In this document: positions 1-64,000 of the stretch, in pieces
How positions within the stretch are numbered: the first letter of the stretch is position 1
Layout of the letters: every line of letters starts with the position of its first letter
Origin: Syntrophomonadaceae bacterium
GTDB taxonomy: Bacteria; Bacillota; Dethiobacteria; DTU022
Length of the DNA stretch: 64,000 nucleotides
Assembly (NCBI GenBank): GCA_003554395.1
Contig: PWGD01000148.1
Location: 5,958-69,957 of the forward strand
Reading direction: 5' to 3'
The notes under the pieces: model-generated
Databases searched by the model: none
What the model saw: the letters and a program-made list of their open reading frames with translations, nothing else
What the model was told of the DNA's origin: nothing
Made by a program: the position numbers and the translations under genes

Positions 1-404
1 CTGAAAGGGACAAACTTAACGCCAAGATCCAGGGTATTCTTGATGAGGCCACCGATCCCTGGGGGATCAAGGTCACGGCAGTGGAAATCAAGGACGTTGT
101 AATTCCTGAATCACTGCAGAAAGCTATTTCGCGTCAGGCCACAGCCGAAAGGGAAAGAAGAGCTGTTATTGTCCAGGCTGACGGCGAAAGGGAAGCAGCC
201 GGCAGGATTGCCGAAGCAGCTAAAACTCTCAGTTCCCAGGATGGCAGTTTCTATGTCCGCCTTCTGAGGACGCTTCCTGAAATCGCCACTCAGCAGGGCA
301 ACTTAATTGCTTTCCCCCTGCCGATCGAATTGAGGCACCTGCTGCCGGATCCAATGGCGGCCGCAAAAAAGTTAAAGGAACAAGAAGAAGAGGATAAAGA
401 ATAA
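1..404 (+). CDS. SPFH/band-7 (stomatin/HflC-like) protein, C-terminal part; the gene starts upstream of the window
   Basis: The frame is open from the window edge. The translated tail (…ESLQKAISRQATAERERRA…ADGEREAA…) is typical of the coiled-coil C-terminus of prohibitin-homology-domain proteins. Confidence 0.6.
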   Translation, partial: ERDKLNAKIQGILDEATDPWGIKVTAVEIKDVVIPESLQKAISRQATAERERRAVIVQADGEREAAGRIAEAAKTLSSQDGSFYVRLLRTLPEIATQQGNLIAFPLPIELRHLLPDPMAAAKKLKEQEEEDKE

Positions 405-426
405 AACCTAGCAGCGCCAGGCCAAC

Positions 427-1356
427 ATGTTGAATAAGGAAGTATATGAAAAAATACCTTACCACACCGCATTTGTGGTTAACCCCGCTGCCGGTGATGG
501 GAAAGCCGGACTGATCTGGTCCAGGCTGGAAGAACTGTTAAACCAAAGCGGGCAGTCATACCGGTCCTATTTCACCCGCCATAAGGGTGATGGTTCCGAA
601 ATGGCTGCCCGTGCTTCTTTAGAAGGGGCTGAACTGGTAGTAGCCGTTGGCGGCGACGGCACTTTAAGGGAAGTTGTCAACGGACTCGACCTGGGTCATA
701 ATATTTTTGGCCTGATCCCTGCCGGCACCGGCAACGGCTTTGCCCGGTCCTGTTTGGTGCCGCTGCAGTGGCAAAAAGCTTTCCTTGGCCTTAAACGTTG
801 GGAACCGCGCCAAATTGATATTGGCAGGGTTAATGGCGAGATATTCTTAAATATTGTCGGTATTGGCCTTGATGCTGCCGTAGTTGAGGCTGCAGCTTCC
901 AAGTATTATCGCTTAAAGGGATACCTGGCTTATGCTTTTGCCATCCTCGACCAGGCAGCTTCTTTTCACCGTTTCCACTGCAGAGTTGAATGCAACGGGC
1001 TTTATTATGAAGATGACCAGACCCTAATTGCCCTGGTAGCTAACGGCCGTTATTACGGCTGGAAAGTATGTATCGCGCCCCAGGCTTCTCTTGAAGATGG
1101 CCACTTTGACCTCTGCCTGATCAGAAAACGCAGTGTTTCGGATCTCTTTAAGGTTGGAGCCAGGATAGCGGTTGGCAGACACCTCTCAAGCACGGCAGTC
1201 ATTAAAATGCAGGGCCATAAGTTTAACCTGGTTCCCTCCCGGGCAATGCTTTACCACAAAGATGGAGATTTTGGAACAGCCGCCTCTCTTAAAGTTGAAA
1301 TATTGCCCGCCGCCCTCCGGATCCTGGCCCCGGGTGACCGCATAAACTCCCTTTAA
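427..1356 (+). CDS. Diacylglycerol-kinase catalytic-domain lipid kinase (YegS/BmrU/DagK family)
   Basis: It has a GGDGT motif (VAVGGDGTLREVVNGL) and the N-terminal 'VVNPAAG' signature of the DAGK_cat family. Size is ~300 aa. Confidence 0.75.
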   Translation: MLNKEVYEKIPYHTAFVVNPAAGDGKAGLIWSRLEELLNQSGQSYRSYFTRHKGDGSEMAARASLEGAELVVAVGGDGTLREVVNGLDLGHNIFGLIPAGTGNGFARSCLVPLQWQKAFLGLKRWEPRQIDIGRVNGEIFLNIVGIGLDAAVVEAAASKYYRLKGYLAYAFAILDQAASFHRFHCRVECNGLYYEDDQTLIALVANGRYYGWKVCIAPQASLEDGHFDLCLIRKRSVSDLFKVGARIAVGRHLSSTAVIKMQGHKFNLVPSRAMLYHKDGDFGTAASLKVEILPAALRILAPGDRINSL

Positions 1357-1429
1357 ACTGGGATATTTTGCTTTAACCTATTGATTAAAGCTTCAAGAAT
1401 GGTTATAATATCATAGCAACGCAAAACAG

Positions 1430-1516
1430 GCGAGCGTGGCGGAACGGCAGACGCGCTAGGTTCAGGACCTAGTGGGCTTTACGCCCGTGGAGGTTCAAGT
1501 CCTCTCGCTCGCACCA
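1430..1516 (+). tRNA. tRNA-Leu (anticodon CAG)
   Basis: Acceptor stem is GCGAGCG/CGCUCGC followed by A and CCA. The anticodon loop UUCAGGA gives anticodon CAG. It has a long variable arm and a GGTTCAAGTCC T-loop. Length is 87 nt. Confidence 0.85.
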
Positions 1517-1525
1517 GTTAAATAA

Positions 1526-1554
1526 GGCGCCCGCAGGTTATGGGCGCTTTTTTG
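1526..1554 (+). terminator. Rho-independent terminator after tRNA-Leu
   Basis: The GC stem GCGCCC…GGGCGC is followed by TTTTTT. Confidence 0.7.
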
Positions 1555-1767
1555 TTGGAATAAACTCTAATGCAATATTATTCTTCTTATTGAAGCAGCG
1601 GCGATCAGGATCCGGCAATTTTTTGCCCGGATCTGAAGGAAAATATAAACAAATTGGCGAATGTATAAATTTAGTGAAGAAAAATAGGTGAAGAAAAAGG
1701 GAATTTTGATGATCCACTGCTTGGAAGGATTATAAAATTATCGAATACGCTTAACGGAGGAATTTTG

Positions 1768-2949
1768 ATGAGAGAAGCTGTAGTTGTAAGCGCGGTAAGA
1801 ACAGCTGTAGGCACTTTTGGTGGATCGCTTAAAAGTGTCAGCGCAGTTGATCTGGGCAGCGTTGTAATTAAAGAAGCCCTTGCTAGAAGCGGCCTTAAAG
1901 CTTCTGACGTGGACGAAGTATTGATGGGCTGTGTCCTGCAGGGCGGACTGGGACAGAACGTAGCCCGGCAGGCGGCATTGAAAGCGAGCTTACCGGTTGA
2001 AGTGCCCTGCATGACGATTAACAAGGTTTGCGGGTCCGGCCTGAAAACAATCAATATGGCCGCTTCCGCCGTTTCTGCCGGTGAAGCGGATATAATAATT
2101 GCCGGCGGAACTGAAAATATGAGCGCCACCTCTTATGCCATTGAAAATGCCCGCTGGGGAGCGCGGATGGGCAATACCCCTGTAACTGATTTAATGATTA
2201 AAGACGGCCTCTGGTGCGCTATCGGCAATTATCACATGGGCATTACAGCAGAAAATATTGCTGAACGGTACGGTATCAGCAGAGAAATGCAGGACCAATT
2301 CGCCCTGGAAAGCCAGGAAAAAGCTCATGCCGCCATAGAAAGCGGACGCTTTAAAGATGAAATCGTGCCGATTCTGATTCCACAGAGGAAAAAAGATCCA
2401 GTTAAATTCGAGATTGATGAGCACCCCCGGAAAACATCGTTAGAGGCGCTGGCCAAGCTGCGTCCTGCTTTTAAGGAGAATGGAACGGTAACAGCGGGAA
2501 ATGCATCGGGTATTAATGACAGCGCAGCCGCAGTTATTGTTACCAGCCGGGAAAAAGCTTCAGAACTTGGTTTAAAACCTCTGGTCAGTATAAGAAGTTA
2601 TGCTTCGGCAGGGGTTGATCCCTCCATTATGGGGACGGGACCAATTCCCGCCACCAAAAAGGTTCTGGACCGGGCCGGATGGAAAGTTGAAGATATTGAT
2701 TTAATCGAAGCCAACGAAGCTTTTGCCTCCCAGGCGCTGTGCGTAATAAAAGAAATGGGTTTTGATCCAGCGAAAGTTAATGTCAACGGCGGAGCAATTG
2801 CCCTTGGTCATCCTATTGGAGCCAGTGGGGCCCGGATATTTATTACCCTGATCCACGAGATGCAAAAAAGGGACCTGAAAAAAGGTCTGGCAACCCTTTG
2901 TATCGGAGGGGGACAGGGCATCGCCTGTACTGTTGAGAGAGACAAATAG
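1768..2949 (+). CDS. Acetyl-CoA C-acetyltransferase (thiolase II)
   Basis: Thiolase N-terminus ([18 protein letters not shown]) and the active-site Cys region (NKVCGSGLK). The C-terminal [10 protein letters not shown] and CIGGGQG motifs are also present. A GGAGG site lies 7 nt before ATG 1768. The ORF track starts at TTG 1765. Confidence 0.9.
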
Positions 2950-2963
2950 TTAAGGAGGTTTTT

Positions 2964-3902
2964 TTGAAAATGGCACAAGATATGAACGGTAAAGATATCA
3001 TATCAATTCATGAGCTCAGCCGGGAAGAAATTGACCAGATTCTGTATACATCTCATGTCCTTAAGATGAAAAATAAGCTGGGAGAGTTATATCATCCGTT
3101 GAAGGGGAAAAGCCTGGGTATGATTTTCCAAAAATCTTCTACCAGGACCAGGGTTTCCTTCGAAGTGGGCATGTGGCAATTAGGCGGTTATGCATTATTT
3201 TTAAGTGCCAATGATCTGCAGCTTAAACGCGGAGAAACAATCGCCGATACGGCCAGGAATCTGAGCCGATACCTGGACGGGATCATGATCCGCACCTATA
3301 ACCACCAGGATATAGTGGATTTTGCCGAATACAGTTCAAAACCGGTCATTAACGGGCTGACCGACTTACTGCATCCCTGCCAGGTTCTTTCCGATATTTT
3401 TACAATCCAGGAAAAGAAGCAGGACTTAAAAGGCCTCAAAGTGGCCTATCTAGGCGATGGCAATAATATGGCCCATTCACTGATGTTTGGAGGGGCAAAA
3501 ATGGGTATGGAAATATCTATTTGTTCACCCTCCGGTTTCGAACCTGACCCTGAAATTACCAGACTGGCCAGACTTGATGCCTCCCAAACCGGTGGCAAAA
3601 TTGTTATTGAAGATGATCCTTACCGGGCCGTGCAGGAAGCGGATATAATATATACGGATGTCTGGACCAGTATGGGTATGGAAGGCGAAGAAGAGAAGAG
3701 GGTGGAGAGTTTTTCACGCTACCAGGTGAACAGCGCCTTGCTTGAGAAGGCAAAAGATAACGTTCTGGTCATGCACTGCCTGCCCGCACACCGGGGTGAA
3801 GAGATAACCGATGAAGTTATAGACGGCCCCCACTCGATTGTTTTTGATCAGGCTGAAAACCGTCTGCATGTCCAAAAGGCAATTATGGCCTTAATCATCT
3901 AG
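2964..3902 (+). CDS. argF: Ornithine carbamoyltransferase
   Basis: It has the carbamoyl-phosphate-binding STRTR motif and the ornithine-binding HCLPAHRGEE motif of OTCase. AGGAGG lies upstream. The start could be TTG 2964 or ATG 2970. Confidence 0.9.
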   Translation: MKMAQDMNGKDIISIHELSREEIDQILYTSHVLKMKNKLGELYHPLKGKSLGMIFQKSSTRTRVSFEVGMWQLGGYALFLSANDLQLKRGETIADTARNLSRYLDGIMIRTYNHQDIVDFAEYSSKPVINGLTDLLHPCQVLSDIFTIQEKKQDLKGLKVAYLGDGNNMAHSLMFGGAKMGMEISICSPSGFEPDPEITRLARLDASQTGGKIVIEDDPYRAVQEADIIYTDVWTSMGMEGEEEKRVESFSRYQVNSALLEKAKDNVLVMHCLPAHRGEEITDEVIDGPHSIVFDQAENRLHVQKAIMALII

Positions 3903-3949
3903 AAACCTGAACTAAGATATAACTAGCTTTACAATGAGAGGTTGTTAAA

Positions 3950-6900
3950 ATGGGTGAGGATCAAAAGCATGAAATCAACCTTGGCCTGGATATTGGTGTT
4001 TTTTCAGCCAAGGGTGTTATTTTAGATAATGGTCAAGTAGGTAAAGTTAAATTTCCGACTGCTGGAAGGCCGGTTGAAGCGGCCCAGAAATGCATCGATC
4101 ACCTGCTCGAAGGCAAACAGGCTCGGTTGATAAAAGTCGGTGTAATGGGGCAAAACGGCAAACTGGTAGCTGAAGGTTTTCATATCAGGCATTTGCTTGA
4201 AATTGAAGCTCTCCAGGCCGGCCTGGCCCACCAGCAAATTGAAGCCGATTATGTCTTGTCCCTGGGTCACGAGAATGTTCACTACCTGGAGCTGGACAAA
4301 AATAAACAGATCAGTTATTTCAGCCGCAACGGACAATGCGCGGCTGGTAGCGGTTCGTTTTGGTACCAGCAGGCAACCAGGATGGGTTACAATGATCGAG
4401 AGCTGGCAGAAATTGCTGTTCAGGCCGATTCGGCTGTTCCTATCTCCGGCCGCTGCGCGGTTTTTGCCAAGTCCGACATGACCCATGCCATTAATGAAGG
4501 GGCTACCCAAAGCGCTGTATCAGCCGGAATGGGCAAAGCCCTGGTTGAAAATATAGTAACCAGTGTGGTTCAGAACCGTCTTCAGGGGCCAGGAACACTG
4601 GTTACCGTCGGTGGTGTAGCCAATAATAAAGCAGTAATCAAATATCTCGATCAATATGTGAGCACTGAAAATATTACTTTGTTCATTCCTGAAGATCATG
4701 AATACATTAACGCTGTAGGAGCAGCCGTAAAAGGTACGCAGTTTGATTTTAATGAACTTATTAACAACAAGCTGGTAACTACTGAATACGAACCTGAAAA
4801 TCCCCTTCCCCCATTAAAACCTGAACAGGTCTGCTATCTCGAAAACAAGTCGACCCCAAAAGATTTTGACCTTTCCCAGGTTTATTTAGGCGTGGACTGC
4901 GGCTCTGTCTCAACCAAATGTGTCCTCCTCGATCAAAAAGGTCGCCAGATTGGCGGGGTTTACCTGCCGACAACCGGCCGCCCGGCCCTGCAGGTGCTGG
5001 AATTGATGAAACAAGTTGAAGAGCGTTATGGATCATTGATTGGGAACGCTCCGATTGTGGCCTGCACTACCGGCTCGGGAAGATTTTTATCCCAGAAAAT
5101 CTTAAATGCGGAATATGCCGTGGACGAAATTACCTGTCAGGCCGAGGGGATCAAGAGTTTGTTTGAGGATGATAGCACCCTTTCTATAATCGAAATTGGT
5201 GGGGAAGACTCCAAGTTTATTCAACTGCATAACGGCATACTCTATGATTATAATATGAACCCGGTTTGTGCCGCCGGCACCGGCACCTTCCTGGAAAACC
5301 TGGCCGAACTGCTCGGCGTCAGTATCAAGGATGAATTCTCCAATAAGTCTTTTGCTGCTGAATACGGTGTTGATCTCGGCGACATCTGCACCCTGATTTC
5401 CCAGTCAATTCTGGCCTCAGCTTCTGCCAGGGGCTTGCCCCTTAATGAGCAATTGGCCAGCCTGGCCTATTCTTCTGCCCAAAATTATCTCAGTAAAACC
5501 GTGGATAAAAGGCCCCTGGACGGCAGGGTTGTTTTCGCAGGAGCCACCGCCAAGAACCATGCCCTGGCTGCGGCCCTGGCCTATATTTGTGAAAAAACCG
5601 TTTATGTGCCTCCCGAACCGGAATTGACCGGAGCTCTGGGCAGCGCCCTGATGGCCAGACAGTTCCAACTGCGGGGTTATAAAAGCCGCTATTCATTTAG
5701 CAGCCTCTCTGGATTCAGCCAGTTTTCCAGTGATAAGAAACCATGTAAGGCAGAGTGCAAACATGAGCATAACTGTGTATTGAACATAATCAGTTTTTCA
5801 GACGGAAAGAAATTTGTTTATGGCGATCGCTGTGGACGCTATTCCGGCATCGATAAAAAGAAAGACGGCGAAGATTTACCCGACTATGCCGCTAAAAGAA
5901 ACGAGCTGTTTCACGAAGCGATTGAAGATACAGATCCTGACGGTCCGCGGGTGGGTATCGCCCGCTGCGGCCTCTACTTTGATTATTATCCCTTCTGGGC
6001 GTCATTTTTTCGCAAGCTGGGCTGTTCTGTAGTCCTATCCGATGAAAGCACAGCTGAAACGCTTCAGAAGGGTAAAATAAATCTGGATTCTGAGATGTGC
6101 TACCCGATGAAAGTAATTATCGGGCATTATCAGGATTTAAAGGAAAAAGACTTGGATTATGTTTTTCTGCCTGAGGTGGTAAACACAGAAGACCTGCCCT
6201 GGGCTGCAGGTTGGCCCCGTAACTTTGTTTGTCCCCTGCTGCAAACTCTGCGGGGTACGGTTGTAAACTCGATTGAATATGAGCCGGAAAAGGTGCTTTA
6301 CGCCCAGCTCAACTATAAAGACGGCTTTGAGTGCATTAAAGAACAGTTAGAACCGGCAGCCAGGAAAATCCTTGGGGCGGGTTACAGCGATAACCTCCTG
6401 GATGAGGCAGTCCGTGCTGCTTACGGCGCCCTGGAGGGTTTTAGAAATAATCTCTCTTTCGCAGCCGAAGAAATGTTTGAAGATCTGAAAGCTAATTCCG
6501 ATCGGGCGGCGGCAGTATTTTTAAGCCGCAGCTACACCCTTTATGATGAACTTATTTCCAAGAAATCGATGCGCTTCGCCCGTGAAAGCGGTTTGATGGC
6601 TGTTCCGCACGAATATTTGGTCGCCTATCTTCAAGCCTGGTACGAAGGCAAAATAAACTCACCATACCTTGATCCTTACCGGGAAGAATTTAAGGTTTAC
6701 TTAAAAAATCAGGTGAAACAGATCCACAACCTTTACCCGGCTCAGCTGCAAAGAATACTGTCAGCGGTAATCCTGATTAATTTCATGAACCAGAAGACAA
6801 AAGAAACAGGCCTTCCCCAGGTAAACATGATCTTTTTAGATCCTTTCAAGTGTGGGCCAAACGCGATGCTCAGGCACTTTTTAAAGGGGATGACCGATTA

Positions 6901-8308
6901 CCTCCGTTTGACTCTGGACGAGCATACCGCTCCGGCGGGCATGATTACCAGGCTGGAAGCCTTCCGGAATACCTGCCTGTCCAGGGAAAAATTCCGGGCC
7001 CCGACTATCCCATCTTCGGAGACTTGCACTGTTGATCAAGATGACTGGAACAAGATCCTGATTCCCGATATGACTAAGCATTCCGATATATTTGCCTCCT
7101 TTTTCAGGAATTGTGGAATTGAAGCCGAAGTTATACCCAGGGGCAGGCCGGGAGATCTCTCTCTGGCCCAGCGCTATGTCAACGGTGAAGAATGCCTGCC
7201 TTTTATTCAGAACCTGCAGGATTATCTGCACCACCTGCATTCAAACAAACCTAAAAACGGCGAGGTTTTCTTCCAGGGCTGGGCCTGCGGGCCCTGCCGT
7301 TATGGTCTTTATGCCCCGGTTCAGAACCTGGCTCTAAACAGGGCCGGCTTCGGAGAGAGAAAAGTGTGTGCGGTCCGGCTGGCCGATGTGGTTAAGCGCT
7401 GCGGTTATTCTTCGATAATCGGCCTCTTCAACGCTTTGACGGTTATGGACATCCTTTACAAACTGTTGCACAGGGTGAGGCCCTATGAGCTGGAACCCGG
7501 ATCCAGCAGACGTCTTTTTGATAATTACAGCAAAAAAATGTTTTCACTGCTGGAAAATTACCGGGCGCCGTTAGTCAGCTTGTTCAGCGGCAGTTATAGA
7601 AAGCCGCTGGAAGACCTGATTCGAGAGGCGGGAGAGGAATTTAGCCGGATCCCGGTTGATAACAGCCTGGTTAAACCAAGGATCCTTTTAGGCGGAGAGT
7701 TTTACGTGCGTATGGACAACCGCTGTAACCAGGAAGTTATAACAAAAATAGAGGAAGCCGGCGGTGAGGTTTGCCTGGCCCCGGTAACAGAAATCTTTAC
7801 CTATACCCTTTATATCGATTACCATGAAACCCGGCAGGCCTTCAGGTTGAAAAGAAGGCCGGCCGACTACCTCAAGCAAAAAATCTATAAACTCTTAATC
7901 GACATCGCACACCGCGATGAGGTTGCGTTGGAAAATGCTGCCGGGCCACTGCTTGAAGATCTCCACGAACCTGCGCCCTGGGAGATCATGGAACATGCCG
8001 TCAAACATGTTTCCCGGCATTACGGTGGCGAACCGCCGATGACGATCGGGCGGACTGCTGCTTTCAGCAGCAGAGAGAGGGTTGGGGGTGCGATCTTTGT
8101 TGCTCCCTTTACCTGCATGCCCAGTTCGGTGGTCGAGGCCCAGCAGGGGCTCCTGCAGGATAGACTGGGTCTCCCGGTCGTTACAGTTTATTACGACGGC
8201 AAGGAAAATACCAACCGTGATGAAATGGTTGAAGGCCTGGTCTTTCAAGCCCGCCAAAAAATTAACGGGGATTTGCCGGTTCGAGATCCACAATATCAAC
8301 TATCCTGA
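3950..8308 (+). CDS. Large fusion protein of 1452 aa: two tandem BadF/BadG/BcrA/BcrD-type ATPase (CoA-substrate-specific enzyme activase) domains joined to a DUF2229/HgdB-like (2-hydroxyacyl-CoA-dehydratase-D-component-like) domain
   Basis: It contains two actin-fold ATPase cores. The first is LGLDIGVFSAKG…GGVANNKAV and the second is LGVDCGSVSTKC…FAGATAKNHALAAAL. A Cys cluster follows (CKAECKHEHNC…C), then ~800 aa with a CGPC motif typical of the dehydratase-component-like uncharacterised domain. Confidence 0.7.
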   Translation: MGEDQKHEINLGLDIGVFSAKGVILDNGQVGKVKFPTAGRPVEAAQKCIDHLLEGKQARLIKVGVMGQNGKLVAEGFHIRHLLEIEALQAGLAHQQIEADYVLSLGHENVHYLELDKNKQISYFSRNGQCAAGSGSFWYQQATRMGYNDRELAEIAVQADSAVPISGRCAVFAKSDMTHAINEGATQSAVSAGMGKALVENIVTSVVQNRLQGPGTLVTVGGVANNKAVIKYLDQYVSTENITLFIPEDHEYINAVGAAVKGTQFDFNELINNKLVTTEYEPENPLPPLKPEQVCYLENKSTPKDFDLSQVYLGVDCGSVSTKCVLLDQKGRQIGGVYLPTTGRPALQVLELMKQVEERYGSLIGNAPIVACTTGSGRFLSQKILNAEYAVDEITCQAEGIKSLFEDDSTLSIIEIGGEDSKFIQLHNGILYDYNMNPVCAAGTGTFLENLAELLGVSIKDEFSNKSFAAEYGVDLGDICTLISQSILASASARGLPLNEQLASLAYSSAQNYLSKTVDKRPLDGRVVFAGATAKNHALAAALAYICEKTVYVPPEPELTGALGSALMARQFQLRGYKSRYSFSSLSGFSQFSSDKKPCKAECKHEHNCVLNIISFSDGKKFVYGDRCGRYSGIDKKKDGEDLPDYAAKRNELFHEAIEDTDPDGPRVGIARCGLYFDYYPFWASFFRKLGCSVVLSDESTAETLQKGKINLDSEMCYPMKVIIGHYQDLKEKDLDYVFLPEVVNTEDLPWAAGWPRNFVCPLLQTLRGTVVNSIEYEPEKVLYAQLNYKDGFECIKEQLEPAARKILGAGYSDNLLDEAVRAAYGALEGFRNNLSFAAEEMFEDLKANSDRAAAVFLSRSYTLYDELISKKSMRFARESGLMAVPHEYLVAYLQAWYEGKINSPYLDPYREEFKVYLKNQVKQIHNLYPAQLQRILSAVILINFMNQKTKETGLPQVNMIFLDPFKCGPNAMLRHFLKGMTDYLRLTLDEHTAPAGMITRLEAFRNTCLSREKFRAPTIPSSETCTVDQDDWNKILIPDMTKHSDIFASFFRNCGIEAEVIPRGRPGDLSLAQRYVNGEECLPFIQNLQDYLHHLHSNKPKNGEVFFQGWACGPCRYGLYAPVQNLALNRAGFGERKVCAVRLADVVKRCGYSSIIGLFNALTVMDILYKLLHRVRPYELEPGSSRRLFDNYSKKMFSLLENYRAPLVSLFSGSYRKPLEDLIREAGEEFSRIPVDNSLVKPRILLGGEFYVRMDNRCNQEVITKIEEAGGEVCLAPVTEIFTYTLYIDYHETRQAFRLKRRPADYLKQKIYKLLIDIAHRDEVALENAAGPLLEDLHEPAPWEIMEHAVKHVSRHYGGEPPMTIGRTAAFSSRERVGGAIFVAPFTCMPSSVVEAQQGLLQDRLGLPVVTVYYDGKENTNRDEMVEGLVFQARQKINGDLPVRDPQYQLS

Positions 8309-8612
8309 CTACCCGAGGAGAGGCAGATCCCGAGCTGAAGGTAATTTTGCCGGCAGCAGGATCGCCGCGCAAGGGGGTACCGGTAAAGGTTTTTCGGCCG
8401 CTTTTAGTAAAAACGGTTACTATCAAGGACCGGTGACCGGACAGGGCCTCTTCAAATAGCTGCTGCAGCCGCTCCCAATGCTGTTCGTCAAAGTGGGGGC
8501 GGCTGTTTTCTTCATCCTGATGTTTCTGGTTGTTATATTGCTGCAGCCCCCCACGGTGTTCAGGAAGCATCATTTTACTGCAGGCAAACTGCTGATTAAT
8601 CTTTTTGCTCAT
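8262..8612 (-). CDS. YolD-like protein, the partner of Y-family polymerases and a proposed UmuD analogue
   Basis: It is ~115 aa and sits immediately downstream of the Y-family polymerase; its ATG overlaps the polymerase stop by 4 nt (ATGA). The sequence pattern (…LIVTVFTKSGRKTFTGTPLRGDPAAGKITF…) is typical of YolD. Its 3' end overlaps the convergent 1452-aa gene by 46 nt. Confidence 0.6.
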   Translation of the reverse strand: MSKKINQQFACSKMMLPEHRGGLQQYNNQKHQDEENSRPHFDEQHWERLQQLFEEALSGHRSLIVTVFTKSGRKTFTGTPLRGDPAAGKITFSSGSASPRVVRIVDIVDLEPANPR

Positions 8613-9841
8613 GAGTCATGGCCCCCAATTTTACCGGACCGCTGGAAAAACTGGGCCCCCGGTGAAAGCGAATTGGCCCTGAAAATGCTGGTTTTGCCGA
8701 AACGCTCCCGGACCAGGTCAACCACTCCGGCCAGGGTTTCTTGCCGGTCATAGAGCCCGGAAAAGGGGAGGCGGAGCTGGCGGTACGCGGTTAGGCCGCT
8801 CAGGCTTATGCCGACTGCCCGGACCGGTTTTCTGTCCCAGTGTTTATGGAACAAGTGCAGGACAGTCGGATAGATCTCCGCTGTCGTGGCCGCCGGTTCC
8901 GGCAGCTTTTTTTGCCGCGAAAAACCGGTGGGATAATCGAAATCGGCGCCTTTGCAATAAAGGTGGACTGTAGAACCTATTTTACCTTGCCGGCGGGTCC
9001 TAAAACATACTTCTTCGGTCATTTCCAGCAAAACTAACTCAATTTCTGCCTGCTTGCGGTAATCCCGGGGCAGGGTTGCCGTATGGCCAACTCCTTTTTG
9101 ATCGTTAACCATGTCCGCTTCAACCGTAGAATAATCAATGCCGTGCGCGTTAAGCCACAGGACTTCGCCGTTAATGCCCCAGCGGCGGCGCAGCATGGCC
9201 CGGGGCAGCCCGGCCAGGTGACCGATAGTGCGCACACCGATCCGCTGAAAATTTTTTTCCATGCGGTGTCCAACCCCAAAAAGGGCACTGATCGGCAGGT
9301 TCCAGGTATAACAGGCATAGTTGGCGCTGTTTAGTTCAAAAAAAGCCTCCCTGCTTTTTTTGGCGAAACAGTCGCAGGCCATTTTGGCCTGGAGCAGGTT
9401 TTCACCCATGCCGATGCGGCAGCGGATACCGGTTTCTTCCCATACCCGGCTGTTTAAAGCCGCGGCGATTTTTTCCGGGGAGCCCAGGATTTTTTCAGAG
9501 CCGGTAAGATCGAGAAATTGTTCATCGATGGAATAGGGGAGGACCCGGTCGGTGAACTGCTCAAAAATCCGGGTTATGCGCAGGGAATAGTCAATGTAGG
9601 TTTGCATGTGGGGATGAACAAAAACCACCCAGGGGCACATACGCCTGGCTTCCCAGGCCGGTTGGCCGGTTTTGATGCCAAAATCCTTCGCTTCACGGCT
9701 GGCGGCAAGGATTATTCCATGACGCAGGGCCGGATCGCCGCAAACAGCTACCGGCTTGCCGCGCAAAGCAGGGTTCTGGCTCATTTCCACACTGGCGTAA
9801 AATGATTCCATATCGGCCAGAAAAATAACTTTGGACCGCAT
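8609..9841 (-). CDS. Y-family DNA polymerase (DinB/UmuC-like translesion polymerase)
   Basis: The N-terminus MRSKVIFLADMESFYASVEM…NPALRGKPVAVCG matches the DinB/UmuC catalytic-core consensus (hVDMDxFFAsVE). Size is ~410 aa. An AGGTGG ribosome-binding site and a Cheo box lie immediately upstream. Confidence 0.85.
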   Translation of the reverse strand: MRSKVIFLADMESFYASVEMSQNPALRGKPVAVCGDPALRHGIILAASREAKDFGIKTGQPAWEARRMCPWVVFVHPHMQTYIDYSLRITRIFEQFTDRVLPYSIDEQFLDLTGSEKILGSPEKIAAALNSRVWEETGIRCRIGMGENLLQAKMACDCFAKKSREAFFELNSANYACYTWNLPISALFGVGHRMEKNFQRIGVRTIGHLAGLPRAMLRRRWGINGEVLWLNAHGIDYSTVEADMVNDQKGVGHTATLPRDYRKQAEIELVLLEMTEEVCFRTRRQGKIGSTVHLYCKGADFDYPTGFSRQKKLPEPAATTAEIYPTVLHLFHKHWDRKPVRAVGISLSGLTAYRQLRLPFSGLYDRQETLAGVVDLVRERFGKTSIFRANSLSPGAQFFQRSGKIGGHDS

Positions 9842-9862
9842 GGTTAAACGACCACCTGTTAC

Positions 9863-9876
9863 CGAACTTATGTTTG
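9863..9876 (-). promoter_or_regulatory. LexA (Cheo/SOS) box just upstream of the Y-family polymerase
   Basis: The + strand reads CGAACTTATGTTTG, which matches CGAACnnnnGTTyG, and lies 22 nt upstream of the start codon. A similar box sits in front of lexA in this window. Confidence 0.65.
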
Positions 9877-10092
9877 CCTTCTTTATTATACTGCGCCGCC
9901 GGCAAAAAGAAAAGGGCCCTGGAGATAAATTTGTATTTAAAACTTCCTCTCTGCGGTAACAATTAGGCGCTTATTAACCTGCAGCCGACAATTACAAATC
10001 AAATGATATCTATTATAATTAGAATAAGAGCGCCTGTTTGCTGTGAATAACCCGGTTTTTGGCCGGGGTCCGGAAGGGATGGCAAATTCAGG

Positions 10093-11511
10093 ATGGAGCA
10101 TTTCACTTTTTATCGGGCTTTAGGGCTCAGCGGGCCGGCGGTTGTTTCTGCTTACGGAGCGGGCGGGAAAACTACGATTCTTCAAAAACTGGCCTCTGAA
10201 ATAGCGGCCAGGAATGAAAAAGCGCTGCTGACTACTACTACTAAAATGTACCGGCCGCCTGAGCTGCCATTATTTTGCGAACCTGATTTAGACCGGGCCG
10301 CCGGATCGCTTCAAAAGCACTTCGGGACAAATAAACTGGCCGTTCTTGGCAATAGCATCCTCTCCGACGGTAAAATTGAAGGCATAAAGCCTTCCTGGGT
10401 TGAATTTTTGCGCGATAAGCTGCAGGTATCGGTCCTTGTTGAAGCAGACGGCGCAAAAAGAAAATCTTTGAAAGGATATGCTTCCCATGAACCCGTTCTT
10501 CCGGCATCTTCCGATTACATTATCGCTGTCCTGGGCGGTGACGCTCTTGGAAAAAAAATATCTTTTGCCAATACCCACCGTCTTGAACTTTTTTTAAAAA
10601 ATACTGGAACAAGGGAGGGAGGAGAAGTAAATGAAACCGTATTTGCCGGGGCATATCAATACATGCTTGAAATTGGCCTGGCCCAGGCGCCCCGGGCTTC
10701 TGTATTTTTTGTTATCAATAAAGGAGATTTGATTGCTTCGCCCGGTCCGTCCGCCCTGCGTGTGGCCGGTTTAATTAAAAATACGGCCCTAAAAAGCCGG
10801 CCTGAGAGGCTGCTGGTTACCGAAGGTCGGGATAGCCACCCGGTCAAGATTACTTTAAATTTAAAAACCCCGCGGTCTCCGGTCCTGGTTTCCTGTATTG
10901 TTCTTGCCGCCGGAGCATCTTTACGGATGGGGAGAGATAAGCTCAAACTGGCAGCGGGAAATAAAAACCTTCTCGAGCATACCGTAAGTAAAGTATTAGC
11001 TTCCGGCATCAGGGACCTGGTTATTGTAACTTCGCCTGGAAAAGCTGATTCAATCCGGCCTTTCGAGTCTAAGAGAAATAAAGGCCTCAATATTAAATAT
11101 GTTGAAAACCCATATTTTAAAGAGGGAATGTCTACCTCCCTCAAAGCCGGCCTGGAGGCTGTTGACCTGGATTCACAGGGCGCTATCTTTGCCCTGGCCG
11201 ATCAACCCCACTTACCTGCCCGGATTTACAACTTAATCTGCCGGGCTTATATGGATAACCTTGCCCTTGTAACCTGCCCTGTTTACAGGGGGCACCGGGG
11301 CAACCCGGCCCTTTTTGACAGACGGATCTGGCCTGTAGTGATGAGAATGACCGGTGATCAGGGCGGGCGGGCTGTATTTAGAATGATAAAAAAAGAAGAG
11401 GTTAATTATGTTAAGGTCAAAACCCCTGCAGTGCTTTTGGATATTGACAGCCCGGAAGATTATTTATTATATTTGGATAATTTTTCAGGGATAGATCCCG
11501 ACCATACTTGA
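10093..11511 (+). CDS. Fusion of a YqeC-like accessory protein (linked to selenium-dependent molybdenum hydroxylases) with a MocA/MobA-like molybdenum-cofactor nucleotidyltransferase
   Basis: The N-terminal half carries a P-loop-like AYGAGGKTT motif and resembles the YqeC family. The C-terminal half (VSCIVLAAGASLRMGRDKLKLAAG…LVIVT…ALADQP) is a MobA-like NTP-transferase fold. Confidence 0.65.
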   Translation: MEHFTFYRALGLSGPAVVSAYGAGGKTTILQKLASEIAARNEKALLTTTTKMYRPPELPLFCEPDLDRAAGSLQKHFGTNKLAVLGNSILSDGKIEGIKPSWVEFLRDKLQVSVLVEADGAKRKSLKGYASHEPVLPASSDYIIAVLGGDALGKKISFANTHRLELFLKNTGTREGGEVNETVFAGAYQYMLEIGLAQAPRASVFFVINKGDLIASPGPSALRVAGLIKNTALKSRPERLLVTEGRDSHPVKITLNLKTPRSPVLVSCIVLAAGASLRMGRDKLKLAAGNKNLLEHTVSKVLASGIRDLVIVTSPGKADSIRPFESKRNKGLNIKYVENPYFKEGMSTSLKAGLEAVDLDSQGAIFALADQPHLPARIYNLICRAYMDNLALVTCPVYRGHRGNPALFDRRIWPVVMRMTGDQGGRAVFRMIKKEEVNYVKVKTPAVLLDIDSPEDYLLYLDNFSGIDPDHT

Positions 11512-11711
11512 AATAACTGGAAGTCAGTTTGACTATGCATGTAGAAAATGTTATACTTTTTAAGTAGACTTTTCCATTTTATAGGCATATATTTTAACGG
11601 CTTAGGTTTTTAATAATCTTAAAAATAGTAATTCATCAAATTTTAAAGGATGTAAAAAGAAAGAGGTTTTCTGGATATCTCAAGCTATAAAACTAAGTAC
11701 GACGCACTTTA

Positions 11712-11742
11712 TTGCAATTCAAAGGCTCTTGTAAACGAGCCT
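11712..11742 (+). terminator. Orphan intrinsic-terminator-like hairpin in the 470-bp AT-rich spacer
   Basis: AAAGGCTC-ttgtaaac-GAGCCTTTTTTAT lies ~200 nt downstream of the preceding gene, with no ORF in between. Confidence 0.4.
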
Positions 11743-11988
11743 TTTTTATGCCATTTACAAGATCCTAATTCTGAAATTAAGTATTACCTTAAAGCAGGAT
11801 CACTTTTCGTCCTCAGAGTGCAGCTTGATTATTTCTGGACAGTTCTGAAATCCCATTTTGGGCATGGCATTATTAAGCAGCCTGAACCGCTTTTTAATGC
11901 TTTATTACGCTGAAATCTCAGAGAATTTTAGAACGGTTCTGCTTGGTTTATGATAAGTGATATCGTAAAGGAGTTTACCTGACAGGCT

Positions 11989-12996
11989 ATGAAAAATAAA
12001 AATGTTGAAGTTTACGGCATCGGCAACCCCTTGATAGATGTCCTGGCGCACGTAAAGGATCAGGATATTGAGGCTCTCAAGTTGGAAAAGGGGACCATGA
12101 CCCTGATTGACACCGAACGGGGCAATGATATTTTAAAATACATCAATGATCGAGAAAAAAAGTATGCCTGCGGCGGGTCAGCCCCGAATACCATGATCAC
12201 CCTGGCCGCCCTGGGAGTTGAAACCGCCCTGGCCGGAATGGTGGGTAAAGATGAACTGGGTGGTATTTATAAAGAACGTCTTGAAGAAAAAAAGGTTCAA
12301 TCAGATCTATCGACCAGTGCAGTCGACACCGGCAGCTGTATAGTCCTGGTTACGCCTGATTATGAAAGGACTATGAGCACCAGGTTGGGCGCCTGCCGGG
12401 AATTTGGCCCCGGGAACGTTAATCATAAAATAATAAGCGAAGCCAATTATTTGTACTTTACCGGATATATGTGGGACACCGAGAATCAAAAGAAAGCTTT
12501 ACGCGAGGCAATTAAAACAGCCCGAAAAGCGGGGACCAGGGTGGCATTCGATCTGGCCGATCCGTTCGTGGTGGAAAGGCATTATGATGATTTCACCCGC
12601 CTGATCAAAGACAGCGTTGATGTTCTGCTGGCCAACCGCGAAGAAGCTAAGCTGATGCTTGGGTATGACGATCCGGAAAAAGCTTCAAAAGAATTGGCCC
12701 AAAACAACGTTATCGCCGCGGTCAAGAATTGCGCTGATGGTTCCTGTATAAGCTGCTCCGACGGGGGATGCTTCTCTATAGATGCTTATAAGGTTGATGC
12801 AGTCGACAGTACCGGTGCCGGGGACAATTACGCCGCAGGATTTCTGTACGGACTGATCAAAGGTTATTCTTATGCTGATGCCGGCAAACTGGCTTCTTTT
12901 GTTGCCGCTCAAATCGTAAGGCAAACCGGAGCCCAATTTGATGAAAAAAACAGTAAGGAAATTCGCAAAGCCATTGCTGAAAATAAGTGGCGATAA
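11989..12996 (+). CDS. PfkB-family carbohydrate/nucleoside kinase, adenosine-kinase-like
   Basis: It has the PfkB fold with an N-terminal GIGNPLIDV motif and a C-terminal DSTGAGDNYAAGFLYG (anion-hole/DTxGAGD) motif. Its position directly upstream of ahcY suggests adenosine as the substrate. Confidence 0.7.
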   Translation: MKNKNVEVYGIGNPLIDVLAHVKDQDIEALKLEKGTMTLIDTERGNDILKYINDREKKYACGGSAPNTMITLAALGVETALAGMVGKDELGGIYKERLEEKKVQSDLSTSAVDTGSCIVLVTPDYERTMSTRLGACREFGPGNVNHKIISEANYLYFTGYMWDTENQKKALREAIKTARKAGTRVAFDLADPFVVERHYDDFTRLIKDSVDVLLANREEAKLMLGYDDPEKASKELAQNNVIAAVKNCADGSCISCSDGGCFSIDAYKVDAVDSTGAGDNYAAGFLYGLIKGYSYADAGKLASFVAAQIVRQTGAQFDEKNSKEIRKAIAENKWR

Positions 12997-13033
12997 GAAA
13001 AATATATTTAAACAGGAGGGACAAGTGTAACAA

Positions 13034-14482
13034 ATGAGCGAAAAAACGAAAATGGATTACAAGGTAGCCGATATGAAACTGGCTTCTTGGGGAAGAAAAG
13101 AAATTGAGATGGCGGAGAAAGAAATGCCCGGTTTAATTGCCACCCGGGAAAAATACGCCCAGGACAAACCGCTTAGCAATCTGCGGGTTACCGGAAGCCT
13201 GCATATGACTATCCAAACTGCGGTTTTAATAGAAACCCTCGTAGAGCTTGGAGCCGCTGTCCGCTGGGCAAGCTGTAATATTTTTTCCACCCAGGATCAT
13301 GCCGCAGCAGCCGTTGTGGTCGGTCCACCTGAAAAAGGAGGGACGGAAGAGGATCCCAGAGGGGTACCGGTATTTGCCTGGAAAGGTGAAACCCTTGAAG
13401 AGTACTGGTGGTGTACTCAACAGGCTCTTTCTTTTGCGGCTGATAAAGGGCCTCACCAGATTGTCGATGATGGCGGAGATGCTACCCTGTTAATTCACCG
13501 CGGCTATGAGGCGGAGGATAATCCGGCCATCCTGGATGAGCCGACTTCAAATAATGAACTAAAAATTGTAAATAAATTGTTAAAAGATATACAGGCTGAA
13601 AATCCAAAATACTGGCATTCCATTGTCCCCGAGATCAGAGGGGTAAGCGAGGAAACCACTACCGGAGTTAACCGCCTTTACCAGATGGAAAGAAATAAGA
13701 CACTCTTATGTCCGGCAATCAATGTCAATGATTCGGTAACAAAAGGCAAATTCGACAACATTTACGGATGTCGCGAAAGCCTGGTTGATGGAATCAAAAG
13801 GGCGACAGATGTAATGATTGCCGGTAAAACCGCTTTTGTTGCCGGTTTTGGCGATGTGGGAAAAGGTTCAGCAGAAGCCCTGGATGCTTTCAAAGCCAGG
13901 GTCCTGGTTTCAGAAGTTGATCCAATCTGCGCCTTACAGGCAGCCATGGCCGGGTATTCAGTGGTAACAATTGAAGATGCTCTCCCGCATGCTGATATTT
14001 ATGTAACGGCAACCGGGAATAGAGATGTAATCAGGATCGAACACATGGAAAAAATGAAAGACATGGCCATAGTATGCAATATTGGCCACTTTGATAATGA
14101 AATCCAGGTTAATGAGCTTGAAAATTACCCGGGTATTAAAAAGGTCAATATCAAGCCCCAGGTAGACCAGTTTATTTTCCCCGATGGGCACAGTATAATT
14201 TTGCTGGCTGAGGGCCGGCTTGTAAATTTAGGTTGTGCTACCGGTCATCCCAGTTTTGTCATGTCCAACAGTTTCACTAACCAGGTTATGGCCCAGATTA
14301 ACCTGGCTCAGCATGATCGCGAATGCTCTGTCTTTCGGCTTCCCAAGGAACTCGATGAGGAAGTAGCTCGCCTGCACCTTGAAAAGATAGGGGCCCGCCT
14401 TACAGTGATGAACGATGAGCAGGCTGCATATATTGGCAAACAACCGGAAGGGCCCTATAAGCCGGATCATTACCGTTACTAA
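13034..14482 (+). CDS. ahcY: Adenosylhomocysteinase (S-adenosyl-L-homocysteine hydrolase)
   Basis: The N-terminus ([27 protein letters not shown]) and the NAD-binding GFGDVGKG motif are diagnostic of SAH hydrolase. It is 482 aa including the ~40-aa insert region. Confidence 0.9.
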
Positions 14483-14520
14483 GCGTTATACTTGATTTAA
14501 TACTCGCCAGTAGAGGCAAA

Positions 14521-14566
14521 AAAACAACCAGGCCGGGGCATCACTCCGGCCTGGTATTTTTTTTTG
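14521..14566. terminator. Bidirectional intrinsic terminator between the convergent genes ahcY and mtaD
   Basis: CCAGGCCGG…CCGGCCTGG forms a 9-bp GC stem flanked by an A-run on the 5' side and a T10 run on the 3' side. Confidence 0.75.
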
Positions 14567-14672
14567 GGCCCTGACCCGATTTTAAACCTCCGATAATAAT
14601 TTATGCGGTATGAAATATAACTTAATTTTTACTCATCATTAGTAAGCTGCAGGCAACAAAAGGAATCGCCCT

Positions 14673-15974
14673 TTACTGACGCAATCTGCCGGCGCATATT
14701 CCAGCTTCATGGTAAATCTTTTCTTCGTCCAGGGTCATAAATTCACCCCGGTGATAAAGGATTTTACCTTCGACGATAACTGTTTCAACATCGCTGGCTG
14801 ATGCTGAATAGACCAGGTTGGCGATCGGGTCATTATGGGGCTGTAGATGGGGCTGGCGGAAATTGATTATGGCCAAATCGGCCCTGGCTCCTTCTTTTAT
14901 AACTCCCAGCTTGCCTTCCATGTTTAGAGCCCGGGCTCCTCCCCTGGTGGCGAGGGAAAAGGCTGTATAAGCCGGGATAATGGTGGGATCTTCCTGGGTC
15001 CCCTTCTGAAGAAGGCTGGAAAGCTTAATTTCTTCAAACATATCCAGGTTGTTGTTGCTGGCAGCCCCGTCAGTTCCAAGGCCGACACAGGCATTTTTAT
15101 CGAGAAGCTGTTTTAAGGGAGCAATTCCATTGCCCAGTTTCAGATTGCTGCAGGGGTTGTGGGAAATACCGACTCTTCGCGAGCTTAATATATCAATATC
15201 TTGATCATTCAGATGGACACAGTGGCCCGCCAGGACATGCCTTTCAAACATGCCCATTTCGTCCATCAGGGCAACCGGTGTTTTATTATATTGCTTTAAG
15301 GTTTCTTCAACTTCATATCTGGATTCGGAAAGATGAATATGAATTAGTGTACCCAAATGTTCGGTTTCTTTTAAAACTCTTTTTAAAAAGTCGGGCGGGC
15401 AGGTATAAAGAGCATGGGGGCCCAGGATAGGCTGGATACGCCCGTTGTCTTCTCCCTGCCAGTTCTCAATAAACTTAATGGCATCTTCCAGGCTGTTAAA
15501 GCCCTTGTGGCTGTTTTCTGAGCCAATAAAGACCTGTGACAGCAGGGCCCGGATACCGCTTTCCTGGCAGGCCCGGGCAGTTTGCTCCATAAAATAGTAC
15601 ATATCCACGAAAGTTGTTGTCCCTCCCCGGATCATCTCCAGCAGGGCTAGCGCGGTCCCCCAGTAAACATCTTCTTCTGTCAGCTTAGCTTCGGCCGGGA
15701 ATATTTTTTTAGTCAGCCACTCCATGAGGGGATAATCATCGGCATAACTCCTGAACAGGGTCATTGCGGCATGATTGTGGAGGTTGATCAAACCGGGTAT
15801 AACAACCCTATCTTTCCCGGATATAATTTCTGTATCCCCGGGCACCTCACCTGTTCCGGGTGATATTGCTTTAATGATATTATTTTCAATGAGAAGATCT
15901 CCCGAATTGATAACGCCGCGGTTTTCATCCATGGTTACCAGGGTTGCGTTTTTAATTAATAACCTGGAGTTCAC
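14673..15974 (-). CDS. mtaD: Amidohydrolase of the MtaD / 5-methylthioadenosine–S-adenosylhomocysteine deaminase (chlorohydrolase) family
   Basis: It contains the metal-binding HxH motif (NLHNHAAMT), plus HLSES and HCVHL motifs. The N-terminus (LIKNATLVTMDE…) is typical of MtaD/SsnA-type deaminases. Confidence 0.75.
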   Translation of the reverse strand: MNSRLLIKNATLVTMDENRGVINSGDLLIENNIIKAISPGTGEVPGDTEIISGKDRVVIPGLINLHNHAAMTLFRSYADDYPLMEWLTKKIFPAEAKLTEEDVYWGTALALLEMIRGGTTTFVDMYYFMEQTARACQESGIRALLSQVFIGSENSHKGFNSLEDAIKFIENWQGEDNGRIQPILGPHALYTCPPDFLKRVLKETEHLGTLIHIHLSESRYEVEETLKQYNKTPVALMDEMGMFERHVLAGHCVHLNDQDIDILSSRRVGISHNPCSNLKLGNGIAPLKQLLDKNACVGLGTDGAASNNNLDMFEEIKLSSLLQKGTQEDPTIIPAYTAFSLATRGGARALNMEGKLGVIKEGARADLAIINFRQPHLQPHNDPIANLVYSASASDVETVIVEGKILYHRGEFMTLDEEKIYHEAGICAGRLRQ

Positions 15975-16185
15975 AGTAATCCTCCTTTAAAAAATCATCA
16001 CTCCGGCCGTTTAGGACGAGTTTAAGATGATGTCCCCGGGGAGGTTATTCGCAGTCTGATCAATAATTAACCATATCATATCAAACCCCATCAAATGGAG
16101 CAATTTAAAATCATAAATTTTGTTACCGGCTTCTATAATGTAAGCGGCGGGAGCCTTAAACCCCCGCCGCTTACAATGTTTTAGG

Positions 16186-16261
16186 TGGTGAGCCATCCAG
16201 GATTCGAACCTGGGACACCCTGATTAAAAGTCAGGTGCTCTACCAACTGAGCTAATGGCCC
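16186..16261 (-). tRNA. tRNA-Lys (anticodon TTT)
   Basis: The reverse complement gives GGGCCAUUAGCUCAGUUGG…CCUGACUUUUAAUCAGG…GGUUCGAAUCC…CACCA. Anticodon is UUU. Length is 76 nt. Confidence 0.85.
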
Positions 16262-16265
16262 TTTT

Positions 16266-16352
16266 TGGTGGAGAGGACTGGATTTGAACCAGTGAAGGCG
16301 AACGCCAGCAGATTTACAGTCTGCCCCCTTTGGCCAACTTGGGTACCTCTCC
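16266..16352 (-). tRNA. tRNA-Tyr (anticodon GTA)
   Basis: The reverse complement gives GGAGAGGUACCCAAGUUGG…GCAGACUGUAAAUCUGC…long variable arm…GGUUCAAAUCC…CCACCA. Confidence 0.8.
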
Positions 16353-16363
16353 ACAGCTCTTCA

Positions 16364-16438
16364 TGGAGCCGACGAAGGGATTCGAACCCCCAACCTGCTG
16401 ATTACAAATCAGCTGCTCTTCCATTGAGCTACGTCGGC
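16364..16438 (-). tRNA. tRNA-Thr (anticodon TGT)
   Basis: The reverse complement gives GCCGACGUAGCUCAAUGG…GCUGAUUUGUAAUCAGC…GGUUCGAAUCC…GGCUCCA. Confidence 0.85.
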
Positions 16439-16590
16439 TGAACAATTACATTCTCACAAGCAGTATATAGTATAGCTTATTTTATAAGGCCCGTCAACAG
16501 ATCTGGGGCAGGAATTTTTCGTTGTTACTCGAACAATTTTACATAGAAGTGCGTTTCTCAGTAAAGTCCTGGAAAAGGGGAGGCAAAGTG

Positions 16591-17394
16591 ATGACAGCTA
16601 TGAGGATAGCAATAATTGGGGGGTCGGGAGTTTACGAACAGTCCTTTCTTGAAGATGATAAAAAAATCAAGGTTGAAACCAGGTTTGGTCCGGTAGCTAT
16701 AAAACAGGGAACATACCGGGATCGCACTGTTTTTTTTATGGCCCGTCACGGAGGCGGACATACCGTTCCTCCTCACCTCATCAATTACCGGGCCAACATA
16801 GCGGCCTTAAAAAAACTTAAAGTAGATGCAGTTATTGCCACGGCCGCAGTGGGGTCCCTTCGCCGGGAATTAACCCCGGAAAGCCGTGTCATTATCGACC
16901 AATTTATTGATTTTACAAAACAGCGCCCTCTTACATTTTATGAAGGTGAAGAAGGTTTCGTGGTTCATACTGATTTTTCGGAACCATATTGCCCTGAAAT
17001 CAGGTCTGTTATTTTGAGGGCGGGCCGGGATTTAGGCCAAACCATGATTGATGGAGGGTGTTACATCTGTACCGAAGGGCCCCGCTTTGAGACTCCGGCA
17101 GAAATTAAGATGTTCAAAAGCTGGGGTGTAGATGTTGTTGGTATGACCAATATTCCGGAAGCAACCCTGGCCAGGGAAGCGGGCCTATGTTATGCTACCA
17201 TTGCTTTGCCGACCAATTACGCTGCCGGAGTGAGCTCCGAACCGCTAACCCAGGATGAAGTTCTTGCTGCCATGGATAAAGATAAACCGGAACTGGAACG
17301 GTTGATTGCCGCCTCGATAGCCAGATTAAAAACCGGAACTTCCTGCCGCTGCAGAGAAGCCGGAAATAAATATCCCAAGGAGCAAACCAGTTAG
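16591..17394 (+). CDS. mtnP: 5'-methylthioadenosine / purine nucleoside phosphorylase
   Basis: The PNP/MTAP family N-terminus is MTAMRIAIIGGSGVYEQ. The GTEGPRFETPAE and GMTNIPEA motifs match the phosphorylase active site. The ORF track begins 23 codons upstream (16522), but GGGGAGG lies just before GTG/ATG 16588–16591. Confidence 0.8.
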   Translation: MTAMRIAIIGGSGVYEQSFLEDDKKIKVETRFGPVAIKQGTYRDRTVFFMARHGGGHTVPPHLINYRANIAALKKLKVDAVIATAAVGSLRRELTPESRVIIDQFIDFTKQRPLTFYEGEEGFVVHTDFSEPYCPEIRSVILRAGRDLGQTMIDGGCYICTEGPRFETPAEIKMFKSWGVDVVGMTNIPEATLAREAGLCYATIALPTNYAAGVSSEPLTQDEVLAAMDKDKPELERLIAASIARLKTGTSCRCREAGNKYPKEQTS

Positions 17395-17396
17395 AA

Positions 17397-18458
17397 ATGA
17401 AAGAACCTGATGAGCTACCGACCCTTTACTGGAAAAACAACCGTCTCTATATTCTCGATCAAAGACTTTTACCCCACCACATAGAATACCTGACCTGCAG
17501 CAGTTACCGCGAGGTCGTCGATGCGATTTGTGATATGGCGGTGCGGGGCGCTCCGGCAATCGGAATCGCCGCCGCTTTTGGGATGGCGGTAGCCGCCCGG
17601 GAAGCTTTGGCAAAAAGGGATGAATCAATCCTAATGCGTTCTTACCTGGAGGAAGCTTCGGAAAAACTTCTGCAATCACGGCCTACCGCTGTTAACCTTT
17701 TCTGGGCCTTGAAAAGGATTAACCGCTGGCTCTCCATAAATGATGAGTTATCGCCGCAGCAGATTGCCGACGGACTGGTCAGTGAAGCCGAAAAAATATT
17801 AAAAGAAGATCTTGAAAATAACCGGAAAATTGGTATAAACGGCTCAGTACTGGTTCCCGGCCGGGCCTCAGTCTTAACCCACTGCAATGCCGGGGCGTTG
17901 GCTACCGGCGGCTACGGCACTGCCCTGGGGATTGTCAGGGCCGCGGCTGCGGAAGGCAAAGAGGTTCATGTTTTTGTTGATGAAACCAGACCCCTGCTCC
18001 AGGGGGCCCGACTGACAGCTTTTGAAATGATCCATGAACAGATCCCGGCAACTCTCATTACCGATAATTGTGCCGGTTACCTGATGAAGCAGGGAAGAAT
18101 TGACTTAATTATAGTGGGTGCCGACCGTATTGCCGGTAATGGCGATACCGCCAATAAAATCGGCACCTATTCCCTGGCCGTTATGGCCGCTTATCATAAC
18201 ATTCCTTTTTATGTAGCCGCCCCGCTTTCCACTATTGATCCTGCCCTGCTTTCCGGACATGACATTATAATTGAAGAGCGAAAATGGGAAGAAGTAACTC
18301 ATCTTAAGAACCATCATCTTGCGCCTGAAGGCATTAATGTTTACAATCCCGCTTTTGATGTAACCCCGGCCGGTTTGATTAAAGCTATTATTACCGAAAA
18401 AGGCGTTGTATATAGCCCCAACCGGGAAAAACTTTATAAACTCTTCACAAAGGTATAA
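17397..18458 (+). CDS. mtnA: S-methyl-5-thioribose-1-phosphate isomerase (eIF-2B alpha/beta/delta-like)
   Basis: It has the full-length MtnA architecture (…LYILDQRLLPHH…VRGAPAIG…THCNAGALAT…VGADRIAGNGDTANKIGTY…). A GGAGCAAACCAG site lies upstream. Confidence 0.85.
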   Translation: MKEPDELPTLYWKNNRLYILDQRLLPHHIEYLTCSSYREVVDAICDMAVRGAPAIGIAAAFGMAVAAREALAKRDESILMRSYLEEASEKLLQSRPTAVNLFWALKRINRWLSINDELSPQQIADGLVSEAEKILKEDLENNRKIGINGSVLVPGRASVLTHCNAGALATGGYGTALGIVRAAAAEGKEVHVFVDETRPLLQGARLTAFEMIHEQIPATLITDNCAGYLMKQGRIDLIIVGADRIAGNGDTANKIGTYSLAVMAAYHNIPFYVAAPLSTIDPALLSGHDIIIEERKWEEVTHLKNHHLAPEGINVYNPAFDVTPAGLIKAIITEKGVVYSPNREKLYKLFTKV

Positions 18459-18561
18459 AATAGAGTTAGAAAGATTTATAGACTATACCTTAAAATTACC
18501 GGCCGGGAAACGGGCCGGGCTATCGTTTTAGAGAAAGGGGCAACCACTGATTGATAAAGCC

Positions 18562-19359
18562 ATGAAAAAGACCCATATTTTAATTACCAATGATGACGGT
18601 ATTTATGCCGAGGGTATTCAACGCCTCAGCCAGTGCCTGTATGAAAAAGACCGCGGCTACAAGCTTTCCATAGTGGCCCCCGATCGGGAGCGCAGCGCTA
18701 CCGGCCATGCCATCACCATGCATCGTCCTCTCCTGGTAGACCAGGTCAGCTACCTTCATAATCCTGAACTTACCGGATGGTGCGTTAACGGCACTCCATC
18801 GGACTGCGTAAAATTGGCGGTTGAGGCAATCCTGGAGGAAAAACCGGACCTGGTCATTTCCGGCATAAACCGGGGCAGCAACCTGGGGACGGACGTGCTC
18901 TACTCCGGGACTGTATCGGCTGCCATGGAAGGGCTGATCATGGGCATCCCTTCAATTGCCGTATCTCTAACAGGCAACGGGGAAGAAAAAAGTTTCGATT
19001 TTGCCGGTCAATTCATCTGCCACCTGTTCCCGCTTCTTTTAGAGGCAAACCTGCCCCCCTCAAGCCTGTTCAATATTAACATCCCTACTGATATTGAAAA
19101 TATCAGGGGAGTCCGCGCCACAATCCTTGGCAACAGGCGTTACCGTAACGCTTTTGAAAAAAGAATTGATCCCAGGGGGAGAGTATATTACTGGCTGGCC
19201 GGAGAATTGATTGACGATGACTATGAAAATGAAAATGCTGATACAAAAGCAGTCAGGGACGGTTATATATCAGTTACTCCGATCCATTTTCCGCTCACCA
19301 ATGAAAAGATTTTACCTGAACTAAAGGAAATACTAAAAAAAATGCCGCTCAAAATTTAG
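18562..19359 (+). CDS. surE: 5'/3'-nucleotidase SurE
   Basis: The N-terminus MKKTHILITNDDGIYAEGI is the SurE hallmark (ILxTNDDG). Size is 265 aa. Confidence 0.9.
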   Translation: MKKTHILITNDDGIYAEGIQRLSQCLYEKDRGYKLSIVAPDRERSATGHAITMHRPLLVDQVSYLHNPELTGWCVNGTPSDCVKLAVEAILEEKPDLVISGINRGSNLGTDVLYSGTVSAAMEGLIMGIPSIAVSLTGNGEEKSFDFAGQFICHLFPLLLEANLPPSSLFNINIPTDIENIRGVRATILGNRRYRNAFEKRIDPRGRVYYWLAGELIDDDYENENADTKAVRDGYISVTPIHFPLTNEKILPELKEILKKMPLKI

Positions 19360-19401
19360 ACTCCGGCTTTTTCAGGCTCAATTAAAGAAAGGAGTGGTCC
19401 A

Positions 19402-20832
19402 TTGTCTATCATGGAACCGGCTGGTAAAAACTGTTACCGAATTCCGCGCCGGGGTAAAATGAAGGCCGATGTTTTAGTTTATCTGAATCGCCCGCTTTAC
19501 CACTCCTTTGCTGAAGATCAATCCCTGCAGCAGTTAATGGATGCCGCTTCATTGGAAGGGGTTCTCGATCCGGTTATTGGAATGCCCGATATCCATAGCG
19601 GTTTTGGCCTTCCTATTGGCGGCGTGATGGCCATGGATCCCGAGCGGGGATTGGTCTCGGCCGGGGCGGTTGGAATGGATATTAACTGCGGGGTCAGGCT
19701 GCTGCGCACCAATATCGATCCGGAAAACCTCGATAAAAGCACCTTAAGAGCATTAATCAAAGCCATCGAGAAAAGAGTTCCCAGCGGAGTTGGGAAAAAA
19801 AGCAAACACGAAGCTTTTATCAGCAAAAATTTTGAAGAGCTTATTCATGAGGGCGTCCCATTTCTAATAAATCAGGGTTATGGCAGGCCTGATGATCTGA
19901 GCGCTATTGAAGACGGCGGACGTATTTCCGGCGCCGACCTGGCTGCTGTTAGCAAAGAGGCCCGAAAGCGCGGTCTTCAGCTTTCGACTATCGGGGGAGG
20001 CAATCATTTTATTGAGCTTGGTTATGTGGAAACCGTCTTTGATCGCCCCGCGGCCGACATTTGCGGCCTTCGCGAGGGCCTGCTGACCATTTTGATCCAT
20101 ACCGGCAGCCGCGGTTTTGGGCACCAGATCTGCACGGATTACACCTCACAAATGAAAAAAGAGGCCGCCACGCATAATATAGATCTACCTTCTGCCGGCC
20201 TTGCTTCGGTTCCTATCAATTCAGATACAGGGCGTAGATATTTGGCTGCGATGGCCTGCGCCATAAACTTTGCTTTTTGTAACCGGCAGTGGATTACAGA
20301 TGATGTGCGAAAAGCCTTCAGCAGTGTCATTGGTGGGCCTGATAGCCAGTTTGACCTGGGCCTGGTCTATGATGTCGCCCACAATACAGCCCGCTTTGAA
20401 GCAATTAACGGCAAAGAGATGCTCATTCACCGCAAAGGAGCTACCAGGGCCCTTCCGCCCGGACATCCCGACAACCCCCGGCTGTACCTGTCCACCGGTC
20501 ATCCCGTACTGATCCCCGGCAGCATGGGCACCGCTTCATACGTAATCCGGGCCGAACCGGGGATTAACATGATCTATAATTCAGTTAACCACGGCGCCGG
20601 CAGGGTCCTTTCCAGGAGAGCGGCAAAAAAACAGATATCGGTCGAAGAATTGAAAGGAAGGCTTTCTGAAGTCCTGGTTTCCGGGCGAAGTTATAAAGCC
20701 TACCTGGATGAAGCTCCCCAGGCCTATAAAGATATTGAAATGGTTATCGACACTTTCGTGGAAATAGGTTTAAGCAGTAAGGTGGCCAGGTTGTTGCCAC
20801 TGGCCGTGATTAAGGGCGAAGGCAGCGATTAA
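19402..20832 (+). CDS. rtcB: RtcB-family RNA ligase (3'-phosphate/5'-OH ligase)
   Basis: It contains the metal/GTP-binding motifs GGGNHFIEL and HTGSRGFGHQ and the C-terminal NHGAGRV motif. Size is 476 aa. Confidence 0.9.
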   Translation: MSIMEPAGKNCYRIPRRGKMKADVLVYLNRPLYHSFAEDQSLQQLMDAASLEGVLDPVIGMPDIHSGFGLPIGGVMAMDPERGLVSAGAVGMDINCGVRLLRTNIDPENLDKSTLRALIKAIEKRVPSGVGKKSKHEAFISKNFEELIHEGVPFLINQGYGRPDDLSAIEDGGRISGADLAAVSKEARKRGLQLSTIGGGNHFIELGYVETVFDRPAADICGLREGLLTILIHTGSRGFGHQICTDYTSQMKKEAATHNIDLPSAGLASVPINSDTGRRYLAAMACAINFAFCNRQWITDDVRKAFSSVIGGPDSQFDLGLVYDVAHNTARFEAINGKEMLIHRKGATRALPPGHPDNPRLYLSTGHPVLIPGSMGTASYVIRAEPGINMIYNSVNHGAGRVLSRRAAKKQISVEELKGRLSEVLVSGRSYKAYLDEAPQAYKDIEMVIDTFVEIGLSSKVARLLPLAVIKGEGSD

Positions 20833-20860
20833 AATATTATAAAATCCGGGTGAAGTTAAG

Positions 20861-22435
20861 ATGGATAAGCAACCGCCAAGTATTTTCAATGACGTCATCG
20901 GGCCTGTAATGCGTGGTTCCTCGAGTTCACATACCGCCGCTTCGGTTCGAATCGGAGCTTTGATCAGGCAGTGCCTGTCCGGGCCCTGCCGCTACTGCCG
21001 GGTTGATTTTGACCCGGGAGGATCGCTGGCTTCTACTTACCATGAGCAGGGCGCTGATATCGGCCTGGCCGGAGGTCTCCTGGGTATGGATTTAAGCAAT
21101 CCGGAGTTGATTAAGGCCCTGGAGATTGCCCGGAACAACAACCTGGACATTTCTTTCAATATTACATCTTTTCCGAACAACCATCCCAATACGTACCGGA
21201 TCAACGCTGCTGCCGGCAAAGGGGAAGAAATGGAGTTTATTTGCCTGTCAACCGGCGGAGGCATGATTGAAATCCAGCGAATCAATAATTTAGCTGTTTC
21301 AATTTGTGGTGATTTCCACGAAACCCTGTTTTTTTTCCATGAAGACGATTCTGCCGCTTTAGAGGAATTAGGGCAAAAAATTACAAAATTAATTCCCGGT
21401 TATGATTACCTGGCTACAGCGACGACAAAAAATAAAGGGCTGATTAACCTTAAAACCGGTTTCAAGGTCGAGGAACAGTTGAAAGGCTTAGCTGAGCACC
21501 CCAAACTGCGCTCAATAATCACAATAGAGCCGGTTTTACCAATTCTTTCCAGCAAAAACTGCCGGGTTCCTTTTGAAAGGGTCGAGGAAATAATTAGCCT
21601 TGCCGAAAAGGAAAATCTGCAAAGCTGGGAACTGGCCCTTCGTTATGAAAGCGCCCGCGGGAGAATACCGGCAGCTGAAACCTATAATATGGCCCGCGAC
21701 CTGGTCCGGATTATGGATGAATCGATCCGGAAAGGGCTTGCCGGGACTGATTACAGCAATCGCATCCTGGGCCCCCAGGCTTATAAGATTCAAGCACAGA
21801 GGAGCAAATTGATCGGGGGGCGGTTAACTGCCGATATTATTGCCAATATCAGCGCAGTAATGGAATCAAAGAGCGCCTTCGGAGTTATTGTAGCAGCGCC
21901 AACGGCAGGCTCATGCGGCACTTTGCCGGGCACGCTCACTGCTTTGGCCGCAGATATGAAGATGGACCAGGATCATTTAATTAAAGCAGTGCTTGCTGCC
22001 GGTTTGATCGGAATCCTGATCGCGAGAAACAGCACTTTTGCTGCCGAAGAAAACGGCTGCCAGGCCGAATGCGGTTCAGCTTCCGGAATGGCGGCAGCGG
22101 GCCTGGTTCAGATGATGGGTGGTTCGGTAAGGGAAAGCCTTGATGCGGCGGCCATGGCCCTGCAGAATATCATGGGTATGGTTTGCGACCCGGTAGCGGA
22201 AAGAGTCGAGGTGCCCTGCCTGGGGAAAAATATCATGGCCGGTCTTAATGCGGTCGGCTGCGCCAACATGGCCCTGGCCGGTTTTGACAGGGTCATCCCC
22301 CTGGATGAAACAATAAAGGCCATGGACAGCTGCGGCAAAATGCTCCCCCCTGAACTGCGCTGCACCGGCCGGGGCGGATTATCTTTAACCACAACGGCCA
22401 AAGAAATTTATAAGCGCCTGAACAAGCACCCCTAA
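20861..22435 (+). CDS. sdaA: L-serine dehydratase, iron-sulfur dependent, with fused beta-alpha chains
   Basis: The N-terminus GPVMRGSSSSHTAA matches the SSSHT motif of Fe-S L-serine dehydratases. The C-terminal alpha-domain motifs are also present (…AAPTAGSCGTLPG…, …CDPVAERVEVPC…). Confidence 0.8.
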   Translation: MDKQPPSIFNDVIGPVMRGSSSSHTAASVRIGALIRQCLSGPCRYCRVDFDPGGSLASTYHEQGADIGLAGGLLGMDLSNPELIKALEIARNNNLDISFNITSFPNNHPNTYRINAAAGKGEEMEFICLSTGGGMIEIQRINNLAVSICGDFHETLFFFHEDDSAALEELGQKITKLIPGYDYLATATTKNKGLINLKTGFKVEEQLKGLAEHPKLRSIITIEPVLPILSSKNCRVPFERVEEIISLAEKENLQSWELALRYESARGRIPAAETYNMARDLVRIMDESIRKGLAGTDYSNRILGPQAYKIQAQRSKLIGGRLTADIIANISAVMESKSAFGVIVAAPTAGSCGTLPGTLTALAADMKMDQDHLIKAVLAAGLIGILIARNSTFAAEENGCQAECGSASGMAAAGLVQMMGGSVRESLDAAAMALQNIMGMVCDPVAERVEVPCLGKNIMAGLNAVGCANMALAGFDRVIPLDETIKAMDSCGKMLPPELRCTGRGGLSLTTTAKEIYKRLNKHP

Positions 22436-22604
22436 AATACGAAATCAGTTTAAGTCTGCTTCAGCTTTAAATATTTCGTCATAGTTGAAACGGTTGGCAC
22501 AGGCTTAATAAAGCAGAGGCCTATTATGATATAATACAAGCACAAAGATGGGATAATAAGTTAATATTTGCAGGGCATAAGGGCAAAAAAAACAGGGATG
22601 ATAA

Positions 22605-23510
22605 ATGACCAAAGGCCTCATTTTCAATATTCAACGATATTCACTGCATGACGGACCGGGAATAAGAACGACGATCTTTTTAAAAGGCTGCCCCTTGAGC
22701 TGCTGGTGGTGCCAGAATCCGGAGAGCATCAACCGGGAACCTGATCTCATGAGGCAACCCGACCGCTGCCTGGGCTGCGGTTCCTGCCAGGAAGCCTGCC
22801 CGGAAGGGGCGGTCAGAAGCGGTAAAGTCGGGCCGGTTATAGACCGTGACCTCTGCACCCGCTGCCTGAAATGCACTGTGGTTTGTCCTGCAGAAGCCCT
22901 GGAAGCGGTGGGTAGAGAATATACGGTATCAGAACTGGTAAGGGAAGCGCTCAAGGATCGTTTTATTTTTGACAGTTCAGGGGGCGGGGTAACTTTTTCC
23001 GGTGGAGAACCCCTGATGCAGCCCGATTTTCTTGAAGAGTCTCTTCAGGCCTTTTGCAAGGAAGGAATCCATACAGTTGTGGATACTTCCGGTTGTGCGC
23101 CCTGGCCGATCCTGGAAAAAATTTCTGTTTACACCGACCTGTTTCTGTATGATCTTAAATTGATTGACGACCTCGAAAGTGAGGAATATACCGGCTTATC
23201 AAGCCGTTTGAGTGTGGAGAACTTAAAAAAGCTGGTGGAAAAAGGGGCTTTGATTCAAATTCGGATGCCGGTAGTTCCTTTAATCACCGATTCCATCGCA
23301 AATATTAATTCCATAGCCGATTTGCTTATTGAATGCGGCCTTAATGAGTTGGAACTAATACCTTATCACAATTACGGCACTGCCAAGTATGCCAGGCTTG
23401 ATCTTGAATACCGGCCCGGAACAATAAAGGTTCCCACGGCAGAACAAATGGACAGGATCAAAGCCCGCTTTGAGAACCGGGGAATAAGAATAAGCAGTGA
23501 GGATGATTGA
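22605..23510 (+). CDS. Glycyl-radical-enzyme activating enzyme (radical SAM) with two extra ferredoxin-like [4Fe-4S] motifs
   Basis: The radical-SAM CxxxCxxC motif is CPLSCWWC, in the N-terminal context YSLHDGPGIRTTIFLKGCPLSC typical of GRE activases. Two additional clusters are CLGCGSCQEACPEG and CTRCLKCTVVCPAEA. Its stop (23510) abuts the start of the GRE gene. Confidence 0.85.
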   Translation: MTKGLIFNIQRYSLHDGPGIRTTIFLKGCPLSCWWCQNPESINREPDLMRQPDRCLGCGSCQEACPEGAVRSGKVGPVIDRDLCTRCLKCTVVCPAEALEAVGREYTVSELVREALKDRFIFDSSGGGVTFSGGEPLMQPDFLEESLQAFCKEGIHTVVDTSGCAPWPILEKISVYTDLFLYDLKLIDDLESEEYTGLSSRLSVENLKKLVEKGALIQIRMPVVPLITDSIANINSIADLLIECGLNELELIPYHNYGTAKYARLDLEYRPGTIKVPTAEQMDRIKARFENRGIRISSEDD

Positions 23511-23511
23511 T

Positions 23512-25893
23512 ATGAATAACAACAGAAGAGGGATGAATGAAAGGATAAAAAAATTAAGGCAGCAAAGCGAAGATACAAACCCGTCAATCACCGCTGAAAG
23601 AGCTTTGCTGGTCACTGAGGCTTATCAGCATTATGCCGGTAAAGTATCCGCACCAATACTCAGGGCGCTTACATTTCAGCACCTGCTGGAGAACAAGACC
23701 ATCTGCATCAATGAAGAGGAGCTGATAGTCGGAGAACGCGGAACCGGACCCCAGGCCACGCCCACTTACCCCGAATTGTGCTGCCATACCGTCGAGGATC
23801 TGGAAGTGATCAACAACCGTAAAACCATTTCTTTTAAGGTAAGTGAAGAGGTGAAGCGGATTCAGGAAGAAACTCTGATTCCTTACTGGCAGGGCCGTTC
23901 CATGCGGGATAAAATATTTAACAGGATGAGCCCTGAATGGCTTGACTGTTACAAAGCCGGACTATTTACCGAATTTATGGAACAGCGCGCACCCGGTCAT
24001 ACCGTGGCCGGAGATAAGATTTACCGGAAAGGGATGCTCGATCTAAAAGAAGAAATTGCCGCTGCCCTGGGCTCTCTTGATTTTGCCAATGACCCTGAAG
24101 CTGTTTCCAAGAACGAGCAGCTGGAAGCCATGTCTCTCTGTGCCGATGCCCTGATCACTTTTGCCGGCAGGCATGCCCAAAAAGCCCGGGAGATGGCGGA
24201 AGAAGAAACCAACCCCCGGCGCAAGGAAGAGCTGCAGCAAATTGCTTCTGTCTGTCAGCGTGTGCCGGCCCTGCCGCCCCGTAATCTCTGGGAAGCACTC
24301 CAGTATTACTGGTTCGTGCACCTGGGAGTGGTGACCGAACTTAATACCTGGGACGCCTTCTGCCCGGGAAGACTTGATCAACATCTGGCCCCCTTCTACT
24401 ACAGGGGCCTGGAAGAAGGAACGCTGACCAGGGCTGGAGCGAAAGAGTTGCTGGAATGCTTCTGGATCAAATTTAACAACCAGCCTGCTCCACCCAAGGT
24501 GGGAATTACTTTAAAGGAGAGCGGTACATATACCGATTTTGCCAACATCAACCTGGGTGGAGTTAAACCAGATGGCAGTGACGGTGTAAATGATGTTACC
24601 TATTTGCTGCTGGAAGTAATCGATGAGATGAGGCTGCTGCAGCCGAGCACCAACGTCCAGGTCAGTAAAAAAAGTCCCGACCTTTTCCTTAAAAAAGCAG
24701 GAGAGGTTATCAGGAAAGGGTGGGGCCAACCTTCAGTTTTTAATGTTGAAGCAGTCATCGGCGAACTGCTGGGCCAGGGCAAATCCCTGGTTGACGCCCG
24801 TTGCGGAGGAACCAGCGGCTGCGTGGAAACCGGCGCTTTTGGCAAAGAGAGTTATATCCTGACCGGGTATTTCAACCTGGTAAAGGTTCTCGAAATAACC
24901 CTTAACGGCGGTAAAAATCCGGCGGACGGCAAACAACTGGGCCTGGATACCGGCAGCCCGGAGCGGCTTGAAAATTTCGAGCAGCTGCTCGAAGCCTTTG
25001 AAAAACAGCTCCGCCATTTTATTGACATCAAAATCGCCGGCAACCAGGTCATTGAAAAATTATATGCTGAACAAATGCCGGCCCCATTTTTATCCCTGAT
25101 TATTGATGATTGCATCGATAAGGGCAAGGACTATAATGCCGGCGGGGCCCGCTATAACACCAATTATATACAGGGTGTGGGCATCGGTACCATTACCGAC
25201 AGCCTTTCAGCGCTTAAAAAGCATATCTATGATGAAAAGAATTTTACCTGGGATGAACTGCTCGATACCTTAAAAGACAACTACCAGGGGCAGGAACAGG
25301 CCCGGCAATTTTTGATCCATAAAACCCCGCATTATGGAAACGATAATGACTATGCCGACTCTGTCATGCAGGATGTTTTTAAACGTTTTTACCGCACCGT
25401 GGACGGGCGCAGGACGGCCCGCGGGGGAACATATCGCATCAATATGCTGCCCACCACCTGCCACGTCTATTTTGGGTCGGTCATTGGAGCGACACCTGAT
25501 GGGCGCCTGGCCGGAATGCCCTTATCGGAAGGTATTTCACCGGTCCAGGGCGTTGATTTAAACGGGCCCACAGCGGTAATTAAATCAGCCTCGAAGATGG
25601 ATCACCTGCTTACCGGCGGCACCCTGCTGAACATGAAATTTACCCCCCGGATCCTGGAGGGAAACAAGGGGTTGGATAGCCTGGCCCAGCTGATCCGGTC
25701 ATATTTCATACTGGACGGCCACCATATCCAGTTTAATGTAATCGATGCCGAGACCCTGCGCGAGGCTCAAAATAATCCGGAACAATACCGCAGCCTGATC
25801 GTAAGGGTGGCCGGATACAGCGACTATTTCAATAACTTAAGCGAACAGCTTCAAAATGAGATCATTGCCCGGACGGCCCATGAAATGGGCTAA
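23512..25893 (+). CDS. Glycyl radical enzyme of the pyruvate-formate-lyase superfamily, eliminase (GCVE) clade. It is a candidate 4-hydroxyproline dehydratase or diol dehydratase type, with substrate unresolved.
   Basis: The C-terminal glycyl-radical motif is LIVRVAGYSDYFNNL (RVxGY). The active-site segment DARCGGTSGCVETG carries a Cys-x-Glu pair as in glycerol dehydratase, CutC and HypD. Size is ~794 aa. A GAGGA site lies 7 nt before ATG 23512; the ORF track starts at GTG 23497. Confidence 0.85.
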   Translation: MNNNRRGMNERIKKLRQQSEDTNPSITAERALLVTEAYQHYAGKVSAPILRALTFQHLLENKTICINEEELIVGERGTGPQATPTYPELCCHTVEDLEVINNRKTISFKVSEEVKRIQEETLIPYWQGRSMRDKIFNRMSPEWLDCYKAGLFTEFMEQRAPGHTVAGDKIYRKGMLDLKEEIAAALGSLDFANDPEAVSKNEQLEAMSLCADALITFAGRHAQKAREMAEEETNPRRKEELQQIASVCQRVPALPPRNLWEALQYYWFVHLGVVTELNTWDAFCPGRLDQHLAPFYYRGLEEGTLTRAGAKELLECFWIKFNNQPAPPKVGITLKESGTYTDFANINLGGVKPDGSDGVNDVTYLLLEVIDEMRLLQPSTNVQVSKKSPDLFLKKAGEVIRKGWGQPSVFNVEAVIGELLGQGKSLVDARCGGTSGCVETGAFGKESYILTGYFNLVKVLEITLNGGKNPADGKQLGLDTGSPERLENFEQLLEAFEKQLRHFIDIKIAGNQVIEKLYAEQMPAPFLSLIIDDCIDKGKDYNAGGARYNTNYIQGVGIGTITDSLSALKKHIYDEKNFTWDELLDTLKDNYQGQEQARQFLIHKTPHYGNDNDYADSVMQDVFKRFYRTVDGRRTARGGTYRINMLPTTCHVYFGSVIGATPDGRLAGMPLSEGISPVQGVDLNGPTAVIKSASKMDHLLTGGTLLNMKFTPRILEGNKGLDSLAQLIRSYFILDGHHIQFNVIDAETLREAQNNPEQYRSLIVRVAGYSDYFNNLSEQLQNEIIARTAHEMG

Positions 25894-25922
25894 AATACAA
25901 CTGCTTTAAAATGCGGCGGCGC

Positions 25923-25951
25923 GTTGACATTAAGATCTAAATAAGCTAAAA
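25923..25951 (+). promoter_or_regulatory. Sigma-A-type promoter for tRNA-Trp
   Basis: TTGACA, then 17 nt, then TAAAAT. It ends ~12 nt upstream of the tRNA 5' end. Confidence 0.55.
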
Positions 25952-25963
25952 TATGAGCTGTGA

Positions 25964-26039
25964 AGGGGAGTAGCTCAACTGGCAGAGCAGCGGTCTCCAA
26001 AACCGCAGGCTGCGGGTTCAAGTCCTGTCTCCCCTGCCA
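25964..26039 (+). tRNA. tRNA-Trp (anticodon CCA)
   Basis: AGGGGAGUAGCUCAACUGG…CGGUCUCCAAAACCG…GGUUCAAGUCC…CUCCCCUGCCA. Anticodon is CCA. Length is 76 nt. Confidence 0.85.
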
Positions 26040-26147
26040 TCGAGCTTGACGAGATGCCGCTTTAAAAGCGGCATCTCGCTAGATTGATCATTTAAAAGGA
26101 GAAGGCCTATGACCGGCCATGACTGGAAAATTTTACCTGAACCTTTT

Positions 26148-26185
26148 AGATCTACTTTTAAAAGTCGAAACCGGCTTTTTTTTTT
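26148..26185 (+). terminator. Hairpin plus U-tract downstream of tRNA-Trp
   Basis: AAAAGTCG-aaac-CGGCTTTTTTTTTT. A longer GC hairpin without a U-tract lies directly after the tRNA at 26050–26080. Confidence 0.4.
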
Positions 26186-26299
26186 GCTCAAGGCAATTAT
26201 AGTTGAAACCGGTAGTCTGTTCGATAGAAATATTTATCGGAACAACTTATTAGCTTATTAAGGGGCTATTAATAGAAATAACTTTAAGGAGGGATTCAT

Positions 26300-27316
26300 T
26301 TGCATACTACTAATATTATACTATGGGGACTGGGAGCTATGGGTTCAGGTATTTACAAAGTTCTCCTGGAGCGCAGTGGCCCCGTTGTAAAAGGGGCAAT
26401 CGGCCAAAATCCCTTTAAGCTGGGCAAAGATTTGGGCACTATCCTGGGCATGGAACCAACCGGAACTATTATTTCCGGAGATGCGCAGGCAGTGCTTGAA
26501 AATGCCGATGCAGGGCTGGTTCTCCATTCCACCGGCTCATTCTTCAAAGAAATACATCACGAATTAATGCAGGCGGTCCGGGCGGGATGTAACGTCATTA
26601 CCATAGCTGAGGAGATGGCCGAGCCCTGGGCGGCCGATCAGATGCTGGCTGACGAGCTAAACGAAGAAGCTAAAAAATTTGGTGTTACAGTTATTGGAAC
26701 GGGCATTAATCCCGGTTTTGTCCTGGATGCCCTGGCCATCTGCCTTACCGGTGCCTGCTGTCAGGTCACCAAGATCGAGGCCGAAAGAATTAACGATCTA
26801 TCTCCATTCGGAAGCACTGTAATGGCTACCCAGGGTGTAGGGATTAGTCCGGAGCAATTTAAAAAGGGGATTGAGAATAACACTATTGTCGGGCATATAG
26901 GTTTCAAACAATCGATCTGCCTGATTGCCAGGGCTTTAAACTGGGATCTTGATCAAATTACCGAAGAAAAAGAGCCGATTATCTCATCTACTTACCGGGA
27001 GACTCCATATGTCAAAGTAGAGCCGGGCATGGTTGCCGGCTGCAATCACCGCGCCTACGGTTATATAAACGGCGAAGCAGTAATCACCCTTAAACACCCC
27101 CAGCAGGTATGCCCTGAAGCAGAAAACGTGGAAACCGGTGATTATATCAGAATTGAGGGCACCCCGCCGATAAACCTGTCCATAAAGCCTGAAATCCCGG
27201 GCGGCCTGGGAACGATGGCCATGGCGGTTAATATGATCCCGGTGGTGACTGCTGCCGGTCCGGGCTTGAAAACACTGCTGGACCTGCCTTTCCCTTCCTG
27301 CTGGAGCAGGGTATAG
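26300..27316 (+). CDS. ord: 2,4-diaminopentanoate dehydrogenase (DapB-like NAD(P) fold) of the ornithine oxidative pathway
   Basis: The N-terminal Rossmann motif is IILWGLGAMGSGIYKVL. The ~340-aa size and the position directly upstream of ortA, ortB, oraS and oraE match the described ornithine fermentation cluster. AGGAGGG lies before TTG 26300. Confidence 0.7.
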   Translation: MHTTNIILWGLGAMGSGIYKVLLERSGPVVKGAIGQNPFKLGKDLGTILGMEPTGTIISGDAQAVLENADAGLVLHSTGSFFKEIHHELMQAVRAGCNVITIAEEMAEPWAADQMLADELNEEAKKFGVTVIGTGINPGFVLDALAICLTGACCQVTKIEAERINDLSPFGSTVMATQGVGISPEQFKKGIENNTIVGHIGFKQSICLIARALNWDLDQITEEKEPIISSTYRETPYVKVEPGMVAGCNHRAYGYINGEAVITLKHPQQVCPEAENVETGDYIRIEGTPPINLSIKPEIPGGLGTMAMAVNMIPVVTAAGPGLKTLLDLPFPSCWSRV

Positions 27317-27397
27317 CCGAATTAAAAAGGTTTTAATTTAACTGTAATTCAAAAAGCGGGCGGTTAAGAGCAATCTGCCCTGAAAGGAGAATCAACT

Positions 27398-27712
27398 ATG
27401 GAAAAAGCGCAGACAGGTGACTGGGTCCAGGTCTTCAAAGTGGTTCTCAAACCGGAGGAAAGAGCCCCCGGCCTGCCCCCGGAAACTGCCAAAGTCCCCC
27501 TGACTATGAAGGTTAAGGGTTTCCTGATCGATCAAGCGGCCGCGGTTGGCGATCAGGTAGCAATCCGGACTGCAACAGGCAGAAAAGTGGAGGGGAAGCT
27601 GATCGGGATCAATCCGGCCTACGAGATCGATTATGGCCGGCCCCAGCCGGAACTATTAAATATAGGCTTTGAAACAAGAAGCCTGTTAAGTGGGGAGGCC
27701 GACAAGCAGTGA
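27398..27712 (+). CDS. ortA: 2-amino-4-ketopentanoate thiolase, small (alpha) subunit
   Basis: It is ~104 aa, translationally coupled to the PLP subunit that follows, and conserved in gene order with ord upstream. Confidence 0.65.
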   Translation: MEKAQTGDWVQVFKVVLKPEERAPGLPPETAKVPLTMKVKGFLIDQAAAVGDQVAIRTATGRKVEGKLIGINPAYEIDYGRPQPELLNIGFETRSLLSGEADKQ

Positions 27713-29127
27713 ATAACAACCCTGATTTTAGCTACCAGGGAGTAATGTCCAGGAAAAACCGGATTATGAAGCAGGCTGTAGGTATCGACTATGATCAGTT
27801 CGAGCTGGAGGGGATTGCCTTTGATTACGATGCAATGATGAACAAGGCCGGTTATTCACTGGAAGAAGTGCGTAAAATCCAGGAGGAAACCAATGTGGGC
27901 AAAACCCCGCTCTTTGAAATGCATAACCTGACCAAGCTGGTACGCCTCCATGCGGAACCGGGAAAAGGAGCGCGCATTTTTATCAAGGATGAAGCCTGCA
28001 ATCCCAGCGGCAGTTTCAAGGCGCGGCGGGCTTCGCTATCATGTTACCAGGCCCAAAAGCAAGGCTACAGGGGCGTAATATCGGCCACCAGCGGCAATTA
28101 CGGCGCCGCAGTGGCCTCCCAGTCCGCCATGCGCGGTTTGAACTGCATCGTGGTCCAGGAACTTTTCGACAGCCAGGATTTAAGCCAACCGGAAATTATG
28201 GAAAAAGGCCGGGCCTGCGAAGCCTACGGCGCTGAAGTGGTCCAGCTTTCCGTGGGGCCGGAGCTGTTTTACAAGTTCCTGATTTTGCTGGAAGAGACGC
28301 AGTATTTCAATGCCTCATTATATACCCCTTTCGGTATTGCCGGCATTGAAACTCTCGGCTATGAACTGGCCGAACAGGTTCGCCGGACGGTGGGCAAAGA
28401 TCCTGCCGCTGTCCTTATCACCCATGCCGGGGGCGGAAATGTGACCGGCACAGCCAGAGGCCTTCAAAAAGCGGGTTGTAAAGATACAGATGTGATCGGC
28501 ATCAGTGTCGACTTAAGCGGCCTGCACATGGCCAGCGATCACGATTTCAACCGGAAATCATTTACTACCGGCCACACCGGTTTTGGGGTTCCCTTTGCCA
28601 CTTGGCCGGACCGGGCTGATGTGCCGCGAAATGCGGCCCGTTCCTTGAGGTACCTGGATCGCTATTATACGGTGACCCAGGGTGAAGTTTTTTACATGAC
28701 CGAACTCCTGGCCCAGTTGGAAGGGCTTGAAAGAGGCCCGGCAGGCAATACTTCCCTGGCCGGAGCTTTTGCCTTAGCCATGGAAATGGACCGCGACGAT
28801 GTCATTGTTGTACAGGAAACAGAATACACGGGAGCCGGAAAGCACCCCAGCCCCCAGCTTACTTTTGCCCGCAAACTGGGCATAGCGGTAAAAAGGGGCA
28901 AGCCTGAAGAGAGCATCCCCGGTCAGAATATTATCATCCCTGAATCCCCGGCCCAGATAGCGGTTAAAAGGGTAGACCTGGACAACTTAAAAAAATCGTA
29001 CCTAAAGAAGGTGGCCCAGGAAAAGGGCGGTGGAGCCTTGAGTCCGGTAGAACTGGATTATCTGGCCGCCGAACTGAAGACTTCAACCGGATGGGTTGAA
29101 AAACATTACGGGAAGGCAGGAGGATAA
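27709..29127 (+). CDS. ortB: 2-amino-4-ketopentanoate thiolase, PLP-dependent beta subunit (tryptophan-synthase-beta/threonine-synthase fold)
   Basis: The fold-type II PLP lysine motif is NPSGSFKARRA, and a glycine-rich loop TSGNYGAAVA is present. It is ~472 aa and overlaps the ortA stop (GTGA). Confidence 0.7.
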   Translation: MNNNPDFSYQGVMSRKNRIMKQAVGIDYDQFELEGIAFDYDAMMNKAGYSLEEVRKIQEETNVGKTPLFEMHNLTKLVRLHAEPGKGARIFIKDEACNPSGSFKARRASLSCYQAQKQGYRGVISATSGNYGAAVASQSAMRGLNCIVVQELFDSQDLSQPEIMEKGRACEAYGAEVVQLSVGPELFYKFLILLEETQYFNASLYTPFGIAGIETLGYELAEQVRRTVGKDPAAVLITHAGGGNVTGTARGLQKAGCKDTDVIGISVDLSGLHMASDHDFNRKSFTTGHTGFGVPFATWPDRADVPRNAARSLRYLDRYYTVTQGEVFYMTELLAQLEGLERGPAGNTSLAGAFALAMEMDRDDVIVVQETEYTGAGKHPSPQLTFARKLGIAVKRGKPEESIPGQNIIIPESPAQIAVKRVDLDNLKKSYLKKVAQEKGGGALSPVELDYLAAELKTSTGWVEKHYGKAGG

Positions 29128-29128
29128 T

Positions 29129-29497
29129 ATGAAGCGCGAGGATGATTACAGGCAGCGCCGTTCCACGGTGAAAAATTTAACCGATGAGCAGCTGGATCAT
29201 AAATTTTGGGGACTAACCGACCAAGTGGTTAACCCCCTTTTCGAGCTGGCCCGGGGCCATACTTCACCATCTATTGAACGTTCCGTCCTGCTGAGGATGG
29301 GCTTTTCCAGCCTGGAGGCCAAGCAAATCGTCCTGAATTGCGGTAAATATGGCCTGCTGGGCAAAGGAGCAGGGCACGTAGTGCTGCGCTTTGCCCAAAA
29401 ACGCAACCTGCCATACCGGGAAGCCGGCTTAATTTTGGCCGAGGGCCGGGAATGGGATCAGGCTGCAGCCTTGTTTGAAAAGGAGGGGCCATCTTGA
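29129..29497 (+). CDS. oraS: D-ornithine 4,5-aminomutase, small (S) subunit
   Basis: It is ~122 aa from the ATG preceded by GGAGG (MKREDDYRQRRS…). It lies immediately upstream of, and overlapping, the large E subunit. The ORF track has a longer N-terminal extension from 29096. Confidence 0.65.
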   Translation: MKREDDYRQRRSTVKNLTDEQLDHKFWGLTDQVVNPLFELARGHTSPSIERSVLLRMGFSSLEAKQIVLNCGKYGLLGKGAGHVVLRFAQKRNLPYREAGLILAEGREWDQAAALFEKEGPS

Positions 29498-31710
29498 AAC
29501 TAACACCGGAACAAAAACTTTCCCCTGAAGAGATTTTAAAAGACCTGGACCGGTACAGACCAAGACGCAAAGGCTGGACCTGGCGCCGCTCGATAAAGGA
29601 TGATGATGCTAAAATTGGGCCCTTTGAATACCGGCAGGCTGCTGAACCCCTCAAAAAAAGTATTCCCCTGCCTGCGGCCAAATCATTTGGCGGCATAGAT
29701 CCGCACCCTGGTTGTGTGGTCACCTCGGAAATTGCTTCCGGGCGTTTTGAAGATGATCTCCGCCGGATGAGGATGGTGGCCTGGCACGGGGCCGACCATC
29801 TCATGGTTATTCGGACCGCGGGGCAAAGCCACTTCGACGGTTTAATCGAAGGCACTCCTGAAGGAGTAGGCGGGGTGCCCATTTCAAGAAAGCAGATCCG
29901 GGCCACCCGCAAAGCCCTGGACCTGATTGAAGATGAAGTAGGTAGACAGCTTAACTTTCATTCCTACATAAGCGGGGTGGCCGGCCCGGAAATAGCCGTT
30001 CTTTTTGCTGAAGAAGGGGTTAATGGCGCCCACCAGGACCCTCAGTACAATGTCCTTTACCGGAATGTAAACATGTACCGCTCTTTTGTCGATGCGGCTG
30101 TAGCCAAAAAATTAATGCTTTCTGCCAATATCCTGCAGATAGACGGGGCCCATAACGCCAATGCTACGGCCAGGGAAGCCTGGAAGGTGATGCCGGAACT
30201 ATTAGTGCAGCATGCCATAAACTGCCGCTATTCGGAACTTGTCGGCATGCCCCGGGAAAACATCGCTCTTTCTACGGTTCCGCCAACCGCACCGCCGGCC
30301 CCGGCCCTGCGCATAGACCTGCCTTACGCGGTGGCCCTGCGCCAGCTTTTTAAAGATTTTAAAATGCGGGCCCAGATGAACACCAAGTATATGGAATCAT
30401 GCACCAGGGAAGTAACCGTTACCCACCCCCTCAACCTGCTCTTATCGAGACTGACCAGCGCCGATATCCAGAGCACAATTACTCCCGATGAAGGACGTAA
30501 CGTGCCCTGGCATTACAATTCTGTTCATGCCGTCAATACGGCCAGGCAGGCCCTGATCGGCCTGGATGGGATTACGGACATGGTTAAATTAAACCTGGAA
30601 GGAGAACTGGGCCATAAATCCCGGGAATTAAAAGAACGGGCCGTGCTCTTCCTGGAGGAAATCCTGGAAGTTGGAGGTTATTTTGCCGCTGTTGACCAGG
30701 GCTTTTTTGTCGATTCCGGCTTTTACCCGGAACGAAACGGGGACGGCATTAAACGTGATCCCGCGGGCGGGGTGGCATCCGATTCTATAGTGCCCCGCGA
30801 AGAGGATTATTATGCCCCCGTCTGCCACCACTTTGGATACAACAACCCGCCAATTGATTTTGGGGATCATTCTTCACCATGCGCCCCCATCGATGGTTGC
30901 TCCCTCTGCCGACCCGAAAAAATTATATACATTGACGAATTAGACCCTGAAGACAATGTTGAAAAAAGACTTGAGAAAAGCAGGCAATACCGGGAGAATA
31001 CCTTTAAGCCTGAAGCAGAGTGGGCCGGCGACGGAATTGTAACCATGACCATGTTACTGCCAGTATCTGAAGACATGGCAGAATATGGCGCCATGGATAT
31101 TGCCGGGCGTATGAACCTGGAAGATGTCGAAGTGATTAACCTGCAAAAAATGCACCCCGCGGAAGGCACCCTGGTAGAAATCAAAGGCAGGGTCGGTTTC
31201 AGCCTTGACCCGAAGAATATAACCATACCTCATAAAGAAGCTGTCCTTTCAGAAGAGGAAATCCGCCTGGCGGTCCAGAACAGGCCTCTCACTATAGTGG
31301 CCGGCACCGTCGGCGAAGACGAACATTCAGTTGGCATGAGAGAGATTCTTGACATTAAGCACGGTGGGCTGGAGGGATTTGGCATAGACTGCCACTACCT
31401 GGGAACATCGGTGCCGATCGAAAAGATGGCTGATGCTGCAGTCGAACTTGATGCCGACGCTATTTTGATCAGCACTATTATCACCCACAATGATGCTCAC
31501 CGTCAGAGTATGCGCAAACTAAACCAGGTTTGCCGGGAAAAAGGGCTGCGCGACGAGTTAATCTTAGTTGCCGGAGGAACCCAGGTAACCAATGAAATCG
31601 CCCAGGAAGAAGGTCTCGATCGGGGTTTTGGTCGAGGAACCAAGGGGATTGATGTTGCCAGTTTCCTGATCAAAAAAAAGGATTCGGTGGAAAAGAATCG
31701 TGAAAATTGA
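29494..31710 (+). CDS. oraE: D-ornithine 4,5-aminomutase, large (E) subunit, adenosylcobalamin- and PLP-dependent
   Basis: It is ~738 aa. The C-terminal B12-binding domain carries a DxHxxG motif (EDEHSVG) and a GG…GTQ Rossmann-like segment. The N-terminal TIM-barrel part is aminomutase-like. Confidence 0.75.
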   Translation: MKLTPEQKLSPEEILKDLDRYRPRRKGWTWRRSIKDDDAKIGPFEYRQAAEPLKKSIPLPAAKSFGGIDPHPGCVVTSEIASGRFEDDLRRMRMVAWHGADHLMVIRTAGQSHFDGLIEGTPEGVGGVPISRKQIRATRKALDLIEDEVGRQLNFHSYISGVAGPEIAVLFAEEGVNGAHQDPQYNVLYRNVNMYRSFVDAAVAKKLMLSANILQIDGAHNANATAREAWKVMPELLVQHAINCRYSELVGMPRENIALSTVPPTAPPAPALRIDLPYAVALRQLFKDFKMRAQMNTKYMESCTREVTVTHPLNLLLSRLTSADIQSTITPDEGRNVPWHYNSVHAVNTARQALIGLDGITDMVKLNLEGELGHKSRELKERAVLFLEEILEVGGYFAAVDQGFFVDSGFYPERNGDGIKRDPAGGVASDSIVPREEDYYAPVCHHFGYNNPPIDFGDHSSPCAPIDGCSLCRPEKIIYIDELDPEDNVEKRLEKSRQYRENTFKPEAEWAGDGIVTMTMLLPVSEDMAEYGAMDIAGRMNLEDVEVINLQKMHPAEGTLVEIKGRVGFSLDPKNITIPHKEAVLSEEEIRLAVQNRPLTIVAGTVGEDEHSVGMREILDIKHGGLEGFGIDCHYLGTSVPIEKMADAAVELDADAILISTIITHNDAHRQSMRKLNQVCREKGLRDELILVAGGTQVTNEIAQEEGLDRGFGRGTKGIDVASFLIKKKDSVEKNREN

Positions 31711-33055
31711 TCTACTAGTTGCAGATATCGGAAGCACCATTACTATGATTAGTGCCTTTGATGGCCTGGGTATCGGGCGGCCCGCCTTCCTGGGCCAGGG
31801 GCAGGCTCAAACTTCAGTAGAGTCTGAAGATGTTACTATTGGGCTTTCCAAGGCCCTGGTCAACCTGGAAGAAAAGCTAGGTGAAAAAATAGCCTGGGAT
31901 CGTTTTTTAGCCTCCAGTTCGGCAGCGGGCGGTTTAAGAATGTCCGTCCATGGCCTGGTTTACGATATGACCGCGAAGGCCGCCAAAGAAGCAGCCCTGG
32001 GAGCGGGCGCAGTTGTTAGCATGGTTACAGCCGGCGAGCTCACTGAAGAGAATCTGGAGGGCCTGACTGCAGTTAATCCCAGTATCATCCTCCTGGCCGG
32101 AGGAGTAGATCACGGAGAAAAAGAGACCATCTTAAAAAATGCATCTCTACTCAGCAGCTGGTTAAGAGAGCAGGGAAAAACCCTTCCGGTCATTTACTGC
32201 GGCAACCAGGCTGCGTTTAAAAAGGCCCATAGCATATTCAGAGATAAAGAGCTTTCCCTGATCAATAGCGAAAACGTATATCCTAAAATAGATCAATTAA
32301 ACGTAGAGCCGGTGCGAAGAGAGATACATCGTGTTTTTAACAGGCATATTGTTGAAGCCAAGGGAATGGAAAAAATACGCTCTATGGTGGAAGAAGAAAT
32401 AATCCCCACCCCGGGGGCAGTCATGGAAGCCTCTCTTCTGTTTTATAAGCATAGGGGGGATTTGCTGGTTTTTGATGTTGGAGGGGCTACGACAGATGTG
32501 CATTCTGTAACAGATGGTTCCGATGATATTCAACACCTGCTGCTTCACCCCGAACCTAAAGCTAAAAGAACTGTCGAAGGAGATCTGGGGGTATATCGGA
32601 ATGCTCCCCGTTTGATTGAACTGTGCATGGAAAATAGCAACAACCCAGGATTTGAGAGCAATCTTCAGGCCGGTATTGAACCGATCCCCGGCAGCAGCCG
32701 GCAGATCGAACTGATCGGGATTCTGACCGAACAGGCTTTAAAAACAGCCCTGATCAGGCATGCTGGATCCTGGCGCTATATATATGGTCCTACAGGCCGT
32801 CAGACAATGGTTGAAGGTAAAGATCTCACCTGCATAAAAACGGCAATCGGAACCGGGGGCGCCCTGTCCCAATTGCCGGGAGGGAAAGAAAAAATGGCGA
32901 AGGCCCTGAAAGGTAAAACCGGCCTTGAGTTGCTGCCCCGCGGTGATGTGATGCATTTAATAGACAATTACTATATAATGGCTGCAGTAGGGGTTCTCAG
33001 CATGAGCGACCCCGATAGTGCCTGGCAGCTTTTATCCAGAAGTCTAAACTTATAA
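31700..33055 (+). CDS. GlmL/MutL-like actin-fold accessory protein, a putative reactivase/chaperone for the B12 aminomutase
   Basis: The N-terminus [17 protein letters not shown] is an ASKHA phosphate-1 motif. It is ~450 aa, as for glutamate-mutase GlmL/MutL-type proteins, and is translationally coupled to oraE. Confidence 0.55.
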
Positions 33056-33078
33056 CCAATACAACTTATATAAACGGG

Positions 33079-34278
33079 GTGATTTCAATTACCAGTACAA
33101 AGGAAATACTAAGTATCACTGAACAGTATGGGGCCCGTAATTATCTGCCGCTGCCGGTTGTCTTATCACGGGCGGAAGGAGTATGGGTTGAAGATCCGGA
33201 GGGCAACCGCTACATGGATATGCTCAGCGCCTATTCGGCTATGAATTTTGGCCATCGGCATCCTAAAATTATCAAAACATTAAAAGAACAGGCGGACCTG
33301 ATTACGGTCACTTCCAGGGCTTTTAATAACGATAAGCTGGGCCCTTTTTGTAAAAAATTAGCGCTGCTAACGGGTAAAGAAAAAGTCTTGCCCATGAATA
33401 CAGGAGCTGAAGCGGTGGAAACTGCGATCAAGGCCGTCCGCAGGTGGGCCTATCGCAAGAAAAATATTCCAGAAAATAAAGCAGAAATCATAACCTGTAC
33501 CAATAACTTTCACGGCCGGACTACAACCATCATTTCTTTCAGCACAGATGAAACCTGCCGCAGCGATTTCGGGCCCTTTACCCCAGGATTTAAATTAATT
33601 GAATATGGCGATATCGAGGCCCTGAAAAAAGCAATAACCCCTAATACGGCCGGCCTGCTCATCGAACCGATTCAAGGCGAGGGGGGGATTATCATCCCTC
33701 CGGAAGGCTACCTTCGGGAGGCCTACCGGCTGTGCCGGGAAAACAATGTTTTGTTTATGGCCGATGAGATTCAAACCGGCCTGGGCCGCACCGGCAGGCT
33801 TTTTGCCTGTGACTGGGAGGATGTTACACCCGATGTGTATATCCTGGGCAAAGCCTTAGGAGGTGGAGTGTTGCCGGTTTCAGCCGTCACCGCTGACAAC
33901 TATATCATGGATGTTTTCGATCCCGGTTCACACGGGTCCACTTTCGGAGGCAATCCGCTGGGCGCCGCCGTGGCCATGACCGCTTTAGATGTTCTGGAAG
34001 AAGAACAACTGGTTCGCAAATCTGAGGAGAATGGAAAGTACTTCGTGGAAGAGCTAAGAAAAATAAACAGCCCGCACCTGGTTGAAGTTAGAGGTAGAGG
34101 GCTTTTGGTAGGGATGGAGCTCAAAGTCAAAGCGCGGTCGTACTGTAAAAAACTGATGGAGTTAGGGATCCTTTCCAAGGAAACCCATGTTAACGTAATC
34201 AGGTTTACTCCACCATTAATTTCCACTAAGAAGGAGTTGGACTGGGCCCTGGAAGCGATCAAAAAAGTATTTGCGTGA
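33079..34278 (+). CDS. rocD: Class III (omega) aminotransferase, ornithine–oxo-acid aminotransferase-like
   Basis: The N-terminus …[48 protein letters not shown]… closely follows the ornithine aminotransferase consensus. The motifs [10 protein letters not shown] and [11 protein letters not shown] are present. Confidence 0.8.
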
Positions 34279-34837
34279 TTAAATTAACAAATAAAAATTT
34301 TTAAAAAGCTATTGACAAATTAGCAGTACCGATCAATAATACCAGTACCAGGTTCCGAGAGACTGGAACGCGAACCGGGTTCGGTCGAGAGGGAAGGCCG
34401 GAAGTGAAGGAAGGGTTAACCCGAATTCACGGAAGGTTATCCACAAGGCCGAATCGCTGCAGGAGCCGGTAAAAGAAAGGCTTAAGAGCCGGGATTTACC
34501 GGAAATCACAGCACGGAGAAAAGTAGCTGTCCGGAGGTTGGGGGGAAAGCCATCCAGAGGTGGTGGCGGAAGCCCGGCTGTAGAGGGGTCAGTGAAGAAA
34601 TCCGACGGTGAGCTGGAAGGCCTGTTGGGACCTGGTTTATTATGAATGGCCCTTATTACAGTTTCAACCTGCGCTGTCTTACTTCTTATCCTAAAAGCTT
34701 ATTCACCTTTGCTTTTAAGCCCTATCCAAAAAGTATGGCCCGGAATATAGCCACATATCTTCATCCCCTAGCTATTGCATTAATTATGCCATTTGGTTAG
34801 AATAAGTGTTAAGTTTTAAAAGAGAGGAAAGATTAAA

Positions 34838-35653
34838 ATGAACAGTGAAAAAATTGGTTTAATTGGCTGTGGAGCGATGGGTTCGGCCCTGGCAAAAGGG
34901 ATCGTAAAAAGAGTAGGTATCGATCCGGCTTTAGTATACCTTTATGACCTTAACCGCGATCGTGTTGAGGAGCTGGCCCTTGAATTGAATGCTGTCGGCG
35001 CAGATAACCTGGAAGAGCTGATTACGCAATGCCGGCAGGTATTTATCGCCGTGAAACCACAGGATATTGAAAGCCTTCTTTATTCAATAAAAGATTTGGT
35101 GCATAAAGGCCAGATCTTTGCTTCTATTGCAGCCGGTATAACCATTAGTTTTATAGAAAGTTGTTTACCTCCGTCCAGCAAGGTAATTCGCCTGATGCCC
35201 AATACCCCCTGCTTATTGGGCGAAGGGTCAATCGCGATCAGCGCCGGTGACAATGTAACGCCGGAAGAACGCGAGCATATTGAAAAACTCCTCAAATCGA
35301 TGGGTTTAACTATACGCATTCCGGAATACCTGATGGATGCGGCAACCGGCTTGAGCGGGACCGGTCCGGCATACGTATTCCTGTTCATTGAAACAATGAT
35401 TGATGCCGGGGTAGCGGTTGGGTTCCGCCGCGATGTGGCATCTGAGATGGTGGTTCAGAATGTTATTGGCTCAGCCCGCATGCTCCAGGAAAACAACAAG
35501 CAGCCCCCGGCCGAGCTGAGAAACTCTGTAACTTCACCGGCAGGAACGACCACGGCAGCTATGCATGTGTTGGAGGAATCCGGTTTTCGAAGCTGCCTGC
35601 TTAAATCAGTAATTGCGGCCACAAATCAAGCGGAGAAATTACGCCGTGGTTGA
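34838..35653 (+). CDS. proC: Pyrroline-5-carboxylate reductase
   Basis: The N-terminus KIGLIGCGAMGSALAKGI (Rossmann) and the C-terminal P5CR dimerisation motifs (…SPAGTTTAAMHVLEE…) are present. Confidence 0.9.
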   Translation: MNSEKIGLIGCGAMGSALAKGIVKRVGIDPALVYLYDLNRDRVEELALELNAVGADNLEELITQCRQVFIAVKPQDIESLLYSIKDLVHKGQIFASIAAGITISFIESCLPPSSKVIRLMPNTPCLLGEGSIAISAGDNVTPEEREHIEKLLKSMGLTIRIPEYLMDAATGLSGTGPAYVFLFIETMIDAGVAVGFRRDVASEMVVQNVIGSARMLQENNKQPPAELRNSVTSPAGTTTAAMHVLEESGFRSCLLKSVIAATNQAEKLRRG

Positions 35654-36776
35654 AAGAAATAGTGTTTCTTCTCCCGTTTCCCGCCGCATCGTAGTTAAAG
35701 TAGGAACCCGCTTACTGACCCACAGCACCGGAAAATTGAACCTGGGCTATATGGAGAAACTTACCAGGGTCCTGGCCGATCTACGAAACCAGGGCCACGA
35801 AGTGATCCTGGTTTCATCAGGTTCTATTGGGGCCGGACGGGGCAGACTTAACATTACCAGGAATCCAATTTCCATTCCTGAAAAACAGGCTATAGCTGCT
35901 GTAGGCCAGGGCCTTCTGGTCCAAATTTATGAAAAACTGTTTGCCGAATACGGCCTGATCGTAGGGCAGATCCTTTTAACCCGCACTGACCTGGTAAGCA
36001 GACGGCGTTACATCAATGCCTGCAATACGGTTTTAACCCTTCTCAAGCTCGGTGTTGTGCCCATTATCAACGAAAATGATTCAGTTTCGGTGGAAGAGCT
36101 GAAATTTGGCGATAATGACCGCCTGTCAGCACTGGTAGCCGGTTTAAGCGATGCTCACCTCCTGGTTATTCTGACCGATATCGAGGGGTTGTACAATAAG
36201 AACCCGAGGAAATACCAGGATGCCGAGCTGATTCCGTACGTGGAAAAAATAGACGATAGTATTAAAGCCGGAGCAGAAAAATCACATGACGATCTGGCAA
36301 CAGGAGGAATGGTCACCAAACTTCAGGCTGCTGAAGTAGCATCCAATTCCGGCGTTGGGATGTACATTGCCAATGGTTATGATCCCGGGGTAGTTACCAG
36401 ACTGGTTAAGGGAGAGCATATTGGCACTTATTTTCAGCCCCAGGAACATTTTCTCAGCAGGCGTAAAAGGTGGATTGCTTATGGACAGGTCCCGCAGGGC
36501 AGTGTGACGATTGACAAAGGGGCCTGCAACGCCATTTGCTTTGAAGGTAAAAGTTTACTGCCAGTGGGGGTTATCGGTGTGGAAGGCTCGTTTGTTGAAG
36601 GTGACCTGATTACAGTTAAAGACCCGGCGGGCAATGAAATGGCCAGGGGATTAACAAATTTTTCCTCTGAAGAGCTGAATTGGATCCAAAAAAGAAGCAG
36701 CCCGGATATTGCTAATATTATGGAGAGGCCGGTTGCCGAAGAAGTAATCCACAGGGATAACCTGGTTATTTATTAA
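35646..36776 (+). CDS. proB: Glutamate 5-kinase, with a C-terminal PUA domain
   Basis: …RRIVVKVGTRLLT… is the amino-acid-kinase N-terminus, with a PUA domain at the C-terminus. The likely start is GTG 35646, preceded by GGAGA 10 nt upstream. The ORF track starts at TTG 35613, which overlaps proC. Confidence 0.85.
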   Translation: MVERNSVSSPVSRRIVVKVGTRLLTHSTGKLNLGYMEKLTRVLADLRNQGHEVILVSSGSIGAGRGRLNITRNPISIPEKQAIAAVGQGLLVQIYEKLFAEYGLIVGQILLTRTDLVSRRRYINACNTVLTLLKLGVVPIINENDSVSVEELKFGDNDRLSALVAGLSDAHLLVILTDIEGLYNKNPRKYQDAELIPYVEKIDDSIKAGAEKSHDDLATGGMVTKLQAAEVASNSGVGMYIANGYDPGVVTRLVKGEHIGTYFQPQEHFLSRRKRWIAYGQVPQGSVTIDKGACNAICFEGKSLLPVGVIGVEGSFVEGDLITVKDPAGNEMARGLTNFSSEELNWIQKRSSPDIANIMERPVAEEVIHRDNLVIY

Positions 36777-36816
36777 AGCGGGTTACCCTAAGATAAATAC
36801 GGGGGCTGATATAATT

Positions 36817-38070
36817 ATGAACCCAGAAGTGCTGGATAAGTGTATGTTGGCTCGCCAGGCAGCAAAAAAGCTGTCCGGTTGTCCGACTGCGGTCAAGAAC
36901 AGGGCCCTTGAAAAAATTGCTCAAGCTCTTGAAAATAACAAGAAAGATATTATCGAAGCCAATAAAAAAGATTTAGATCGTCTGCAAAAAGAAGAACACT
37001 ACTCCGATGCCTTTTATGATCGGCTCCTTTTAAACGAAGAACGGATTGTTGATATGGCCGCAGGCCTAAAAGATATCGCTGCCCTCAGGGACCCGGTAGG
37101 AGAAGTCACCAGGATGTGGAAGCGCCCCAACGGCTTGGAAATTGGACAGGTCCGTGTTCCAATCGGGGTGGTCGCCATCATCTATGAAGCCCGCCCCAAC
37201 GTAACCATCGATGCAGCCGGACTAACCCTGAAGACAGGGAATGCTGTAATCCTGCGCGGCAGTTCCGAGGCTCTAAATTCAAACCGGGCTCTGGTAAATT
37301 TAGCTCGGGAAAGCCTTTTAAAACTTGATCTTCCGGAGGGCTCCGCAGCCCTGATCGAAGATACAGGCCGTGCTGCCGCCATGGATTTAATGAAGGCCAA
37401 TCAATATTTAGATTTGCTTATACCCCGCGGTGGACCCTCCCTGATAAACACCGTTATAAATAACTCATCGGTTCCGGTTATCCAGACCGGTGCAGGCAAC
37501 TGCCATGTTTATATTGATTCTAAGGCCGATTTGAATCAAGCAGTAGCTATAACTATCAATGCTAAAGTGCAGCGGCCCGGAGTATGCAATGCCCTTGAAA
37601 CATTACTGGTTCATAAAGATATCGCCTCCAGTTTTTTGCCCAAGATTTTACCGGAATTAATGAAATTGGGCGTTGAAATAAGAGGCTGCCCGGTGACAAA
37701 AACATTTTCCCCTGAGGTTAAAGCGGCATCTGAGGAAGACTGGAGCACTGAATACCTTGATCTGATCCTGGCTGTTAAGGTTGTGGAGGATCTGGATCAA
37801 GCTGTCGAACATATTAACTCTTTCGGTACGGGCCATTCGGAAGCCATTATTACCGACAGTTATAGCCGCTCTCGAAAATTCCTGGCCCGGATAGATGCAG
37901 CTGCTGTATATGTCAATGCATCAACTCGTTTTACAGATGGTTCCGCTTTCGGGCTGGGAGCAGAAATGGGGATCAGCACCCAAAAGCTGCACGTCAGGGG
38001 CCCGATGGGACTGGAATCCCTGACTACGCTAAAATATTTCATTTTCGGGTCTGGACAAATCAGGGAATAA
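36817..38070 (+). CDS. proA: Gamma-glutamyl phosphate reductase
   Basis: It belongs to the aldehyde-dehydrogenase family and carries the ProA motifs GNAVILRGSSEA and the catalytic-Cys region (…PGVCNALETLLVH…). Confidence 0.9.
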   Translation: MNPEVLDKCMLARQAAKKLSGCPTAVKNRALEKIAQALENNKKDIIEANKKDLDRLQKEEHYSDAFYDRLLLNEERIVDMAAGLKDIAALRDPVGEVTRMWKRPNGLEIGQVRVPIGVVAIIYEARPNVTIDAAGLTLKTGNAVILRGSSEALNSNRALVNLARESLLKLDLPEGSAALIEDTGRAAAMDLMKANQYLDLLIPRGGPSLINTVINNSSVPVIQTGAGNCHVYIDSKADLNQAVAITINAKVQRPGVCNALETLLVHKDIASSFLPKILPELMKLGVEIRGCPVTKTFSPEVKAASEEDWSTEYLDLILAVKVVEDLDQAVEHINSFGTGHSEAIITDSYSRSRKFLARIDAAAVYVNASTRFTDGSAFGLGAEMGISTQKLHVRGPMGLESLTTLKYFIFGSGQIRE

Positions 38071-38231
38071 CAGCAGCATGGCTATAAGATTTTTCGCTGC
38101 AGCTGAAAAAAAACGCTGGGTATATTATAATAGATCAAGACAAGTAAACCTTGATCATGAATCAAACAGGTATGAAACGCACCGGTTTTCACCTTTCGGC
38201 GGTGCAGAAATAATTAAAAGTGGGGGAAAAA

Positions 38232-39182
38232 ATGAACTCTGGTCTTTACTGGGCGGTTGATATCGGCGGGACAAAAATATTAATGCTTTTGATTGACGGC
38301 AATGGAGATATTTTGTTCAGAAGAAAAAGCGAAACCCCCCGCCCTTCAGATCCGGAAGCTGTTGTCGCTACAATCATCAAGACCATAAATGAGGCTTCAG
38401 CTGAAAATGTAGCAGCGGACGCCGGCAGCCCGGCCGGACTGGGGGTTTGCACTGCCGGGTTTTTAGATTGCCATTCCGGCCTGGTTTACCAGTCACCAAA
38501 TTTGGAATGGCATGAGCCGGTACCTCTGGCCCGGATGTTGAAGGAAAAAATTGATTGTCCCGTTTTGATTGAAAATGACACTAATGCGGCAGTGCTCGGA
38601 GAAGTTCATTTCGGCGCCGCCCGGGGCCATACTAATGCTATTTACATTACACTGAGCACCGGCATCGGAAGTGGTCTGTATCTGAACGGGCGCTTATACC
38701 GTGGGACTGACGGATTCGCCGGGGAAATTGGACACACCAAGGCGTTCGGAAAAGGCAGGCCCTGCAAATGCGGTGGATCTGACTGTCTCGAAACCTGGGC
38801 TTCCGGAAGCGCCCTGGCCAGAAGCGCCAGGGAATTGTGGGATGAAACTGAAATAGATAACGGTCATATTACTACGGCCTGGGTTTTTGAAGAAGCAGAC
38901 CGGGGAAATACCGTAGCTCAATCAATTATTGATCATGCAGCAGCCAATATTGGGTTGGGATTGTCAAATTTAGTTACTTTACTTAATCCTTCCTGCCTGG
39001 TAATTGGCGGCGGAGTTGCAGCGAACAGGACTGACTTTATGACAAAAATAGCCCGTATTATCAGGGAAAGGGCCATCAAACCTGCTACAGAAATCACTTC
39101 CCTTAAAATCACCGCCGCCGCTCTTGAACCGGAAGCTGGTATATGGGGAATTTACAGTTTAATAAGCGGTCGGGCGGAATAA
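38232..39182 (+). CDS. ROK-family sugar kinase, glucokinase-like
   Basis: It has the ROK N-terminus (AVDIGGTKI), the zinc motif CKCGGSDCLE and the motif ENDTNAAVLGE. GGGGG lies 5–6 nt before ATG 38232. The ORF track starts at GTG 38220. Confidence 0.8.
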   Translation: MNSGLYWAVDIGGTKILMLLIDGNGDILFRRKSETPRPSDPEAVVATIIKTINEASAENVAADAGSPAGLGVCTAGFLDCHSGLVYQSPNLEWHEPVPLARMLKEKIDCPVLIENDTNAAVLGEVHFGAARGHTNAIYITLSTGIGSGLYLNGRLYRGTDGFAGEIGHTKAFGKGRPCKCGGSDCLETWASGSALARSARELWDETEIDNGHITTAWVFEEADRGNTVAQSIIDHAAANIGLGLSNLVTLLNPSCLVIGGGVAANRTDFMTKIARIIRERAIKPATEITSLKITAAALEPEAGIWGIYSLISGRAE

Positions 39183-39186
39183 TAAC

Positions 39187-39927
39187 ATGGAAATCTTAGA
39201 ATTTTTAGAACCTCTATATGATTCCATAGAAAGTATGATTTCCAGGTACGGTTCCCTGGGTATTGGAGCAGCCATGTTTGCCGAAAGTGCCGGGGTGCCT
39301 TTTGCTTCATCGATTGTTTTTTTAACTGCTGGAACCATGATTTTAAGAGGCACCTGTTCCTTTTGGTCCATATTTATCTATTCTACCTTTGGCATCACCC
39401 TGGGCAGCATTTTTAGTTATACAGTCGGCCTGCTTGGCAGTATGCTCGGAAATGCCGTAAATGCAAAGTTCGATATAACCAGCCATTTTTTTAAAAAGCG
39501 CAGATCAAAGCCCAAAGCCTTTTTGGGCCAATCAAAAATTTTGAGTTTATGGGATAAATACGGCAATTTTTCAATATTTATGGGACAATTGTGGGGGGTC
39601 AGCCGAACCTTCATTTCTTTTCCCGCCGGGGCTATGCATATGAATTTTTTACTGTTTATCATTTACACTTTCCTCGGAGGGGCATTGTTTAGTTTATTGA
39701 CCATCGGGGCCAGCCTTATTTTAACCGGAACAATGAGTTTTGTGATCAGGACCCTAAAAACCATGGTTGATTTTTCACCCTGGTTGCTGCTGATCCCGGC
39801 AGTGCTGATTACGATTTTTATTTACTATTACCGCCACCGGGGTTGGAAAATGGATTTTTCATTTTTAAACAACTACTGGAATAGGATTAAAAAAGCATCC
39901 AAGCTAAATAACAAGAAAAACTCTTAA
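39187..39927 (+). CDS. DedA/SNARE-associated (TVP38)-family integral membrane protein
   Basis: It is a multi-pass hydrophobic protein of ~246 aa with the DedA-like re-entrant segment (…GVPFASSIVFLTAG…). Confidence 0.5.
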   Translation: MEILEFLEPLYDSIESMISRYGSLGIGAAMFAESAGVPFASSIVFLTAGTMILRGTCSFWSIFIYSTFGITLGSIFSYTVGLLGSMLGNAVNAKFDITSHFFKKRRSKPKAFLGQSKILSLWDKYGNFSIFMGQLWGVSRTFISFPAGAMHMNFLLFIIYTFLGGALFSLLTIGASLILTGTMSFVIRTLKTMVDFSPWLLLIPAVLITIFIYYYRHRGWKMDFSFLNNYWNRIKKASKLNNKKNS

Positions 39928-39985
39928 AATGCGGCCGATTTGACCTAACAAGCCGGAGAGTATAAAATTAAAAGGGGTATAATTA

Positions 39986-40219
39986 ATGACCAAAGCAAAA
40001 TTCAAGTTGAAAGTTTACAGCGAGCGATGCAAAGACTGCGGAATTTGCTTCGAATTCTGTCCCAAGAATAATTTAAAACCCGGCGAAGATGGTACACCGG
40101 AAATGATTGATTACGAAGCTTGCACCGGGTGTAAACTCTGTGAATATCTTTGCCCTGATTTCGCTATCCAGGTCTGGAAAGATGAAGAAGAAGAGCGTAA
40201 GGAAAAAACCAGTGAGTGA
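39986..40219 (+). CDS. 2x[4Fe-4S] ferredoxin
   Basis: There are two CxxCxxCxxxCP motifs (CKDCGICFEFCP and CTGCKLCEYLCP). A GGGG-containing ribosome-binding site lies before the ATG. Confidence 0.8.
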   Translation: MTKAKFKLKVYSERCKDCGICFEFCPKNNLKPGEDGTPEMIDYEACTGCKLCEYLCPDFAIQVWKDEEEERKEKTSE

Positions 40220-41006
40220 ATATACCTGGTATGAATATGAAATAAAGAACAGGGAAGGCCTGGCCCTGTCAGCCATACTCTGTAATAGCAGAAATAAAAG
40301 AGCGACCACTAGTGATGCCAAGGAAGAAAAAACGGTAATCGTTGCCTGCCACGGCTTCACCGGTTCAAAAGAAGGCAGCGGACGGGCGATAGCCATGGCA
40401 GAAAAACTGGCCGGTTCCGGTTTCAGCACTCTTTTATTCGACTTTGCGGGCTGCGGAAAAAGTGAAGGACAATGGGAAAATATCTCTCTTTCCGGACAGA
40501 TCAGCGATCTCAGTTCTATCGTCGCTTGGAGCCGAAGCAAAGATTTTGACAGGGTTATTTTAAACGGAAGAAGTTTTGGAGGCACTACAGCTTTATGTTA
40601 TGCCGCGCAGGACAAAGGTGTATATGCAGTATGCACCTGGGCGGCTGTAGCCAGGCTAAATCGCCTTTTCGAAGAAAGAACTGTTGATAGTAACCCCTTT
40701 GAAGGCGAACCTGATCAATTAGTTTCCCTGGAAGGTGAAGAAGGAACCATTTTCCTGAAACGCAGTTTCTTTTACGATCTACGCAAACACGATCCTCCTG
40801 CAGCCGCTGCCGGCCTGGCTCCGCGCAATCTTCTCTTAATTCACGGTTCGGCCGATCACTCGGTCCCGCTTAGAGACGCCGAACTGCTTTATGAAATGGC
40901 TAAAGAACCCAAAAAGCTGGTTGTTATCGAGGATGCCGATCACCGCTTTTCAGAACACCTGGAGCAAGTTTGGGAAGCTTTTTTAAAATGGCTAAAGGAG
41001 ATCTAA
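40212..41006 (+). CDS. Alpha/beta-hydrolase-fold protein (dienelactone-hydrolase/BAAT-like serine hydrolase)
   Basis: It has an HGFTGSKEG oxyanion region and a nucleophile-elbow-like GRSFGG, plus C-terminal Asp/His (…HGSADHSVP…). The likely start is GTG 40212, overlapping the ferredoxin stop. The ORF track extends 5' to 40107 inside the ferredoxin gene. Confidence 0.65.
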   Translation: MSEYTWYEYEIKNREGLALSAILCNSRNKRATTSDAKEEKTVIVACHGFTGSKEGSGRAIAMAEKLAGSGFSTLLFDFAGCGKSEGQWENISLSGQISDLSSIVAWSRSKDFDRVILNGRSFGGTTALCYAAQDKGVYAVCTWAAVARLNRLFEERTVDSNPFEGEPDQLVSLEGEEGTIFLKRSFFYDLRKHDPPAAAAGLAPRNLLLIHGSADHSVPLRDAELLYEMAKEPKKLVVIEDADHRFSEHLEQVWEAFLKWLKEI

Positions 41007-41195
41007 CCAAAGCACAAAGGGGACAGGTTTCCTATCCCAATTTCTATTTAAACACCCTTGATACTTCAACTGACCCTGTGATGATTGACAAACTTAAACA
41101 TATTTTTTTCGGCCATAGTTTGCCTTAAAACATGAAACCTTCAGCCTCTATATAAAGTTTTGCTTTGTTTACACCTCTTTAAACAGGTGTTTTTT

Positions 41196-41204
41196 TGATA
41201 TAAT
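41196..41204 (+). promoter_or_regulatory. Extended -10 promoter element (TGATATAAT) for the miaB operon
   Basis: The TGnTATAAT match is perfect, with a weak -35. It places the transcription start near 41211, so the first GTG (41208) in the ORF track cannot be the start codon. Confidence 0.5.
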
Positions 41205-41228
41205 GGGGTGCAAGGGAGGAATAGAGCG

Positions 41229-42605
41229 GTGCAGTTTCAGCATACCGAAACCTTAAACCAACCTCTTCGTTTCGGAGAAGGCAAACAATACTGGATCAAT
41301 ACTTTTGGCTGCCAGATGAACGAGCATGATTCTGAAGTAATGGCCGCCTTAATTGAAAACCTGGGCTATCGTCCAGCTTCCGGACCCGAAGAAGCAGATT
41401 TGTTGATTATAAACACCTGCGCTGTACGCAAAAAGCCCGAAGACAAGGTTTCCTCGATGCTGGGGAAATTAACGGTTCTTAAAGAGGGAAAAAATGATTT
41501 AATCATAGCCGTGGGCGGCTGTATGACCCAGCAGCAAGACCTGGCCCGGCACATCAAAAATCGTTTTAGCGAGGTAGATCTTATTTTTGGCACTCACGCT
41601 TTGCCGCGACTGCCGGAATTGCTTGAGCGGGCCCACCTCGAAAAAGAAACAGTGGTTGATATCAAAGAAGATTATACCGGCCGGGAAGGGCTTCCGGCCG
41701 CCCGGACCAGCACATTTCAGGCCTGGCTTCCCATCATATACGGCTGTAACAATTTTTGCGCCTACTGCGTAGTGCCTTTCGTGCGCGGCCGTGAACGCAG
41801 CCGACGATTTGAAGCTATAATTTCTGAAGCTGCTGCGCTATCAGATCAAAATTACCGGGAAATCACCCTTTTAGGTCAGAATGTAAATTCTTACGGCCAT
41901 GATTTACCAGGCAAACCTTCTTTTGCTTCCCTGCTTGATGAGCTGGACCGGATTGAAGGTCTGTCCCGAATTCGGTTTATGACTTCACATCCCAAAGATT
42001 TATCTCCGGATTTGATTAAAACAGTGGCCCGGGGTAAAAAAATATGCGAACATTTTCACCTGCCGGCACAATCCGGAAGTGACCGGATTTTAAAAAAAAT
42101 GAATCGACGTTACACCCGCGAACAATACCTGGCATTGGTCCGTGAAATAAAGGCTGCTATCCCTGGAGTTTCTATCACCTCCGATATTATTGTCGGCTTT
42201 CCCGGAGAAACAGAGGAAGACTTCAGCGCCCCCCTGGACCTGCTGAAGCAGGTCCGGTTTGACAGCGCTTTTGCCTTTATATATTCCCCTCGCCAGGGTA
42301 CGAAAGCCGAAAAGTTAACCGATAACACCACCTACCGGGAAAAAGAGCAGAGGCTCCAGGCTTTAAATAAAATTCAGCAGCGGATCAGCCTGGAAGAAAA
42401 CGAGCGTCTGGTCGGCAATTTGCTGGAAGTGATGGTCGAGGGGCCGAGCAAAAACAACCCTGAACTCCAGACAGGGCGAACCCGGACCAACAAGCTGGTT
42501 CATTTTACCGGTCCGGCAAGCCTGACCGGTACAATAATTCCAATCTGCATAACAGAAGCGAGAACCTGGAACCTGTTTGGAGAAATGGAAGGAGAACCTC
42601 GTTGA
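41229..42605 (+). CDS. miaB: tRNA-i6A37 methylthiotransferase (radical SAM methylthiotransferase)
   Basis: The methylthiotransferase N-terminal Cys triad region is NTFGCQMNEHDSE…CAVRKKPEDK…GGCMTQ. The radical-SAM motif is CNNFCAYCVVP. A TRAM domain sits at the C-terminus. GGGAGG lies 9 nt before GTG 41229. Confidence 0.85.
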   Translation: MQFQHTETLNQPLRFGEGKQYWINTFGCQMNEHDSEVMAALIENLGYRPASGPEEADLLIINTCAVRKKPEDKVSSMLGKLTVLKEGKNDLIIAVGGCMTQQQDLARHIKNRFSEVDLIFGTHALPRLPELLERAHLEKETVVDIKEDYTGREGLPAARTSTFQAWLPIIYGCNNFCAYCVVPFVRGRERSRRFEAIISEAAALSDQNYREITLLGQNVNSYGHDLPGKPSFASLLDELDRIEGLSRIRFMTSHPKDLSPDLIKTVARGKKICEHFHLPAQSGSDRILKKMNRRYTREQYLALVREIKAAIPGVSITSDIIVGFPGETEEDFSAPLDLLKQVRFDSAFAFIYSPRQGTKAEKLTDNTTYREKEQRLQALNKIQQRISLEENERLVGNLLEVMVEGPSKNNPELQTGRTRTNKLVHFTGPASLTGTIIPICITEARTWNLFGEMEGEPR

Positions 42606-45235
42606 ACAGAACCAGCCCGATGATGAAACAGTACAAGGCTATAAAAGAGCAGCATCCCGATAAACTGCTTATGTTCCAGGTGGGTGATTTTTATGAACTT
42701 TTTTTTGAAGATGCCCGTTTGGCGGCCAGGGAAATGGAAATCGCCCTTACCTCCAGGGACGCTGGCAGTGAAGACCCAATCCCCCTGGCCGGTGTACCGA
42801 TTCACTCAGCTGAAACTTACCTGAACAGACTGCTGGGCAAGGGTTATAAAGTGGTCCTGTGTGAACAGGTTGAAGATGCGTCTCAGGCCAAGGGCCTGGT
42901 CAGACGAGAGATAACCAGGATTCTAACCCCCGGCACCATCACAGACCCGGAAATGCTCGAGGAAAACCGCAACAATTACCTTGTCACTTTGATTAACCGG
43001 GAAGACGATTATTACGGCCTGGCCGCGGTAGATGTTTCAACCGGTGACTTCCAGGTCACAGAACAAAAAGGTGAAGGGGCCCGGGAAAATACAGCCGATG
43101 AACTATACCGGCTTCAACCATCAGAGCTGCTTTGCGACTCACCGCAAACCGAACAACTTTGCCGCGAGCAGTTCACCCTTAACAACGGCCGCCTTATTGA
43201 ACAACTTTCTCATATTCCGGACCCGGAAGAAGCAAAAAAGGTGATCGGTGAACAGTGGGATGAAAAAACCTGGGATTCTCTGAACCTCGATAACTATCCA
43301 CTGGCAGCTTCTGCCGGAGCGGCCGCCCTGATTTATCTTAAACTATTACAGCAGCTGCCTGATGGCAAGAAGCATTTCCGCCAGCTAAACCTTTATTTTA
43401 CCGATCGCAATATGATTATAGACAATGTAACCAGTCGCAACCTGGAATTAACTCAGTCCCTTCGGGAAGGCGGCAAACAGGGTAGTTTACTGGCTCTTCT
43501 CGACCGCTGTATGACAGCCATGGGCAGGCGCCTTATAAGGCGCTGGGTCGAACTGCCTTTGATCAAAAGGAAAGAGATAGAGAAGAGGCTTGATGCCGTT
43601 GAAGAATTTATCAATAAACCACTGGTTAGAAAAGATCTGCGCAAGCTGCTGCAAAATATTTTTGACCTGGAAAGGTTTTGCAGCCGCCTTTCTTACCAGC
43701 GGGTCACTGCCCGGGACCTGGTTTCTCTAAAAATGACGCTGGACCAGGTTGAAATTTTGAAAAAAAAGGGCGGCGAGCTGGAAGCCCCCCTGGTTAAAAC
43801 AATGACTGGAAATATCCCAGATTTTAAAAACTTAAATTCTTTGATTAGCAATGCCCTGGTTGATGATCCACCCTTATCCCTTAAAGAAGGAGGCCTCTTT
43901 AAAAGCGGCTACAACGACGAAGTGGATAATTTACGAATTATCTCCCGGGAAAGCAACACCCTGCTCCTTGATTTTGAGAAAAAGGAGCGGGAACGAACCG
44001 GAATAAAATCCCTCCGGATAGGTTACAATCGTAATTTCGGTTATTATATCGAAATATCCAAAACCAATCTCGGTCTTGTTCCCCCTGAGTATCACCGCAA
44101 ACAAACTTTGGTTAATGCGGAACGCTTCACAACCGAAGAACTCCAGTGGATGGAAGAGCAAATAATCGGAGCTCGCGAAAAATTGAGCCACCTTGAATAT
44201 AACCTCTTTGAAAAACTGCGCAGCAAGGTGGGCAGTTTTTCAGATCATTTACTTTCCGCTTCCCAGAATCTGGCCGGGCTGGATAGCATCCAGGGCCTGG
44301 CCGAAGCGGCGGAGAGGCATGGTTACTGCCGGCCCCTCTTTTCAAACAGCAAGAAAATGACTGTTAAACAGGCCCGTCACCCGGTGGTTGAACAAACAGT
44401 ACTGGAGAGTTTTGTACCCAATGATATCCATCTGGACAAAAAACATCATCTCCTGGTGATTACAGGTCCCAACATGGCAGGGAAAAGCACCTACATCCGC
44501 AGCGCTGCTTTAATCTGTATCATGGCCCAGATGGGCAGTTTTGTCCCGGCAAAGGAAGCGGAACTCTCCATTCTGGACCGTATTTTTGCCCGGGTTGGCG
44601 CCAGCGATGATCTTAGCCGCGGGCAAAGCACTTTCATGGTCGAGATGCAGGAAACAGCCGCTATTTTAAAAGAGGCAACTCCCAACAGCCTCCTTATCCT
44701 TGATGAAATCGGTCGCGGAACCAGCACGTACGATGGAATGAGTATTGCACGCAGTGTGCTGGAATATGTATGCCAAACCATTAAAGCCAAAACCCTCTTT
44801 TCAACCCATTACCACGAACTTACCAACCTGGAGGGTGAGCTTCCCGGGGTTAAGAATTATACTATTGCCGTCAAAGAAAAAGGCAAAGAAGTCATTTTCT
44901 TGAGACAGCTGGTGCCCGGTAAAGCAGACAAAAGTTACGGCATTAATGTGGCCCGCCTGGCCGGGGTACCCCTGGAAGTTCTGATCAGGGCTGAAAAAAT
45001 CCTCTTCGAACTGGAAACCGCGGCCTCAACAGCAGGAGACCAACAGTTAAGTTTACTGCCGATGGTTTCCGAGCCGGTTTCAGAGTACAGCCGGGAAATG
45101 GAAGTAGTCGAACAGCTTAAAGATCTTGATTTAAACCGGATTACACCGTTAGAGGCGATCCAGAAACTCTACGAAATGCAAAAACAGCTTTTTGCATACG
45201 AGCAGGAGAATCCCGGAAAGGAGCCTGGTTCATAA
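42602..45235 (+). CDS. mutS: DNA mismatch repair protein MutS
   Basis: The N-terminus is TPMMKQYKAIKEQHPDKLLMFQVGDFYELFFEDA. The Walker A motif is GPNMAGKSTY and the Walker B motif is DEIGRGTSTYDG. Size is 877 aa. Confidence 0.95.
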   Translation: MNRTSPMMKQYKAIKEQHPDKLLMFQVGDFYELFFEDARLAAREMEIALTSRDAGSEDPIPLAGVPIHSAETYLNRLLGKGYKVVLCEQVEDASQAKGLVRREITRILTPGTITDPEMLEENRNNYLVTLINREDDYYGLAAVDVSTGDFQVTEQKGEGARENTADELYRLQPSELLCDSPQTEQLCREQFTLNNGRLIEQLSHIPDPEEAKKVIGEQWDEKTWDSLNLDNYPLAASAGAAALIYLKLLQQLPDGKKHFRQLNLYFTDRNMIIDNVTSRNLELTQSLREGGKQGSLLALLDRCMTAMGRRLIRRWVELPLIKRKEIEKRLDAVEEFINKPLVRKDLRKLLQNIFDLERFCSRLSYQRVTARDLVSLKMTLDQVEILKKKGGELEAPLVKTMTGNIPDFKNLNSLISNALVDDPPLSLKEGGLFKSGYNDEVDNLRIISRESNTLLLDFEKKERERTGIKSLRIGYNRNFGYYIEISKTNLGLVPPEYHRKQTLVNAERFTTEELQWMEEQIIGAREKLSHLEYNLFEKLRSKVGSFSDHLLSASQNLAGLDSIQGLAEAAERHGYCRPLFSNSKKMTVKQARHPVVEQTVLESFVPNDIHLDKKHHLLVITGPNMAGKSTYIRSAALICIMAQMGSFVPAKEAELSILDRIFARVGASDDLSRGQSTFMVEMQETAAILKEATPNSLLILDEIGRGTSTYDGMSIARSVLEYVCQTIKAKTLFSTHYHELTNLEGELPGVKNYTIAVKEKGKEVIFLRQLVPGKADKSYGINVARLAGVPLEVLIRAEKILFELETAASTAGDQQLSLLPMVSEPVSEYSREMEVVEQLKDLDLNRITPLEAIQKLYEMQKQLFAYEQENPGKEPGS

Positions 45236-47040
45236 TGAGCATAAAGGTTCTTGATAAAAATACCGCCGAACAGATTGCCGCCGGTGAAGTAATTGAAAAC
45301 CCCGCTTCTGTGGTCAAAGAGTTGGTGGAAAATGCCCTGGATGCGGGGGCGACCAAAGTAGATATAGTTCTTGAAAACGGGGGCAAAAGCCTGATTAGCA
45401 TAACTGACAACGGCCGGGGTATCTTTAAAAATGAACTTCCCATGGCTTTCAAAAGATTTGCCACCAGCAAAATCACCCTCCTGGAAGACCTGGATAACCT
45501 GGCCAGCCTCGGTTTCCGGGGCGAGGCTTTGCCCAGCATTGCCGCAGTAGCCCGGGTTAATTTAACTTCCCGCGCCGGCGATTCCCTTTCCGGGGCCAGG
45601 ATTACAATTAACGGCGGTGAAATAATAGAGCAGGAAGAGGTTGGATCTGCACCGGGTACGCGGGTGGAAGTCAGAAAGCTGTTTTACAACCCTCCGGGTC
45701 GGCTTAAATTTCTGCGGGCTGCCAGTGTTGAAACAACCAGGATCAGCACCCTGGTATCGGAAATGGCCCTGACCTATCCGGGTGTGGCCTTTAACCTGAA
45801 AAGCGAAGGGAGGATCTTATTAAATTCTTCTGGAGGCGGAGTGCTGCTCCATGTGATTGGCGCTTTATACGGCAGTGAAACAGCTGAAGCAATGGTCGAA
45901 CTTAATCGAAAAGATATTAATGCCGGATATAATATAAGCGGATTTATATCTGCGCCTCATTTGACTAAATCGTCCCGACGTTGGATTACCCTGGTAGTTA
46001 ACAGGCGCCTGGTTAAAGACCCGGTAATCATTAACGCCCTGGAACGGGGTTACGAGGGCCTGCTGCCCCGCCAACGCCATCCCCTGGCCGTCTTAAACCT
46101 TACTGTTCCGCCCGATGCCATTGATGTTAACGTTCATCCGGCTAAAATTGAAATACGCTTCTTAAAACCTGAAATAGTAAAGGGGCTTACATTTAAATCA
46201 GTTAAGACAGCTTTGCAAAGCATACAAAAACACCCTGATTGGCCGGATACTAAAGCTATTTCTGATTACAGACCTCAACAAAGAACAGGCAATCAGGAAA
46301 AGTGGAAACCAGGGCGTCTTTTCGAATCCCCGGGCAGCCTGGATTACAGGCCAACCCGTACGGATCAGGACCGGATCCCCGGACTAATTCCGGCGCGGCA
46401 AATTAGGCCTCAAGAAACTGTTAGAGAAGCAGAAGAGAATACCGAGTCCACTGCAGAACTGCGCTTAATAGGCCAGTTCATGCATAGCTACCTGGTGGCG
46501 CAAAAAGGTAACCAGCTTTTGCTGATTGATCAACACGCCGCCCATGAGAGAATTAATTATCACCGCCTCAAGAACCAGGATCATCGCCTGACTGACAAAA
46601 ATAAAGCCCAGCTAACCATTCCCATGATCTTAGAACTACCCCCGGCATGGTGCGAAAGGCTTCCAATTTTAATGCCACTTTTGGAGCAGGCGGGTTTTAT
46701 GCTGGAGCCGATTGGGGAAAAGAAATACCAACTCAGGGCCGTGCCTTTCGCTTTCCGGGAAAATATAAATAAAGCAGAGATCTATGACCTGCTTGAAAAC
46801 CTGATCAATGCAGATAATGAGCCGGACCAGGATCCACGGGAATCGATTTTAATAACCATTGCCTGTCATAAATCTATTAAAGCCAAACAGGCGCTGACCA
46901 GGCCAGAAATGGAGCAGCTGTTGAAAGAGTGGGAAAGCATTCCCCAGGCCGGTTATTGTCCCCACGGCAGGCCTACGGTAATCAGCTTTGACCGCAGCGA
47001 TTTAGACAAAAGCTTTCACCGCCCTGGAGGAGGTGATTGA
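45235..47040 (+). CDS. mutL: DNA mismatch repair protein MutL
   Basis: The GHKL ATPase N-terminus is IAAGEVIENPASVVKELVENALDAGAT…DNGRGI. It is coupled to mutS with a 1-nt overlap. Confidence 0.95.
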   Translation: MSIKVLDKNTAEQIAAGEVIENPASVVKELVENALDAGATKVDIVLENGGKSLISITDNGRGIFKNELPMAFKRFATSKITLLEDLDNLASLGFRGEALPSIAAVARVNLTSRAGDSLSGARITINGGEIIEQEEVGSAPGTRVEVRKLFYNPPGRLKFLRAASVETTRISTLVSEMALTYPGVAFNLKSEGRILLNSSGGGVLLHVIGALYGSETAEAMVELNRKDINAGYNISGFISAPHLTKSSRRWITLVVNRRLVKDPVIINALERGYEGLLPRQRHPLAVLNLTVPPDAIDVNVHPAKIEIRFLKPEIVKGLTFKSVKTALQSIQKHPDWPDTKAISDYRPQQRTGNQEKWKPGRLFESPGSLDYRPTRTDQDRIPGLIPARQIRPQETVREAEENTESTAELRLIGQFMHSYLVAQKGNQLLLIDQHAAHERINYHRLKNQDHRLTDKNKAQLTIPMILELPPAWCERLPILMPLLEQAGFMLEPIGEKKYQLRAVPFAFRENINKAEIYDLLENLINADNEPDQDPRESILITIACHKSIKAKQALTRPEMEQLLKEWESIPQAGYCPHGRPTVISFDRSDLDKSFHRPGGGD

Positions 47041-48039
47041 TTGATGCCGCATGATGATACCGGCGGGCTTGATAACAAAGAAAACAAAATTCCCCTCCTG
47101 GCCCTTGTCGGACCCACCGCCGTCGGTAAAACTGCCCTGGCAGTGAGGGTGGCCCAAAAGTTAAAGACCGATATCATCAATGCCGATTCGGCTCAGGTGT
47201 ATCGGTTTCTGGAGATCGGGACAGCCAAACCGTCTGAAGAAGAAAAGAAAGCAGTCTGCCACCACCTCATTGACCTGGTCAAGCCCCACCAGAAATTCAG
47301 CGTTGCTGATTATCAAAAAAAAGCCAACAAAATCATCGAAGAGCTCTGGATAAATAATAAGCTGCCTTTTTTGGCAGGTGGAACCGGCCTCTATGTCGAT
47401 GCCGTAATCAAAGGCTACGCTTTTGGTCAGAAAGGGGGCAGCTCCAGCCTGCGCCGTTATTATGAGCAAATTGCCGCAGCAGAAGGTCTGGAAAAGCTTT
47501 ATATAAAGTTAAAAAGAGCTGATCCCGAAGCTGCTTCAAATATACATCCTAACGATCAGCGGCGTATTATCAGGGCCCTGGAAGTATATGATCTGGAAGG
47601 CAAACCAATATCAGAGCAGGTTAAAAAGACAGCAGGGCAAAGCTCGCCATACGAAACAATGATCTTCGGACTGTACATGGAGCGTGACCAGCTCTACGAA
47701 AGAATTGAAAGAAGAGTCGATCAAATGCTTGAAGCAGGTTGGCTCGAGGAAATACGTCAGCTGCATGAACAGGGTTACCGGGATACCGATCCCGGAATGC
47801 AGATTCTCGGCTACCGTCAATTGTATGCTTATCTACAGGGCTCTGCTGTGTGGGAGGAAACCGTGGAAGAGATAAAAAAACAAACCCGTAATCTGGCCAA
47901 ACGCCAGTTGACCTGGTTTCGCCGTAACAGGGCAATAAAATGGAAAAAAATTACTGATCAATCCTCATTCGAAAAATTGAGCGAAAATATTTGTTTTATA
48001 GTGAAGGATTTGGACCGGAGGCGGGCGAATAGTTACTGA
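47041..48039 (+). CDS. miaA: tRNA dimethylallyltransferase
   Basis: It has the P-loop GPTAVGKTA and the MiaA motifs (…INADSAQVYR…, …GGTGLY…). Confidence 0.9.
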   Translation: MMPHDDTGGLDNKENKIPLLALVGPTAVGKTALAVRVAQKLKTDIINADSAQVYRFLEIGTAKPSEEEKKAVCHHLIDLVKPHQKFSVADYQKKANKIIEELWINNKLPFLAGGTGLYVDAVIKGYAFGQKGGSSSLRRYYEQIAAAEGLEKLYIKLKRADPEAASNIHPNDQRRIIRALEVYDLEGKPISEQVKKTAGQSSPYETMIFGLYMERDQLYERIERRVDQMLEAGWLEEIRQLHEQGYRDTDPGMQILGYRQLYAYLQGSAVWEETVEEIKKQTRNLAKRQLTWFRRNRAIKWKKITDQSSFEKLSENICFIVKDLDRRRANSY

Positions 48040-48084
48040 AGAGAAATCCGCTGGATAGAAATAGAAAAGAAGGGAGCCCGACCT

Positions 48085-48354
48085 ATGAAAGGCGCAATCA
48101 ATTTGCAGGATACTTTTCTAAACCAAATCCGTAAAGAGAATATGTTGAGCACTGTCTTCTTGATCAACGGCTATCAGATTAAGGGGGTTGTTCGCAGTTT
48201 TGACAGCTTCACACTTCTTCTGGAAGTTGATGGGAAACAACAGCTGGTTTATAAACATGCTGTTTCAACCATTATCCCCATACGGAACATAAACCTGAGG
48301 CAGGGAGAAGAGGGAGAAGAAAAGGTTGCAGAAGAAAAGACTGTTTCCAGTTAA
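48085..48354 (+). CDS. hfq: RNA chaperone Hfq
   Basis: The Sm1/Sm2 motifs are …[35 protein letters not shown]…YKHAVSTI… It is 89 aa. The miaA-hfq-hflX order is as in many bacteria. Confidence 0.9.
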
Positions 48355-48392
48355 TGATCTCTTCTAATGATCTCCTCTTATATTAAGATTAG

Positions 48393-48418
48393 TAAAGACA
48401 CTTTTCATAAGTGTCTTT
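48393..48418 (+). terminator. Perfect 10-bp hairpin after hfq (AAAGACACTT-ttcat-AAGTGTCTTT). It is a partial terminator or attenuator.
   Basis: The inverted repeat is followed by a TTTCT tract. It overlaps the GTG (48411) that the ORF track uses as the hflX start. Confidence 0.45.
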
Positions 48419-49751
48419 TCTAACAAGGGCTTTAATAAATATTTTGATTACTGCAGCCGAACCGCAGGCGAGGTGTAAACAACTGAAACCGGAAGAGGAA
48501 GAAAAAGCAATCCTGGTCGGCCTTGATTTGGACCGGCCCGGTGAAGATATTGAACGATCCATGGAAGAACTTGCTTTGCTGGCTAAAACAGCCGGGGCAG
48601 AGGTAATGGAGCGGGTGATCCAAAAAAGGGACGCCCCTGATCGTGCTAATTATATCGGCAAAGGAAAAACCGAAGAAATAGCTGCCCTGGTTGAGTTGCA
48701 AGGGGCAGACCTGGTCATTTTCAACGATGAACTTTCTCCTTCCCAGATCAGGAATCTGGATCATGTCATCGAGGCCAAGGTAATCGACAGGACCAACCTG
48801 ATCCTTGATATATTCGCCCGGCGGGCCCTTTCAAGGGAGGGAAAACTTCAGGTTGAACTGGCCCAGATGCATTATCTCTTGCCCCGTCTGATCGGGCTCG
48901 GCAACCAGTTATCCCGGTTGGGCGGAGGAATCGGGACCAGGGGGCCGGGAGAAACCCAGCTCGAGGTTGACAGGCGGGTAATCAGGAAACGTATCAATGA
49001 CCTCAAAAAAGAGCTTAACTCCCTAAGAAAACACCGCAGCCTGCACCGGCAGCGCAGAAAACGCAACCGCCAAAATATTGTCAGCCTGGTCGGTTACACC
49101 AATGCCGGTAAATCAACCCTCTTAAATGCCCTAACCGGCGCCGATCTCTACACCGAAGACAAGTTGTTTGCCACCCTGGATCCGACTGTAAGGCGGGGGA
49201 CAATCAAAAACGGGCAAGAAGTATTGTTTACAGATACGGTGGGTTTTATTGAAAAGCTGCCCGAACAGCTGATTGCCGCTTTCCAGGCTACTCTGGAAGA
49301 ACTGAATTCCGCCGACCTTTTACTGCATGTGGCGGATCTGAGCCACCCGGATTATATGAAACAAATAGAAGTTGTCCGCAACCACCTGGCTAATATTGAT
49401 CCGGACTATTACAAGCATGAAATAATGGTTTTCAATAAGATCGATTTGGTAGAAGACCCTTCCGAGAAGGCTTTCCTAAAGCGGGAATTTCCATCGGCAT
49501 CATTTATATCGGCCCTGACCGGGGAAGGAATAGAGGGCCTAAAAGAAAATATCGCCGATTATATCAATTGTCAGCGACGCAACCTGAAGCTCTATTTACC
49601 ATACAGTGAGGGTAAACTCTACTCTGAGATTCAAAAATATGGAGATGTGCAAAGCGAGGTTCACAAGCCCGATCACCTGGAACTAGTTGTTATAGTCGAT
49701 CCCGAACTGGCTAAAAAGCTGGAACCCTATACGGGATCTCAACTTCCCTGA
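48411..49751 (+). CDS. hflX: GTPase HflX
   Basis: It has the HflX N-domain (…ERAILVGL…ELAELA…), then the G-domain motifs GYTNAGKST, DTVGF and NKID. The true start is probably downstream of 48411, for example the in-frame TTG at 48444, because 48411 lies inside the hfq hairpin. Confidence 0.85.
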   Translation: MSFLTRALINILITAAEPQARCKQLKPEEEEKAILVGLDLDRPGEDIERSMEELALLAKTAGAEVMERVIQKRDAPDRANYIGKGKTEEIAALVELQGADLVIFNDELSPSQIRNLDHVIEAKVIDRTNLILDIFARRALSREGKLQVELAQMHYLLPRLIGLGNQLSRLGGGIGTRGPGETQLEVDRRVIRKRINDLKKELNSLRKHRSLHRQRRKRNRQNIVSLVGYTNAGKSTLLNALTGADLYTEDKLFATLDPTVRRGTIKNGQEVLFTDTVGFIEKLPEQLIAAFQATLEELNSADLLLHVADLSHPDYMKQIEVVRNHLANIDPDYYKHEIMVFNKIDLVEDPSEKAFLKREFPSASFISALTGEGIEGLKENIADYINCQRRNLKLYLPYSEGKLYSEIQKYGDVQSEVHKPDHLELVVIVDPELAKKLEPYTGSQLP

Positions 49752-49791
49752 TGCAGCCATTCAGGCTGGCTGCTGAGGGGATCCAGGATAG

Positions 49792-50412
49792 TCAAATCCG
49801 GCGGAATAGGCCAATCACTTTGCCCAGGACTTCGACTTCCCGGGTCAGGATGGGATCAAAAGCATTGTTTTCAGGCTGTAAGCGGTAACCATTTTCGTCA
49901 ACATAAAAGCGTTTGACCGTTGCTTCATCTTCAAGCAAAACAGCGACAATTTCTCCATTTTCCGCATTACTCTGCTGCCTGATAACAACATAGTCACCAT
50001 CGTTGATCCCGGCTCCAATCATACTGTCTCCCGCAACCCTGAGGACAAAGCAACCCTCGTCATTTGATATAGCGGAGGGGATAGGAAAAAGGCCTTCCCG
50101 GTTTTCTTCGGCAAAAATCGGCTGGCCGGCGGTGATCCTCCCTACTATGGGAGCAAAGACGCATTTTGCGTCCGGATCGGCAATAACTTCGCCATCAGCA
50201 TTCCGGATCAGCTTTATTGCTCTTGGCTTTGTAGGCATCCTTGAAATATAGCCCTTACTTTCCAGGGTATCCAGGTGGCCGTGCACAGTTGCAGTTGAAC
50301 TTATGTTGAGCGCTTTACATATTTCCCGTACAGAGGGAGGATAATTCCAACGCTTAACTTCTTGTTCTATAAAATCCATAACCCGCTTTTGTTTATCTGT
50401 TAACGGTTCCAA
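49792..50412 (-). CDS. lexA: LexA repressor
   Basis: It has the N-terminal winged-helix region, the Ala-Gly cleavage site region, and the S24 peptidase Ser/Lys residues (…VAGDSMIGAGI…VLGKV…). Size is 206 aa. Confidence 0.9.
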   Translation of the reverse strand: MEPLTDKQKRVMDFIEQEVKRWNYPPSVREICKALNISSTATVHGHLDTLESKGYISRMPTKPRAIKLIRNADGEVIADPDAKCVFAPIVGRITAGQPIFAEENREGLFPIPSAISNDEGCFVLRVAGDSMIGAGINDGDYVVIRQQSNAENGEIVAVLLEDEATVKRFYVDENGYRLQPENNAFDPILTREVEVLGKVIGLFRRI

Positions 50413-50445
50413 ATTATCACCCTTTCAAGTTAGACTATTTTTTCG

Positions 50446-50486
50446 ATTATAGCACCATTTGTCTGATAAAACAAACTACTGTTTGC
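50446..50486 (-). promoter_or_regulatory. lexA promoter with an overlapping LexA box for autoregulation
   Basis: On the minus strand the sequence reads CAAACAGTAGTTTG (+ coordinates 50472–50485), overlapping a TTGTTT -35. After a 17-bp spacer comes a TATAAT -10 (+ coordinates 50446–50451). The box is a near-identical variant of the one upstream of the Y-family polymerase. Confidence 0.6.
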
Positions 50487-50510
50487 TGATTTGGGTTTTT
50501 AATCCTCTTT

Positions 50511-52064
50511 TTAACCGTATCCGTTTATTTTAAGCAATTTATTAAGGCCATTGAGATAAGCTTTTACGCTGGCTTCGATAATGTCAGTACTTGTGCCCCG
50601 GCCGGTAATGGTCCGGTCCTGGTAAGATAAGTTTACCTGAACTTCACCGAGGGCGTCGCGGCCCTGGGTTACGGCATTAATTTTATATTTTTCCAGGCCG
50701 ATACTCAAACCTGTGATCTTGTTGATGGCATTATAAGCAGCGTCAATGGGGCCGGCCCCGGTAGCAACCTCCTCGATAGTATTGCCGTCTTCTTTCATAA
50801 GGCGGATTACAGCCGAGGGGATGCTTTTACTGCCGCTGACTGTCTGCAGGTAGTCAAGCCTGTACCTTGGCTCGATAGCGGAAATATGATCGAGAACCAG
50901 GGCTTCCAGGTCTTCCGGGTAAACCTCTTTCTTTTTATCGGCAAGCTCGACAAAATGATTATATATCACATTCAGCTGATCCCGGTTTAAAGCAAAACCA
51001 AGCTTTTTCAACTGATCAAGCACAGCATGCCTTCCGGATCGAGCGGTCAGACACATCTTAGCAGCGCTGCCACCGATAAATTCAGCATCGATGATTTCAT
51101 AAGTTTCCTTGTTTTTCAATACGCCGTCCTGGTGAATGCCGGAGGAATGGGAGAAGGCATTAAGGCCGACCACGGCTTTGTTGACCGGGATGGAAATATT
51201 GGTTAATTTGCTGACCAGCCGGCTGGTCCGGTAGATTTCTGAAAAATTAAGATCGGTATAATAGGAAAAATAATTTTGCCGAATCCGCAGGGCCACTGCA
51301 ATCTCTTCCAGGGAAGCATTGCCGGCCCGCTCACCGATACCGTTAATATTGCATTCTACCTGGCGGGCGCCGTTTTTTATAGCTTCCAGGGAATTGGCAA
51401 CAGCAAGTCCCAGGTCATTATGACAGTGTACGCTGATCATGGCTTGATCGATATTTTTGACATTTTCCCTGAGGCGGAGAATTAGGGCCCCAAATTCTTC
51501 TGGAACGGCATAGCCAACCGTATCGGGAATATTGATCACCCTGGCCCCGGCATTAATGACTGCCTCGATCATTTCATAAAGGTACTCTTCATCAGCCCGG
51601 CTGGCATCTTCCGGTGAATACTCAATATCATCGGTAAAACGCTTCGCATATTTAACGGCATCTACAGCCTGTTCCAGGATTTGAGCGGGTTCTTTATTGA
51701 ATTTGTGCTGGATATGGATGGCGGAAGCTCCTAAAAAAACATGGAGGCGGGGCTGTTCCGCTTCTTTGATCGCCTCCCAGGCCGCATCTATATCTGCTTT
51801 AACCGCCCTGGCCAGCCCACAGATAGTTGGCCCCTTGATCTGCCTGGCGATTTCCTGGACGGCCTTCATTTCTCCAGGTGAAGATATAGGGAAACCGGCT
51901 TCGATAATATCTACATTCAGGCGGGCCAGCTGGCGGGCAACCTCAACTTTTTCATCATAATTAAGCCGGGCCCCGGGAGTCTGCTCTCCGTCGCGCAGGG
52001 TGCTGTCAAAAAGGTATATTTTTTCTGCTCCTTTGGATTTTATTACTTCCACTTGCTCATTCAT
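50511..52064 (-). CDS. leuA: 2-isopropylmalate synthase / (R)-citramalate synthase family member (LeuA/CimA)
   Basis: The N-terminus YLFDSTLRDGEQTPGA is the DRE-TIM metallolyase motif. HCHNDLG is present, and a C-terminal LeuA-dimerisation regulatory domain follows. Size is 517 aa. A GGAGGAG ribosome-binding site is present. Confidence 0.85.
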   Translation of the reverse strand: MNEQVEVIKSKGAEKIYLFDSTLRDGEQTPGARLNYDEKVEVARQLARLNVDIIEAGFPISSPGEMKAVQEIARQIKGPTICGLARAVKADIDAAWEAIKEAEQPRLHVFLGASAIHIQHKFNKEPAQILEQAVDAVKYAKRFTDDIEYSPEDASRADEEYLYEMIEAVINAGARVINIPDTVGYAVPEEFGALILRLRENVKNIDQAMISVHCHNDLGLAVANSLEAIKNGARQVECNINGIGERAGNASLEEIAVALRIRQNYFSYYTDLNFSEIYRTSRLVSKLTNISIPVNKAVVGLNAFSHSSGIHQDGVLKNKETYEIIDAEFIGGSAAKMCLTARSGRHAVLDQLKKLGFALNRDQLNVIYNHFVELADKKKEVYPEDLEALVLDHISAIEPRYRLDYLQTVSGSKSIPSAVIRLMKEDGNTIEEVATGAGPIDAAYNAINKITGLSIGLEKYKINAVTQGRDALGEVQVNLSYQDRTITGRGTSTDIIEASVKAYLNGLNKLLKINGYG

Positions 52065-52099
52065 GGCAATCTCCTCCGCTCGTTAATAATGATACGATT

Positions 52100-52390
52100 T
52101 TAAAACAAGGCATAAAAAAACTTTCGCCTAAGAGACGAAAGTTAATTTCGCGGTACCACTCTTCTTGACGGCATGACATCTACCGCCCACTCTTATAGAT
52201 AACGGAAGTCTCCGGCCAATCCTAGTTTTGGCCTGTAAAGCCAAGTTCGGTTGGCGGCTCACGGATGAGTTCACAGGTTCCGCAATGCCGCCTTCCACCA
52301 TACGGCGGCTCTCTGGGGATGGCATTGCCTGTTACTGCTTCCGATCACAGCCTTTTGCCTGATCAAATCAATTATTGTAAGGTTACCTAA
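52100..52390 (-). promoter_or_regulatory. T-box riboswitch leader for leuA/cimA, comprising Stem I with specifier loop, the T-box antiterminator and an intrinsic terminator
   Basis: The minus strand reads …UGUGAUCGGAAGCAGUAACAGG…AGAGAG…GGAACCUGUGAACUCAUCC…AAGAAGAGUGGUACCGCGAAAUUAACUUUCGUCUCUUAGGCGAAAGUUUUUUUAUG. The T-box core AGAGUGGUACCGCG is present. A terminator hairpin (AACUUUCG…CGAAAGUU) plus U7 partly overlaps the antiterminator. A candidate specifier GAA-CUC-A suggests Leu. Confidence 0.75.
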
Positions 52391-52608
52391 AAATACTGTT
52401 GTTGTCAAGCACAATTTTACAAAATATTTTTTCTGTCTTTTTCGATTGTTTAGTAATGGATATTTTAAAGCTTTAAATAAACGCAATTCATATAAAATAC
52501 CGTTTTTACTTGACAAATCTGATTCAATCGATCAGAATATAAATATAATTCCGTAATTAATTAAAGACCCTTATATTATAAATACGGCGTTATATAGGCG
52601 GTGAAAAA

Positions 52609-53625
52609 GTGTCTACCCGCCAAAGGAAAACAGCAGTCCTAAGCAACAGCGAACAGGTGGCGCTTATAAAACAGCCCAACCAAAAAGCACCTACCGGCCT
52701 GCGCAATCTATGTATATTAATGTTAATGTTAAAGGCCGGCCTGCGCGTAGGTGAAGTTATTACTTTGGCTGTTGAAGATATAGACTGGGAGGAGTGTAAA
52801 GTATACCTTGCAGAAAGTGGGGCAGCCAAGGAACGTACTTTATGGCTTGATGATGAACTGCTGGGCTTACTAAAAGCCTGGAGAAAAATAAGGCCTTCTG
52901 AAAGCCGTTATTTCTTATGTACCCTTAAAGGAAGGCCCCTCAATGACCGCTATTTAAGGGAAATGGTTAAACGCCTGGGCCGTAAAGCCGGTATAAATAA
53001 AGATGTTTATCCCCATCTGCTGCGCAGTACTTTTGCCGTTAATTTAATTCAGGAAACAAATGATATCCGTTTAACCCAAAATGCCCTGGGCCACAGGGAT
53101 GCTTCAACCACCCAGCTTTATGTTAAACACATGTTCAGCGAACACAGCATGACCTATTATGATATTTTGGGCTACAGGAGAAGCGGCATCCCGGCTAAAA
53201 AAAACGCCGCTGAAAAACCGCGACCCAAACTGCTTGCAGCAAGCATTAACGATAACACGAGAAGCAGAAATAATTATAACAACCGGCCGGAGAGAAAAAG
53301 GGAGGAGGAGGTTGAATCCGAAGAAATAGGCCCAAACCGCAGCCGTGAGCAACAAAACATTCAAATAAAACCCCTGGGCCGCCCTGATGAAACTGAGATG
53401 CAGTATGAATTTGATTTTACCGGCAAACGTATCGAAAAAAACTCCCATGCTGAGCCTGAGCCAGGCCTATCATCAGGACCAACTGAAGAGAGGACCGTCC
53501 AGGGAAACCCAATACCGCCGATTAAATGCAGCAAATGCGCGTACATTCTCAGGTATGATCAGGACTGCCCGCAGTGCGGCACTGCATTCGCATCCATTTT
53601 AAAGCATTGGAGAGGAAATGTTTAA
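52609..53625 (+). CDS. Truncated tyrosine-recombinase (phage-integrase-family) catalytic domain, fused to a long charged linker and a C-terminal C4 zinc ribbon
   Basis: The catalytic signature residues are present. Arg is in …GLRNLCILMLMLKAGLRVGEV…, the HxxR motif is HLLRSTFA, and His/Tyr are in LGHRDASTTQLYVKH. There is no N-terminal core-binding/SAM domain. The tail has RSRNNYNNRPERKREEE… low complexity and ends with CSKC…CPQC. GTG start. Confidence 0.65.
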   Translation: MSTRQRKTAVLSNSEQVALIKQPNQKAPTGLRNLCILMLMLKAGLRVGEVITLAVEDIDWEECKVYLAESGAAKERTLWLDDELLGLLKAWRKIRPSESRYFLCTLKGRPLNDRYLREMVKRLGRKAGINKDVYPHLLRSTFAVNLIQETNDIRLTQNALGHRDASTTQLYVKHMFSEHSMTYYDILGYRRSGIPAKKNAAEKPRPKLLAASINDNTRSRNNYNNRPERKREEEVESEEIGPNRSREQQNIQIKPLGRPDETEMQYEFDFTGKRIEKNSHAEPEPGLSSGPTEERTVQGNPIPPIKCSKCAYILRYDQDCPQCGTAFASILKHWRGNV

Positions 53626-53664
53626 GACCTTTTTCAGGGGGAGGGAGGAGGAAAAGGTCTTTTG
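53625..53664 (+). terminator. Hairpin plus T-tract after the integrase-like gene
   Basis: AGACCTTTT-(G-rich loop)-AAAAGGTCTTTTG. Confidence 0.45.
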
Positions 53665-53893
53665 AAAGAATTATATTATATGATTTAACTTCCGATAATA
53701 CATCTTATGTAAACAAAGAGGGAGGAGCCGGTTTTCTTTTCCCTGTAGAACATGAATCCTTGAAAATATTTTAAATTAGTGATCGCGCACGTTGTATTTA
53801 AAACCTTTGAATTGATATAATAGTACTACTAACAAAAAAGTATATCTGTATCTAAGCGGGTTTGGCTATCATATATAAATATCATATCTAAAG

Positions 53894-54892
53894 ATGCCTG
53901 CAATAATTACCTTACCCGGAGGTTTGCCAGTGGCTGTTTACTTTATAAATAAACATACCCGTAGTCCTGTCTTTACCCTGCTTATTCTTTTTTTGATATT
54001 CGCCTCCTCCCTGCTTTTTTCATCTTGTTTTGCAGAAGATGCCGTTTCCGATTCTGAAGAAGAATATGAAGCGCAGGAAGAAGAAGCGCCCCCTGAAGGC
54101 CCGGTCAATGACTCAAAAATCGATTCCAACCGGGAAGCAAAGCATCAAAACTGCGATCCGGAAGAAATATGTAAAAATTTGGAATATTTAGATGATTTTG
54201 AACTGCCCCGGATCGGGCTTTATTCCGGAAAAGGCAGCTGGAATGACAATGTCGAGGTCATTGGGCATTTTCTCGAGGCCTATGATTTTACCTGGTCGGG
54301 TTTTGACGAACATGACGCCGTAAACCTTGATTTAGAAGCACATTTTGATTTACTGTGGTTTCCGGGCGGATTTGCCGCCGAGTATAAAAACTATATCAAC
54401 GATCACTCTAAGATCAGGGCCTTCATAGATCAGGGCGGATTATTTATCGGCAGCTGCGCCGGCGCCTACTATGCTTCAGATATTCTTCGCTGGCAGGGTA
54501 CGGACTACGAATATCCCCTTAAACTCTTTGACGGAAAAGGAATTGGGCCCCTGGCAGGCCTGATTGGATGGGGTAAAACCGGCACTATTGTCCTTGAAGA
54601 AGATCATCCGGCTAACCATAATTTCAACCTGGAAAAGGAGATTTATTATTTTGACGGGCCCTACTTTGAACCATACGATCAAGAAGCAATAACGGTGCTG
54701 GCCCGCTATGAAATAAACAATCAACCTGCGGTTATCGCGGGAGACAGTGGTCAGGGAAAATTTCTTTTGCTCGGCCCCCACCCGGAAATAGGAGGCTATT
54801 CTGAACAAGCTCCCCACTTCAGCCTGGATGGTGAAGAAGGGGCCCAGTGGCCGTGGCTGTACCAGCTTATACTGTGGTTTACACAGCATTGA
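53894..54892 (+). CDS. Secreted or lipoprotein with a class-I glutamine-amidotransferase-like (DJ-1/PfpI/BPL_N-type) domain. Function unknown.
   Basis: It has an N-terminal signal peptide (…KHTRSPVFTLLILFLIFASSLLFSSC…) followed by an acidic linker (EEEYEAQEEEAPPEG). The nucleophile-elbow motif GLFIGSCAGAYYA is of the GATase1-like fold. An alternative GTG start at 53930 has GGAGG upstream. Confidence 0.5.
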   Translation: MPAIITLPGGLPVAVYFINKHTRSPVFTLLILFLIFASSLLFSSCFAEDAVSDSEEEYEAQEEEAPPEGPVNDSKIDSNREAKHQNCDPEEICKNLEYLDDFELPRIGLYSGKGSWNDNVEVIGHFLEAYDFTWSGFDEHDAVNLDLEAHFDLLWFPGGFAAEYKNYINDHSKIRAFIDQGGLFIGSCAGAYYASDILRWQGTDYEYPLKLFDGKGIGPLAGLIGWGKTGTIVLEEDHPANHNFNLEKEIYYFDGPYFEPYDQEAITVLARYEINNQPAVIAGDSGQGKFLLLGPHPEIGGYSEQAPHFSLDGEEGAQWPWLYQLILWFTQH

Positions 54893-55026
54893 TCTTCCAG
54901 CAGCTTAAATTATTCTATAGTAATATCTGTAGCAGCGCTGCTTCATATCAGGGCTCTATGTTATAATTAAAGCTGTAACAATGCCAGGAAAACACTCGAG
55001 ATAATTGTTAGGACGGTGACTGTAAT

Positions 55027-56400
55027 ATGCGGCGCATTTACTTTATTATACTGGCCCTGGTCCTTCTTGCCTTTTCTTTTAATATCGGCTTCCGGGCCGG
55101 TAATTCCTACCCGCCGGAGGAGCTTTTTGATCTGGTTACCGCAACCATATCCGGTAATCAAACAGGCGAAGAAGAAGCACCAGATAGTGTTGAAGAAGAG
55201 GCCTTCGAGGAGGGACCGAAAGAAGAACCGGAAGCTGAGACAGAACCGGAACCCGATCTGCGCACAGCAGATATGGTAGTAGCCGGTGATATTACCGCCC
55301 ACGTGCCCCAAATTGAACAGGCCTACCTGGGTGAGGGTAACTATGACTTCACGCCCAGCTTTGAAATAATTGAACCGTACCTGAAGAAAGGCGATATAAC
55401 CGTGGGAGACCTTGAAACTGCCCAGGCCGGACCTGAAATCCGTTCGGTTGCCTGGGGGGTGACCGGTTATACCGGGTTCCCCGAATTTAACGCTCCGCAG
55501 GAGTTTTCTGAAGCCCTGCAGCAGGCCGGGTTCAATACCTTGACTATAGCAAATAATCACACCATGGACCGGGGTTATGAAGGTTTGATCAAAAGCCTGT
55601 CCCATGTCAGAAGTTTGGGCCTGGAAACTTTCGGCGCCTACAAGAGCCAGGAAGAAAGGGACACTCCCACTATTATTGAACATGACGGTATCAAAATAGC
55701 TTTTATCGGCTACACTTATGGCCTTAACGGTATACCCGTTCCTGAAGGCCATCAATACTGTGTTAACTATGTCCCTGATTTTCAGGATATTACCCCTGTA
55801 ATTGAAGATATAGCCCGGGCCAAAGACCATGGAGCCGACCTGGTAGCAGTTTTTCCACACTGGGGCAGTATGTATGTAAGTGAACCACAGCCCCAGCGTT
55901 TGCGCGATGTCGCTGCCCAGATGGCGGCTGCCGGCGCTGATTTAATCATGGGAGGCCACCCTCATTACATCCAGCCCATTGAATGGTTTTTTAACGATAA
56001 TGAAAGCGGTGGTGAAAGGGCCACCCTGGCTATCTATTCGCTGGGAAACTTTATTTCCAACCAGCATTACCCCCACAACCCGTCACCTTTTGTCGAATAT
56101 GGCATCCTGCTGGATATTGAGCTGACCAAAAATAAAGACAGCGGCGAAGCGTGGATCAGCGGAGTAGATTTCGAAATAACCTGGGTCCACCGTGACTGGC
56201 GGCACCGCATCCTTCCTCTTTCCGAAGTTTTTGCCGGCTCACCGGATGATTACAACCTGAGCCAGTCCCAGGTCGATGAACTTAAAACCTGGCACCAGAA
56301 AAATATCGAGGTTTTGGAAACTTATGGCCATAGCGAAGACAAATCCAGGGCTATGGAAATTTCGGAAATGCTTTACAACAAGGCCTACCAAAGCGATTAA
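55027..56400 (+). CDS. CapA/PGA_cap-family membrane-anchored metallophosphoesterase-like protein
   Basis: There is an N-terminal transmembrane anchor (IYFIILALVLLAFSF) and an acidic linker. The CapA motifs are …DLETAQAG…, …IANNHTMDRG…, …FPHWGSMY… and …GGHPHYIQPIE…. Confidence 0.75.
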   Translation: MRRIYFIILALVLLAFSFNIGFRAGNSYPPEELFDLVTATISGNQTGEEEAPDSVEEEAFEEGPKEEPEAETEPEPDLRTADMVVAGDITAHVPQIEQAYLGEGNYDFTPSFEIIEPYLKKGDITVGDLETAQAGPEIRSVAWGVTGYTGFPEFNAPQEFSEALQQAGFNTLTIANNHTMDRGYEGLIKSLSHVRSLGLETFGAYKSQEERDTPTIIEHDGIKIAFIGYTYGLNGIPVPEGHQYCVNYVPDFQDITPVIEDIARAKDHGADLVAVFPHWGSMYVSEPQPQRLRDVAAQMAAAGADLIMGGHPHYIQPIEWFFNDNESGGERATLAIYSLGNFISNQHYPHNPSPFVEYGILLDIELTKNKDSGEAWISGVDFEITWVHRDWRHRILPLSEVFAGSPDDYNLSQSQVDELKTWHQKNIEVLETYGHSEDKSRAMEISEMLYNKAYQSD

Positions 56401-56416
56401 GGGAGGAAATTTTAGC

Positions 56417-57595
56417 TTGAAAATCGGCATATTTACAGATAGCTTTCGACCTTATACCAGTGGCGTGGTCAGATCGATCGAGCTGTTTTCACGTGAATTT
56501 AGCAACCAGGGGCATGAAGTTTATATCTTTGGGCCGGATTATCCTCTGCTGCATCCACCTGCAGAAAAGGACGTATTTCGTTTTATATCTGTTCCGGCCC
56601 CTACGATGCCTGAATTTGCTCTACCCATTCCAATTTCAACCCAGCTGGGTAAAACCATCAAACATGTTGGACTGGACATCATCCACAGCCATTCTCCTTT
56701 TTTGCTTGGGCGCCTGGGCGCACGGGCAGCCCGACGTTACAAGTTACCTTTAATATTTACTTTTCATACCCTTTACGATCAGTATGTGCACTATTTCCCC
56801 TTTGCCCGGCAGGCTTCAAAGCAAGTAGTGCAAAGAATCAGCCGCAACTTCTGCAACCGCTGCAACAGGGTGATCGCTCCTTCCAATATGATAGTAAGTT
56901 ACCTGCAGCATATAGGGGTCAAAACGCCGATTACGAATATTCCTACCGGGGTGGACTTAGATGAATTTACCAACCTTAACCCCAATTGGTTGGAAGAAAA
57001 TTACAATATTAAACCGGAAGAAAAAGTCCTCCTTTTTGTAGGGCGGTTAGGGCAGGAAAAAAATGTATCTTTCTTAATCAGGGCATTTCACACTGTTCAA
57101 TCCACTTACCCTGAATGCCATCTGGTCTTGGTCGGTAAAGGGCCGCAGGAAAATTCATTGCGCCGGTTCTGCAAAGAGCGCGGTATCCTGGACAAGGTTA
57201 CTTTTACCGGGGTTCTGCCCCGACAAAAAATAGTTCACTGTTATGCCAGTGCAGATTTATTTGTTTTCCCATCAGTTACGGAAACCCAGGGTCTGGTAAT
57301 CGGAGAAGCCAAGGCTACCGGTTTGCCGGTAGTGGCCATCAGGGCCTTTGGGCCGGCTGAAATGGTTAACCATGGTGAAGACGGCTTTTTAACCGACCCC
57401 TCCCTTCCCTCTTTCACCACTGCAATCATCGACCTTTTGGAAAACAAGGAGCTGTACAACCGAATGAGCAAACAGGCTAGCAAAAACGTTTCCTTAATTT
57501 CTTCAGTATTCTGCGCGCAAAGAATGCTGGAAGTATATCAGGAACTGCTCGATCAAAATGCTTACGCCCCGCCTTATAGCTTTTATACCGGTTGA
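56417..57595 (+). CDS. GT4-family (GT-B fold) glycosyltransferase, similar to diacylglycerol glucosyltransferases
   Basis: The N-terminus KIGIFTDSFRPYTSGVVRSI and the C-terminal EX7E-type region (…FPSVTETQGLVIGEAKATGLPVVA…) are present. The likely start is TTG 56417, after GGGAGG. The ORF track's 5' extension (56276) overlaps the CapA-like gene. Confidence 0.8.
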   Translation: MKIGIFTDSFRPYTSGVVRSIELFSREFSNQGHEVYIFGPDYPLLHPPAEKDVFRFISVPAPTMPEFALPIPISTQLGKTIKHVGLDIIHSHSPFLLGRLGARAARRYKLPLIFTFHTLYDQYVHYFPFARQASKQVVQRISRNFCNRCNRVIAPSNMIVSYLQHIGVKTPITNIPTGVDLDEFTNLNPNWLEENYNIKPEEKVLLFVGRLGQEKNVSFLIRAFHTVQSTYPECHLVLVGKGPQENSLRRFCKERGILDKVTFTGVLPRQKIVHCYASADLFVFPSVTETQGLVIGEAKATGLPVVAIRAFGPAEMVNHGEDGFLTDPSLPSFTTAIIDLLENKELYNRMSKQASKNVSLISSVFCAQRMLEVYQELLDQNAYAPPYSFYTG

Positions 57596-57631
57596 TCCAA
57601 CCCCCTAAAATAGTTATAATAATAATTGCGG

Positions 57632-57705
57632 TGCGGGATGGTGTAGCGGCAGCACGGGTGACTCTGGATCACCAAGCCTAGGTTCGATCCCTAGTCCCGC
57701 AGCCA
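57632..57705 (+). tRNA. tRNA-Gln (anticodon CTG)
   Basis: UGCGGGA…GGUGACUCUGGAUCACC…CUAGGUUCGAUCCCUAG…UCCCGCAGCCA. The acceptor stem is 7 bp and the anticodon is CUG. Length is 74 nt. Confidence 0.75.
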
Positions 57706-57706
57706 G

Positions 57707-57725
57707 GCAAAAAACCCGGTCCGGG
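57707..57725 (-). terminator. Short GC hairpin plus U6 on the minus strand (candidate gltX terminator)
   Basis: The minus strand reads CCCGG-A-CCGGG then UUUUUU. Confidence 0.35.
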
Positions 57726-57841
57726 AAGGCCTGGATTAATATACTAATGATAACTGCCGTTCAGCCAGGTAATTATTAAGTAAGCCCTCTGTTTAACAAA
57801 CAGCGGGCTTTCCTAAACAATCGAAACGGAGGACACATCTT

Positions 57842-57964
57842 ATGTGGCAATTAATATCCGGGATTATCTTAATCGGTATCTTTTTTATCCTTGTTATTAT
57901 GCTTAAAAGAGGTTACGAGATTAAAGAACAGGAAAAAAAGGAATCAGGCAAAAATAAAAAATAA
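57842..57964 (+). CDS. Candidate 40-aa small membrane peptide (MWQLISGIILIGIFFILVIMLKRGYEIKEQEKKESGKNKK)
   Basis: GGAGG lies 8 nt upstream of the ATG. The peptide is one hydrophobic helix followed by a Lys/Glu-rich tail. It is shorter than the ORF-track cutoff. Confidence 0.4.
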   Translation: MWQLISGIILIGIFFILVIMLKRGYEIKEQEKKESGKNKK

Positions 57965-57967
57965 GTT

Positions 57968-59416
57968 TCAGTTGTTCAAAATGTATTGCGCCGCTTTTTT
58001 TAGCCTTTCGACTGTCCTTTCCCGGCCCAGCAGAGTCATAATTTCGAATAGCCCCGGTCCGGCCGTGCGGCCGGTTAAAGCCAGGCGGGTAGGGTGTATA
58101 AGGCGGCCGGTGGAAACGCCCAGGTTTTCACTAATAGATTTGTACAGGGCTTCGATAGATTCCTTGTCGTATGGTTCAAGCTTTTGCAACTCCTCTGCCA
58201 CCCTAAGTAAATAATCGGCCGTATTATCTTTAGAGAAATGCTTACTGATCCCTTTTTCATCATATTCAAAACGGTCATGGTAAAAGTAGGCGGATGCATC
58301 GGCCAGTTCAGCCAGGGTTTTTACCCTTTCTCGCACGGTAGCGATAATCTGCTTTAAATAATTAAAGTCATTTTCTGTTAGTGGAGATTTAACTAAATCC
58401 TTTTGTTCAAAAAAAGGAACAGCTATTTCAGTCAATTTATCAAGATCATACTCGCGCATATAATGGCCGTTCATCCATCCCAACTTGGTCACATCATAAA
58501 TAGCGGCTGTTTTAGTCACTTTGTTTAAATCAAACCTTTTTACCATTTCGTCCAGGGTAAAAATTTCTTCTTCGCCGCCAGCTCCGGGAGACCACCCCAG
58601 CAAAGCCATATAGTTAACCAGTGCTTCCGGTAGGAAACCTTCAGCATAAAACTCTTCTACGGAAGTCGCCCCGTGCCTTTTACTCAGTTTACTGCGGTCC
58701 GGGGCCAGGATCATAGGAACATGGGCAAAGCGCGGTAAATCATAGCCCAGGGCATTAGCGCAAAGTTGTTGCCGGGGAGTATTGGAAAGATGTTCTTCGG
58801 CCCGAATTACATCAGTTATCCCCATCTGCAAATCGTCTACGATGCTGGCAAAATTATAGGTAGGCAGGCCGTTTGATTTGATAATAATGAAATCGTCTAG
58901 ATAGGCGTTTTCAAAACTTACCTCTGCCCTGATTTGATCCTGGACCATGGTGACACCCTGATCCGGAGTCAAAAGCCTGATGACCGGGTTTATGCCGGCT
59001 TTGCGAAAAGCTTCTTCCTGATCCTCATTCAGGTTGCGGCAGGTTCCCGGATAAAGGTAAGCCCGGTTTTCTTGGCGCGCTTCAGACCGGCCGTCTGCCA
59101 GGACTTCTGCGCTGCAGTAACAGCGATAAGCTTTATTATCAGCAAGCAGCCGTTCAGCCTCCCTGGTGTATTCTGCAAGCCTGTTAGACTGGTAATATGG
59201 GCCTTCGTCCCATTCCAGGCCCAGCCAGCGTAAAGAAGTAATCAGTTTTTCAATATAGTCGGAGCGCGAACGTTCCAGGTAGGTGTCATCGATACGAAGC
59301 ACCAAATCTCCGCCGGCGCTTCGCGCAAACAGGTAATTGAATAGGGCTGTGCGGGCTCCGCCTATGTGCAATTCTCCGGTTGGGCTTGGTGCAAACCTTA
59401 CTCTAACCCCAGACAA
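57968..59416 (-). CDS. gltX: Glutamyl-tRNA synthetase
   Basis: The N-terminus is VRVRFAPSPTGELHIGGARTALFNYL (HIGH motif) and the KMSKS-type motif is KLSKRHG. TTG start with GAGGTG upstream. Confidence 0.95.
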   Translation of the reverse strand: MSGVRVRFAPSPTGELHIGGARTALFNYLFARSAGGDLVLRIDDTYLERSRSDYIEKLITSLRWLGLEWDEGPYYQSNRLAEYTREAERLLADNKAYRCYCSAEVLADGRSEARQENRAYLYPGTCRNLNEDQEEAFRKAGINPVIRLLTPDQGVTMVQDQIRAEVSFENAYLDDFIIIKSNGLPTYNFASIVDDLQMGITDVIRAEEHLSNTPRQQLCANALGYDLPRFAHVPMILAPDRSKLSKRHGATSVEEFYAEGFLPEALVNYMALLGWSPGAGGEEEIFTLDEMVKRFDLNKVTKTAAIYDVTKLGWMNGHYMREYDLDKLTEIAVPFFEQKDLVKSPLTENDFNYLKQIIATVRERVKTLAELADASAYFYHDRFEYDEKGISKHFSKDNTADYLLRVAEELQKLEPYDKESIEALYKSISENLGVSTGRLIHPTRLALTGRTAGPGLFEIMTLLGRERTVERLKKAAQYILNN

Positions 59417-59502
59417 AAAAACACCTCATTTCTCGTGCTTTAAAACAAATATCCCGCTTTAAGGATCAATAATGCATTTCCGCTCCTGATGATTATAGCC
59501 GG

Positions 59503-60633
59503 TTACCCGAGAATCGAGAGCAGAATCCCGGCCGCTACAGCGGAACCTATTACCCCTGCTACATTAGGACCCATAGCATGCATCAATAAATAATTGTTTG
59601 GATTTTCTTTTTTTCCGACTGACTGCGAAACCCGGGCTGCCATGGGAACCGCAGATACTCCTGCCGATCCGATCAAGGGATTAATTTTACCGCCGGTTAT
59701 AATGTTAAGCAGCTTACCCATTAACACACCGGTTGCAGTACCGAAAGCAAAAGCACCCAGTCCAAGCAGAATAATTTTTAGTGTATCCGGGGTTAAAAAA
59801 TAAGCGGCTGAAGCCTTGGCGCCGACGGTTAAACCCAGGAATATAACCACAATATTGTTTAATTCATTTTGGGCCCCTTTGCTTAAACGTTCGGTTACGC
59901 CGGTTTCCCTGATTAGATTGCCAAACATCAGCATACCTAAAAGCGGTAAAGCGGCAGGTAGCAATAAGCCGGTCAAAATAATTACTATGATCGGAAATAA
60001 AATCTTTTCCTTTTTTGACACGGGTCTTAACTGTTCCATAATTACCCGGCGCTCTTTTTTACTGGTTAACAAATACATGATCGGGGGTTGAATAATCGGG
60101 ACAAGAGCCATATAGGAGTAGGCAGCAATGGCAATCGAACCTAAAAGTTCGGGTGCCAGCCGGCTGGCAATAAAAATCGCTGTCGGGCCGTCTGCCCCGC
60201 CGATTATTCCGATGGCCCCGGCTTCAGGAGCTGAAAAACCTAAATACATGGCGCCCATAAAAGTTAAAAAAATCCCAAACTGCGCTGCGGCACCCAATAA
60301 AAGGGTGATAGGATTGGCAATCAAAGGGCCAAAATCAGTCATAGCTCCGACGCCCAGGAAAATTAAGGGAGGATAAATGCCGAGTTCCAAACCGAGAGAC
60401 AGGTAATAGAGCAGTCCGCCCACATTGCCGCCGGCACCCGGATCCATCAGGTCGCCCAGCGGCAGGTTAACCAGCAGGACCCCGAAGGCAATCGGAACCA
60501 GCAGTAATGGTTCGTACTTCTTCGCTATCCCCAGGTAAAGCAGGATGCAGGCTATGACGATCATTATTATATCGTTAACATTAAGATTATAATAGCCGGT
60601 GCTCTTTAAAAACTCAATCAGTAATTCCGTCAT
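59503..60633 (-). CDS. Na+-translocating decarboxylase beta subunit (OadB/GcdB/MmdB family)
   Basis: It is a ~376-aa polytopic membrane protein. The N-terminus [17 protein letters not shown]…[16 protein letters not shown] is typical of the sodium-pump decarboxylase beta subunit. Confidence 0.85.
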
Positions 60634-60684
60634 GTTAGCTTAACCCCTTTCAAGTTCATCGGAAAGTCTTTTAAAGATGCTATC

Positions 60685-61110
60685 TTAGGACAGCTCAATT
60701 AAGGGGTCTCCGCTGTTGACAGCGTCACCTTTCTTGACCAATATCTTGGAAACGGTGCCCGGCTGGGAAGCGGTAAGTTCATTCTCCATTTTCATAGCTT
60801 CCAGGACCAGCAGGACGTCCCCATCATTAACCGAATCTCCTTCTTTAACTTGCACTTCCAGAACAGAACCGGGCATCGGGGCCTTCAAAACATAGCCTTC
60901 TCCGGTCGATGGAGCCGGTTTGACAGCTTCTTCTTGTTTTGGTTCTGCCGTCGGTGTTTTTTGGGGGGAAACGGATGATGGGCTTTTAGCGGCAGCCTGG
61001 GAAGCGGTGTTCTTAACATTTGCTTCGGATTGTTGGTTTGAATGACCCGGTAATTCTTCCACTTTTACAGTATAAGTTTGGTTGTCAACGGTTACCTTAA
61101 ATGTTTTCAA
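60685..61110 (-). CDS. Biotin carboxyl carrier subunit of the Na+-pumping decarboxylase
   Basis: The biotinyl-lysine motif EAMKMEN is present, preceded by an Ala/Pro-rich linker. Size is 141 aa. Confidence 0.85.
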   Translation of the reverse strand: MKTFKVTVDNQTYTVKVEELPGHSNQQSEANVKNTASQAAAKSPSSVSPQKTPTAEPKQEEAVKPAPSTGEGYVLKAPMPGSVLEVQVKEGDSVNDGDVLLVLEAMKMENELTASQPGTVSKILVKKGDAVNSGDPLIELS

Positions 61111-61498
61111 GTTTTTTCTTCCTCCTAATATTTTCTAACTCTAAACTGCTTTCCAGCAGCTCTTTGCGGCCAAGGAATTTCCATTCGTTTCCTGCCATGC
61201 CGCCTGAAGGATGAACGGCAATGCTGATTGGTCCGGAAAAAACGTGAGATTGCTCAGTTTGCAGATACTGATAGACAGCAGCCAGGATCGCTGCCACTAC
61301 GCGCCGCTCTTCTCCTTCTGATTCTTTTCCAGGCGCAGGCTTTTTTCCCAAAGCAGTCTTTTTTTCAACAGGAGCGGAAGGTGTTCGATAAAGGAAGCGG
61401 TTAAATAAAACCAGGATTCCGTAGAGCCCGAAGAGAGTAACCATAACAACTAAAAAGCCAAGTACTAAGACCTGTAGCGCAAAGTCTAGATTTTCCAT
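61097..61498 (-). CDS. OadG-family small membrane subunit of the Na+-pumping decarboxylase
   Basis: An N-terminal single transmembrane helix (LQVLVLGFLVVMVTLFGLYGILVLF) is followed by a charged tail. It overlaps the start of the carrier-protein gene. Confidence 0.65.
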   Translation of the reverse strand: MENLDFALQVLVLGFLVVMVTLFGLYGILVLFNRFLYRTPSAPVEKKTALGKKPAPGKESEGEERRVVAAILAAVYQYLQTEQSHVFSGPISIAVHPSGGMAGNEWKFLGRKELLESSLELENIRRKKKLENI

Positions 61499-61751
61499 GC
61501 AGCTTTTTTACCTCCATTTCTCCATCTAAACATATTCTATATTGTAGCACTTTCTTTTAGCTATGTAAACGCGAGATTGCGGCATTAAAGGCTTTTTGCA
61601 CCCTCTTATCCCGCCCGGGTTTGCGAGCTCTGATCTGATATAATTTGCATTAATCCAGGTTCTGATCCATAATTATTCCAGTTAAAAATAATTTCGATCC
61701 TGGATAAAATCATGAAGGGAGACTGCCCTGGAAATACAAAGGGCACAGACA

Positions 61752-62228
61752 ATGGCTAAAATTTTGGTTCTCTATTACAGCCGCAGCGGCAATACCCGTA
61801 AAATGGCCGAAGCAGTTGCAGAAGGCGCAAAGGAAACCGGTGCAGATGTGACCTTGAGTGATATAAAAGAATTCGAGCCCAGGCAGCTATTGAAATACGA
61901 TGGAATTGTCGCCGGCTCTCCAACTTATTATGGTATTTTGGCCGGACCGGTAAAAGATTTTTTTGATCGCAGCGTCAAGATACATGGTAAGCTGGAGGGA
62001 AAAGTTGGCGGCGCCTTTGCCAGCGCCATGGCCCTGGGGGGCGGCATTGAAACTACTGTTATGAGCATTCTGCAGATCATGCTCGTCCATGGTATGATTG
62101 TCCAGGGCAAAACCAAAAAAACCCATTTCGGAGCTGTATCTGTAAATGCTCCAGATCAAGAAAGCCGGGAAGAATGCCGGCAGCTGGGAGCGAAGGTCGC
62201 CGCCCTGGCCGCTAAACTATTTGGTTAG
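61752..62228 (+). CDS. Flavodoxin-like FMN protein (WrbA/flavodoxin fold)
   Basis: The N-terminus KILVLYYSRSGNTRKMAE is the flavodoxin FMN phosphate-binding loop. Size is 158 aa. Confidence 0.8.
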   Translation: MAKILVLYYSRSGNTRKMAEAVAEGAKETGADVTLSDIKEFEPRQLLKYDGIVAGSPTYYGILAGPVKDFFDRSVKIHGKLEGKVGGAFASAMALGGGIETTVMSILQIMLVHGMIVQGKTKKTHFGAVSVNAPDQESREECRQLGAKVAALAAKLFG

Positions 62229-62238
62229 AACTATATTA

Positions 62239-63069
62239 TTAACTCACTGAGGAAGCAATTTTTTTCAGCTCGTCCAGGTACTGGCCCGTTATAGCCAGGT
62301 GCCGGGGATAGCGGGTAAATCTTTCCCGATCTCCGTGAAAATCAGAACCACCAGTAATAAGCAACCCTTTTTCATGGGCCATTTCTTGATAATATTTCTT
62401 TTGGGTTGCGCTGTGATCGGGATGAAATACTTCTATACCCTGAAGGCCCAGGGGGATCAGCCTTTCGATAATGGATCTTCCCAGTTCGCCGGGGTGCGCA
62501 ATGACCCTGATTTCCTTAACCTCCCGCAGCAATTCCATGGCCCGCTTTAAAGTCATAAGTCTACGTGGCACATAAGCGTCGCGATCAGGATTAAGGTAAA
62601 ACGAAAAAGCCTCGTTTAGGGTATGGACGTAGTCTTTTTTCAAAAGCAGCCTGGCCAGATGCAGCCTGCCCGGAGCCGAATCGCCGGCTTCGGCTAAAAC
62701 TTCTTCAGGCCCTATTTTAAACCCGAGGTTATTAAGTTTTTGCACAATTTTTTCCATGCGGCTGTATCTTTCTTCCCTGATATCATCCAGTTCAGCATTT
62801 AATTTTTCAGTATTGTGTGGATAATAACCAAGGATATGGATCTCCCTGTTTTTTTCTAAGACGCTTATTTCCACGCCCGGAACCAGTTCCAGGCCATGCT
62901 TCTCCGCCGCCCTGATAGCTTCAGGCAGGCCCTTTACCGTGTCATGGTCAGTTAAGCCGATTGCTGACAGTCCGCTCTCAAAGGCTATTTTAAGCACTTC
63001 AGCGGGACTGTAGAGACCATCTGAAGCATTACTGTGCATATGGAGATCAACAATTTTTGAGTTGTTCAT
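62239..63069 (-). CDS. PHP-domain metal-dependent phosphoesterase (TrpH/YciV-like)
   Basis: The N-terminus VDLHMHSNASDG is the PHP motif I, and further His/Asp motifs are …AHPG… and …GGSDFHG…. Size is 276 aa. Confidence 0.8.
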   Translation of the reverse strand: MNNSKIVDLHMHSNASDGLYSPAEVLKIAFESGLSAIGLTDHDTVKGLPEAIRAAEKHGLELVPGVEISVLEKNREIHILGYYPHNTEKLNAELDDIREERYSRMEKIVQKLNNLGFKIGPEEVLAEAGDSAPGRLHLARLLLKKDYVHTLNEAFSFYLNPDRDAYVPRRLMTLKRAMELLREVKEIRVIAHPGELGRSIIERLIPLGLQGIEVFHPDHSATQKKYYQEMAHEKGLLITGGSDFHGDRERFTRYPRHLAITGQYLDELKKIASSVS

Positions 63070-63203
63070 ATTGCTATTCCCGTTTCTTGGATTCCTTTAC
63101 CTCCATAATATACAAAATCTGCACAAAAAAACACCCTTTAGAGCAGTTGTTAACAAAAGGGTGTTCAGGGCTGGATTACAGGCTGATTTCAGTCCAGCTT
63201 ACT

Positions 63204-63464
63204 TCAACGAGGTTCAATGATCAGCTTAATTGCAGTCCGTTCCTCCCCGTCGATTTCAATATCCGTAAAGGCTGGAATGCAGATCAGGTCGATTCCACCC
63301 GGAGCAACAAACCCCCGGGCAATTGCTACCGCTTTTACAGCCTGGTTGAGGGCTCCGGCTCCAATGGTCTGGACTTCTGCTCCCCCTCTTTCTCTAAGGA
63401 CCCCTGCTAATGCTCCGGCTACCGAATTAGGATTGGATTTTGCTGAGACTTTTAATACTTCCAT
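63204..63464 (-). CDS. spoVS: Stage V sporulation protein S
   Basis: It is 86 aa and near-canonical SpoVS (MEVLKVSAKSNPNSVAGALAGVLRERG…IQTIGAGALNQAVKAVAIARGF…). Confidence 0.9.
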   Translation of the reverse strand: MEVLKVSAKSNPNSVAGALAGVLRERGGAEVQTIGAGALNQAVKAVAIARGFVAPGGIDLICIPAFTDIEIDGEERTAIKLIIEPR

Positions 63465-63556
63465 TTGTTGAGATCCTCCTTTGCGGATTTATGATTAGTA
63501 TTCGACCTAAACAATTTATTTCCTGCCGGAATTATATGAATAATTTGATATAACTG

Positions 63557-64000
63557 TTATATTAAGTCGTAGATGCGCCTTATGAAGAGAGCATTACCGT
63601 TTTCAGCGTCAATTTCTATATCTACAGCATTAAAAACCTCCCTGCCCCCGGATATTTCCAGCTTGTGGGGGAGCTGGGTCAAAAACCTTTTCAAGGGCCC
63701 TTCCCGGTCTACGCCCAAAACAGAGTCATAAAGGCCGGCCATTCCCACATCGGTTATGTAGGCTGTTTTCCCCGGCAAAATCCTCTCATCTGCAGTTTGG
63801 ACATGGCTGTGTGTTCCGATCACAGCGCTTACTTCCCCATTTAAAAACCAGCCCATGGCCTGTTTTTCAGAAGTAGCCTCGGCATGCATATCTACAATTA
63901 TAATGCCGACCTGATCCTTAAGTTCAAACAGTTTCTTTTTCACGGCCCTGAAGGGGCAGTCTACGGGGTCCATAAAAACCCTGCCCATTAAATTGATTAC
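63557..64000 (-). CDS. ymdB: YmdB-type metallophosphoesterase (2',3'-cyclic-nucleotide phosphodiesterase family). The C-terminal part is here and the N-terminus lies beyond the window end.
   Basis: The frame is open to the window edge. The sequence …VDMHAEATSEKQAMGWFLNGEVSAVIGTHSHVQTADERIL…TDVGMAG… matches the YmdB family. The ymdB-spoVS order is as in Bacillus. Confidence 0.75.
   Translation of the reverse strand, partial: VINLMGRVFMDPVDCPFRAVKKKLFELKDQVGIIIVDMHAEATSEKQAMGWFLNGEVSAVIGTHSHVQTADERILPGKTAYITDVGMAGLYDSVLGVDREGPLKRFLTQLPHKLEISGGREVFNAVDIEIDAENGNALFIRRIYDLI

Follow-up and report, generated by a model that had tools for sequence, protein, structure and literature searches.

[quoted passage not shown] PlsA is found as a single gene in facultative anaerobes and Actinobacteria (E. 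faecalis, L. cremoris, B. longum; in Listeria, WP_014600632.1) or split into PlsA and PlsR (Clostridium perfringens CPE1194/1195). Ger ('modified PlsA') has named examples in Thermotoga maritima (Tmari_0479/AGL49404) and Desulfatibacillum alkenivorans (SHJ90043). The layout of Ger and of single-gene PlsA has been given as 'BBD + H/D' or as Act1-Act2-Red1-Red2, and a single gene is enough to make E. coli produce ether lipids (PMC13159169, PMC12838417). According to the literature, Ger and PlsA are not assignable from primary structure, and the field has no diagnostic motif. In anaerobic bacteria, this family produces plasmalogens and alkyl ether lipids from ester-linked membrane lipids. Ether lipids are relevant to the bacterial–archaeal 'lipid divide', to palaeoclimate proxies based on brGDGT and to the adaptation of membranes to extreme conditions.

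The stretch of DNA analysed here (the window) comprises 64,000 nucleotides from a Syntrophomonadaceae bacterium. It contains a gene for a 1452-aa protein, probably a PlsA/Ger-family enzyme that forms ether lipids: an oxygen-sensitive, ATP-dependent Fe-S reductase made as one polypeptide. This assignment is based on the order of the domains, their fold relations, the conservation of the ligand cysteines and homology to a pls orthologue along the full length.

Gene and module organisation

The open reading frame is intact, as first annotated, with an ATG start, 1452 codons, a single stop and no in-frame internal stops. The product has a mass of 162 kDa and a pI of 5.8, with no predicted transmembrane segments. 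The features are as follows.

3936..3941, + strand: ribosome-binding site GAGAGG, read directly from the sequence, 8 nt 5' of the ATG
3950..8308, + strand: whole gene, PlsA/Ger-family ether-lipid synthase candidate, 1452 aa
3974..4735, + strand: Act1, ASKHA activase-type ATPase domain, residues ~9–262
4880..5665, + strand: Act2, canonical activase ATPase domain, residues ~311–572
5744..5833, + strand: four-Cys motif that follows the ATPase modules and precedes the reductase modules; putative Fe-S or Zn site
5948..6979, + strand: Red1, DUF2229 domain and helical extension, residues ~667–1010
7052..8269, + strand: Red2, second reductase/dehydratase-like module, residues ~1035–1440
8262..8612, − strand: YolD ORF, convergent (Pfam E 4.7e-10)

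The best 120 homologues are 1377–1516 aa long, cover 94–100% of the query and are 52–100% identical to it. As more than 120 proteins of this length share the layout, a frameshifted fusion of separate genes is ruled out; judged by these homologues, the 1452-aa fusion is not an artefact of frameshifting. An ENA metagenome contig encodes an identical protein in the same gene order, although this contig is possibly the window's own source. Promoter and terminator scans around the gene were no richer than those of shuffled sequence, and Rfam gave no regulatory RNA near the gene.

The initial annotation had described two activase-type ATPase domains followed by an ~800-aa C-terminal part resembling the D-component/DUF2229 fold, with two Cys motifs of its own, and profile searches bear this out. 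Pfam BcrAD_BadFG matches twice (E 9e-53) and is followed by DUF2229, with Red2 as the second module of the C-terminal part; the NCBIfam model TIGR00241 (CoA_E_activ) scores 223 bits (cut-off 125). Act1 aligns over its full length with HadI (4EHT, E 1e-20) and has the cluster cysteines C130 (GQCAAGSG) and C169 (GRCAVF). Its phosphate-1 motif is GLDIGVFSAK, and its phosphate-2 motif is degenerate, with SLGHEN in place of DIGGQD. Act2 aligns with the same structure (E 1.3e-26) and carries the motifs GVDCGSVSTK and EIGGEDSK and the cluster cysteines C440 (PVCAAGTG) and C480 (DICTL). Both alignments with 4EHT include CAAG(T/S)G and (R/I)C(A/T)(V/L), and the two halves match each other in hhalign with a probability of 98.6%. 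In Foldseek, the model of the N-terminal part matches 4EHU, 1HUX and 9GAI_D with target TM-scores of 0.86–0.90. The pTM of the model (0.78) is what suggests that Act1 and Act2 may pair as an intramolecular ATPase dimer.

The four-Cys motif (CKAECKHEHNC...DRCG, residues 599–628) has the layout C599-X3-C603-X5-C609 ... C628. It is invariant in the subclade alignment (A1) and conserved family-wide, mostly as CxxCxNxC...C elsewhere in the family. The predicted model places it in short β hairpins of low pLDDT, with no metal.

Red1 matches Pfam DUF2229 (PF09989) at residues 667–888 (E 8.5e-44; 150 bits, gathering score 29.4) and contains a triad of cysteines, C717 (EMCYP), C761 (FVCPL) and C968 (FKCGP). 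The conserved triad of Red2 is C1082 (EECLP), C1116 (GPCRY) and C1389 (FTCMP), the second of these lying in the WACGPCRYG motif (residues 1111–1119). Red2 of the window protein gives a sub-threshold DUF2229 match only (E 0.033), and the protein has no Pfam HGD-D (PF06050) match at E ≤ 10; Red2 of orthologues does give HGD-D matches, one of which exceeds the gathering score. The family profile searched against PDB sequences matched ATPase domains only and no HAD, BCR or DCCP Red chain, so the kinship of the Red modules is seen in the fold instead. The predicted model of Red2 matches HAD, BCR and DCCP subunits, and Red1 and Red2 are modules of the same fold.

Family relationships and proposed mechanism

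The sole homologue in Listeria monocytogenes, its pls orthologue, is collinear with the window protein over 1375 columns (E 4e-101) at 26% identity, a figure that refers to a literature-implicated proxy for verified PlsA/Ger. All Cys groups are aligned between the two proteins, and all are retained across 97 full-length members of the family, even where identity falls to 22%. The initial annotation regarded the architecture as having no assigned substrate; the same architecture is in fact known from PlsA/PlsR and Ger, whose substrates are membrane glycerolipid esters. The protein is thus a member of a known family, and is neither a new type of system nor a pointer to a new fermentation pathway.

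The window protein belongs to a tight, divergent and deep-branching subclade, whose identity to the other representatives of the 50% clusters never exceeds 36%. Its identity is 27–30% to a large non-Listeria group and 22–23% to the Listeria/Collinsella type. The Red2 motifs are also closer to those of the non-Listeria group. The few named members of that group are Brocadiia/Planctomycetota, Sumerlaeota and Berkelbacteria MAGs. The DUF2229 score is 150 bits for the window protein and 286 for the Listeria protein. The Listeria, Collinsella and Acetoanaerobium homologues came from records mislabelled 'plasmid'. The subclade itself is found mainly in Syntrophomonadaceae/Dethiobacteria MAGs, many of them from soda-lake sediment.

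The window protein could also be read as an ATP-dependent reductase of BCR/HAD/DCCP type whose substrate has shifted to a non-lipid small molecule, much as BCR acts on aromatic rings and DCCP on acetylene and hydrazine-type compounds; it would then have only the chassis in common with PlsA/Ger. This description is unlikely. Collinearity and every Cys group are shared with the Listeria pls orthologue and the 97 family members, and verified PlsA and Ger, by their published descriptions, have the same layout and both act on glycerolipid esters. The Red modules have no sequence match to HAD, BCR or DCCP, even by profile, so the protein is no closer to these enzymes than to PlsA/Ger.

Conservation within the subclade also bears on whether the protein could be a catalytically silent or accessory paralogue that forms no ether lipids on its own. 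Ger2 of D. alkenivorans gave no ether lipids in E. coli, some MAGs hold two subclade copies (L022 and L074, both in bin M55B129), and the Act1 ATP site is degenerate. However, the subclade shows no variation in its putative cluster ligands or in the Act2 catalytic motifs, and it is present in about 399 species genomes (clade-specific pattern scan; close MAGs only). An Act1 site of this degenerate kind is widespread in the family (97 full-length members compared) and so is not a sign of decay; the authors of the Ger2 work considered inclusion bodies a possible cause of its inactivity. We regard a silent paralogue as very improbable.

For an active PlsA/Ger-family enzyme, we infer the cluster content, electron path, lipid substrate and lipid product by homology and by reference to how the BCR/HAD/DCCP superfamily is known to work. 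In the PlsA/Ger family, the ester bond of membrane glycerophospholipids becomes an ether bond. Act1 and Act2 would form an intramolecular pseudo-dimer in which C130/C169 and C440/C480 together hold a single bridging [4Fe-4S] cluster, and this cluster would be reduced by ferredoxin or flavodoxin. ATP binding and hydrolysis would then push a low-potential electron into the reductase module; as the phosphate-2 motif of Act1 is degenerate, turnover would probably occur mainly at the canonical Act2 site. The four-Cys site (599–628) may participate in electron transfer. Red1 and Red2 would pair in the manner of HadB/HadC or BzdO/BzdN, as a pseudo-heterodimer. Each would have a three-Cys [4Fe-4S] cluster that leaves one Fe free for the carbonyl of the sn-1 acyl ester. 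Uptake of two electrons with two protons and a subsequent dehydration would give the 1-O-alk-1'-enyl (plasmalogen) lipid. A further two-electron reduction would give the 1-O-alkyl lipid, and a repeat at sn-2 the diether.

Gene neighbourhood

The gene is preceded on the same strand by a thiolase (1765–2949) and an ornithine carbamoyltransferase (OTC, argF; 2964–3902), with gaps of 14 nt between these two and 47 nt between OTC and the gene, both as initially annotated. The convergent yolD-like gene at the 3' end is indeed a YolD; the overlap is 47 nt when both stops are included, not the 46 nt given earlier. An orphan radical enzyme that works with the adjoining thiolase and OTC in amino-acid or acyl-CoA fermentation (for example, of citrulline- or ornithine-derived carbon) had been proposed from this arrangement. 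All three genes run in the same direction, no terminator is predicted between them, and their order is kept in 21 of 21 loci at ≥65% identity, wherever the flank exists. The adjacency is nevertheless limited to close relatives: not one of the 59 loci with ≤60% identity shows it, and it is also absent from the Listeria, Collinsella and Acetoanaerobium homologues. Because the unrelated neighbours YolD, DinB and YqeC-MocA are also kept in the close set, the position beside thiolase and argF is, as far as gene order can tell, local gene order, that is, plain synteny. The operon also lacks the CoA-transferase and 2-hydroxyacid dehydrogenase typical of HAD pathways, and the architecture already has a lipid substrate assigned. 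A fermentation role is thus highly unlikely, even with a cluster for oxidative ornithine degradation 18 kb downstream of the gene; that cluster may explain the presence of argF, not that of the 1452-aa gene.

In distant orthologues the gene stands alone, in varied contexts, which fits the sufficiency of one gene for ether lipids in E. coli. Mining of the neighbourhoods for a functional partner returned lineage synteny only, with thiolase/OTC/YolD/DinB in one lineage and ThiE/RNase H/Lgt in another. Lgt adjoins the gene in 26 of 56 distant loci, which looks like lineage synteny. An upstream DAGK-type lipid kinase was rejected as a partner, as a tRNA gene and a strong terminator intervene. In these neighbourhoods, no lipid-biosynthesis gene appears reliably linked to the gene.

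Lipid product and comparison with known systems

Sequence cannot settle whether the product is alkyl or alkenyl; lineage and habitat lead us to favour an alkyl-ether (Ger-like) outcome somewhat over a plasmalogen. The membrane of 'Ca. Syntrophonatronum acetioxidans', an enriched soda-lake member of the Syntrophomonadaceae, is dominated by dialkyl glycerol diethers, the biosynthesis of which was unknown as of 2018 (PMC6295475). Natranaerofaba, a soda-lake member of the Bacillota, has up to 80% diethers together with plasmalogens (PMC8359318). It is conceivable, if doubtful, that the subclade builds the diether-dominated membranes of soda-lake Syntrophomonadaceae/Dethiobacteria as a Ger variant efficient at both sn-1 and sn-2, a reading that follows a correlation of lineage and habitat and supposes that 'Ca. 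S. acetioxidans' itself carries the subclade. If true, the 2018 question about the origin of bacterial dialkyl glycerol diethers in 'Ca. Syntrophonatronum' would be answered. Features of the subclade named with this reading are the identity of ≤36%, the degenerate Act1 ATP site and the His-rich CX3CX5C metal site. The gene is a candidate for ether-lipid synthesis in uncultured haloalkaliphilic syntrophs, organisms with diether membranes to which no biosynthetic gene has been assigned. Its divergent sequence could help to locate the determinants of alkyl versus alkenyl products.

Class I BCR (BzdNOPQ, MbdONPQ) and DCCP:DCCP-R (7YYL) consist of separate subunits with 10–14% identity to the window protein. 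Scores against the NCBIfam models for BCR subunits fall well short of the cut-offs (95.7 versus 578 and 89 versus 313), and no aromatic-degradation genes were found around the window gene. In HAD with a separate activator (HadBC + HadI, HgdAB + HgdC), the four modules are not fused as they are here. The Red modules have no sequence-level similarity to the HAD chains and are related to them by fold only; the window protein has the four-Cys site in addition, and neither HAD partner gene (CoA-transferase, 2-hydroxyacid dehydrogenase) was found in the gene neighbourhood. The substrate is a lipid ester in the characterised relatives of the window protein, whereas that of HAD is a 2-hydroxyacyl-CoA. 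The protein is accordingly placed in neither HAD proper nor class I BCR.

PlsA shares the order Act1-Act2-(4-Cys)-Red1-Red2 and a gene that stands alone, and verified single-gene PlsA proteins are of similar length (1415–1639 aa). Identity is just 22–26%, and the motifs differ: Act1 has SLGHEN in the window clade and ELGGED in the PlsA type, the four-Cys site CX3CX5C versus CX2CX3C, and Red2 GPCRY/FTCMP versus GGCRA/FACLP. A TetR regulator adjoins the Collinsella homologue and, reportedly, E. faecalis PlsA, but not the window gene. The vinyl-ether product is that of PlsA and is only putative for the window protein. Ger, compared here by its description, likewise has two B domains and a D domain followed by weak H/D sub-matches, reported as BBDHDDH and BBDHDHDH; the window protein and its orthologues give B B D H D H. 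The D. alkenivorans Ger has a mass of 159 kDa, close to that of the window protein. The hosts of Ger are strict anaerobes, and so is that of the window gene, which comes from a lineage and habitat with abundant alkyl (di)ether lipids.

Architecture shared with ether-lipid synthases

Read directly from the sequence, the open reading frame at 3950-8308(+) opens with ATG and ends, after 1452 codons, at a single stop; a GAGAGG ribosome-binding site is located 8 nt 5' of the ATG. It encodes a 162 kDa protein without a predicted transmembrane segment. Pfam places two BcrAD_BadFG domains and one DUF2229 domain (residues 667-888) on the protein. The NCBIfam activase model TIGR00241 (acyl-CoA dehydratase activase domain) scores above its cut-off, and the NCBIfam benzoyl-CoA reductase subunit models score far under theirs. 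The 120 best homologues are 1377-1516 residues long (query coverage 94-100%, identity 52-100%), and strong matches among 1.84 billion cluster representatives mostly have about 1350-1480 residues. The similar full length of these homologues shows that the gene is not a frameshift fusion of separate genes. An ENA metagenome contig, possibly the source of the window itself, encodes an identical protein in the same gene order.

The initial annotation regarded this architecture as having no assigned substrate. [quoted passage not shown] Thermotoga maritima Ger, termed a 'modified PlsA', has two PF01869 domains, one PF09989 domain and small PF09989/PF06050 sub-hits; its gene, or that of D. alkenivorans, gave 1-O-alkyl glycerol ethers when expressed anaerobically in E. 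coli (Sahonero-Canavesi et al. 2022, PMC13159169). The D. alkenivorans enzyme is of 159 kDa and can form diethers as well. [quoted passage not shown] Single-gene PlsA from E. faecalis (4248 bp), L. cremoris (4311 bp) and B. longum (4920 bp), drawn as two ATPase domains followed by two reductase modules (Act1-Act2-Red1-Red2), produced plasmalogens in E. coli (PMC12838417).

The likeness to PlsA and Ger of verified activity is taken from published descriptions, and the direct sequence comparison was made with the L. monocytogenes pls orthologue, which the literature ties to anaerobic plasmalogen production. This protein, WP_014600632.1 (1475 aa), shares the Pfam layout. Its alignment to the window protein is collinear and brings all the Cys groups into line (26% identity, 1375 columns, E 4e-101). 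It is the single L. monocytogenes homologue from a tblastn search of a plasmid collection in which chromosomes are filed as plasmids. Several of the PLSDB 'plasmid' records (NZ_CP030101.1, NZ_CP154629.1, NZ_CP084075.1) are of 2.1-2.9 Mb and evidently chromosomes; the Listeria and Acetoanaerobium homologues come from such misfiled chromosomes. Across 97 aligned full-length family members, all Cys groups are kept down to 22% identity. The gene is thus a good candidate for a divergent member of the known ATP-dependent PlsA/Ger ether-lipid synthases, and probably is one. The observation in the initial annotation is confirmed and its interpretation partly supported.

ATPase and reductase modules

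Act1 (residues 9-262) and Act2 (residues 311-572) can both be aligned from end to end with activators of known structure, namely HadI (4EHT), HgdC (1HUX), MbdQ/MbdP (9GAI) and DCCP-R (7YYL), the last from a double-cubane cluster protein system. The two domains are clear paralogues (hhalign probability 98.6%). Each contains both of the cysteines through which activator dimers bridge their [4Fe-4S] cluster, C130/C169 in Act1 and C440/C480 in Act2, and these are invariant in the homologue alignment. In the predicted model of residues 1-660 (pLDDT 82.7, pTM 0.78), each ATPase domain superposes on the activators with a target TM-score of 0.86-0.90. This pTM is compatible with a defined intramolecular pseudo-dimer of Act1 and Act2.

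The alignment to the activators supports ASKHA phosphate-binding motifs in both N-terminal domains, as had been proposed, although those of Act1 are altered. Act2 keeps the phosphate-2 motif (EIGGED; DIGGQD in HadI). In Act1 the motif is degenerate (SLGHEN; residues 102-110, nt 4253-4279), and phosphate-1 reads GVFSAK in place of GSTASK. Both changes are invariant within the subclade of close relatives. A non-canonical Act1 site also occurs in many other members of the 97-protein alignment, in which Act2 is always canonical (EIGGQDSK-like). From these motifs we infer a functional asymmetry between the two ATPases, and the pattern suggests a single hydrolytic site.

The invariant cysteines of the reductase half form two pseudo-symmetric triads in the homologue alignment.

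Red1: C717 (EMCYP), C761 (FVCPL), C968 (FKCGP)
Red2: C1082 (EECLP), C1116 (GPCRY), C1389 (FTCMP)

Profile-profile comparison of Red1 with Red2 gives a weak match (E 2.8e-4; control pair 0.38) that aligns the first two cysteines of the triads. In 2-hydroxyacyl-CoA dehydratase structures, three cysteines hold each [4Fe-4S] cluster and one iron is open. Between the ATPase and reductase modules lies a further invariant group, C599, C603, C609 and C628 (nt 5744-5833), a putative metal site for Fe-S or Zn, which is modelled as short hairpins at low confidence. Its motif is expanded and His-rich in the subclade (CxAxCxHxHNC...C); most other family members, including Listeria, carry CxxCxNxC...C at this position.

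Genomic context

The surroundings of the gene, and the catabolic cluster further downstream, are as follows.

427-1356, DAGK/YegS-type lipid kinase gene, upstream of the thiolase gene
1430-1513(+), tRNA gene, between the lipid kinase and thiolase genes
1524-1550(+), strong terminator-like hairpin (10-bp stem, T-run), 3' of the tRNA gene
1765-2949, thiolase gene, acetyl-CoA C-acetyltransferase type
2964-3902, ornithine carbamoyltransferase (OTC) gene, argF
8262-8612, convergent YolD-like ORF, with DinB/Pol IV next
26300-34278(+), ornithine oxidative (Stickland-type) degradation cluster

The ORF coordinates reproduce the neighbours and the gaps of 14 and 47 nt reported earlier. The 3' overlap with the YolD-like ORF is likewise real and has a length of 47 nt, not 46. 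It covers the final residues of the protein, which are non-conserved in the alignment and of low model confidence; in relatives the overlap ranges from none up to 77 nt. A functional link to the lipid kinase was considered and rejected, because the tRNA gene and terminator between the kinase and thiolase genes divide them into two transcription units.

A role in amino-acid or acyl-CoA fermentation had been proposed from the thiolase and argF neighbours. The comparison of neighbours across genomes speaks against this link, as the adjacency is limited to loci of at least 65% identity. The order thiolase-OTC-gene-YolD-DinB is present in 21 of 21 such loci with flank sequence and in none of the 59 loci at ≤60% identity. 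Since functionally unrelated genes in the close set are conserved equally well, the adjacency is lineage synteny, a local gene order and not a functional module. Among loci at ≤62% identity, 26 of 56 (L034-L060 and others) have a co-directional Lgt-like (prolipoprotein diacylglyceryl transferase) gene about 170 nt upstream, preceded by RNase H and ThiE. Although Lgt uses phospholipid, this is a second, different lineage synteny. Apart from these neighbours the gene stands alone, in agreement with reports that one gene is enough for ether-lipid production in E. coli.

The remainder of the window holds housekeeping genes and the ornithine-degradation cluster. The latter encodes 2,4-diaminopentanoate dehydrogenase (DAP_DH_C), a PLP enzyme, a MutL-type protein, a class-III aminotransferase and a D-ornithine 4,5-aminomutase-like subunit with OAM_dimer and B12-binding domains, and it may account for a catabolic argF without involving the gene at 3950-8308. 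Other features observed are a fused YqeC (selenium cofactor biosynthesis) and MocA-type molybdenum cofactor cytidylyltransferase gene (10093-11511(+)), kept downstream in close relatives; three clustered tRNA genes at 16.2-16.4 kb (16189-16438(-)); and a glycyl-radical enzyme pair (22605-25893(+)), in which the ORF of a 301-aa radical-SAM activase with two ferredoxin-type clusters overlaps the start of that of a 798-aa PFL-like protein with a Gly_radical domain. A T-box leader (52128-52357(-), 125.6 bits) precedes a LeuA-type 2-isopropylmalate synthase gene (50511-52064(-)). In the anaerobic-digester loci L005/L006, a TetR regulator and a 460-aa radical-SAM protein (11644-13886) directly follow a 60%-identical orthologue.

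Position in the family and likely product

An exhaustive search with the reductase half returned 2691 cluster representatives at E≤1e-3, 1299 at ≤1e-10 and 304 at ≤1e-30. As judged from this clustering, the window clade is tight and deep-branching, because it comprises one full-length 50% cluster (P0023, 62% identity) and the next relatives reach ≤36% (a stand-alone 841-aa Red1+Red2 protein), or ≤32% for full-length proteins. Three signatures mark the subclade: SLGHEN in Act1, the His-rich CxAxCxHxHNC and GPCRY/FTCMP in Red2. The Red2 signature resembles that of a large GPCRF/FTCMP group, whose few named members are metagenome-assembled genomes (MAGs) of Sumerlaeota, Brocadiia/Planctomycetota and Berkelbacteria. 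Furthest from the window protein, at 22-23% identity, is the type found in Listeria, Collinsella and Acetoanaerobium (GGCRA/FACLP). Four representatives, P0123 (841 aa), P0128, P0157 and P0194, consist of Red1+Red2 alone and lack the ATPase domains (28-36% identity to the window's reductase half), so the family is also split otherwise than in C. perfringens PlsA/PlsR.

The 80 nearest genomic loci are all from MAGs, labelled mostly Syntrophomonadaceae, Bacillota or Dethiobacter(ia). The T1Sed/CSSed series derives from hypersaline soda-lake sediments (PMC6295475). According to the same paper, the core lipids of an enriched soda-lake member of the Syntrophomonadaceae, 'Ca. Syntrophonatronum acetioxidans', are mainly dialkyl glycerol diethers with minor fatty acids, their biosynthesis being unexplained at publication. 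Natranaerofaba, also soda-lake Bacillota, has up to 80% diethers plus plasmalogens (PMC8359318). Two recent papers hold that Ger and PlsA are not distinguishable by sequence, and nothing in the present analysis overturns this. From this correlation with lineage and habitat, together with the motif resemblance, we lean slightly towards an alkyl ether (Ger-like) product; a plasmalogen is less probable yet credible. The gene is useful as a candidate diether-lipid synthase of haloalkaliphilic syntrophs. One MAG, Bacillota bacterium M55B129, has two subclade copies (L022 and L074; 65% and 53% identity to the window protein), which recall Ger and its inactive paralogue Ger2 in D. alkenivorans.

Follow-up and report, generated by a model that had tools for sequence, protein, structure and literature searches.

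A probable trans-4-hydroxy-L-proline dehydratase (HypD) and its activating enzyme form a two-gene operon on a Syntrophomonadaceae sediment contig

Here we report that the glycyl radical enzyme (GRE) encoded in the window, that is, the whole stretch of 64,000 nucleotides (64 kb) that was analysed, is very probably (about 93%) an orthologue of trans-4-hydroxy-L-proline dehydratase (HypD), which together with its activase would make up a two-gene operon for anaerobic hydroxyproline use. The hypD gene lies on the + strand (23512-25893; 793 aa plus stop codon), directly downstream of the gene of a radical SAM GRE activase of 301 aa (22605-23510, +, ATG start). A sequence-only reading of this DNA had recognised a GRE of the Cys-x-Glu eliminase clade with a dedicated three-cluster activase, and had proposed 4-hydroxyproline as substrate while holding a different amino-acid or sulfonate substrate to be equally possible. 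The clade and the activase are confirmed by the GCVE, RVAGY and activase motifs, and the hydroxyproline hypothesis is upheld. The supposed parity of substrates does not hold, as the alternatives score about half as high and miss curated cut-offs. Judging from the sequence, the substrate question would not really be open.

Clade placement was based on bit scores against solved GREs and NCBIfam models. The protein passes the NCBIfam equivalog for HypD (NF043068, glycl_HYPD; 1380 bits, cut-off 1100), the match extending over profile positions 1-783 of 784. Its best solved match is C. difficile HypD (PDB 6vxc/6vxe; 1160 bits), with residues 6-790 aligning without a gap on residues 22-806 of the chain (60.9% identity over 785 aligned residues). 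The next solved GRE, glycerol dehydratase, reaches 567 bits, and is followed by propanediol dehydratase (504), CutC (494), HpyG (8id1, 472), HpzG (8iof, 457), IslA (418) and HplG (7VUA, 406). The other NCBIfam equivalogs all fall below their cut-offs: HpsG (576/1000), CutC (522/1050), HpfG (532/1000), and the decarboxylases IAD (indoleacetate, 418/1100) and HPAD (4-HPA, 328/1150). By these scores the protein groups with characterised HypD, and not with a characterised GRE of another kind. In Pfam, the protein matches PFL-like (781 bits) and Gly_radical (124 bits), and the matches are far above what chance would give (E = 0). The N-terminal strings ELCCHTVEDLEV and FTEFMEQRAPGHTV, which had been singled out as unlike B12-independent glycerol dehydratase, do occur in the protein, and C. 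difficile HypD has them with hardly a letter changed. The absence of a pyruvate formate-lyase-type Cys-Cys pair was also correctly noted: GCVE contains one Cys only, and with the PFL equivalog TIGR01255 the window protein reaches 134 bits (cut-off 994). Because the alignment to the crystallised enzyme is gapless at 61% identity, we expect the same ten-stranded GRE barrel fold, with a pocket as in 6VXE.

The Cys loop GCVE (24817-24828, +; residues 436-439) contains Cys437 (the thiyl radical Cys), Val438 and Glu439 (the CXE Glu), where Cys437 and Glu439 align with Cys434 and Glu436 of C. difficile HypD. In the glycyl radical motif RVAGY (25804-25818, +; residues 765-769), Gly768 corresponds to Gly765. 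The window protein has the same amino acid at each of the fifteen positions that the paper on the structure and mutagenesis of HypD (PMC7077986) names as catalytic or substrate-contacting (C. difficile numbering: F152, R156, H160, W277, D278, K326, S334, D339, F340, C434, V435, E436, Y450, T645 and G765). They comprise the three for which the sequence-only reading had proposed a check (Asp278, His160 and Tyr450) and 12 others. The carboxylate- and ring-binding set (Ser334, Tyr450, Thr645, Phe340, Phe152 and Trp277) belongs to the fifteen, together with Arg156 and Lys326. Across 80 orthologues from many phyla there is next to no variation at these positions, with one deviating sequence at R156 and one at G765. 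Asp278 and Asp339 are reported to be strictly conserved in HypD and not in other eliminases, and His160, Asp278 and Asp339 all to be essential by mutagenesis (PMC7077986). Their counterparts in the window protein, His163, Asp281 and Asp342, are kept in 81/81 HypD-like sequences.

We considered whether the protein could rather be a dehydratase or lyase for another hydroxyproline isomer or derivative, of the HpyG, HpzG or HplG type. Like it, these enzymes have a CXE Cys loop in a GRE fold, and they act on related substrates (PMC13450708), and an HpyG orthologue (1227 bits with 8id1) adjoins HypD in L001, a close relative. However, with HpyG, HpzG and HplG the window protein gets no further than 472, 457 and 406 bits, versus 1160 with HypD, and annotation of nearly every window ORF of 90 aa or more brought up no second GRE gene. 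Moreover, the HpyG-type paralogue that adjoins HypD in relatives (L001, L002 and L005) departs from it at nine of the 15 signature positions, among them His160, Asp278, Ser334, Asp339, Tyr450 and Thr645, with E, A and M at the sites of His160, Asp278 and Asp339. It is because of these differences that the signature discriminates, and such an activity appears very improbable here. Still less probable is another Cys-x-Glu eliminase, namely a glycerol/propanediol dehydratase, a choline TMA-lyase or an isethionate or sulfopropanediol lyase. GCVE, RVAGY and a PFL2-type architecture are common to these enzymes and the window protein, which also comes just below the cut-off of TIGR01774 PFL2-3 (675.6 bits for 678.2). 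Nonetheless, their equivalogs (CutC, HpsG and HpfG) reach only about half of their cut-offs and their PDB matches do not exceed 567 bits; Ser337 occupies the position where glycerol dehydratase (GD), propanediol dehydratase (PD), CutC and IslA have Phe (PMC7077986); and neither microcompartment shell, aldehyde dehydrogenase nor sulfite reductase genes were found near hypD.

A decayed or inactive PFL-like pseudoenzyme, which loss of the Gly or Cys residue on alignment would have indicated, is the least probable of these readings, and nothing in its favour was found. The ORF is full length and gapless on HypD, Gly768, Cys437, Glu439 and the binding residues have all been preserved, and the gene appears to be translationally coupled to that of an intact activase.

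This coupling is read from the gene junction. The activase stop codon TGA (23508-23510) ends two bases before the likeliest hypD start (ATG 23512), and a Shine-Dalgarno sequence GAGG (23499-23502, +) is placed 9 nt upstream of this ATG, still inside the activase gene and close to its 3′ end. On reading the sequence the frame is open from GTG 23497; public collections hold the same 793-aa gene call on exact look-up. Both ORFs lie where the sequence-only reading had placed them, and the GRE length of 794 aa given there becomes 793 aa when counted from ATG 23512.

The activase carries the radical-SAM motif CPLSCWWC (CX3CX2C; C29, C33 and C36; 22689-22712, +), found by a motif search of the translation, and a GGE motif at residues 133-135. 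The two extra ferredoxin-type [4Fe-4S] clusters that had been proposed correspond to CX2CX2CX3C motifs, CLGCGSCQEAC (C55-C65; 22767-22799, +) and CTRCLKCTVVC (C84-C94; 22854-22886, +). Pfam assigns Radical_SAM to the protein and Fer4, Fer4_6 and Fer4_7 to residues 52-100, and the general GRE-activase model TIGR02494 is passed (333 bits, cut-off 174). The top family of the protein is NF043069 (T4HPD_activ_SAM), with 358 bits for a cut-off of 425. This cut-off is also missed by the HypD-adjacent activases of Syntrophomonadaceae MAGs, Formimonas and Acidobacteriota (337-385 bits) and is passed by those of Clostridium, Sporomusa and Paramaledivibacter (428-497 bits), compared with which the window activase is more divergent. 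Since the cut-off is missed, we base the assignment of 22605-23510 as the HypD activase on its adjacency to hypD, on translational coupling and on synteny, for in the majority of the 80 related loci the gene directly before HypD encodes an activase; on these grounds the gene most likely encodes the dedicated activating enzyme.

The operon would be transcribed from a promoter in the 169-nt leader that follows the upstream gene (22436-22604, +). An extended -10-like element, TGATATAAT, can be read near 22526-22534, and a consensus promoter scan returned no + strand promoter in 22436-22604. Riboswitches or leader RNAs were found neither upstream of the operon (Rfam, E<=1, 22400-22650) nor upstream of proCBA, where a 361-nt stretch of the proC leader folds into no significant structure (z = -1.6). 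Directly downstream of hypD lies a tRNA-Trp(CCA) gene (25964-26039, +) with its own promoter-like site (25924-25952), and the hypD unit is bounded by a terminator-like hairpin (26160-26179), the T-run of which extends to about 26189. The window contains exactly two copies of the 11-mer ATAGTTGAAAC, one before the activase gene and one before ord. As a shared operator it is unconfirmed: allowing one mismatch, the count is 3, which is no excess over shuffles, and none of the 80 related loci contains the 11-mer.

Upstream of the activase gene, a fused beta+alpha protein similar to serine dehydratase (SDH-like; 20861-22435) had been described as an L-serine dehydratase. This description is borne out only in part, as the protein remains under the cut-offs of the NCBIfam equivalogs (226.8 vs 243.2 and 113.3 vs 161.2 bits). 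On the other side, an ornithine--oxo-acid aminotransferase (33079-34278, +; NF003145, 661 bits vs cut-off 656) and the P5C reductase ProC (34838-35653, +; TIGR00112, 261 bits vs cut-off 197) had been rightly identified. The earlier list of neighbours had missed what lies between them and hypD, a complete oxidative ornithine-degradation cluster of six genes, ord-ortAB-oraSE. That this cluster is a mobile island at tRNA-Trp is unsupported, as neither an att-like repeat of the tRNA-Trp 3′ end nor meaningful direct repeats in 22300-35000 were found. The aminotransferase may be another enzyme that supplies or drains P5C/glutamate semialdehyde.

The proximity of proC had also been used as an argument for the substrate. 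This argument is weaker than it had been made: proC is present, and it is no dedicated neighbour, being the first gene of a proC-proB-proA biosynthetic operon (proB, 35613-36776; proA, 36817-38070) located 8.9 kb downstream of hypD. Furthermore, proC adjoins hypD in only 6 of the 80 loci, all of them Clostridium-like (L036, L038, L042, L046, L048 and L072), so proC adjacency does not define the HypD family, and the link from P5C to proline is one of general metabolism rather than of dedicated synteny. Genes for a proline reductase, an ornithine racemase, a prolidase or a hydroxyproline transporter were not found among the annotated ORFs of the window.

The HypD locus of the window resembles that of C. 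difficile (6VXC/6VXE) in its Gly and Cys loops, its fifteen signature residues and its adjoining three-cluster activase. It differs from Clostridium species, where proC follows HypD, and its host is an uncultured sediment anaerobe nearest to Syntrophomonadaceae MAGs and not a gut Clostridium. The closest HypD orthologues, with 73-75% identity, are found in such MAGs (L001, L002, L003, L005 and L007), which have in common with the window the order activase-HypD and a downstream ornithine aminotransferase (72-75% identity). In L001, L002, L005 and L007 the aminotransferase gene lies 150-1350 nt after HypD, whereas in the window the tRNA-Trp gene and the six-gene ornithine cluster separate them. 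At least L001 is a hydroxyproline island of greater extent, which also encodes an HpyG orthologue with an activase of its own, a Liv-type ABC transporter and a trans-3-hydroxy-L-proline dehydratase, none of which is present in the window. Compared with the B12-independent glycerol dehydratase from Clostridium butyricum (1R8W), the window protein has the same CXE Cys loop and glycyl motif, and is expected to have the same fold and to carry out the same 1,2-elimination of water. However, they are related by 567 bits only, and differ in the N-terminal region and in the substrate pocket, with Ser337 in place of Phe333. Window HypD is also predicted to differ by its amino acid substrate, taking hydrogen from C5 and returning it to C4.

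The following mechanism is transferred from the characterised C. difficile HypD, with residue roles assigned by alignment. The CX3CX2C [4Fe-4S] cluster of the activase would cleave S-adenosylmethionine reductively, with electrons probably relayed by its two auxiliary ferredoxin-type clusters, and the resulting 5′-deoxyadenosyl radical would take a hydrogen from Gly768 of HypD. At each turnover, the glycyl radical would generate a thiyl radical on Cys437, which would in turn take a hydrogen from C5 of trans-4-hydroxy-L-proline. The substrate carboxylate would be held by Ser337, Tyr453 and Thr648, with Phe343 stacking on the ring, while Asp281 would deprotonate the ring nitrogen and protonate the leaving 4-hydroxyl, itself positioned by His163 and Glu439. 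Loss of water and return of the hydrogen to C4 would yield (S)-delta-1-pyrroline-5-carboxylate (P5C), and ProC would then most likely reduce it to L-proline. The sequence itself shows the gene structure, the membership of the family by curated HMM, the match of the active site residue by residue and the synteny of activase and HypD, whereas we infer the chemistry and the fate of P5C.

Alternatively, it is conceivable, if doubtful, that in this Syntrophomonadaceae-related lineage HypD feeds an ATP-yielding oxidative route and not proline formation. Hydroxyproline would be converted into P5C/glutamate-5-semialdehyde, then into ornithine by the ornithine aminotransferase working in reverse, and finally into acetyl-CoA and alanine by OraSE, Ord and OrtAB. 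This would explain why the aminotransferase gene comes right after hypD in L001, L002, L005 and L007, why ord-ortAB-oraSE lies between the two genes in the window and why ATAGTTGAAAC precedes both operons. The equilibrium of ornithine aminotransferase, which is normally on the P5C side, counts against such a route. We also observed, against it, that an ornithine racemase is missing from the window and that ATAGTTGAAAC is not conserved in related loci. Formation of L-proline by ProC is the fate of P5C that we favour.

HypD was discovered in 2017, its structure was reported in 2020, and it is widespread in anaerobes of the gut and the environment, including sediments (PMC6219649, PMC7077986). 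The activase-HypD pair described here is of an ordinary, already known kind, which automated annotation would name correctly. The window adds one orthologue, from a sediment metagenome contig, and carries little weight beyond its correct annotation. For the organism, HypD suggests that the host can use hydroxyproline, the product of which would join the P5C node common to ornithine and proline metabolism. Hydroxyproline is supplied by collagen, plant or algal cell walls and peptides, and its use may provide a Stickland acceptor, a carbon or nitrogen source, or proline. Finally, hypD is linked in this lineage to an ornithine aminotransferase and to the genes of oxidative ornithine degradation, which could point to a fate of P5C outside the Stickland reaction.

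We found that the locus contains two ORFs in the same orientation on the + strand, a 301-aa radical-SAM activase (22605-23510) and a glycyl radical enzyme (GRE; 23512-25893); judged from their sequences, the pair is a bona fide trans-4-hydroxy-L-proline dehydratase (HypD) with its activase. The GRE has a GCVE motif with Cys437 and Glu439 and an RVAGY motif with Gly768, no Cys-Cys pair was found in it, and Pfam detects its PFL-like (781 bits) and Gly_radical (124 bits) domains. The activase carries the radical-SAM motif C29-x3-C33-x2-C36, two CX2CX2CX3C ferredoxin-type motifs (C55-C65 and C84-C94) and a GGE motif, and is matched by Radical_SAM and several Fer4 models of Pfam. The sequence-only reading had described both ORFs and their GCVE, RVAGY and ferredoxin motifs correctly, but its GRE length of 794 aa is to be read as 793 aa. 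The hypD ORF is open from GTG 23497, and ATG 23512 is the best of the possible starts, since a GAGG lies 9 nt 5′ of it, the activase TGA ends two bases ahead at 23510, and the 793-aa product matches the public gene product exactly, while the two longer variants do not.

The substrate had been left open, with 4-hydroxyproline favoured and other substrates held to be equally possible. Here, the GRE scores 1380 bits against NF043068, the NCBIfam equivalog for trans-4-hydroxy-L-proline dehydratase, for a curated cut-off of 1100. All the other GRE equivalogs reach about half of their own cut-off or less: HpsG (576 bits for 1000), HpfG (532 for 1000), CutC (522 for 1050), indoleacetate decarboxylase (418 for 1100), HPAD (328 for 1150) and PFL (134 for 994). 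Furthermore, a search of all PDB sequences returned Clostridioides difficile HypD (6VXC/6VXE) as the top match with 1160 bits, followed by glycerol dehydratase (567 bits), propanediol dehydratase (504), CutC (494), HpyG (8ID1, 472), HpzG (8IOF, 457), IslA (418) and HplG (7VUA, 406); 8ID1, 8IOF and 7VUA are N-methyl-cis-4-hydroxy-L/D-proline dehydratases and a trans-4-hydroxy-D-proline C-N lyase (2026 GRE review, PMC13450708). Residues 6-790 align without gaps to chain residues 22-806 of C. difficile HypD, with 60.9% identity over 785 residues.

The active site of the C. difficile enzyme has been defined by structure and mutagenesis (PMC7077986): Cys434, Glu436 and Gly765 are the radical and CXE residues, His160, Asp278 and Asp339 the essential acid/base residues, and Ser334, Tyr450 and Thr645 the carboxylate ligands, while Phe340 stacks on the ring, Phe152 and Trp277 are contacts, and Arg156 and Lys326 are charge partners. 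Asp278 and Asp339 are strictly conserved in HypD and not in other eliminases (PMC7077986). Variants of the C. difficile enzyme at Asp278, His160, Asp339, Ser334 and Phe340 lost activity. The alignment of substrate-contacting residues that had been proposed as a check gave 15 of 15 identities, the window numbering being that of C. difficile plus 3. In an alignment of the window GRE with 80 HypD orthologues of the genome collection, these 15 residues are invariant, with a single deviating sequence at each of R156 and G765. The signature is specific to HypD, because three paralogous GREs that adjoin HypD in relatives retain only R156, F340, C434, V435, E436 and G765 and depart from it at the other 9 of 15 positions. 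Altogether, the NF043068 score, the top PDB match and the complete active site bear out 4-hydroxyproline, and the equal chance given to other substrates is not supported, given the low scores of the rival equivalogs. HypD is an already known enzyme family, and a standard annotation pipeline would name this copy correctly.

The top NCBIfam family of the activase is the HypD activase equivalog NF043069, with 358 bits, under the 425-bit cut-off, while the GRE-activase subfamily model is clearly passed (333 bits vs 174). HypD-adjoining activases of Clostridium sporogenes, C. carboxidivorans, Sporomusa and Paramaledivibacter pass NF043069 (428-497 bits). The cut-off seems to be tuned to Clostridia-like sequences, since those of two Syntrophomonadaceae MAGs (337 and 341 bits), Formimonas (385 bits) and an Acidobacteriota MAG (369 bits) also fall short. 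Most of the 80 loci have an activase directly 5′ of HypD, the exceptions being mainly contigs cut just upstream. We thus assign the window protein to the GRE activases and, from its adjacency and coupling to hypD and the conserved synteny, to the HypD activases.

By analogy with the characterised enzyme, the activase would cleave SAM reductively, leading to abstraction of a hydrogen from Gly768. Cys437 would then become a thiyl radical and take a hydrogen from C5 of trans-4-hydroxy-L-proline. [quoted passage not shown]

A search of the genome collection, with each species represented by one genome, gave at least 596 candidate stretches encoding relatives. The best 80 of these share 62-75% identity with the window HypD and span Bacillota, Chloroflexota, Acidobacteriota, Planctomycetota, Ignavibacteriales, Atribacterota, Gemmatimonadota and one Bathyarchaeota MAG, a spread that agrees with the publication of HypD from eleven phyla and sediment enrichments (PMC6219649). 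The closest are uncultured Syntrophomonadaceae MAGs (73-75% identity). The exact window protein is a singleton at 90% clustering and occurs in JGI metagenome 3300000557. In three Syntrophomonadaceae MAGs (L001, L002 and L005), a second, divergently transcribed GRE-plus-activase pair adjoins HypD. In L001 (1-9000), whose flanks were examined, this GRE is an HpyG orthologue (8ID1, 1227 bits) within a larger hydroxyproline island that also holds a trans-3-hydroxy-L-proline dehydratase (NF047722, 628 bits vs 550) and a Liv-type ABC transporter, with NuoEF-like and sarcosine-oxidase-like flavoproteins downstream; none of these is present in the window.

The activase-hypD unit is limited upstream by a 169-nt intergenic region, in which an Rfam search gave no match, and downstream by a tRNA-Trp gene, which has a promoter-like site of its own, and a terminator-like hairpin. 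The exact 11-mer ATAGTTGAAAC, which includes the -35-like hexamer TTGAAA, has only two copies in the 64 kb, at 22481-22491 (+), 114 nt 5′ of the activase start, and at 26199-26209 (+), 91 nt 5′ of the ord start. It was found in none of the 80 related HypD loci; it may be a promoter or operator element common to both units, or a chance match. Upstream, 20861-22435 (+) encodes a 524-aa fusion in the order SDH-beta/SDH-alpha. It had been called an L-serine dehydratase; it is SDH-like, but misses all the L-serine ammonia-lyase equivalog cut-offs (alpha 226.8/243.2, beta 113.3/161.2, monomeric 145.8/345.1). Ca. Formimonas warabiya (L045) and another related locus (L066) carry homologues (42-47% identity) no more than 10 kb from HypD.

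Elsewhere in the window, a 1452-aa protein with two acyl-CoA dehydratase activase (BcrAD/HgdC-type ATPase) domains (3950-8308, +) neighbours a thiolase (1765-2949) and an ornithine carbamoyltransferase (2964-3902), and 10093-11511 (+) encodes a fusion in which YqeC (selenium cofactor biosynthesis) makes up residues 17-212 and a MocA/YgfJ-type molybdenum cofactor cytidylyltransferase residues 267-458. A methionine/SAM-salvage cluster (13034-18458), split by three tRNA genes (Lys, Tyr, Thr; 16186-16438), comprises adenosylhomocysteinase, MTA phosphorylase, methylthioribose-1-phosphate isomerase and a minus-strand TRZ/ATZ-family deaminase related to MTA/SAH/5′-deoxyadenosine deaminases, under all equivalog cut-offs; these genes could recycle 5′-deoxyadenosine or MTA from radical-SAM enzymes. 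A T-box leader (52128-52357, -; 125.6 bits vs a gathering score of 93) lies directly 5′ of the 2-isopropylmalate synthase gene leuA (50511-52064, -). The Na+-translocating decarboxylase subunits OAD beta, biotin carrier and OAD gamma (59503-61498, -) fit an anaerobic fermentative lifestyle.

Downstream of hypD, 26300-33055 (+) is a complete oxidative ornithine-degradation cluster: ord (26300-27316), ortA (27398-27712), ortB (27709-29127), oraS (29129-29497), oraE (29494-31710) and a GlmL-related Or-4 protein (31700-33055), all on the + strand. All pass their NCBIfam equivalogs except oraS, which is supported by Pfam OAM_alpha only, and the Or-4 protein, just under its cut-off (597.1 vs 600). 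No ornithine racemase gene was found in the cluster or the rest of the window, nor was a proline reductase or an obvious hydroxyproline transporter found in the window. An ornithine aminotransferase (33079-34278) lies directly 3′ of the cluster; its orthologue, with 72-75% identity, is directly 3′ of HypD in the closest relatives. After a 560-nt gap come proC (34838-35653), proB (35613-36776) and proA (36817-38070). The gap (34279-34837, +), which may be an uncharacterised leader, is purine-rich and has a TTGACA box close to its 5′ end; Rfam gave no match at E<=1, and folding was not significant (z = -1.6).

The proC gene invoked by the sequence-only reading is confirmed, but as the opening gene of a proline-biosynthesis operon, not as a dedicated partner of hypD. 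This differs from Clostridium-type HypD loci, in which proC directly follows HypD (6 of 80 loci). The neighbourhood is coherent with HypD function, because P5C/glutamate semialdehyde is the common node of HypD, the aminotransferase and ProC; it does not distinguish conversion of P5C to proline from its entry into ornithine catabolism. We consider it improbable that, as a trait of this lineage, HypD-derived P5C would pass through a reverse ornithine aminotransferase reaction into the oxidative ornithine pathway, and such a routing would be only moderately interesting even if true.

Follow-up and report, generated by a model that had tools for sequence, protein, structure and literature searches.

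A complete ornithine-fermentation operon that lacks ornithine racemase and runs into an ornithine aminotransferase gene in a Bacillota lineage

The locus described here lies in a 64-kb stretch of DNA (the window) from contig PWGD01000148.1 of a Syntrophomonadaceae bacterium, a member of the Bacillota, and contig names suggest soda-lake sediment as the habitat. The features relevant to this analysis are listed below, with profile scores and cut-offs in parentheses.

2964–3902, + strand: argF, ornithine carbamoyltransferase (NF001986, 445 bits, cut-off 306)
22605–23510, + strand: glycyl-radical enzyme activase of the HypD activase type (TIGR02494, 333 bits, cut-off 174)
23512–25893, + strand: hypD, trans-4-hydroxy-L-proline dehydratase, which makes P5C (NF043068, 1380 bits, cut-off 1100)
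25964–26039, + strand: tRNA-Trp (CCA), with its own promoter-like site at 25924–25952
26300–27316, + strand: ord, 2,4-diaminopentanoate dehydrogenase (NF040740, 474 bits, cut-off 400; DAP_DH_C, 323 bits)
27398–27712, + strand: ortA, small subunit of 2-amino-4-oxopentanoate thiolase (NF040739, 122 bits, cut-off 70; PF22010)
27709–29127, + strand: ortB, PLP subunit of 2-amino-4-oxopentanoate thiolase (NF040741, 827 bits, cut-off 550)
29129–29497, + strand: oraS, small subunit of D-ornithine 4,5-aminomutase (PF16552 OAM_alpha, 163 bits)
29494–31710, + strand: oraE, AdoCbl/PLP subunit of D-ornithine 4,5-aminomutase (NF040743, 1321 bits, cut-off 800)
31700–33055, + strand: or-4, GlmL-related putative reactivase/chaperone (NF040744, 597.1 bits; MutL, 489 bits)
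33079–34278, + strand: rocD, ornithine-oxo-acid aminotransferase (NF003145, 661 bits, cut-off 656; TIGR01885, 534 bits, cut-off 378)
34312–34340, + strand: promoter-like TTGACA-17-AATAAT (11/12 matches), which would drive the structured RNA
34347–34643, + strand: unannotated structured RNA of about 295 nt, with a closing helix and then a U-rich tail
34838–35653, + strand: proC, P5C reductase (TIGR00112, 261 bits, cut-off 197)
35646–36776, + strand: proB, glutamate 5-kinase (TIGR01027, 446 bits, cut-off 186)
36817–38070, + strand: proA, glutamate-5-semialdehyde dehydrogenase (NF001221, 594 bits, cut-off 289)

Six of these genes, in the order ord-ortA-ortB-oraS-oraE-or-4, form a block at 26300–33055 of the + strand, and this order matches that found in most of the 80 species used for comparison. 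A sequence-only reading had already named all six, together with the ornithine aminotransferase (OAT) and proCBA, and profile models bear out these assignments at the stated positions, all of them on the + strand. Five of the six ornithine-pathway parts scored above curated thresholds, while Or-4 fell 2.9 bits short of the cut-off of 600 for NF040744. The GlmL model scored Or-4 224 bits lower still (373 bits), and its position after oraE is the same in most comparison loci. OraS matched no NCBIfam model in the profile search and takes its name solely from Pfam OAM_alpha; its start (122 aa), like the start codon of hypD, was taken from gene calls in a contig identical to the window (L081). A complete six-gene ornithine-fermentation operon is present in this uncultured Bacillota lineage. 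The proposal that translational coupling runs throughout the cluster holds only in part. Overlaps are seen at ortA/ortB, oraS/oraE and oraE/or-4, and a single nucleotide (1 nt) separates ortB from oraS, but gaps of 81 nt (ord-ortA), 23 nt (or-4-rocD) and 559 nt (rocD-proC) occur elsewhere. For ord, the promoter scan of the region yielded no sigma-70-like promoter.

Two other identities, named beforehand as grounds for refuting the ornithine assignment, are excluded by the scores. As a lysine 5,6-aminomutase (KamDE), OraE reached 132 bits with NF052384 (cut-off 600) and 143 bits with NF052385 (cut-off 280), far below the score of its own model. Likewise, it scored 1094 bits against the C. sticklandii OAM structure 3KOW, compared with about 106 bits against the KamD and KamE structures. 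Fold and cofactors are what OraE has in common with KamDE (TIM barrel, B12-binding Rossmann domain and PLP), whereas the lysine fermentation cluster differs from the window in that kamA and kdd are both absent here. The possibility that Ord is a DapB paralogue is set aside by a DapB_N score of 23.9 bits, below the threshold of 25.6, against its strong matches to NF040740 and DAP_DH_C. When OraE was aligned with 15 homologues drawn from a range of other lineages (alignment A1), it matched them at every invariant column, and there is therefore no sign of a changed substrate. Among the shared columns are the segments EIASGRFEDD, QIDGAHNANATA, MRAQMNTKY and TPDEGRNVPWH, plus the DIKHGG lysine motif.

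A cluster for oxidative L-ornithine degradation, made up of orr, oraS, oraE, or-4, ord, ortA and ortB, is known from Acetoanaerobium (Clostridium) sticklandii and C. difficile (Fonknechten et al. 2009, as cited in PMC3091704, PMC8803604 and PMC13397332), and the chemistry of the pathway and the role of orr have been described (PMC8803604, PMC13397332). The window shares six of these, enzyme and accessory genes alike. However, it has no orr, and a RocD-type OAT gene stands directly after or-4. Because orr is missing and the operon runs straight into the OAT gene, ordinary parts are here arranged in an unusual way, and the locus is a variant of a known cluster rather than a new system.

The identity of that OAT was confirmed against acetylornithine and GABA aminotransferases. 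Two OAT models were passed, all argD and GABA-AT models stayed under their cut-offs, and a comparison of RocD with 3RUY, the OAT structure from B. anthracis, gave 562 bits and showed the active-site motifs to be conserved. Motifs holding the residues that distinguish OATs match the B. anthracis enzyme in the alignment; in human-OAT numbering these residues are Y55, Y85, R180, E235, K292 and R413. RocD is an orthologue of the enzyme in Bacillus-type RocD/RocA catabolism, and one relative (L099) has the order hypD-tRNA-rocD-rocA (RocA, 763 bits). The window differs in that rocD is appended to a B12-dependent oxidative operon, and no rocA, rocR, rocE or proline reductase gene (prd) was found in its 64 kb. 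The scan found no terminator-like site in the 23-nt or-4/rocD gap, and this junction is kept across the clade, even in a decayed locus (L101). In relatives without the ornithine block, the tRNA-to-rocD spacer measures about 95–450 nt. It is probable that rocD is co-transcribed by read-through from or-4.

The RNA between rocD and proC, whose distribution was surveyed with nhmmer, is predicted to form 81 pairs, with 94.9% of cells paired and 24 covarying pairs versus 10.3 in shuffles. Its TTGACA-17-AATAAT site is conserved in all homologues. No Rfam family matched. A T-box (RF00230) was rejected, since nothing was found at E ≤1 in the window spacer or at E ≤10 in five homologues; the window does contain a bona fide T-box at another position, which scored 125.6 bits. 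Further downstream, a conserved promoter-like TTGCAT-17-TAGAAT was seen by eye about 35–60 nt before the proC start codon and is absent from the promoter scan list.

On the other side of the operon, HypD has PFL-like and Gly_radical domains, while its activase has Radical_SAM and Fer4 domains and scored 358 bits with its best equivalog, NF043069 (T4HPD activase), under the cut-off of 425. The tRNA-Trp gene is followed by hairpins at about 26050–26078 and at 26160–26179, the latter leading into a T-run, and in relatives without the ornithine cluster this promoter-tRNA-Trp-hairpin unit adjoins rocD upstream. Neither hypD and its activase, nor the tRNA-Trp unit between hypD and ord, nor the structured RNA had been mentioned in the sequence-only reading. 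Linkage of hypD with the P5C reductase gene is a known functional pairing in Clostridia (PMC6219649). Both enzymes feed or consume P5C, here as well, and the genes for HypD and its activase, oriented like proC, lie 9 kb upstream of it; hypD and proC are nonetheless non-adjacent here, with the tRNA gene, the ornithine operon and the RNA gene intervening.

The reported absence of orr from the 64 kb was upheld. Ala_racemase_N occurs in no ORF of at least 100 aa in the window, and a six-frame tblastn of the 64 kb for orr or alr remnants, using five Orr queries and one Alr query, gave a best E of 3.4. This is unusual when set against the 80 comparison loci, all from other species. An Orr-type gene is found in 60 of them, directly after or-4 in 55 of the 60. 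Among the 53 that represent complete clusters with flanks, 46 have Orr, three have only Alr, and four have neither. A racemase-less cluster is thus uncommon relative to other species. None of the 80 has OAT, proC, proB or proA near the cluster, and none shows the arrangement of the window, with the operon between tRNA-Trp and rocD-RNA-proCBA.

Sister lineages retain a racemase gene at the 5′ edge of the operon. L089 has the order OAT-orr-ord-..., with both OAT and orr present. L088 has alr-ord-..., where the Alr is a true one (TIGR00492, 401 bits) and sits in the slot held by Orr in L089. In L100–L102 the order is orr-ortA-ortB-(or-4 pseudogene fragments)-rocD. Three other relatives (L103, L104 and L105) have argF-(X437)-orr units that are unlinked to the ornithine block. 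The orr unit of L105 and the orr-less L085 share assembly GCA_036681025.1, which is apparently metagenome-scale, and their presence in it is therefore no proof of a single organism.

All genes of the orr-less block are undamaged in the window lineage, in L087 (87% OraE identity) and in L085 (81% OraE identity). Across these three lineages, the six genes have dN/dS values of 0.04–0.21 at a dS of about 1 or more, with synonymous sites near saturation, and proCBA are at the same level. Such values mean that strong purifying selection acts on all six genes in three orr-less lineages, and on this ground the pathway is probably functional, using a racemase encoded at another place in the genome.

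The explanation that we favor, with moderate confidence, is that the locus consists of three adjacent transcription units, that orr was lost from the operon, that a racemase acts in trans, and that rocD is expressed by read-through. The first unit would be hypD with its activase, converting hydroxyproline to P5C; the second, the tRNA-Trp gene, served by a separate promoter and followed by hairpins; and the third, a seven-gene operon, ord-ortA-ortB-oraS-oraE-or-4-rocD. After the operon would come the independent RNA gene, followed by proC-proB-proA under a promoter of their own. The six genes before rocD represent the classical oxidative (Stickland-type) route for ornithine. In it OraSE, an AdoCbl- and PLP-dependent enzyme whose presumed reactivase is Or-4, would convert D-ornithine to 2,4-diaminopentanoate, Ord would oxidize this to 2-amino-4-oxopentanoate, and OrtAB would cleave the latter with CoA to acetyl-CoA and D-alanine. 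In the window lineage, orr would have been lost from a variable 5′ edge of the operon, leaving the pathway functional. Because no racemase was found, its supply in trans is purely what we infer; D-ornithine would most probably come from a racemase encoded elsewhere, e.g., in an argF-X437-orr unit as in relatives. RocD, for which no racemase is needed, may divert part of the L-ornithine to glutamate semialdehyde/P5C, if flux runs in that direction, and the neighboring ProC could reduce P5C to proline.

That last step bears on the suggestion that OAT and proCBA make this a two-branch locus. A route from ornithine to proline via OAT and P5C reductase is known in Stickland fermenters (Kenklies et al. 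1999, as cited in PMC3091704), and C. sticklandii both oxidizes ornithine and reduces it via proline (PMC3091704). ProC adjoins RocD here as well, but within a biosynthetic-type proCBA operon. The idea of a designed two-branch locus was not supported: L092, L095 and L098 have rocD-RNA-proCBA but lack the ornithine block, close relatives have tRNA-Trp-rocD-RNA-proCBA without it, rocD is separated from proC by an independent RNA gene, and a promoter-like site of its own precedes proC. Judged by these arrangements, the joining of the ornithine block to rocD and proCBA is lineage history. The same observations lend some weight to a stricter view, in which the genes are neighbors through inherited synteny and are not metabolically coupled, proCBA serving glutamate-to-proline biosynthesis and rocD serving catabolism of ornithine or arginine to glutamate via a rocA elsewhere. 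The rocD-rocA order of L099, the lack of proC near the cluster in all 80 other species and the lack of prd in the window point the same way. While far from negligible, this view is on the whole unlikely, given that the or-4/rocD junction is conserved across the clade, that a link between OAT and the cluster recurs, differently arranged, in L089, and that hypD, also P5C-producing and with its known pairing to proC, lies in the same neighborhood.

Instead of a racemase in trans, D-ornithine might be taken up, a housekeeping Alr or broad-specificity racemase might suffice, or the aminomutase might accept L-ornithine, so that no dedicated racemase would be needed. Complete clusters with only an Alr-type gene or with none, and the Alr directly upstream of ord in L088, are what such a reading would lead one to expect. 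It is improbable, however. Orr lacks the catalytic tyrosine of alanine racemases and uses a cysteine instead (PMC13397332), which argues for a distinct, specialized enzyme; the active-site segments of OraE are the same as in homologues from other lineages; and an Alr in these clusters is equally explained by processing of the D-alanine product.

We give little credence to a more ambitious reading, namely that ornithine dismutation proceeds from one compact neighborhood without an Orr-family racemase, with D-ornithine supplied by an unrecognized activity or OraSE tolerating L-ornithine, proline formed by RocD and ProC as electron sink, and the 295-nt RNA as a new regulator coordinating P5C and proline metabolism. 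Less credible again is that loss of orr stopped the pathway and that its genes are becoming pseudogenes. The cluster is indeed eroding in this clade: it is absent in L091, L092/L098, L093 and L099, only orr-ortA-ortB and or-4 fragments with in-frame stops remain in L100–L102, and L103 retains orr and a 37-aa ord fragment. Nevertheless, all six ORFs are uninterrupted in the window, L087, L085, L096 and L097, curated model scores other than that of Or-4 are far over the cut-offs, and dN/dS, even near synonymous saturation, is as low as in the housekeeping proCBA. Finally, rocD does occupy exactly the slot after or-4 that orr usually holds, and its class-III aminotransferase family (fold type I) includes true racemases and epimerases of solved structure among its weaker matches (9WRF, a broad-specificity racemase; 9WQZ, an alanine/serine racemase; 5WYA, an isoleucine 2-epimerase), but that it is an ornithine racemase replacing orr is scarcely believable, since these three scored 171–181 bits against 562 for the B. 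anthracis OAT, two OAT equivalog cut-offs are passed with the motifs around OAT residues kept, the same gene (75–80% identity) lies beside rocA or proC in cluster-less relatives, and OAT and orr coexist in L089.

The argF gene is distant from the cluster. It had been counted with the cluster as part of a citrulline/ornithine catabolic island, a claim that the window does not support: argF is 22 kb from ord with unrelated genes between, and the window has no arcA or arcC, its sole AA_kinase-family protein being ProB, and no amidinotransferase-fold gene. Unlike in relatives, the gene after argF in the window is not orr but a 1452-aa activase-like gene. A link between argF and orr does exist in the relatives L103, L104 and L105.

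Oxidation of ornithine by a B12-dependent pathway is a textbook example of Stickland metabolism and matters for colonisation by C. difficile; the ornithine racemase gene (orr) is usually counted as part of the pathway in genome annotation and metabolic models. The window carries a real, lineage-specific variant of this well-described cluster, in which orr is missing, the ornithine aminotransferase gene rocD is fused to the operon, and the whole lies beside tRNA-Trp, hypD and proCBA. The mechanism is most likely an ordinary one, with the racemase encoded elsewhere. The features of the locus are as follows.

22605-25893, + strand: HypD (glycyl-radical trans-4-hydroxy-L-proline dehydratase; 1380 bits, cut-off 1100) and its activase
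25924-26190, + strand: promoter-like site, tRNA-Trp and hairpins, parting hypD from ord
26300-27316, + strand: Ord, 2,4-diaminopentanoate dehydrogenase; NCBIfam equivalog 474 bits, cut-off 400
27398-27712, + strand: OrtA, 2-amino-4-oxopentanoate thiolase; NCBIfam equivalog 122 bits, cut-off 70
27709-29127, + strand: OrtB, same thiolase; NCBIfam equivalog 827 bits, cut-off 550
29129-29497, + strand: OraS, D-ornithine 4,5-aminomutase; Pfam OAM_alpha 163 bits, without an NCBIfam match
29494-31710, + strand: OraE, same aminomutase; NCBIfam equivalog 1321 bits, cut-off 800
31700-33055, + strand: GlmL-related Or-4, presumed reactivase; NCBIfam equivalog 597.1 bits, cut-off 600
33079-34278, + strand: RocD-type ornithine aminotransferase (OAT); NF003145 661 bits (cut-off 656), TIGR01885 534 bits (cut-off 378)
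34312-34340, + strand: strong promoter-like TTGACA-17-AATAAT, 5' of the RNA element
34347-34643, + strand: purine-rich structured RNA of ~295 nt in the rocD-proC spacer
34838-38070, after rocD: proC, proB and proA

The sequence-only reading had called the genes of the cluster correctly, and model scores and coordinates agree with it on the + strand. It had also named lysine 5,6-aminomutase and a DapB paralogue as possible misassignments. OraE is not the former: the Kam models gave 143 and 132 bits against cut-offs of 280 and 600, and the protein scored 1094 bits to the solved C. sticklandii ornithine aminomutase versus ~106 bits to KamD/E structures. Nor is Ord the latter, as its 2,4-diaminopentanoate dehydrogenase C-terminal domain scored 323 bits and DapB_N was only sub-threshold. 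The OAT assignment was likewise borne out, with two OAT models passed, 562 bits to B. anthracis OAT (3RUY), and every acetylornithine, GABA and putrescine aminotransferase model under its cut-off. The score to 3RUY, the joint occurrence of OAT and orr in a sister-lineage locus (L089), and the presence of rocD in relatives lacking the six-gene block speak against a racemase disguised as OAT, a reading that was rejected.

In the established route, L-ornithine is first racemised to D-ornithine, OraSE turns the latter into 2,4-diaminopentanoate, Ord oxidises 2,4-diaminopentanoate, and OrtAB converts 2-amino-4-oxopentanoate and CoA to acetyl-CoA and D-alanine (PMC8803604; PMC13397332). The gene for the racemisation step is missing from the window. 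Its absence from the 64 kb, as first claimed from sequence, was upheld by both Pfam and tblastn searches: Ala_racemase_N was absent from all other window ORFs of at least 100 aa in Pfam scans, and six-frame tblastn of the window with five Orr proteins and one cluster-linked alanine racemase from relatives gave a best E of 3.4. Remnants of orr were likewise lacking 5' of ord and 3' of rocD, both in the window and in L085, L087, L096 and L097.

For comparison, 80 OraE loci from different species among the matches listed (63-71% identity) were annotated by tblastn with up to 10 kb of flank; the best OraE identity from the scan of genome contigs, among the matches listed, was 71%. The canonical order in these 80 listed loci is ord-ortA-ortB-oraS-oraE-or-4-orr. 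An Orr-type gene occurs in 60 of the 80 listed, directly 3' of or-4 in 55 of those 60. Among the listed loci that are complete (all six genes plus at least 1.5 kb on each side; n = 53), 46 possess Orr, three an Alr-type racemase alone, and four neither. On these counts, only a minority of clusters, roughly 8%, lack a linked racemase. OAT, proC, proB and proA are within reach of none of the 80 clusters among the matches listed, and only one of these listed loci has a HypD of substantial identity (65%) nearby. In this comparison, continuation of the cluster into rocD and proCBA is peculiar to the window's lineage.

Alanine racemases accompany some of these clusters. An Alr-type racemase (Ala_racemase_N plus C) replaces Orr in Halanaerobiales-like loci (L015, L018, L021 and L045) and also in L088, and seven Anaerolineae-like or Riflebacteria-like loci (L046, L054, L055, L058, L059, L062 and L064) carry Alr alongside Orr, both 3' of or-4. 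Since D-alanine is the OrtAB product, Alr in clusters besides Orr, and perhaps also instead of it, is consistent with a need for processing D-alanine.

None of the six ORFs is interrupted in the window or in two relatives, L087 and L085. Nei-Gojobori dN/dS ratios, which are approximate since dS is at or near saturation, are 0.04-0.06 for oraE, 0.05-0.08 for ord, 0.07-0.08 for ortB, 0.08-0.11 for or-4, 0.12-0.14 for ortA and 0.10-0.21 for oraS, and are indistinguishable from the values for rocD and proCBA. Intact frames and ratios of this kind argue for function having been kept after the loss of orr. The active-site segments of OraE are identical in the window protein and the crystallised enzyme, and the window protein matches all invariant columns in an alignment with 15 homologues drawn from various other lineages; there is thus no sign of a switch to L-ornithine.

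The order ord...or-4-rocD-spacer-proCBA is common to four near-identical contigs (L081-L084), to L087 and L096 (87% OraE identity), and to L085 (81%). In contrast, the six-gene block is missing from other relatives with a rocD 75-80% identical to that of the window, arranged as follows.

L092, L095, L098: rtcB-tRNA-Trp-rocD-RNA-proCBA
L091: rtcB-tRNA-Trp-rocD-RNA-moxR
L099: hypD-tRNA-Trp-rocD-rocA-RNA

The promoter-tRNA-Trp-hairpin unit found 5' of ord in the window lies directly 5' of rocD in L091, L093, L098 and L099, and it is therefore exactly between this unit and rocD that the block is either found or lacking. Beyond the window tRNA-Trp comes an ORF of 50 aa that has a good ribosome-binding site; this ORF is a gene call in L082 and apparently not conserved in L087, based on spacers compared by eye.

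A more distant relative has kept orr and is devoid of ord and oraSE.

L100-L102 (e.g. L101:178-5740): rtcB-X345-orr-ortA-ortB, or-4 fragments, rocD-RNA-proCBA

Here X345 has no family assigned. The or-4 fragments are degraded, with in-frame stops (tblastn E 1e-6 and 3e-5), and their position before rocD indicates that the or-4/rocD junction is old in the clade. Intact orr, ortA and ortB without ord or oraSE would be odd if they served ornithine oxidation solely. In sister lineages (78-80% OraE identity) the racemase is at the 5' edge, as OAT-orr-ord-... in L089 and as a true alanine racemase 5' of ord in L088. Our reading is that orr would once have occupied a variable 5' operon boundary and was probably lost there in the window's lineage, with the 3' rocD junction fixed.

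The most economical explanation for the missing step would be a racemase acting in trans, given an orr-less operon under selection and relatives with argF-linked orr. The latter are three contigs with orr 3' of argF; their Orr proteins are among those in the database most closely related to Orr of the sister lineages.

L103:5645-9110 and L105:168-3640: argF-437-aa protein-orr
L104:4131-6269: argF-orr, directly adjacent

Their ArgF proteins are 75% identical to that of the window, which is a genuine ornithine carbamoyltransferase (2964-3902); the next gene 3' of argF there encodes a BcrAD/DUF2229 protein of 1452 aa instead of Orr. The 437-aa protein (MGAAGRDFHNFN...) had no NCBIfam match and no precomputed Pfam match; it occurs again a few genes 5' of ord in an orr-less cluster of another species (L008:3370-4683). 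L105 and the orr-less L085 belong to one NCBI assembly, which is apparently metagenome-sized, so the two are not assignable to one organism.

The surrounding stretch of the window consists of thiolase-argF-activase-like BcrAD/DUF2229 gene (1765-8308, + strand) and YolD-DinB/IMS (8262-9841, - strand). It is syntenic with L088:2589-6773 and L103:5645-12664, where YolD-IMS is adjoined by a racemase gene together with ord, or with a fragment of it; this site seems once to have been occupied by ornithine genes in related genomes. The proposal that argF and the cluster form a catabolic island was overstated for the window: argF is 22 kb off, the genes between are DNA-repair, methionine-salvage, tRNA and RNA-ligase genes, and arcA, arcC, rocA and proline reductase are all absent from the 64 kb.

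RocD acts on L-ornithine directly, giving glutamate semialdehyde/P5C, and ProC converts P5C to proline. HypD, overlooked in the sequence-only reading, is a second P5C source near rocD/proC, directly upstream of the ornithine operon; pairing of hypD with P5C reductase is a known Clostridial theme (PMC6219649). In C. sticklandii, ornithine is both oxidised and reduced via proline (PMC3091704). A two-branch locus of this sort had been proposed for the window and is supported in part. It is possible, if less likely than not, that rocD and proCBA neighbour the operon purely through historical synteny: proC-proB-proA is a standard biosynthetic operon with a conserved promoter-like site of its own (TTGCAT-17-TAGAAT, read by eye and not listed by the promoter scan), it stays with rocD in relatives without the ornithine block, rocD is instead paired with rocA (to glutamate) in L099, and no proline reductase is in view.

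Translational coupling, said to run throughout, holds for the ortA/ortB, oraS/oraE and oraE/or-4 overlaps but not for ord-ortA, or-4-rocD and rocD-proC, which are separated by 81, 23 and 559 nt, respectively; ortB and oraS are 1 nt apart. A scan found no terminator-like site in the short or-4/rocD gap, compared to a spacer of 95-450 nt before rocD in relatives without the block, which suggests that rocD may now depend on read-through from the ornithine operon. Upstream of ord, no convincing sigma-54-type promoter was seen by eye and no sigma-70 site in the scan.

This lineage shows that strong selection can maintain the six catalytic and accessory genes when no racemase is linked to them, and that the operon can acquire an L-ornithine-specific aminotransferase. 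An orr-less but selected operon calls for caution, as the cluster alone is an unsafe basis for calling the pathway present or absent; the argF-linked orr genes are a place to seek the missing racemisation step. Practical value is modest. Two by-products lend themselves best to reuse: a clear example of modular cluster gain and loss beside a tRNA gene, and a well-supported candidate structured RNA.

The 5' and 3' ends of this RNA pair in a long helix that closes the structure, and a U-rich tail comes after it. A consensus from nine distinct homologues has 81 base pairs in 13 helices, with 94.9% of cells paired; 24 pairs changed on both sides, versus 10.3 ± 2.2 in column shuffles (none of 500 as high) and 2-8 in slid controls, and G-U pairs assign the + strand. 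By nhmmer, the element is limited to this lineage and always lies just 3' of rocD or rocD-rocA, with proC next in most contigs, moxR in L091 and nuoE-like genes in L099. The element would appear to be a small RNA gene in its own right. L094, from a metagenome scan, was a chance 23-mer match within coding sequence. No Rfam family matched at E <=1 in the window or at E <=10 in five homologues, and resemblance to motifs of RNase P, SRP, 6S and the cobalamin riboswitch appears no more than loose. A CsrA sponge was rejected, with GGA motifs about as numerous as base composition predicts (hand estimate), as was a T-box or other known riboswitch, given the Rfam result and a true T-box leader elsewhere in the window (52128-52357, - strand; 125.6 bits). 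That leader is upstream of a leuA-like gene (50511-52064, - strand), and immediately beyond it is a phage-integrase-family gene (52609-53625, + strand).

Follow-up and report, generated by a model that had tools for sequence, protein, structure and literature searches.

What is encoded in the long non-coding stretch upstream of proC? Within the window analysed here, the whole 64-kb stretch of DNA, the interval from 34290 to 34837 is flanked by a class-III aminotransferase gene (33079-34278, ornithine-aminotransferase-like) and by proC (34838-35653, identified with a Pfam scan), and proB and then proA follow downstream of proC. The first-pass annotation described the interval as a GC- and purine-rich leader that could act as a cis-regulator of proC, and mentioned a small RNA gene and a decayed gene remnant as alternatives. 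Our analysis argues for the small RNA gene. We propose, with a probability of about 0.7, that positions 34312-34643 are a self-contained gene for a structured non-coding RNA of about 290 nucleotides, belonging to a family that is absent from Rfam 15.

Composition of the interval upstream of proC

The non-coding stretch before proC consists of two unlike parts, the RNA gene and an AT-rich spacer. From 34345 to 34640 the GC content is 0.53-0.58, the GC and AT skews are both positive, and the purine fraction of 0.645 is essentially the window maximum (296-nt windows have a mean of 0.52 with a standard deviation of 0.04). The last ~200 nucleotides (34645-34837) are AT-rich, with a GC content of 0.34-0.41 and skews that are negative or near zero. 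The purine bias of the + strand reported earlier is thus real, and the description as GC- and purine-rich is correct for the part from ~34345 to 34640 but not for the AT-rich part that follows. A second stretch as purine-rich as the RNA, at 12900-13240, is ordinary coding sequence, in which a sugar/adenosine-kinase-like ORF ends and an S-adenosylhomocysteine-hydrolase-like ORF begins.

The ORF listing agrees with the earlier statement that 34290-34837 contains no ORF of at least 60 amino acids; the largest ones have 58 amino acids (34333-34509, - strand) and 52 amino acids (34642-34800, + strand). The motifs quoted in the first-pass annotation are likewise present in the sequence. Genes resembling D-ornithine aminomutase and MutL are located upstream of the aminotransferase/proC interval. 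On the other side, the listed proB ORF begins with a TTG at 35613, so that its first 41 nucleotides (35613-35653) are shared with the end of proC; since the tblastn match of the relatives to proB begins ~50 nucleotides past the end of proC, the true start of proB is probably located further downstream.

Promoter and putative termination point of the RNA gene

The promoter of the RNA gene is predicted at 34312-34340 on the + strand, with a -35 box TTGACA (34312-34317), a 17-bp spacer and a -10 box AATAAT (34335-34340). In a consensus scan it matches 11 of the 12 consensus positions, and seven nucleotides separate the -10 box from the sequence CCAGG. This geometry is shared by the relatives described below: TTGACA, the 17-bp spacer and a -10 box (AATAAT, TATTAT, TAATAT or CATAAT) were found in 70 of 70 copies examined, and the distance between the -10 box and CCAGG is exactly seven nucleotides in 64 of these. 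The RNA gene therefore has a promoter of its own at a fixed distance from a conserved 5' end. Both this promoter and a second one at 34775-34803, which is discussed with proC, had been overlooked in the first-pass annotation.

The predicted RNA comprises positions 34347-34636 (+ strand, ~290 nucleotides), its 5' end being deduced from the promoter and its 3' end from a T-run. This T-run, TTTATTAT (34636-34643, + strand), lies directly 3' of the terminal helix P1 and is the putative termination point; five to six T residues are present in the eight nucleotides after P1 in 67 of 67 copies. The consensus scan detected no terminator on the + strand, and the P1 stem in front of the U-run is a long-range helix and not a local hairpin. 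The earlier statement that no obvious terminator exists is correct as far as a local hairpin terminator is concerned, but it missed the T-run that directly follows the terminal helix. A helix enclosing 250 nucleotides is an unusual intrinsic terminator. In the window the U-run is interrupted (TTTATTAT), so that some read-through towards proC is likely.

Relatives and covariation

The + strand from 34345 to 34660 folds with a predicted energy of -123.6 kcal/mol (z = -4.4), which none of 100 shuffled sequences reached, compared with z = -1.4 for the - strand.

A proC-based scan with one genome per species returned 80 loci, and in 13 of them the element is located directly upstream of proC. The 13 carrier genomes are all metagenome-assembled, are labelled Syntrophomonadaceae or Bacillota and come mostly from soda-lake sediments. 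In the distant loci among them the conserved block comprises only the promoter and the RNA (~34300-34640) and not the ~200 nucleotides before proC. Metagenomes were scanned for exact matches to the invariant 19-mer CCAGGTTCCGAGAGACTRR, which yielded 67 contigs; 63 of these contain the RNA according to an HMM and a covariance model derived from the 13 genome copies. Since a single exact 19-mer was used to find all the metagenome copies, relatives more divergent than these would be missed. Altogether about 65 related copies were collected, of which 13 come from genomes of soda-lake Bacillota and the others from metagenomes, and as far as sampled the RNA appears to have a narrow distribution, being found in soda-lake and related Bacillota. 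With the covariance model, R1, a single copy was detected in the 64-kb window, at 34345-34646 with 292 bits, and the related loci gave 71 matches.

Compensatory base changes were found in each of three alignments. In the 13 genome copies, aligned with MAFFT and analysed with RNAalifold, 25 of 69 pairs show compensatory changes. The first-pass annotation had suggested examining related spacers for structure and covariation. The element is a conserved structured RNA: in the 71 model-aligned copies 90.9% of the cells are paired and 47 of the 69 pairs show double changes (485 cells), a result reached by none of 500 shuffles, and pairing drops to 27-50% when the 3' partners are slid by one to three columns. 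This alignment was fitted to the model, whereas the alignment of a divergent subgroup of 30 members (MAFFT, folded de novo with RNAalifold) is independent of it; here 95.8% of the cells are paired and 34 of 75 pairs are compensatory, again with none of 500 shuffles reaching this value. The compensatory changes thus go beyond the controls, as for a structured RNA, and the architecture of helices P1 to P5 is the same in the 30-member subgroup and in the 71-copy alignment.

Other identities for the element were tried and rejected. A repeat or mobile element is excluded by the single copy in the window and the lack of a plasmid or phage homologue, no homologue of the RNA having been found in the plasmid and phage collections searched; a single viral contig matched the 3' motif of the RNA by chance, and the RNA itself is absent there. 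A coding RNA was rejected as well, since the longest ORF changes its frame, position and sequence from member to member and no conserved reading frame exists.

One 1.3-kb metagenome contig (L131, 1-1290) opens with the 3' part of an RNA copy and closes with the 5' part of a second, near-identical one, and between the two parts a gene pair for a VapC (PIN)-like protein and an AbrB-like antitoxin is located on the other strand. This arrangement would be due either to a tandem duplication around an inserted toxin-antitoxin pair or to a wrap-around in the assembly.

Predicted fold of the RNA

In the predicted fold, helices P1 and P2 close a four-way junction that carries the three hairpin domains P3, P4 and P5. 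The 5' strand of P1 (ACCAGGUUCCGAGAGACU, 34347-34364, + strand) pairs with its 3' strand (GGCCUGUUGGGACCUGGU, 34619-34636, + strand). The helix has 16 pairs, of which 12 are invariant, and 99.4% of the cells are paired. The 3' strand AGGYCUGUUGGRRCCUGG is nearly invariant in all copies and lies outside the search pattern. The 5' 19-mer was the search pattern itself, so that a constant 5' strand is in part imposed on the metagenome copies; the 13 genome loci, detected via proC, show an invariant 5' strand too. P1 contains a conserved G·G mismatch and, in the subgroup of the window copy, a GGAA/GGAA internal loop beside P2. P2 (34369-34377 with 34606-34614, + strand) has seven pairs, all with compensatory changes, and is the weakest helix, with 78-84% of the cells paired.

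The three domains follow each other on the + strand. P3 (34378-34455) consists of four stacked helices with compensatory changes in 18 of 20 pairs and was recovered independently in the subgroup fold. P4 (34456-34512) has a conserved base GCUG/CAGC, an interior of variable length and a conserved apical GAAAGG; its base helix is 99.3% paired, and its interior helices were resolved in the subgroup alignment. P5 (34514-34604) again consists of four stacked helices, with a conserved GGAGG, an apical hairpin UCYRNAGRGG and compensatory changes in 18 of 22 pairs. Sequence conservation is concentrated in P1 (ACCAGGUUCCGAGAGACUG with AGGYCUGUUGGRRCCUGGU), with smaller patches at the apical GAAAGG of P4 and at the GGAGG and apical hairpin of P5, while in P3, P4 and P5 the shape is conserved more than the sequence. 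Column covariation established no pseudoknot or tertiary pairs; the top column-pair signals only reflect the split between the two subgroups, and a pseudoknot is therefore not claimed.

Neighbouring genes and the promoter of proC

Clustering of the flanking ORFs showed that in about 30 copies, which form a subgroup of ~323 nucleotides (loci L105, L099, L100, L108 and about 25 other metagenome loci), the RNA is located between opposite-strand genes, a divergent N-ATPase-like operon and a convergent hpt gene. The operon has the order beta, epsilon, two small membrane proteins and subunit a, and reads like one for an N-type (Na+) ATPase. Inspection of locus L090 by eye placed the end of the hpt ORF ~10 nucleotides from the end of the RNA. 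Since these ~30 copies are flanked by two genes on the opposite strand, a 5' leader cannot occupy this position. In the other subgroup the RNA usually has the aminotransferase gene on its upstream side, and what varies is the downstream gene: it is proC, a gene for a NuoE/NuoF-like fusion, an aldehyde dehydrogenase gene or an aminotransferase-like gene. The names N-ATPase-like, hpt-like, RtcB-like, SurE-like, NuoE/NuoF-like and aldehyde dehydrogenase are based on reading the translations and not on profile searches.

In one context the RNA is thus accompanied by amino-acid catabolism genes, with RtcB-like and SurE-like genes nearby, and in the other by the N-ATPase-like operon and hpt; no gene is common to both contexts, and no candidate protein partner is consistently adjacent. 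Several relatives have the SurE-like and RtcB-like genes upstream of the RNA at a distance of one or two genes. In the window they are found at 18562-19350 and 19411-20829, and ~13 kb lie between them and the RNA. The intervening stretch (noted as 23512-33055) contains a glycyl-radical-enzyme-like gene of ~790 amino acids (23512-25881), a tRNA-Trp (25964-26039) and an ornithine aminomutase-like cluster. The names of these genes were taken from tblastn matches to the neighbour clusters and from the translations and not from Pfam.

At the proC locus a second promoter is predicted at 34775-34803 (+ strand), with TTGCAT (34775-34780), a spacer of 17 bp and TAGAAT (34798-34803). Downstream of this promoter come a GAGAGG ribosome-binding site and the start codon (ATG at 34838). 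The consensus scan misses this promoter because its -35 box matches only three of six positions, yet TTGC and TA.AAT are invariant in 12 loci in which the surrounding spacer cannot be aligned and varies from ~20 to 260 nucleotides between RNA and proC. In the window this variable spacer (34644-34774, + strand) is AT-rich and is not conserved beyond close relatives. It contains, on the - strand, a terminator-like hairpin with a T-run (34734-34755), and no minus-strand gene ends nearby.

The NuoE/NuoF-like genes downstream of the RNA are also preceded by a promoter of their own, TTGACA-17-TATAAT, between the RNA and the gene. In five loci (L106, L112, L087, L095 and L125) the fusion genes 3' of the RNA encode ~800 amino acids and have near-consensus TTGACA-17-(TG)TATAAT promoters. 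These genes are followed by an iron-sulfur/flavoprotein-like gene of ~900-1300 amino acids, and they resemble the diaphorase modules of hydrogenases or formate dehydrogenases. At the proC and at the NuoEF-like loci a promoter therefore separates the element from the gene, which is not the arrangement of a cis-acting leader.

Moreover, R1 found no copy of the RNA in 54 other proC loci, including proCBA operons with a proC that is 70-87% identical. When ten proC loci lacking the RNA were searched against Rfam, neither a T-box nor another leader was found; only a neighbouring tRNA-Trp was detected. As judged from these comparisons, proCBA would be read from its own promoter at 34775-34803 and the RNA would not regulate proC, and the earlier interpretation as a proC leader does not hold in view of this promoter, the opposite-strand flanks in ~30 loci and the 54 proC loci without the RNA. 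Read-through into proC is possible but superfluous for explaining proC expression. For the window copy and about half of the family, the next gene lies on the same strand as the RNA and 60-270 nucleotides away, and the RNA may have a secondary cis effect on that gene by read-through.

Search for known RNA classes

With Rfam 15 at the gathering score, the scan of the window gave no match to the RNA region, and a permissive scan of 34200-34900 with E values up to 10 gave only noise and no T-box. Eight loci with divergent members, scanned with E values up to 1, likewise showed no relevant match. ARAGORN did not detect a tmRNA at the RNA gene, and neither OLE, raiA, ROOL, GOLLD and HEARO nor the other Rfam 15 families matched the RNA with their covariance models. 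The first-pass annotation had recognised no riboswitch class or T-box in the region, in line with these searches, and had pointed to a canonical T-box elsewhere in the window, which is genuine (52128-52357, - strand, 125.6 bits). In the literature searched we found no description of this RNA, and measured against Rfam 15 and this literature the family is new. As it differs from OLE, raiA and the Rfam families, departs from the T-box in every defining feature examined and is not linked to a regulated gene as a riboswitch would be, we rate it as a new family of no assignable known kind.

Alternative explanations

An RNA that lies on the proC strand, has a complex aptamer-like four-way junction closed by P1 and continues directly from P1 into a U-run could also be a riboswitch-like conditional terminator. 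In this scheme the junction and P1 would be held in place by a bound ligand or protein, P1 and the U-run would then act as the terminator, and in the absence of the ligand read-through would raise the expression of proCBA. The U-run is the sole terminator candidate between the RNA and proC, and several of the downstream genes have to do with the chemistry of proline, P5C or NAD(P)H. However, conserved promoters of the downstream genes themselves are located 3' of the RNA, the RNA-proC spacer of ~20 to 260 nucleotides is unconserved, and no conserved alternative antiterminator pairing was found. About 30 members have no downstream gene on the same strand at all, and in this divergent subgroup read-through would make an antisense RNA against hpt. 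In addition, many proCBA operons lack the RNA, and the constant neighbour is the upstream aminotransferase gene and the variable one the downstream gene, the reverse of what a cis-regulator shows. We therefore consider a conditional terminator unlikely. A degenerate T-box or another proline-responsive leader has the position before proC and the motifs AGAGA and GGUGGUGGCGG in its favour, but the region gives no score at E values up to 10, compared with the 125.6 bits of the genuine T-box in the window. Furthermore, the ten proC loci without the RNA carry no T-box that the RNA could have replaced, and the RNA is also found at loci unrelated to amino-acid genes. Non-functional filler or a pseudogene remnant fares no better, since the abundant compensatory base-pair changes and the lack of a conserved reading frame exclude the decayed gene considered at the outset. 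To these last possibilities taken together we assign a negligible probability.

The strong promoter, the single copy in the window and the paired 5' and 3' ends are typical of housekeeping RNAs, and a divergent 6S, SRP, RNase P or tmRNA could have been missed by the Rfam models in this lineage. 6S RNAs are poorly conserved in sequence, which counts for this explanation; they fold into a rod whose closing and terminal stems are separated by a large central bubble, and the SRP fold is elongated. The consensus found here is instead a covarying four-way junction with three hairpin domains and fits neither the 6S rod nor the SRP fold. The universal motifs of RNase P and SRP RNAs, as they are generally known, are missing from it, the searches with E values up to 10 (window copy) and up to 1 (eight divergent members) matched no such family, and ARAGORN finds no tmRNA, so that a housekeeping RNA is very unlikely. 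The purine-rich sequence (63% on average), the GAGAGA stretch in the invariant 5' end and the 14 GGA triplets of the window copy, which tie the window maximum, might suggest a sponge that titrates a protein via GGA or purine-repeat motifs, similar to CsrB for CsrA or as an Hfq binder. CsrB-type sponges contain many repeated GGA motifs in similar short hairpins. Against this, the RNA has a single non-repetitive multi-domain fold with long-range helices, GGA occurs 13.2 times per RNA where 10.2 are expected from base composition, and only two GGA positions are conserved in at least 60% of the members; a sponge function is thus highly improbable.

Proposed role of the RNA

The product of the gene is probably an independent, stable, structured RNA that acts in trans. 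According to our proposal, the strong sigma-70-type promoter would start transcription at about A34347, the first nucleotide of P1. The transcript would fold such that P1 and P2 close the four-way junction with the long hairpin domains P3, P4 and P5, and the U-run straight after the 3' strand of P1 would most likely end it. With its ends paired in P1 and transcription stopping at the U-run, the molecule would thus be a closed, exonuclease-protected RNA able to act in trans. The invariant P1 helix is probably an element for protein recognition as well as for termination. The most plausible role for the RNA would be that of a part of a ribonucleoprotein, in which the nearly invariant, mismatch-containing P1 would be the site recognised by the protein and the three shape-conserved domains would supply the fold.

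Whether the RNA founds a new class of large RNAs with tertiary structure, specific to haloalkaliphilic anaerobic Bacillota and with a biochemical role of its own, is a more tentative question, to which we give slightly less than even odds. If so, it could be a ribonucleoprotein scaffold, a sensor or possibly a catalyst of a standing comparable to OLE or raiA, and a protein would dock at its invariant terminal helix, which contains the mismatch. Large bacterial RNAs with elaborate folds supported by covariation are rare, and each of the known classes (RNase P, tmRNA, 6S, OLE, ROOL/GOLLD and raiA) has exposed new biology or stays an open problem. The known distribution of the new RNA is narrow and its hosts are uncultured or hard to grow, which limits the impact of the finding. 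On the other hand, the RNA is well delimited by its predicted promoter, +1 position, closing helix and U-run, its almost invariant terminal helix looks like a recognition element, and the ~65 natural variants suffice for structure modelling. The analysis also corrects a tempting mis-annotation, as proCBA appears to be preceded in these genomes by a simple promoter and not by a T-box or riboswitch.

Comparison with known systems

Like the T-box (RF00230), the RNA of the window is found upstream of an amino-acid biosynthesis operon in a member of the Bacillota, has a comparable length and contains an AGAGA motif. Unlike the T-box it has no local terminator/antiterminator pair, does not match RF00230 and is not tied to the downstream gene; instead of being the same-strand leader of an aminoacyl-tRNA synthetase or amino-acid gene, it is found with opposite-strand flanks or in front of a NuoE/NuoF-like gene. 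With riboswitches that use P1 as the terminator stem it shares a junction closed by P1 and a P1 3' strand that is followed by a U-run, but its members have no downstream regulon in common and half of them face a convergent gene. A strong promoter and paired termini are also found in 6S and SRP RNAs, and the RNA is present in a single copy in the region examined; its branched four-way fold differs from their rod.

The closest parallels are provided by OLE and the raiA-motif RNAs. Like the RNA described here, these are encoded by stand-alone genes and have a multi-domain fold supported by covariation, with patches of invariant nucleotides amid structurally conserved helices. They likewise occur in anaerobic or (halo)alkaliphilic Bacillota and have a biochemical function that is not obvious from the neighbouring genes. 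OLE RNA works as a ribonucleoprotein (PMC7936274, PMC12054373), and we propose the same mode of action for the new RNA. The hosts of the new RNA are adapted to high pH and salt, and OLE RNA is likewise linked to stress adaptation. The differences lie in size and architecture: OLE has ~600 nucleotides, compared with ~290-325 nucleotides for this RNA, and in contrast to OLE and raiA the RNA is predicted to have one four-way junction only, with a long, invariant terminal helix that closes it. When the neighbouring genes were read, none stood out as encoding an OLE-associated protein, and OLE and raiA also differ from the RNA in sequence and structure as judged by their Rfam models.
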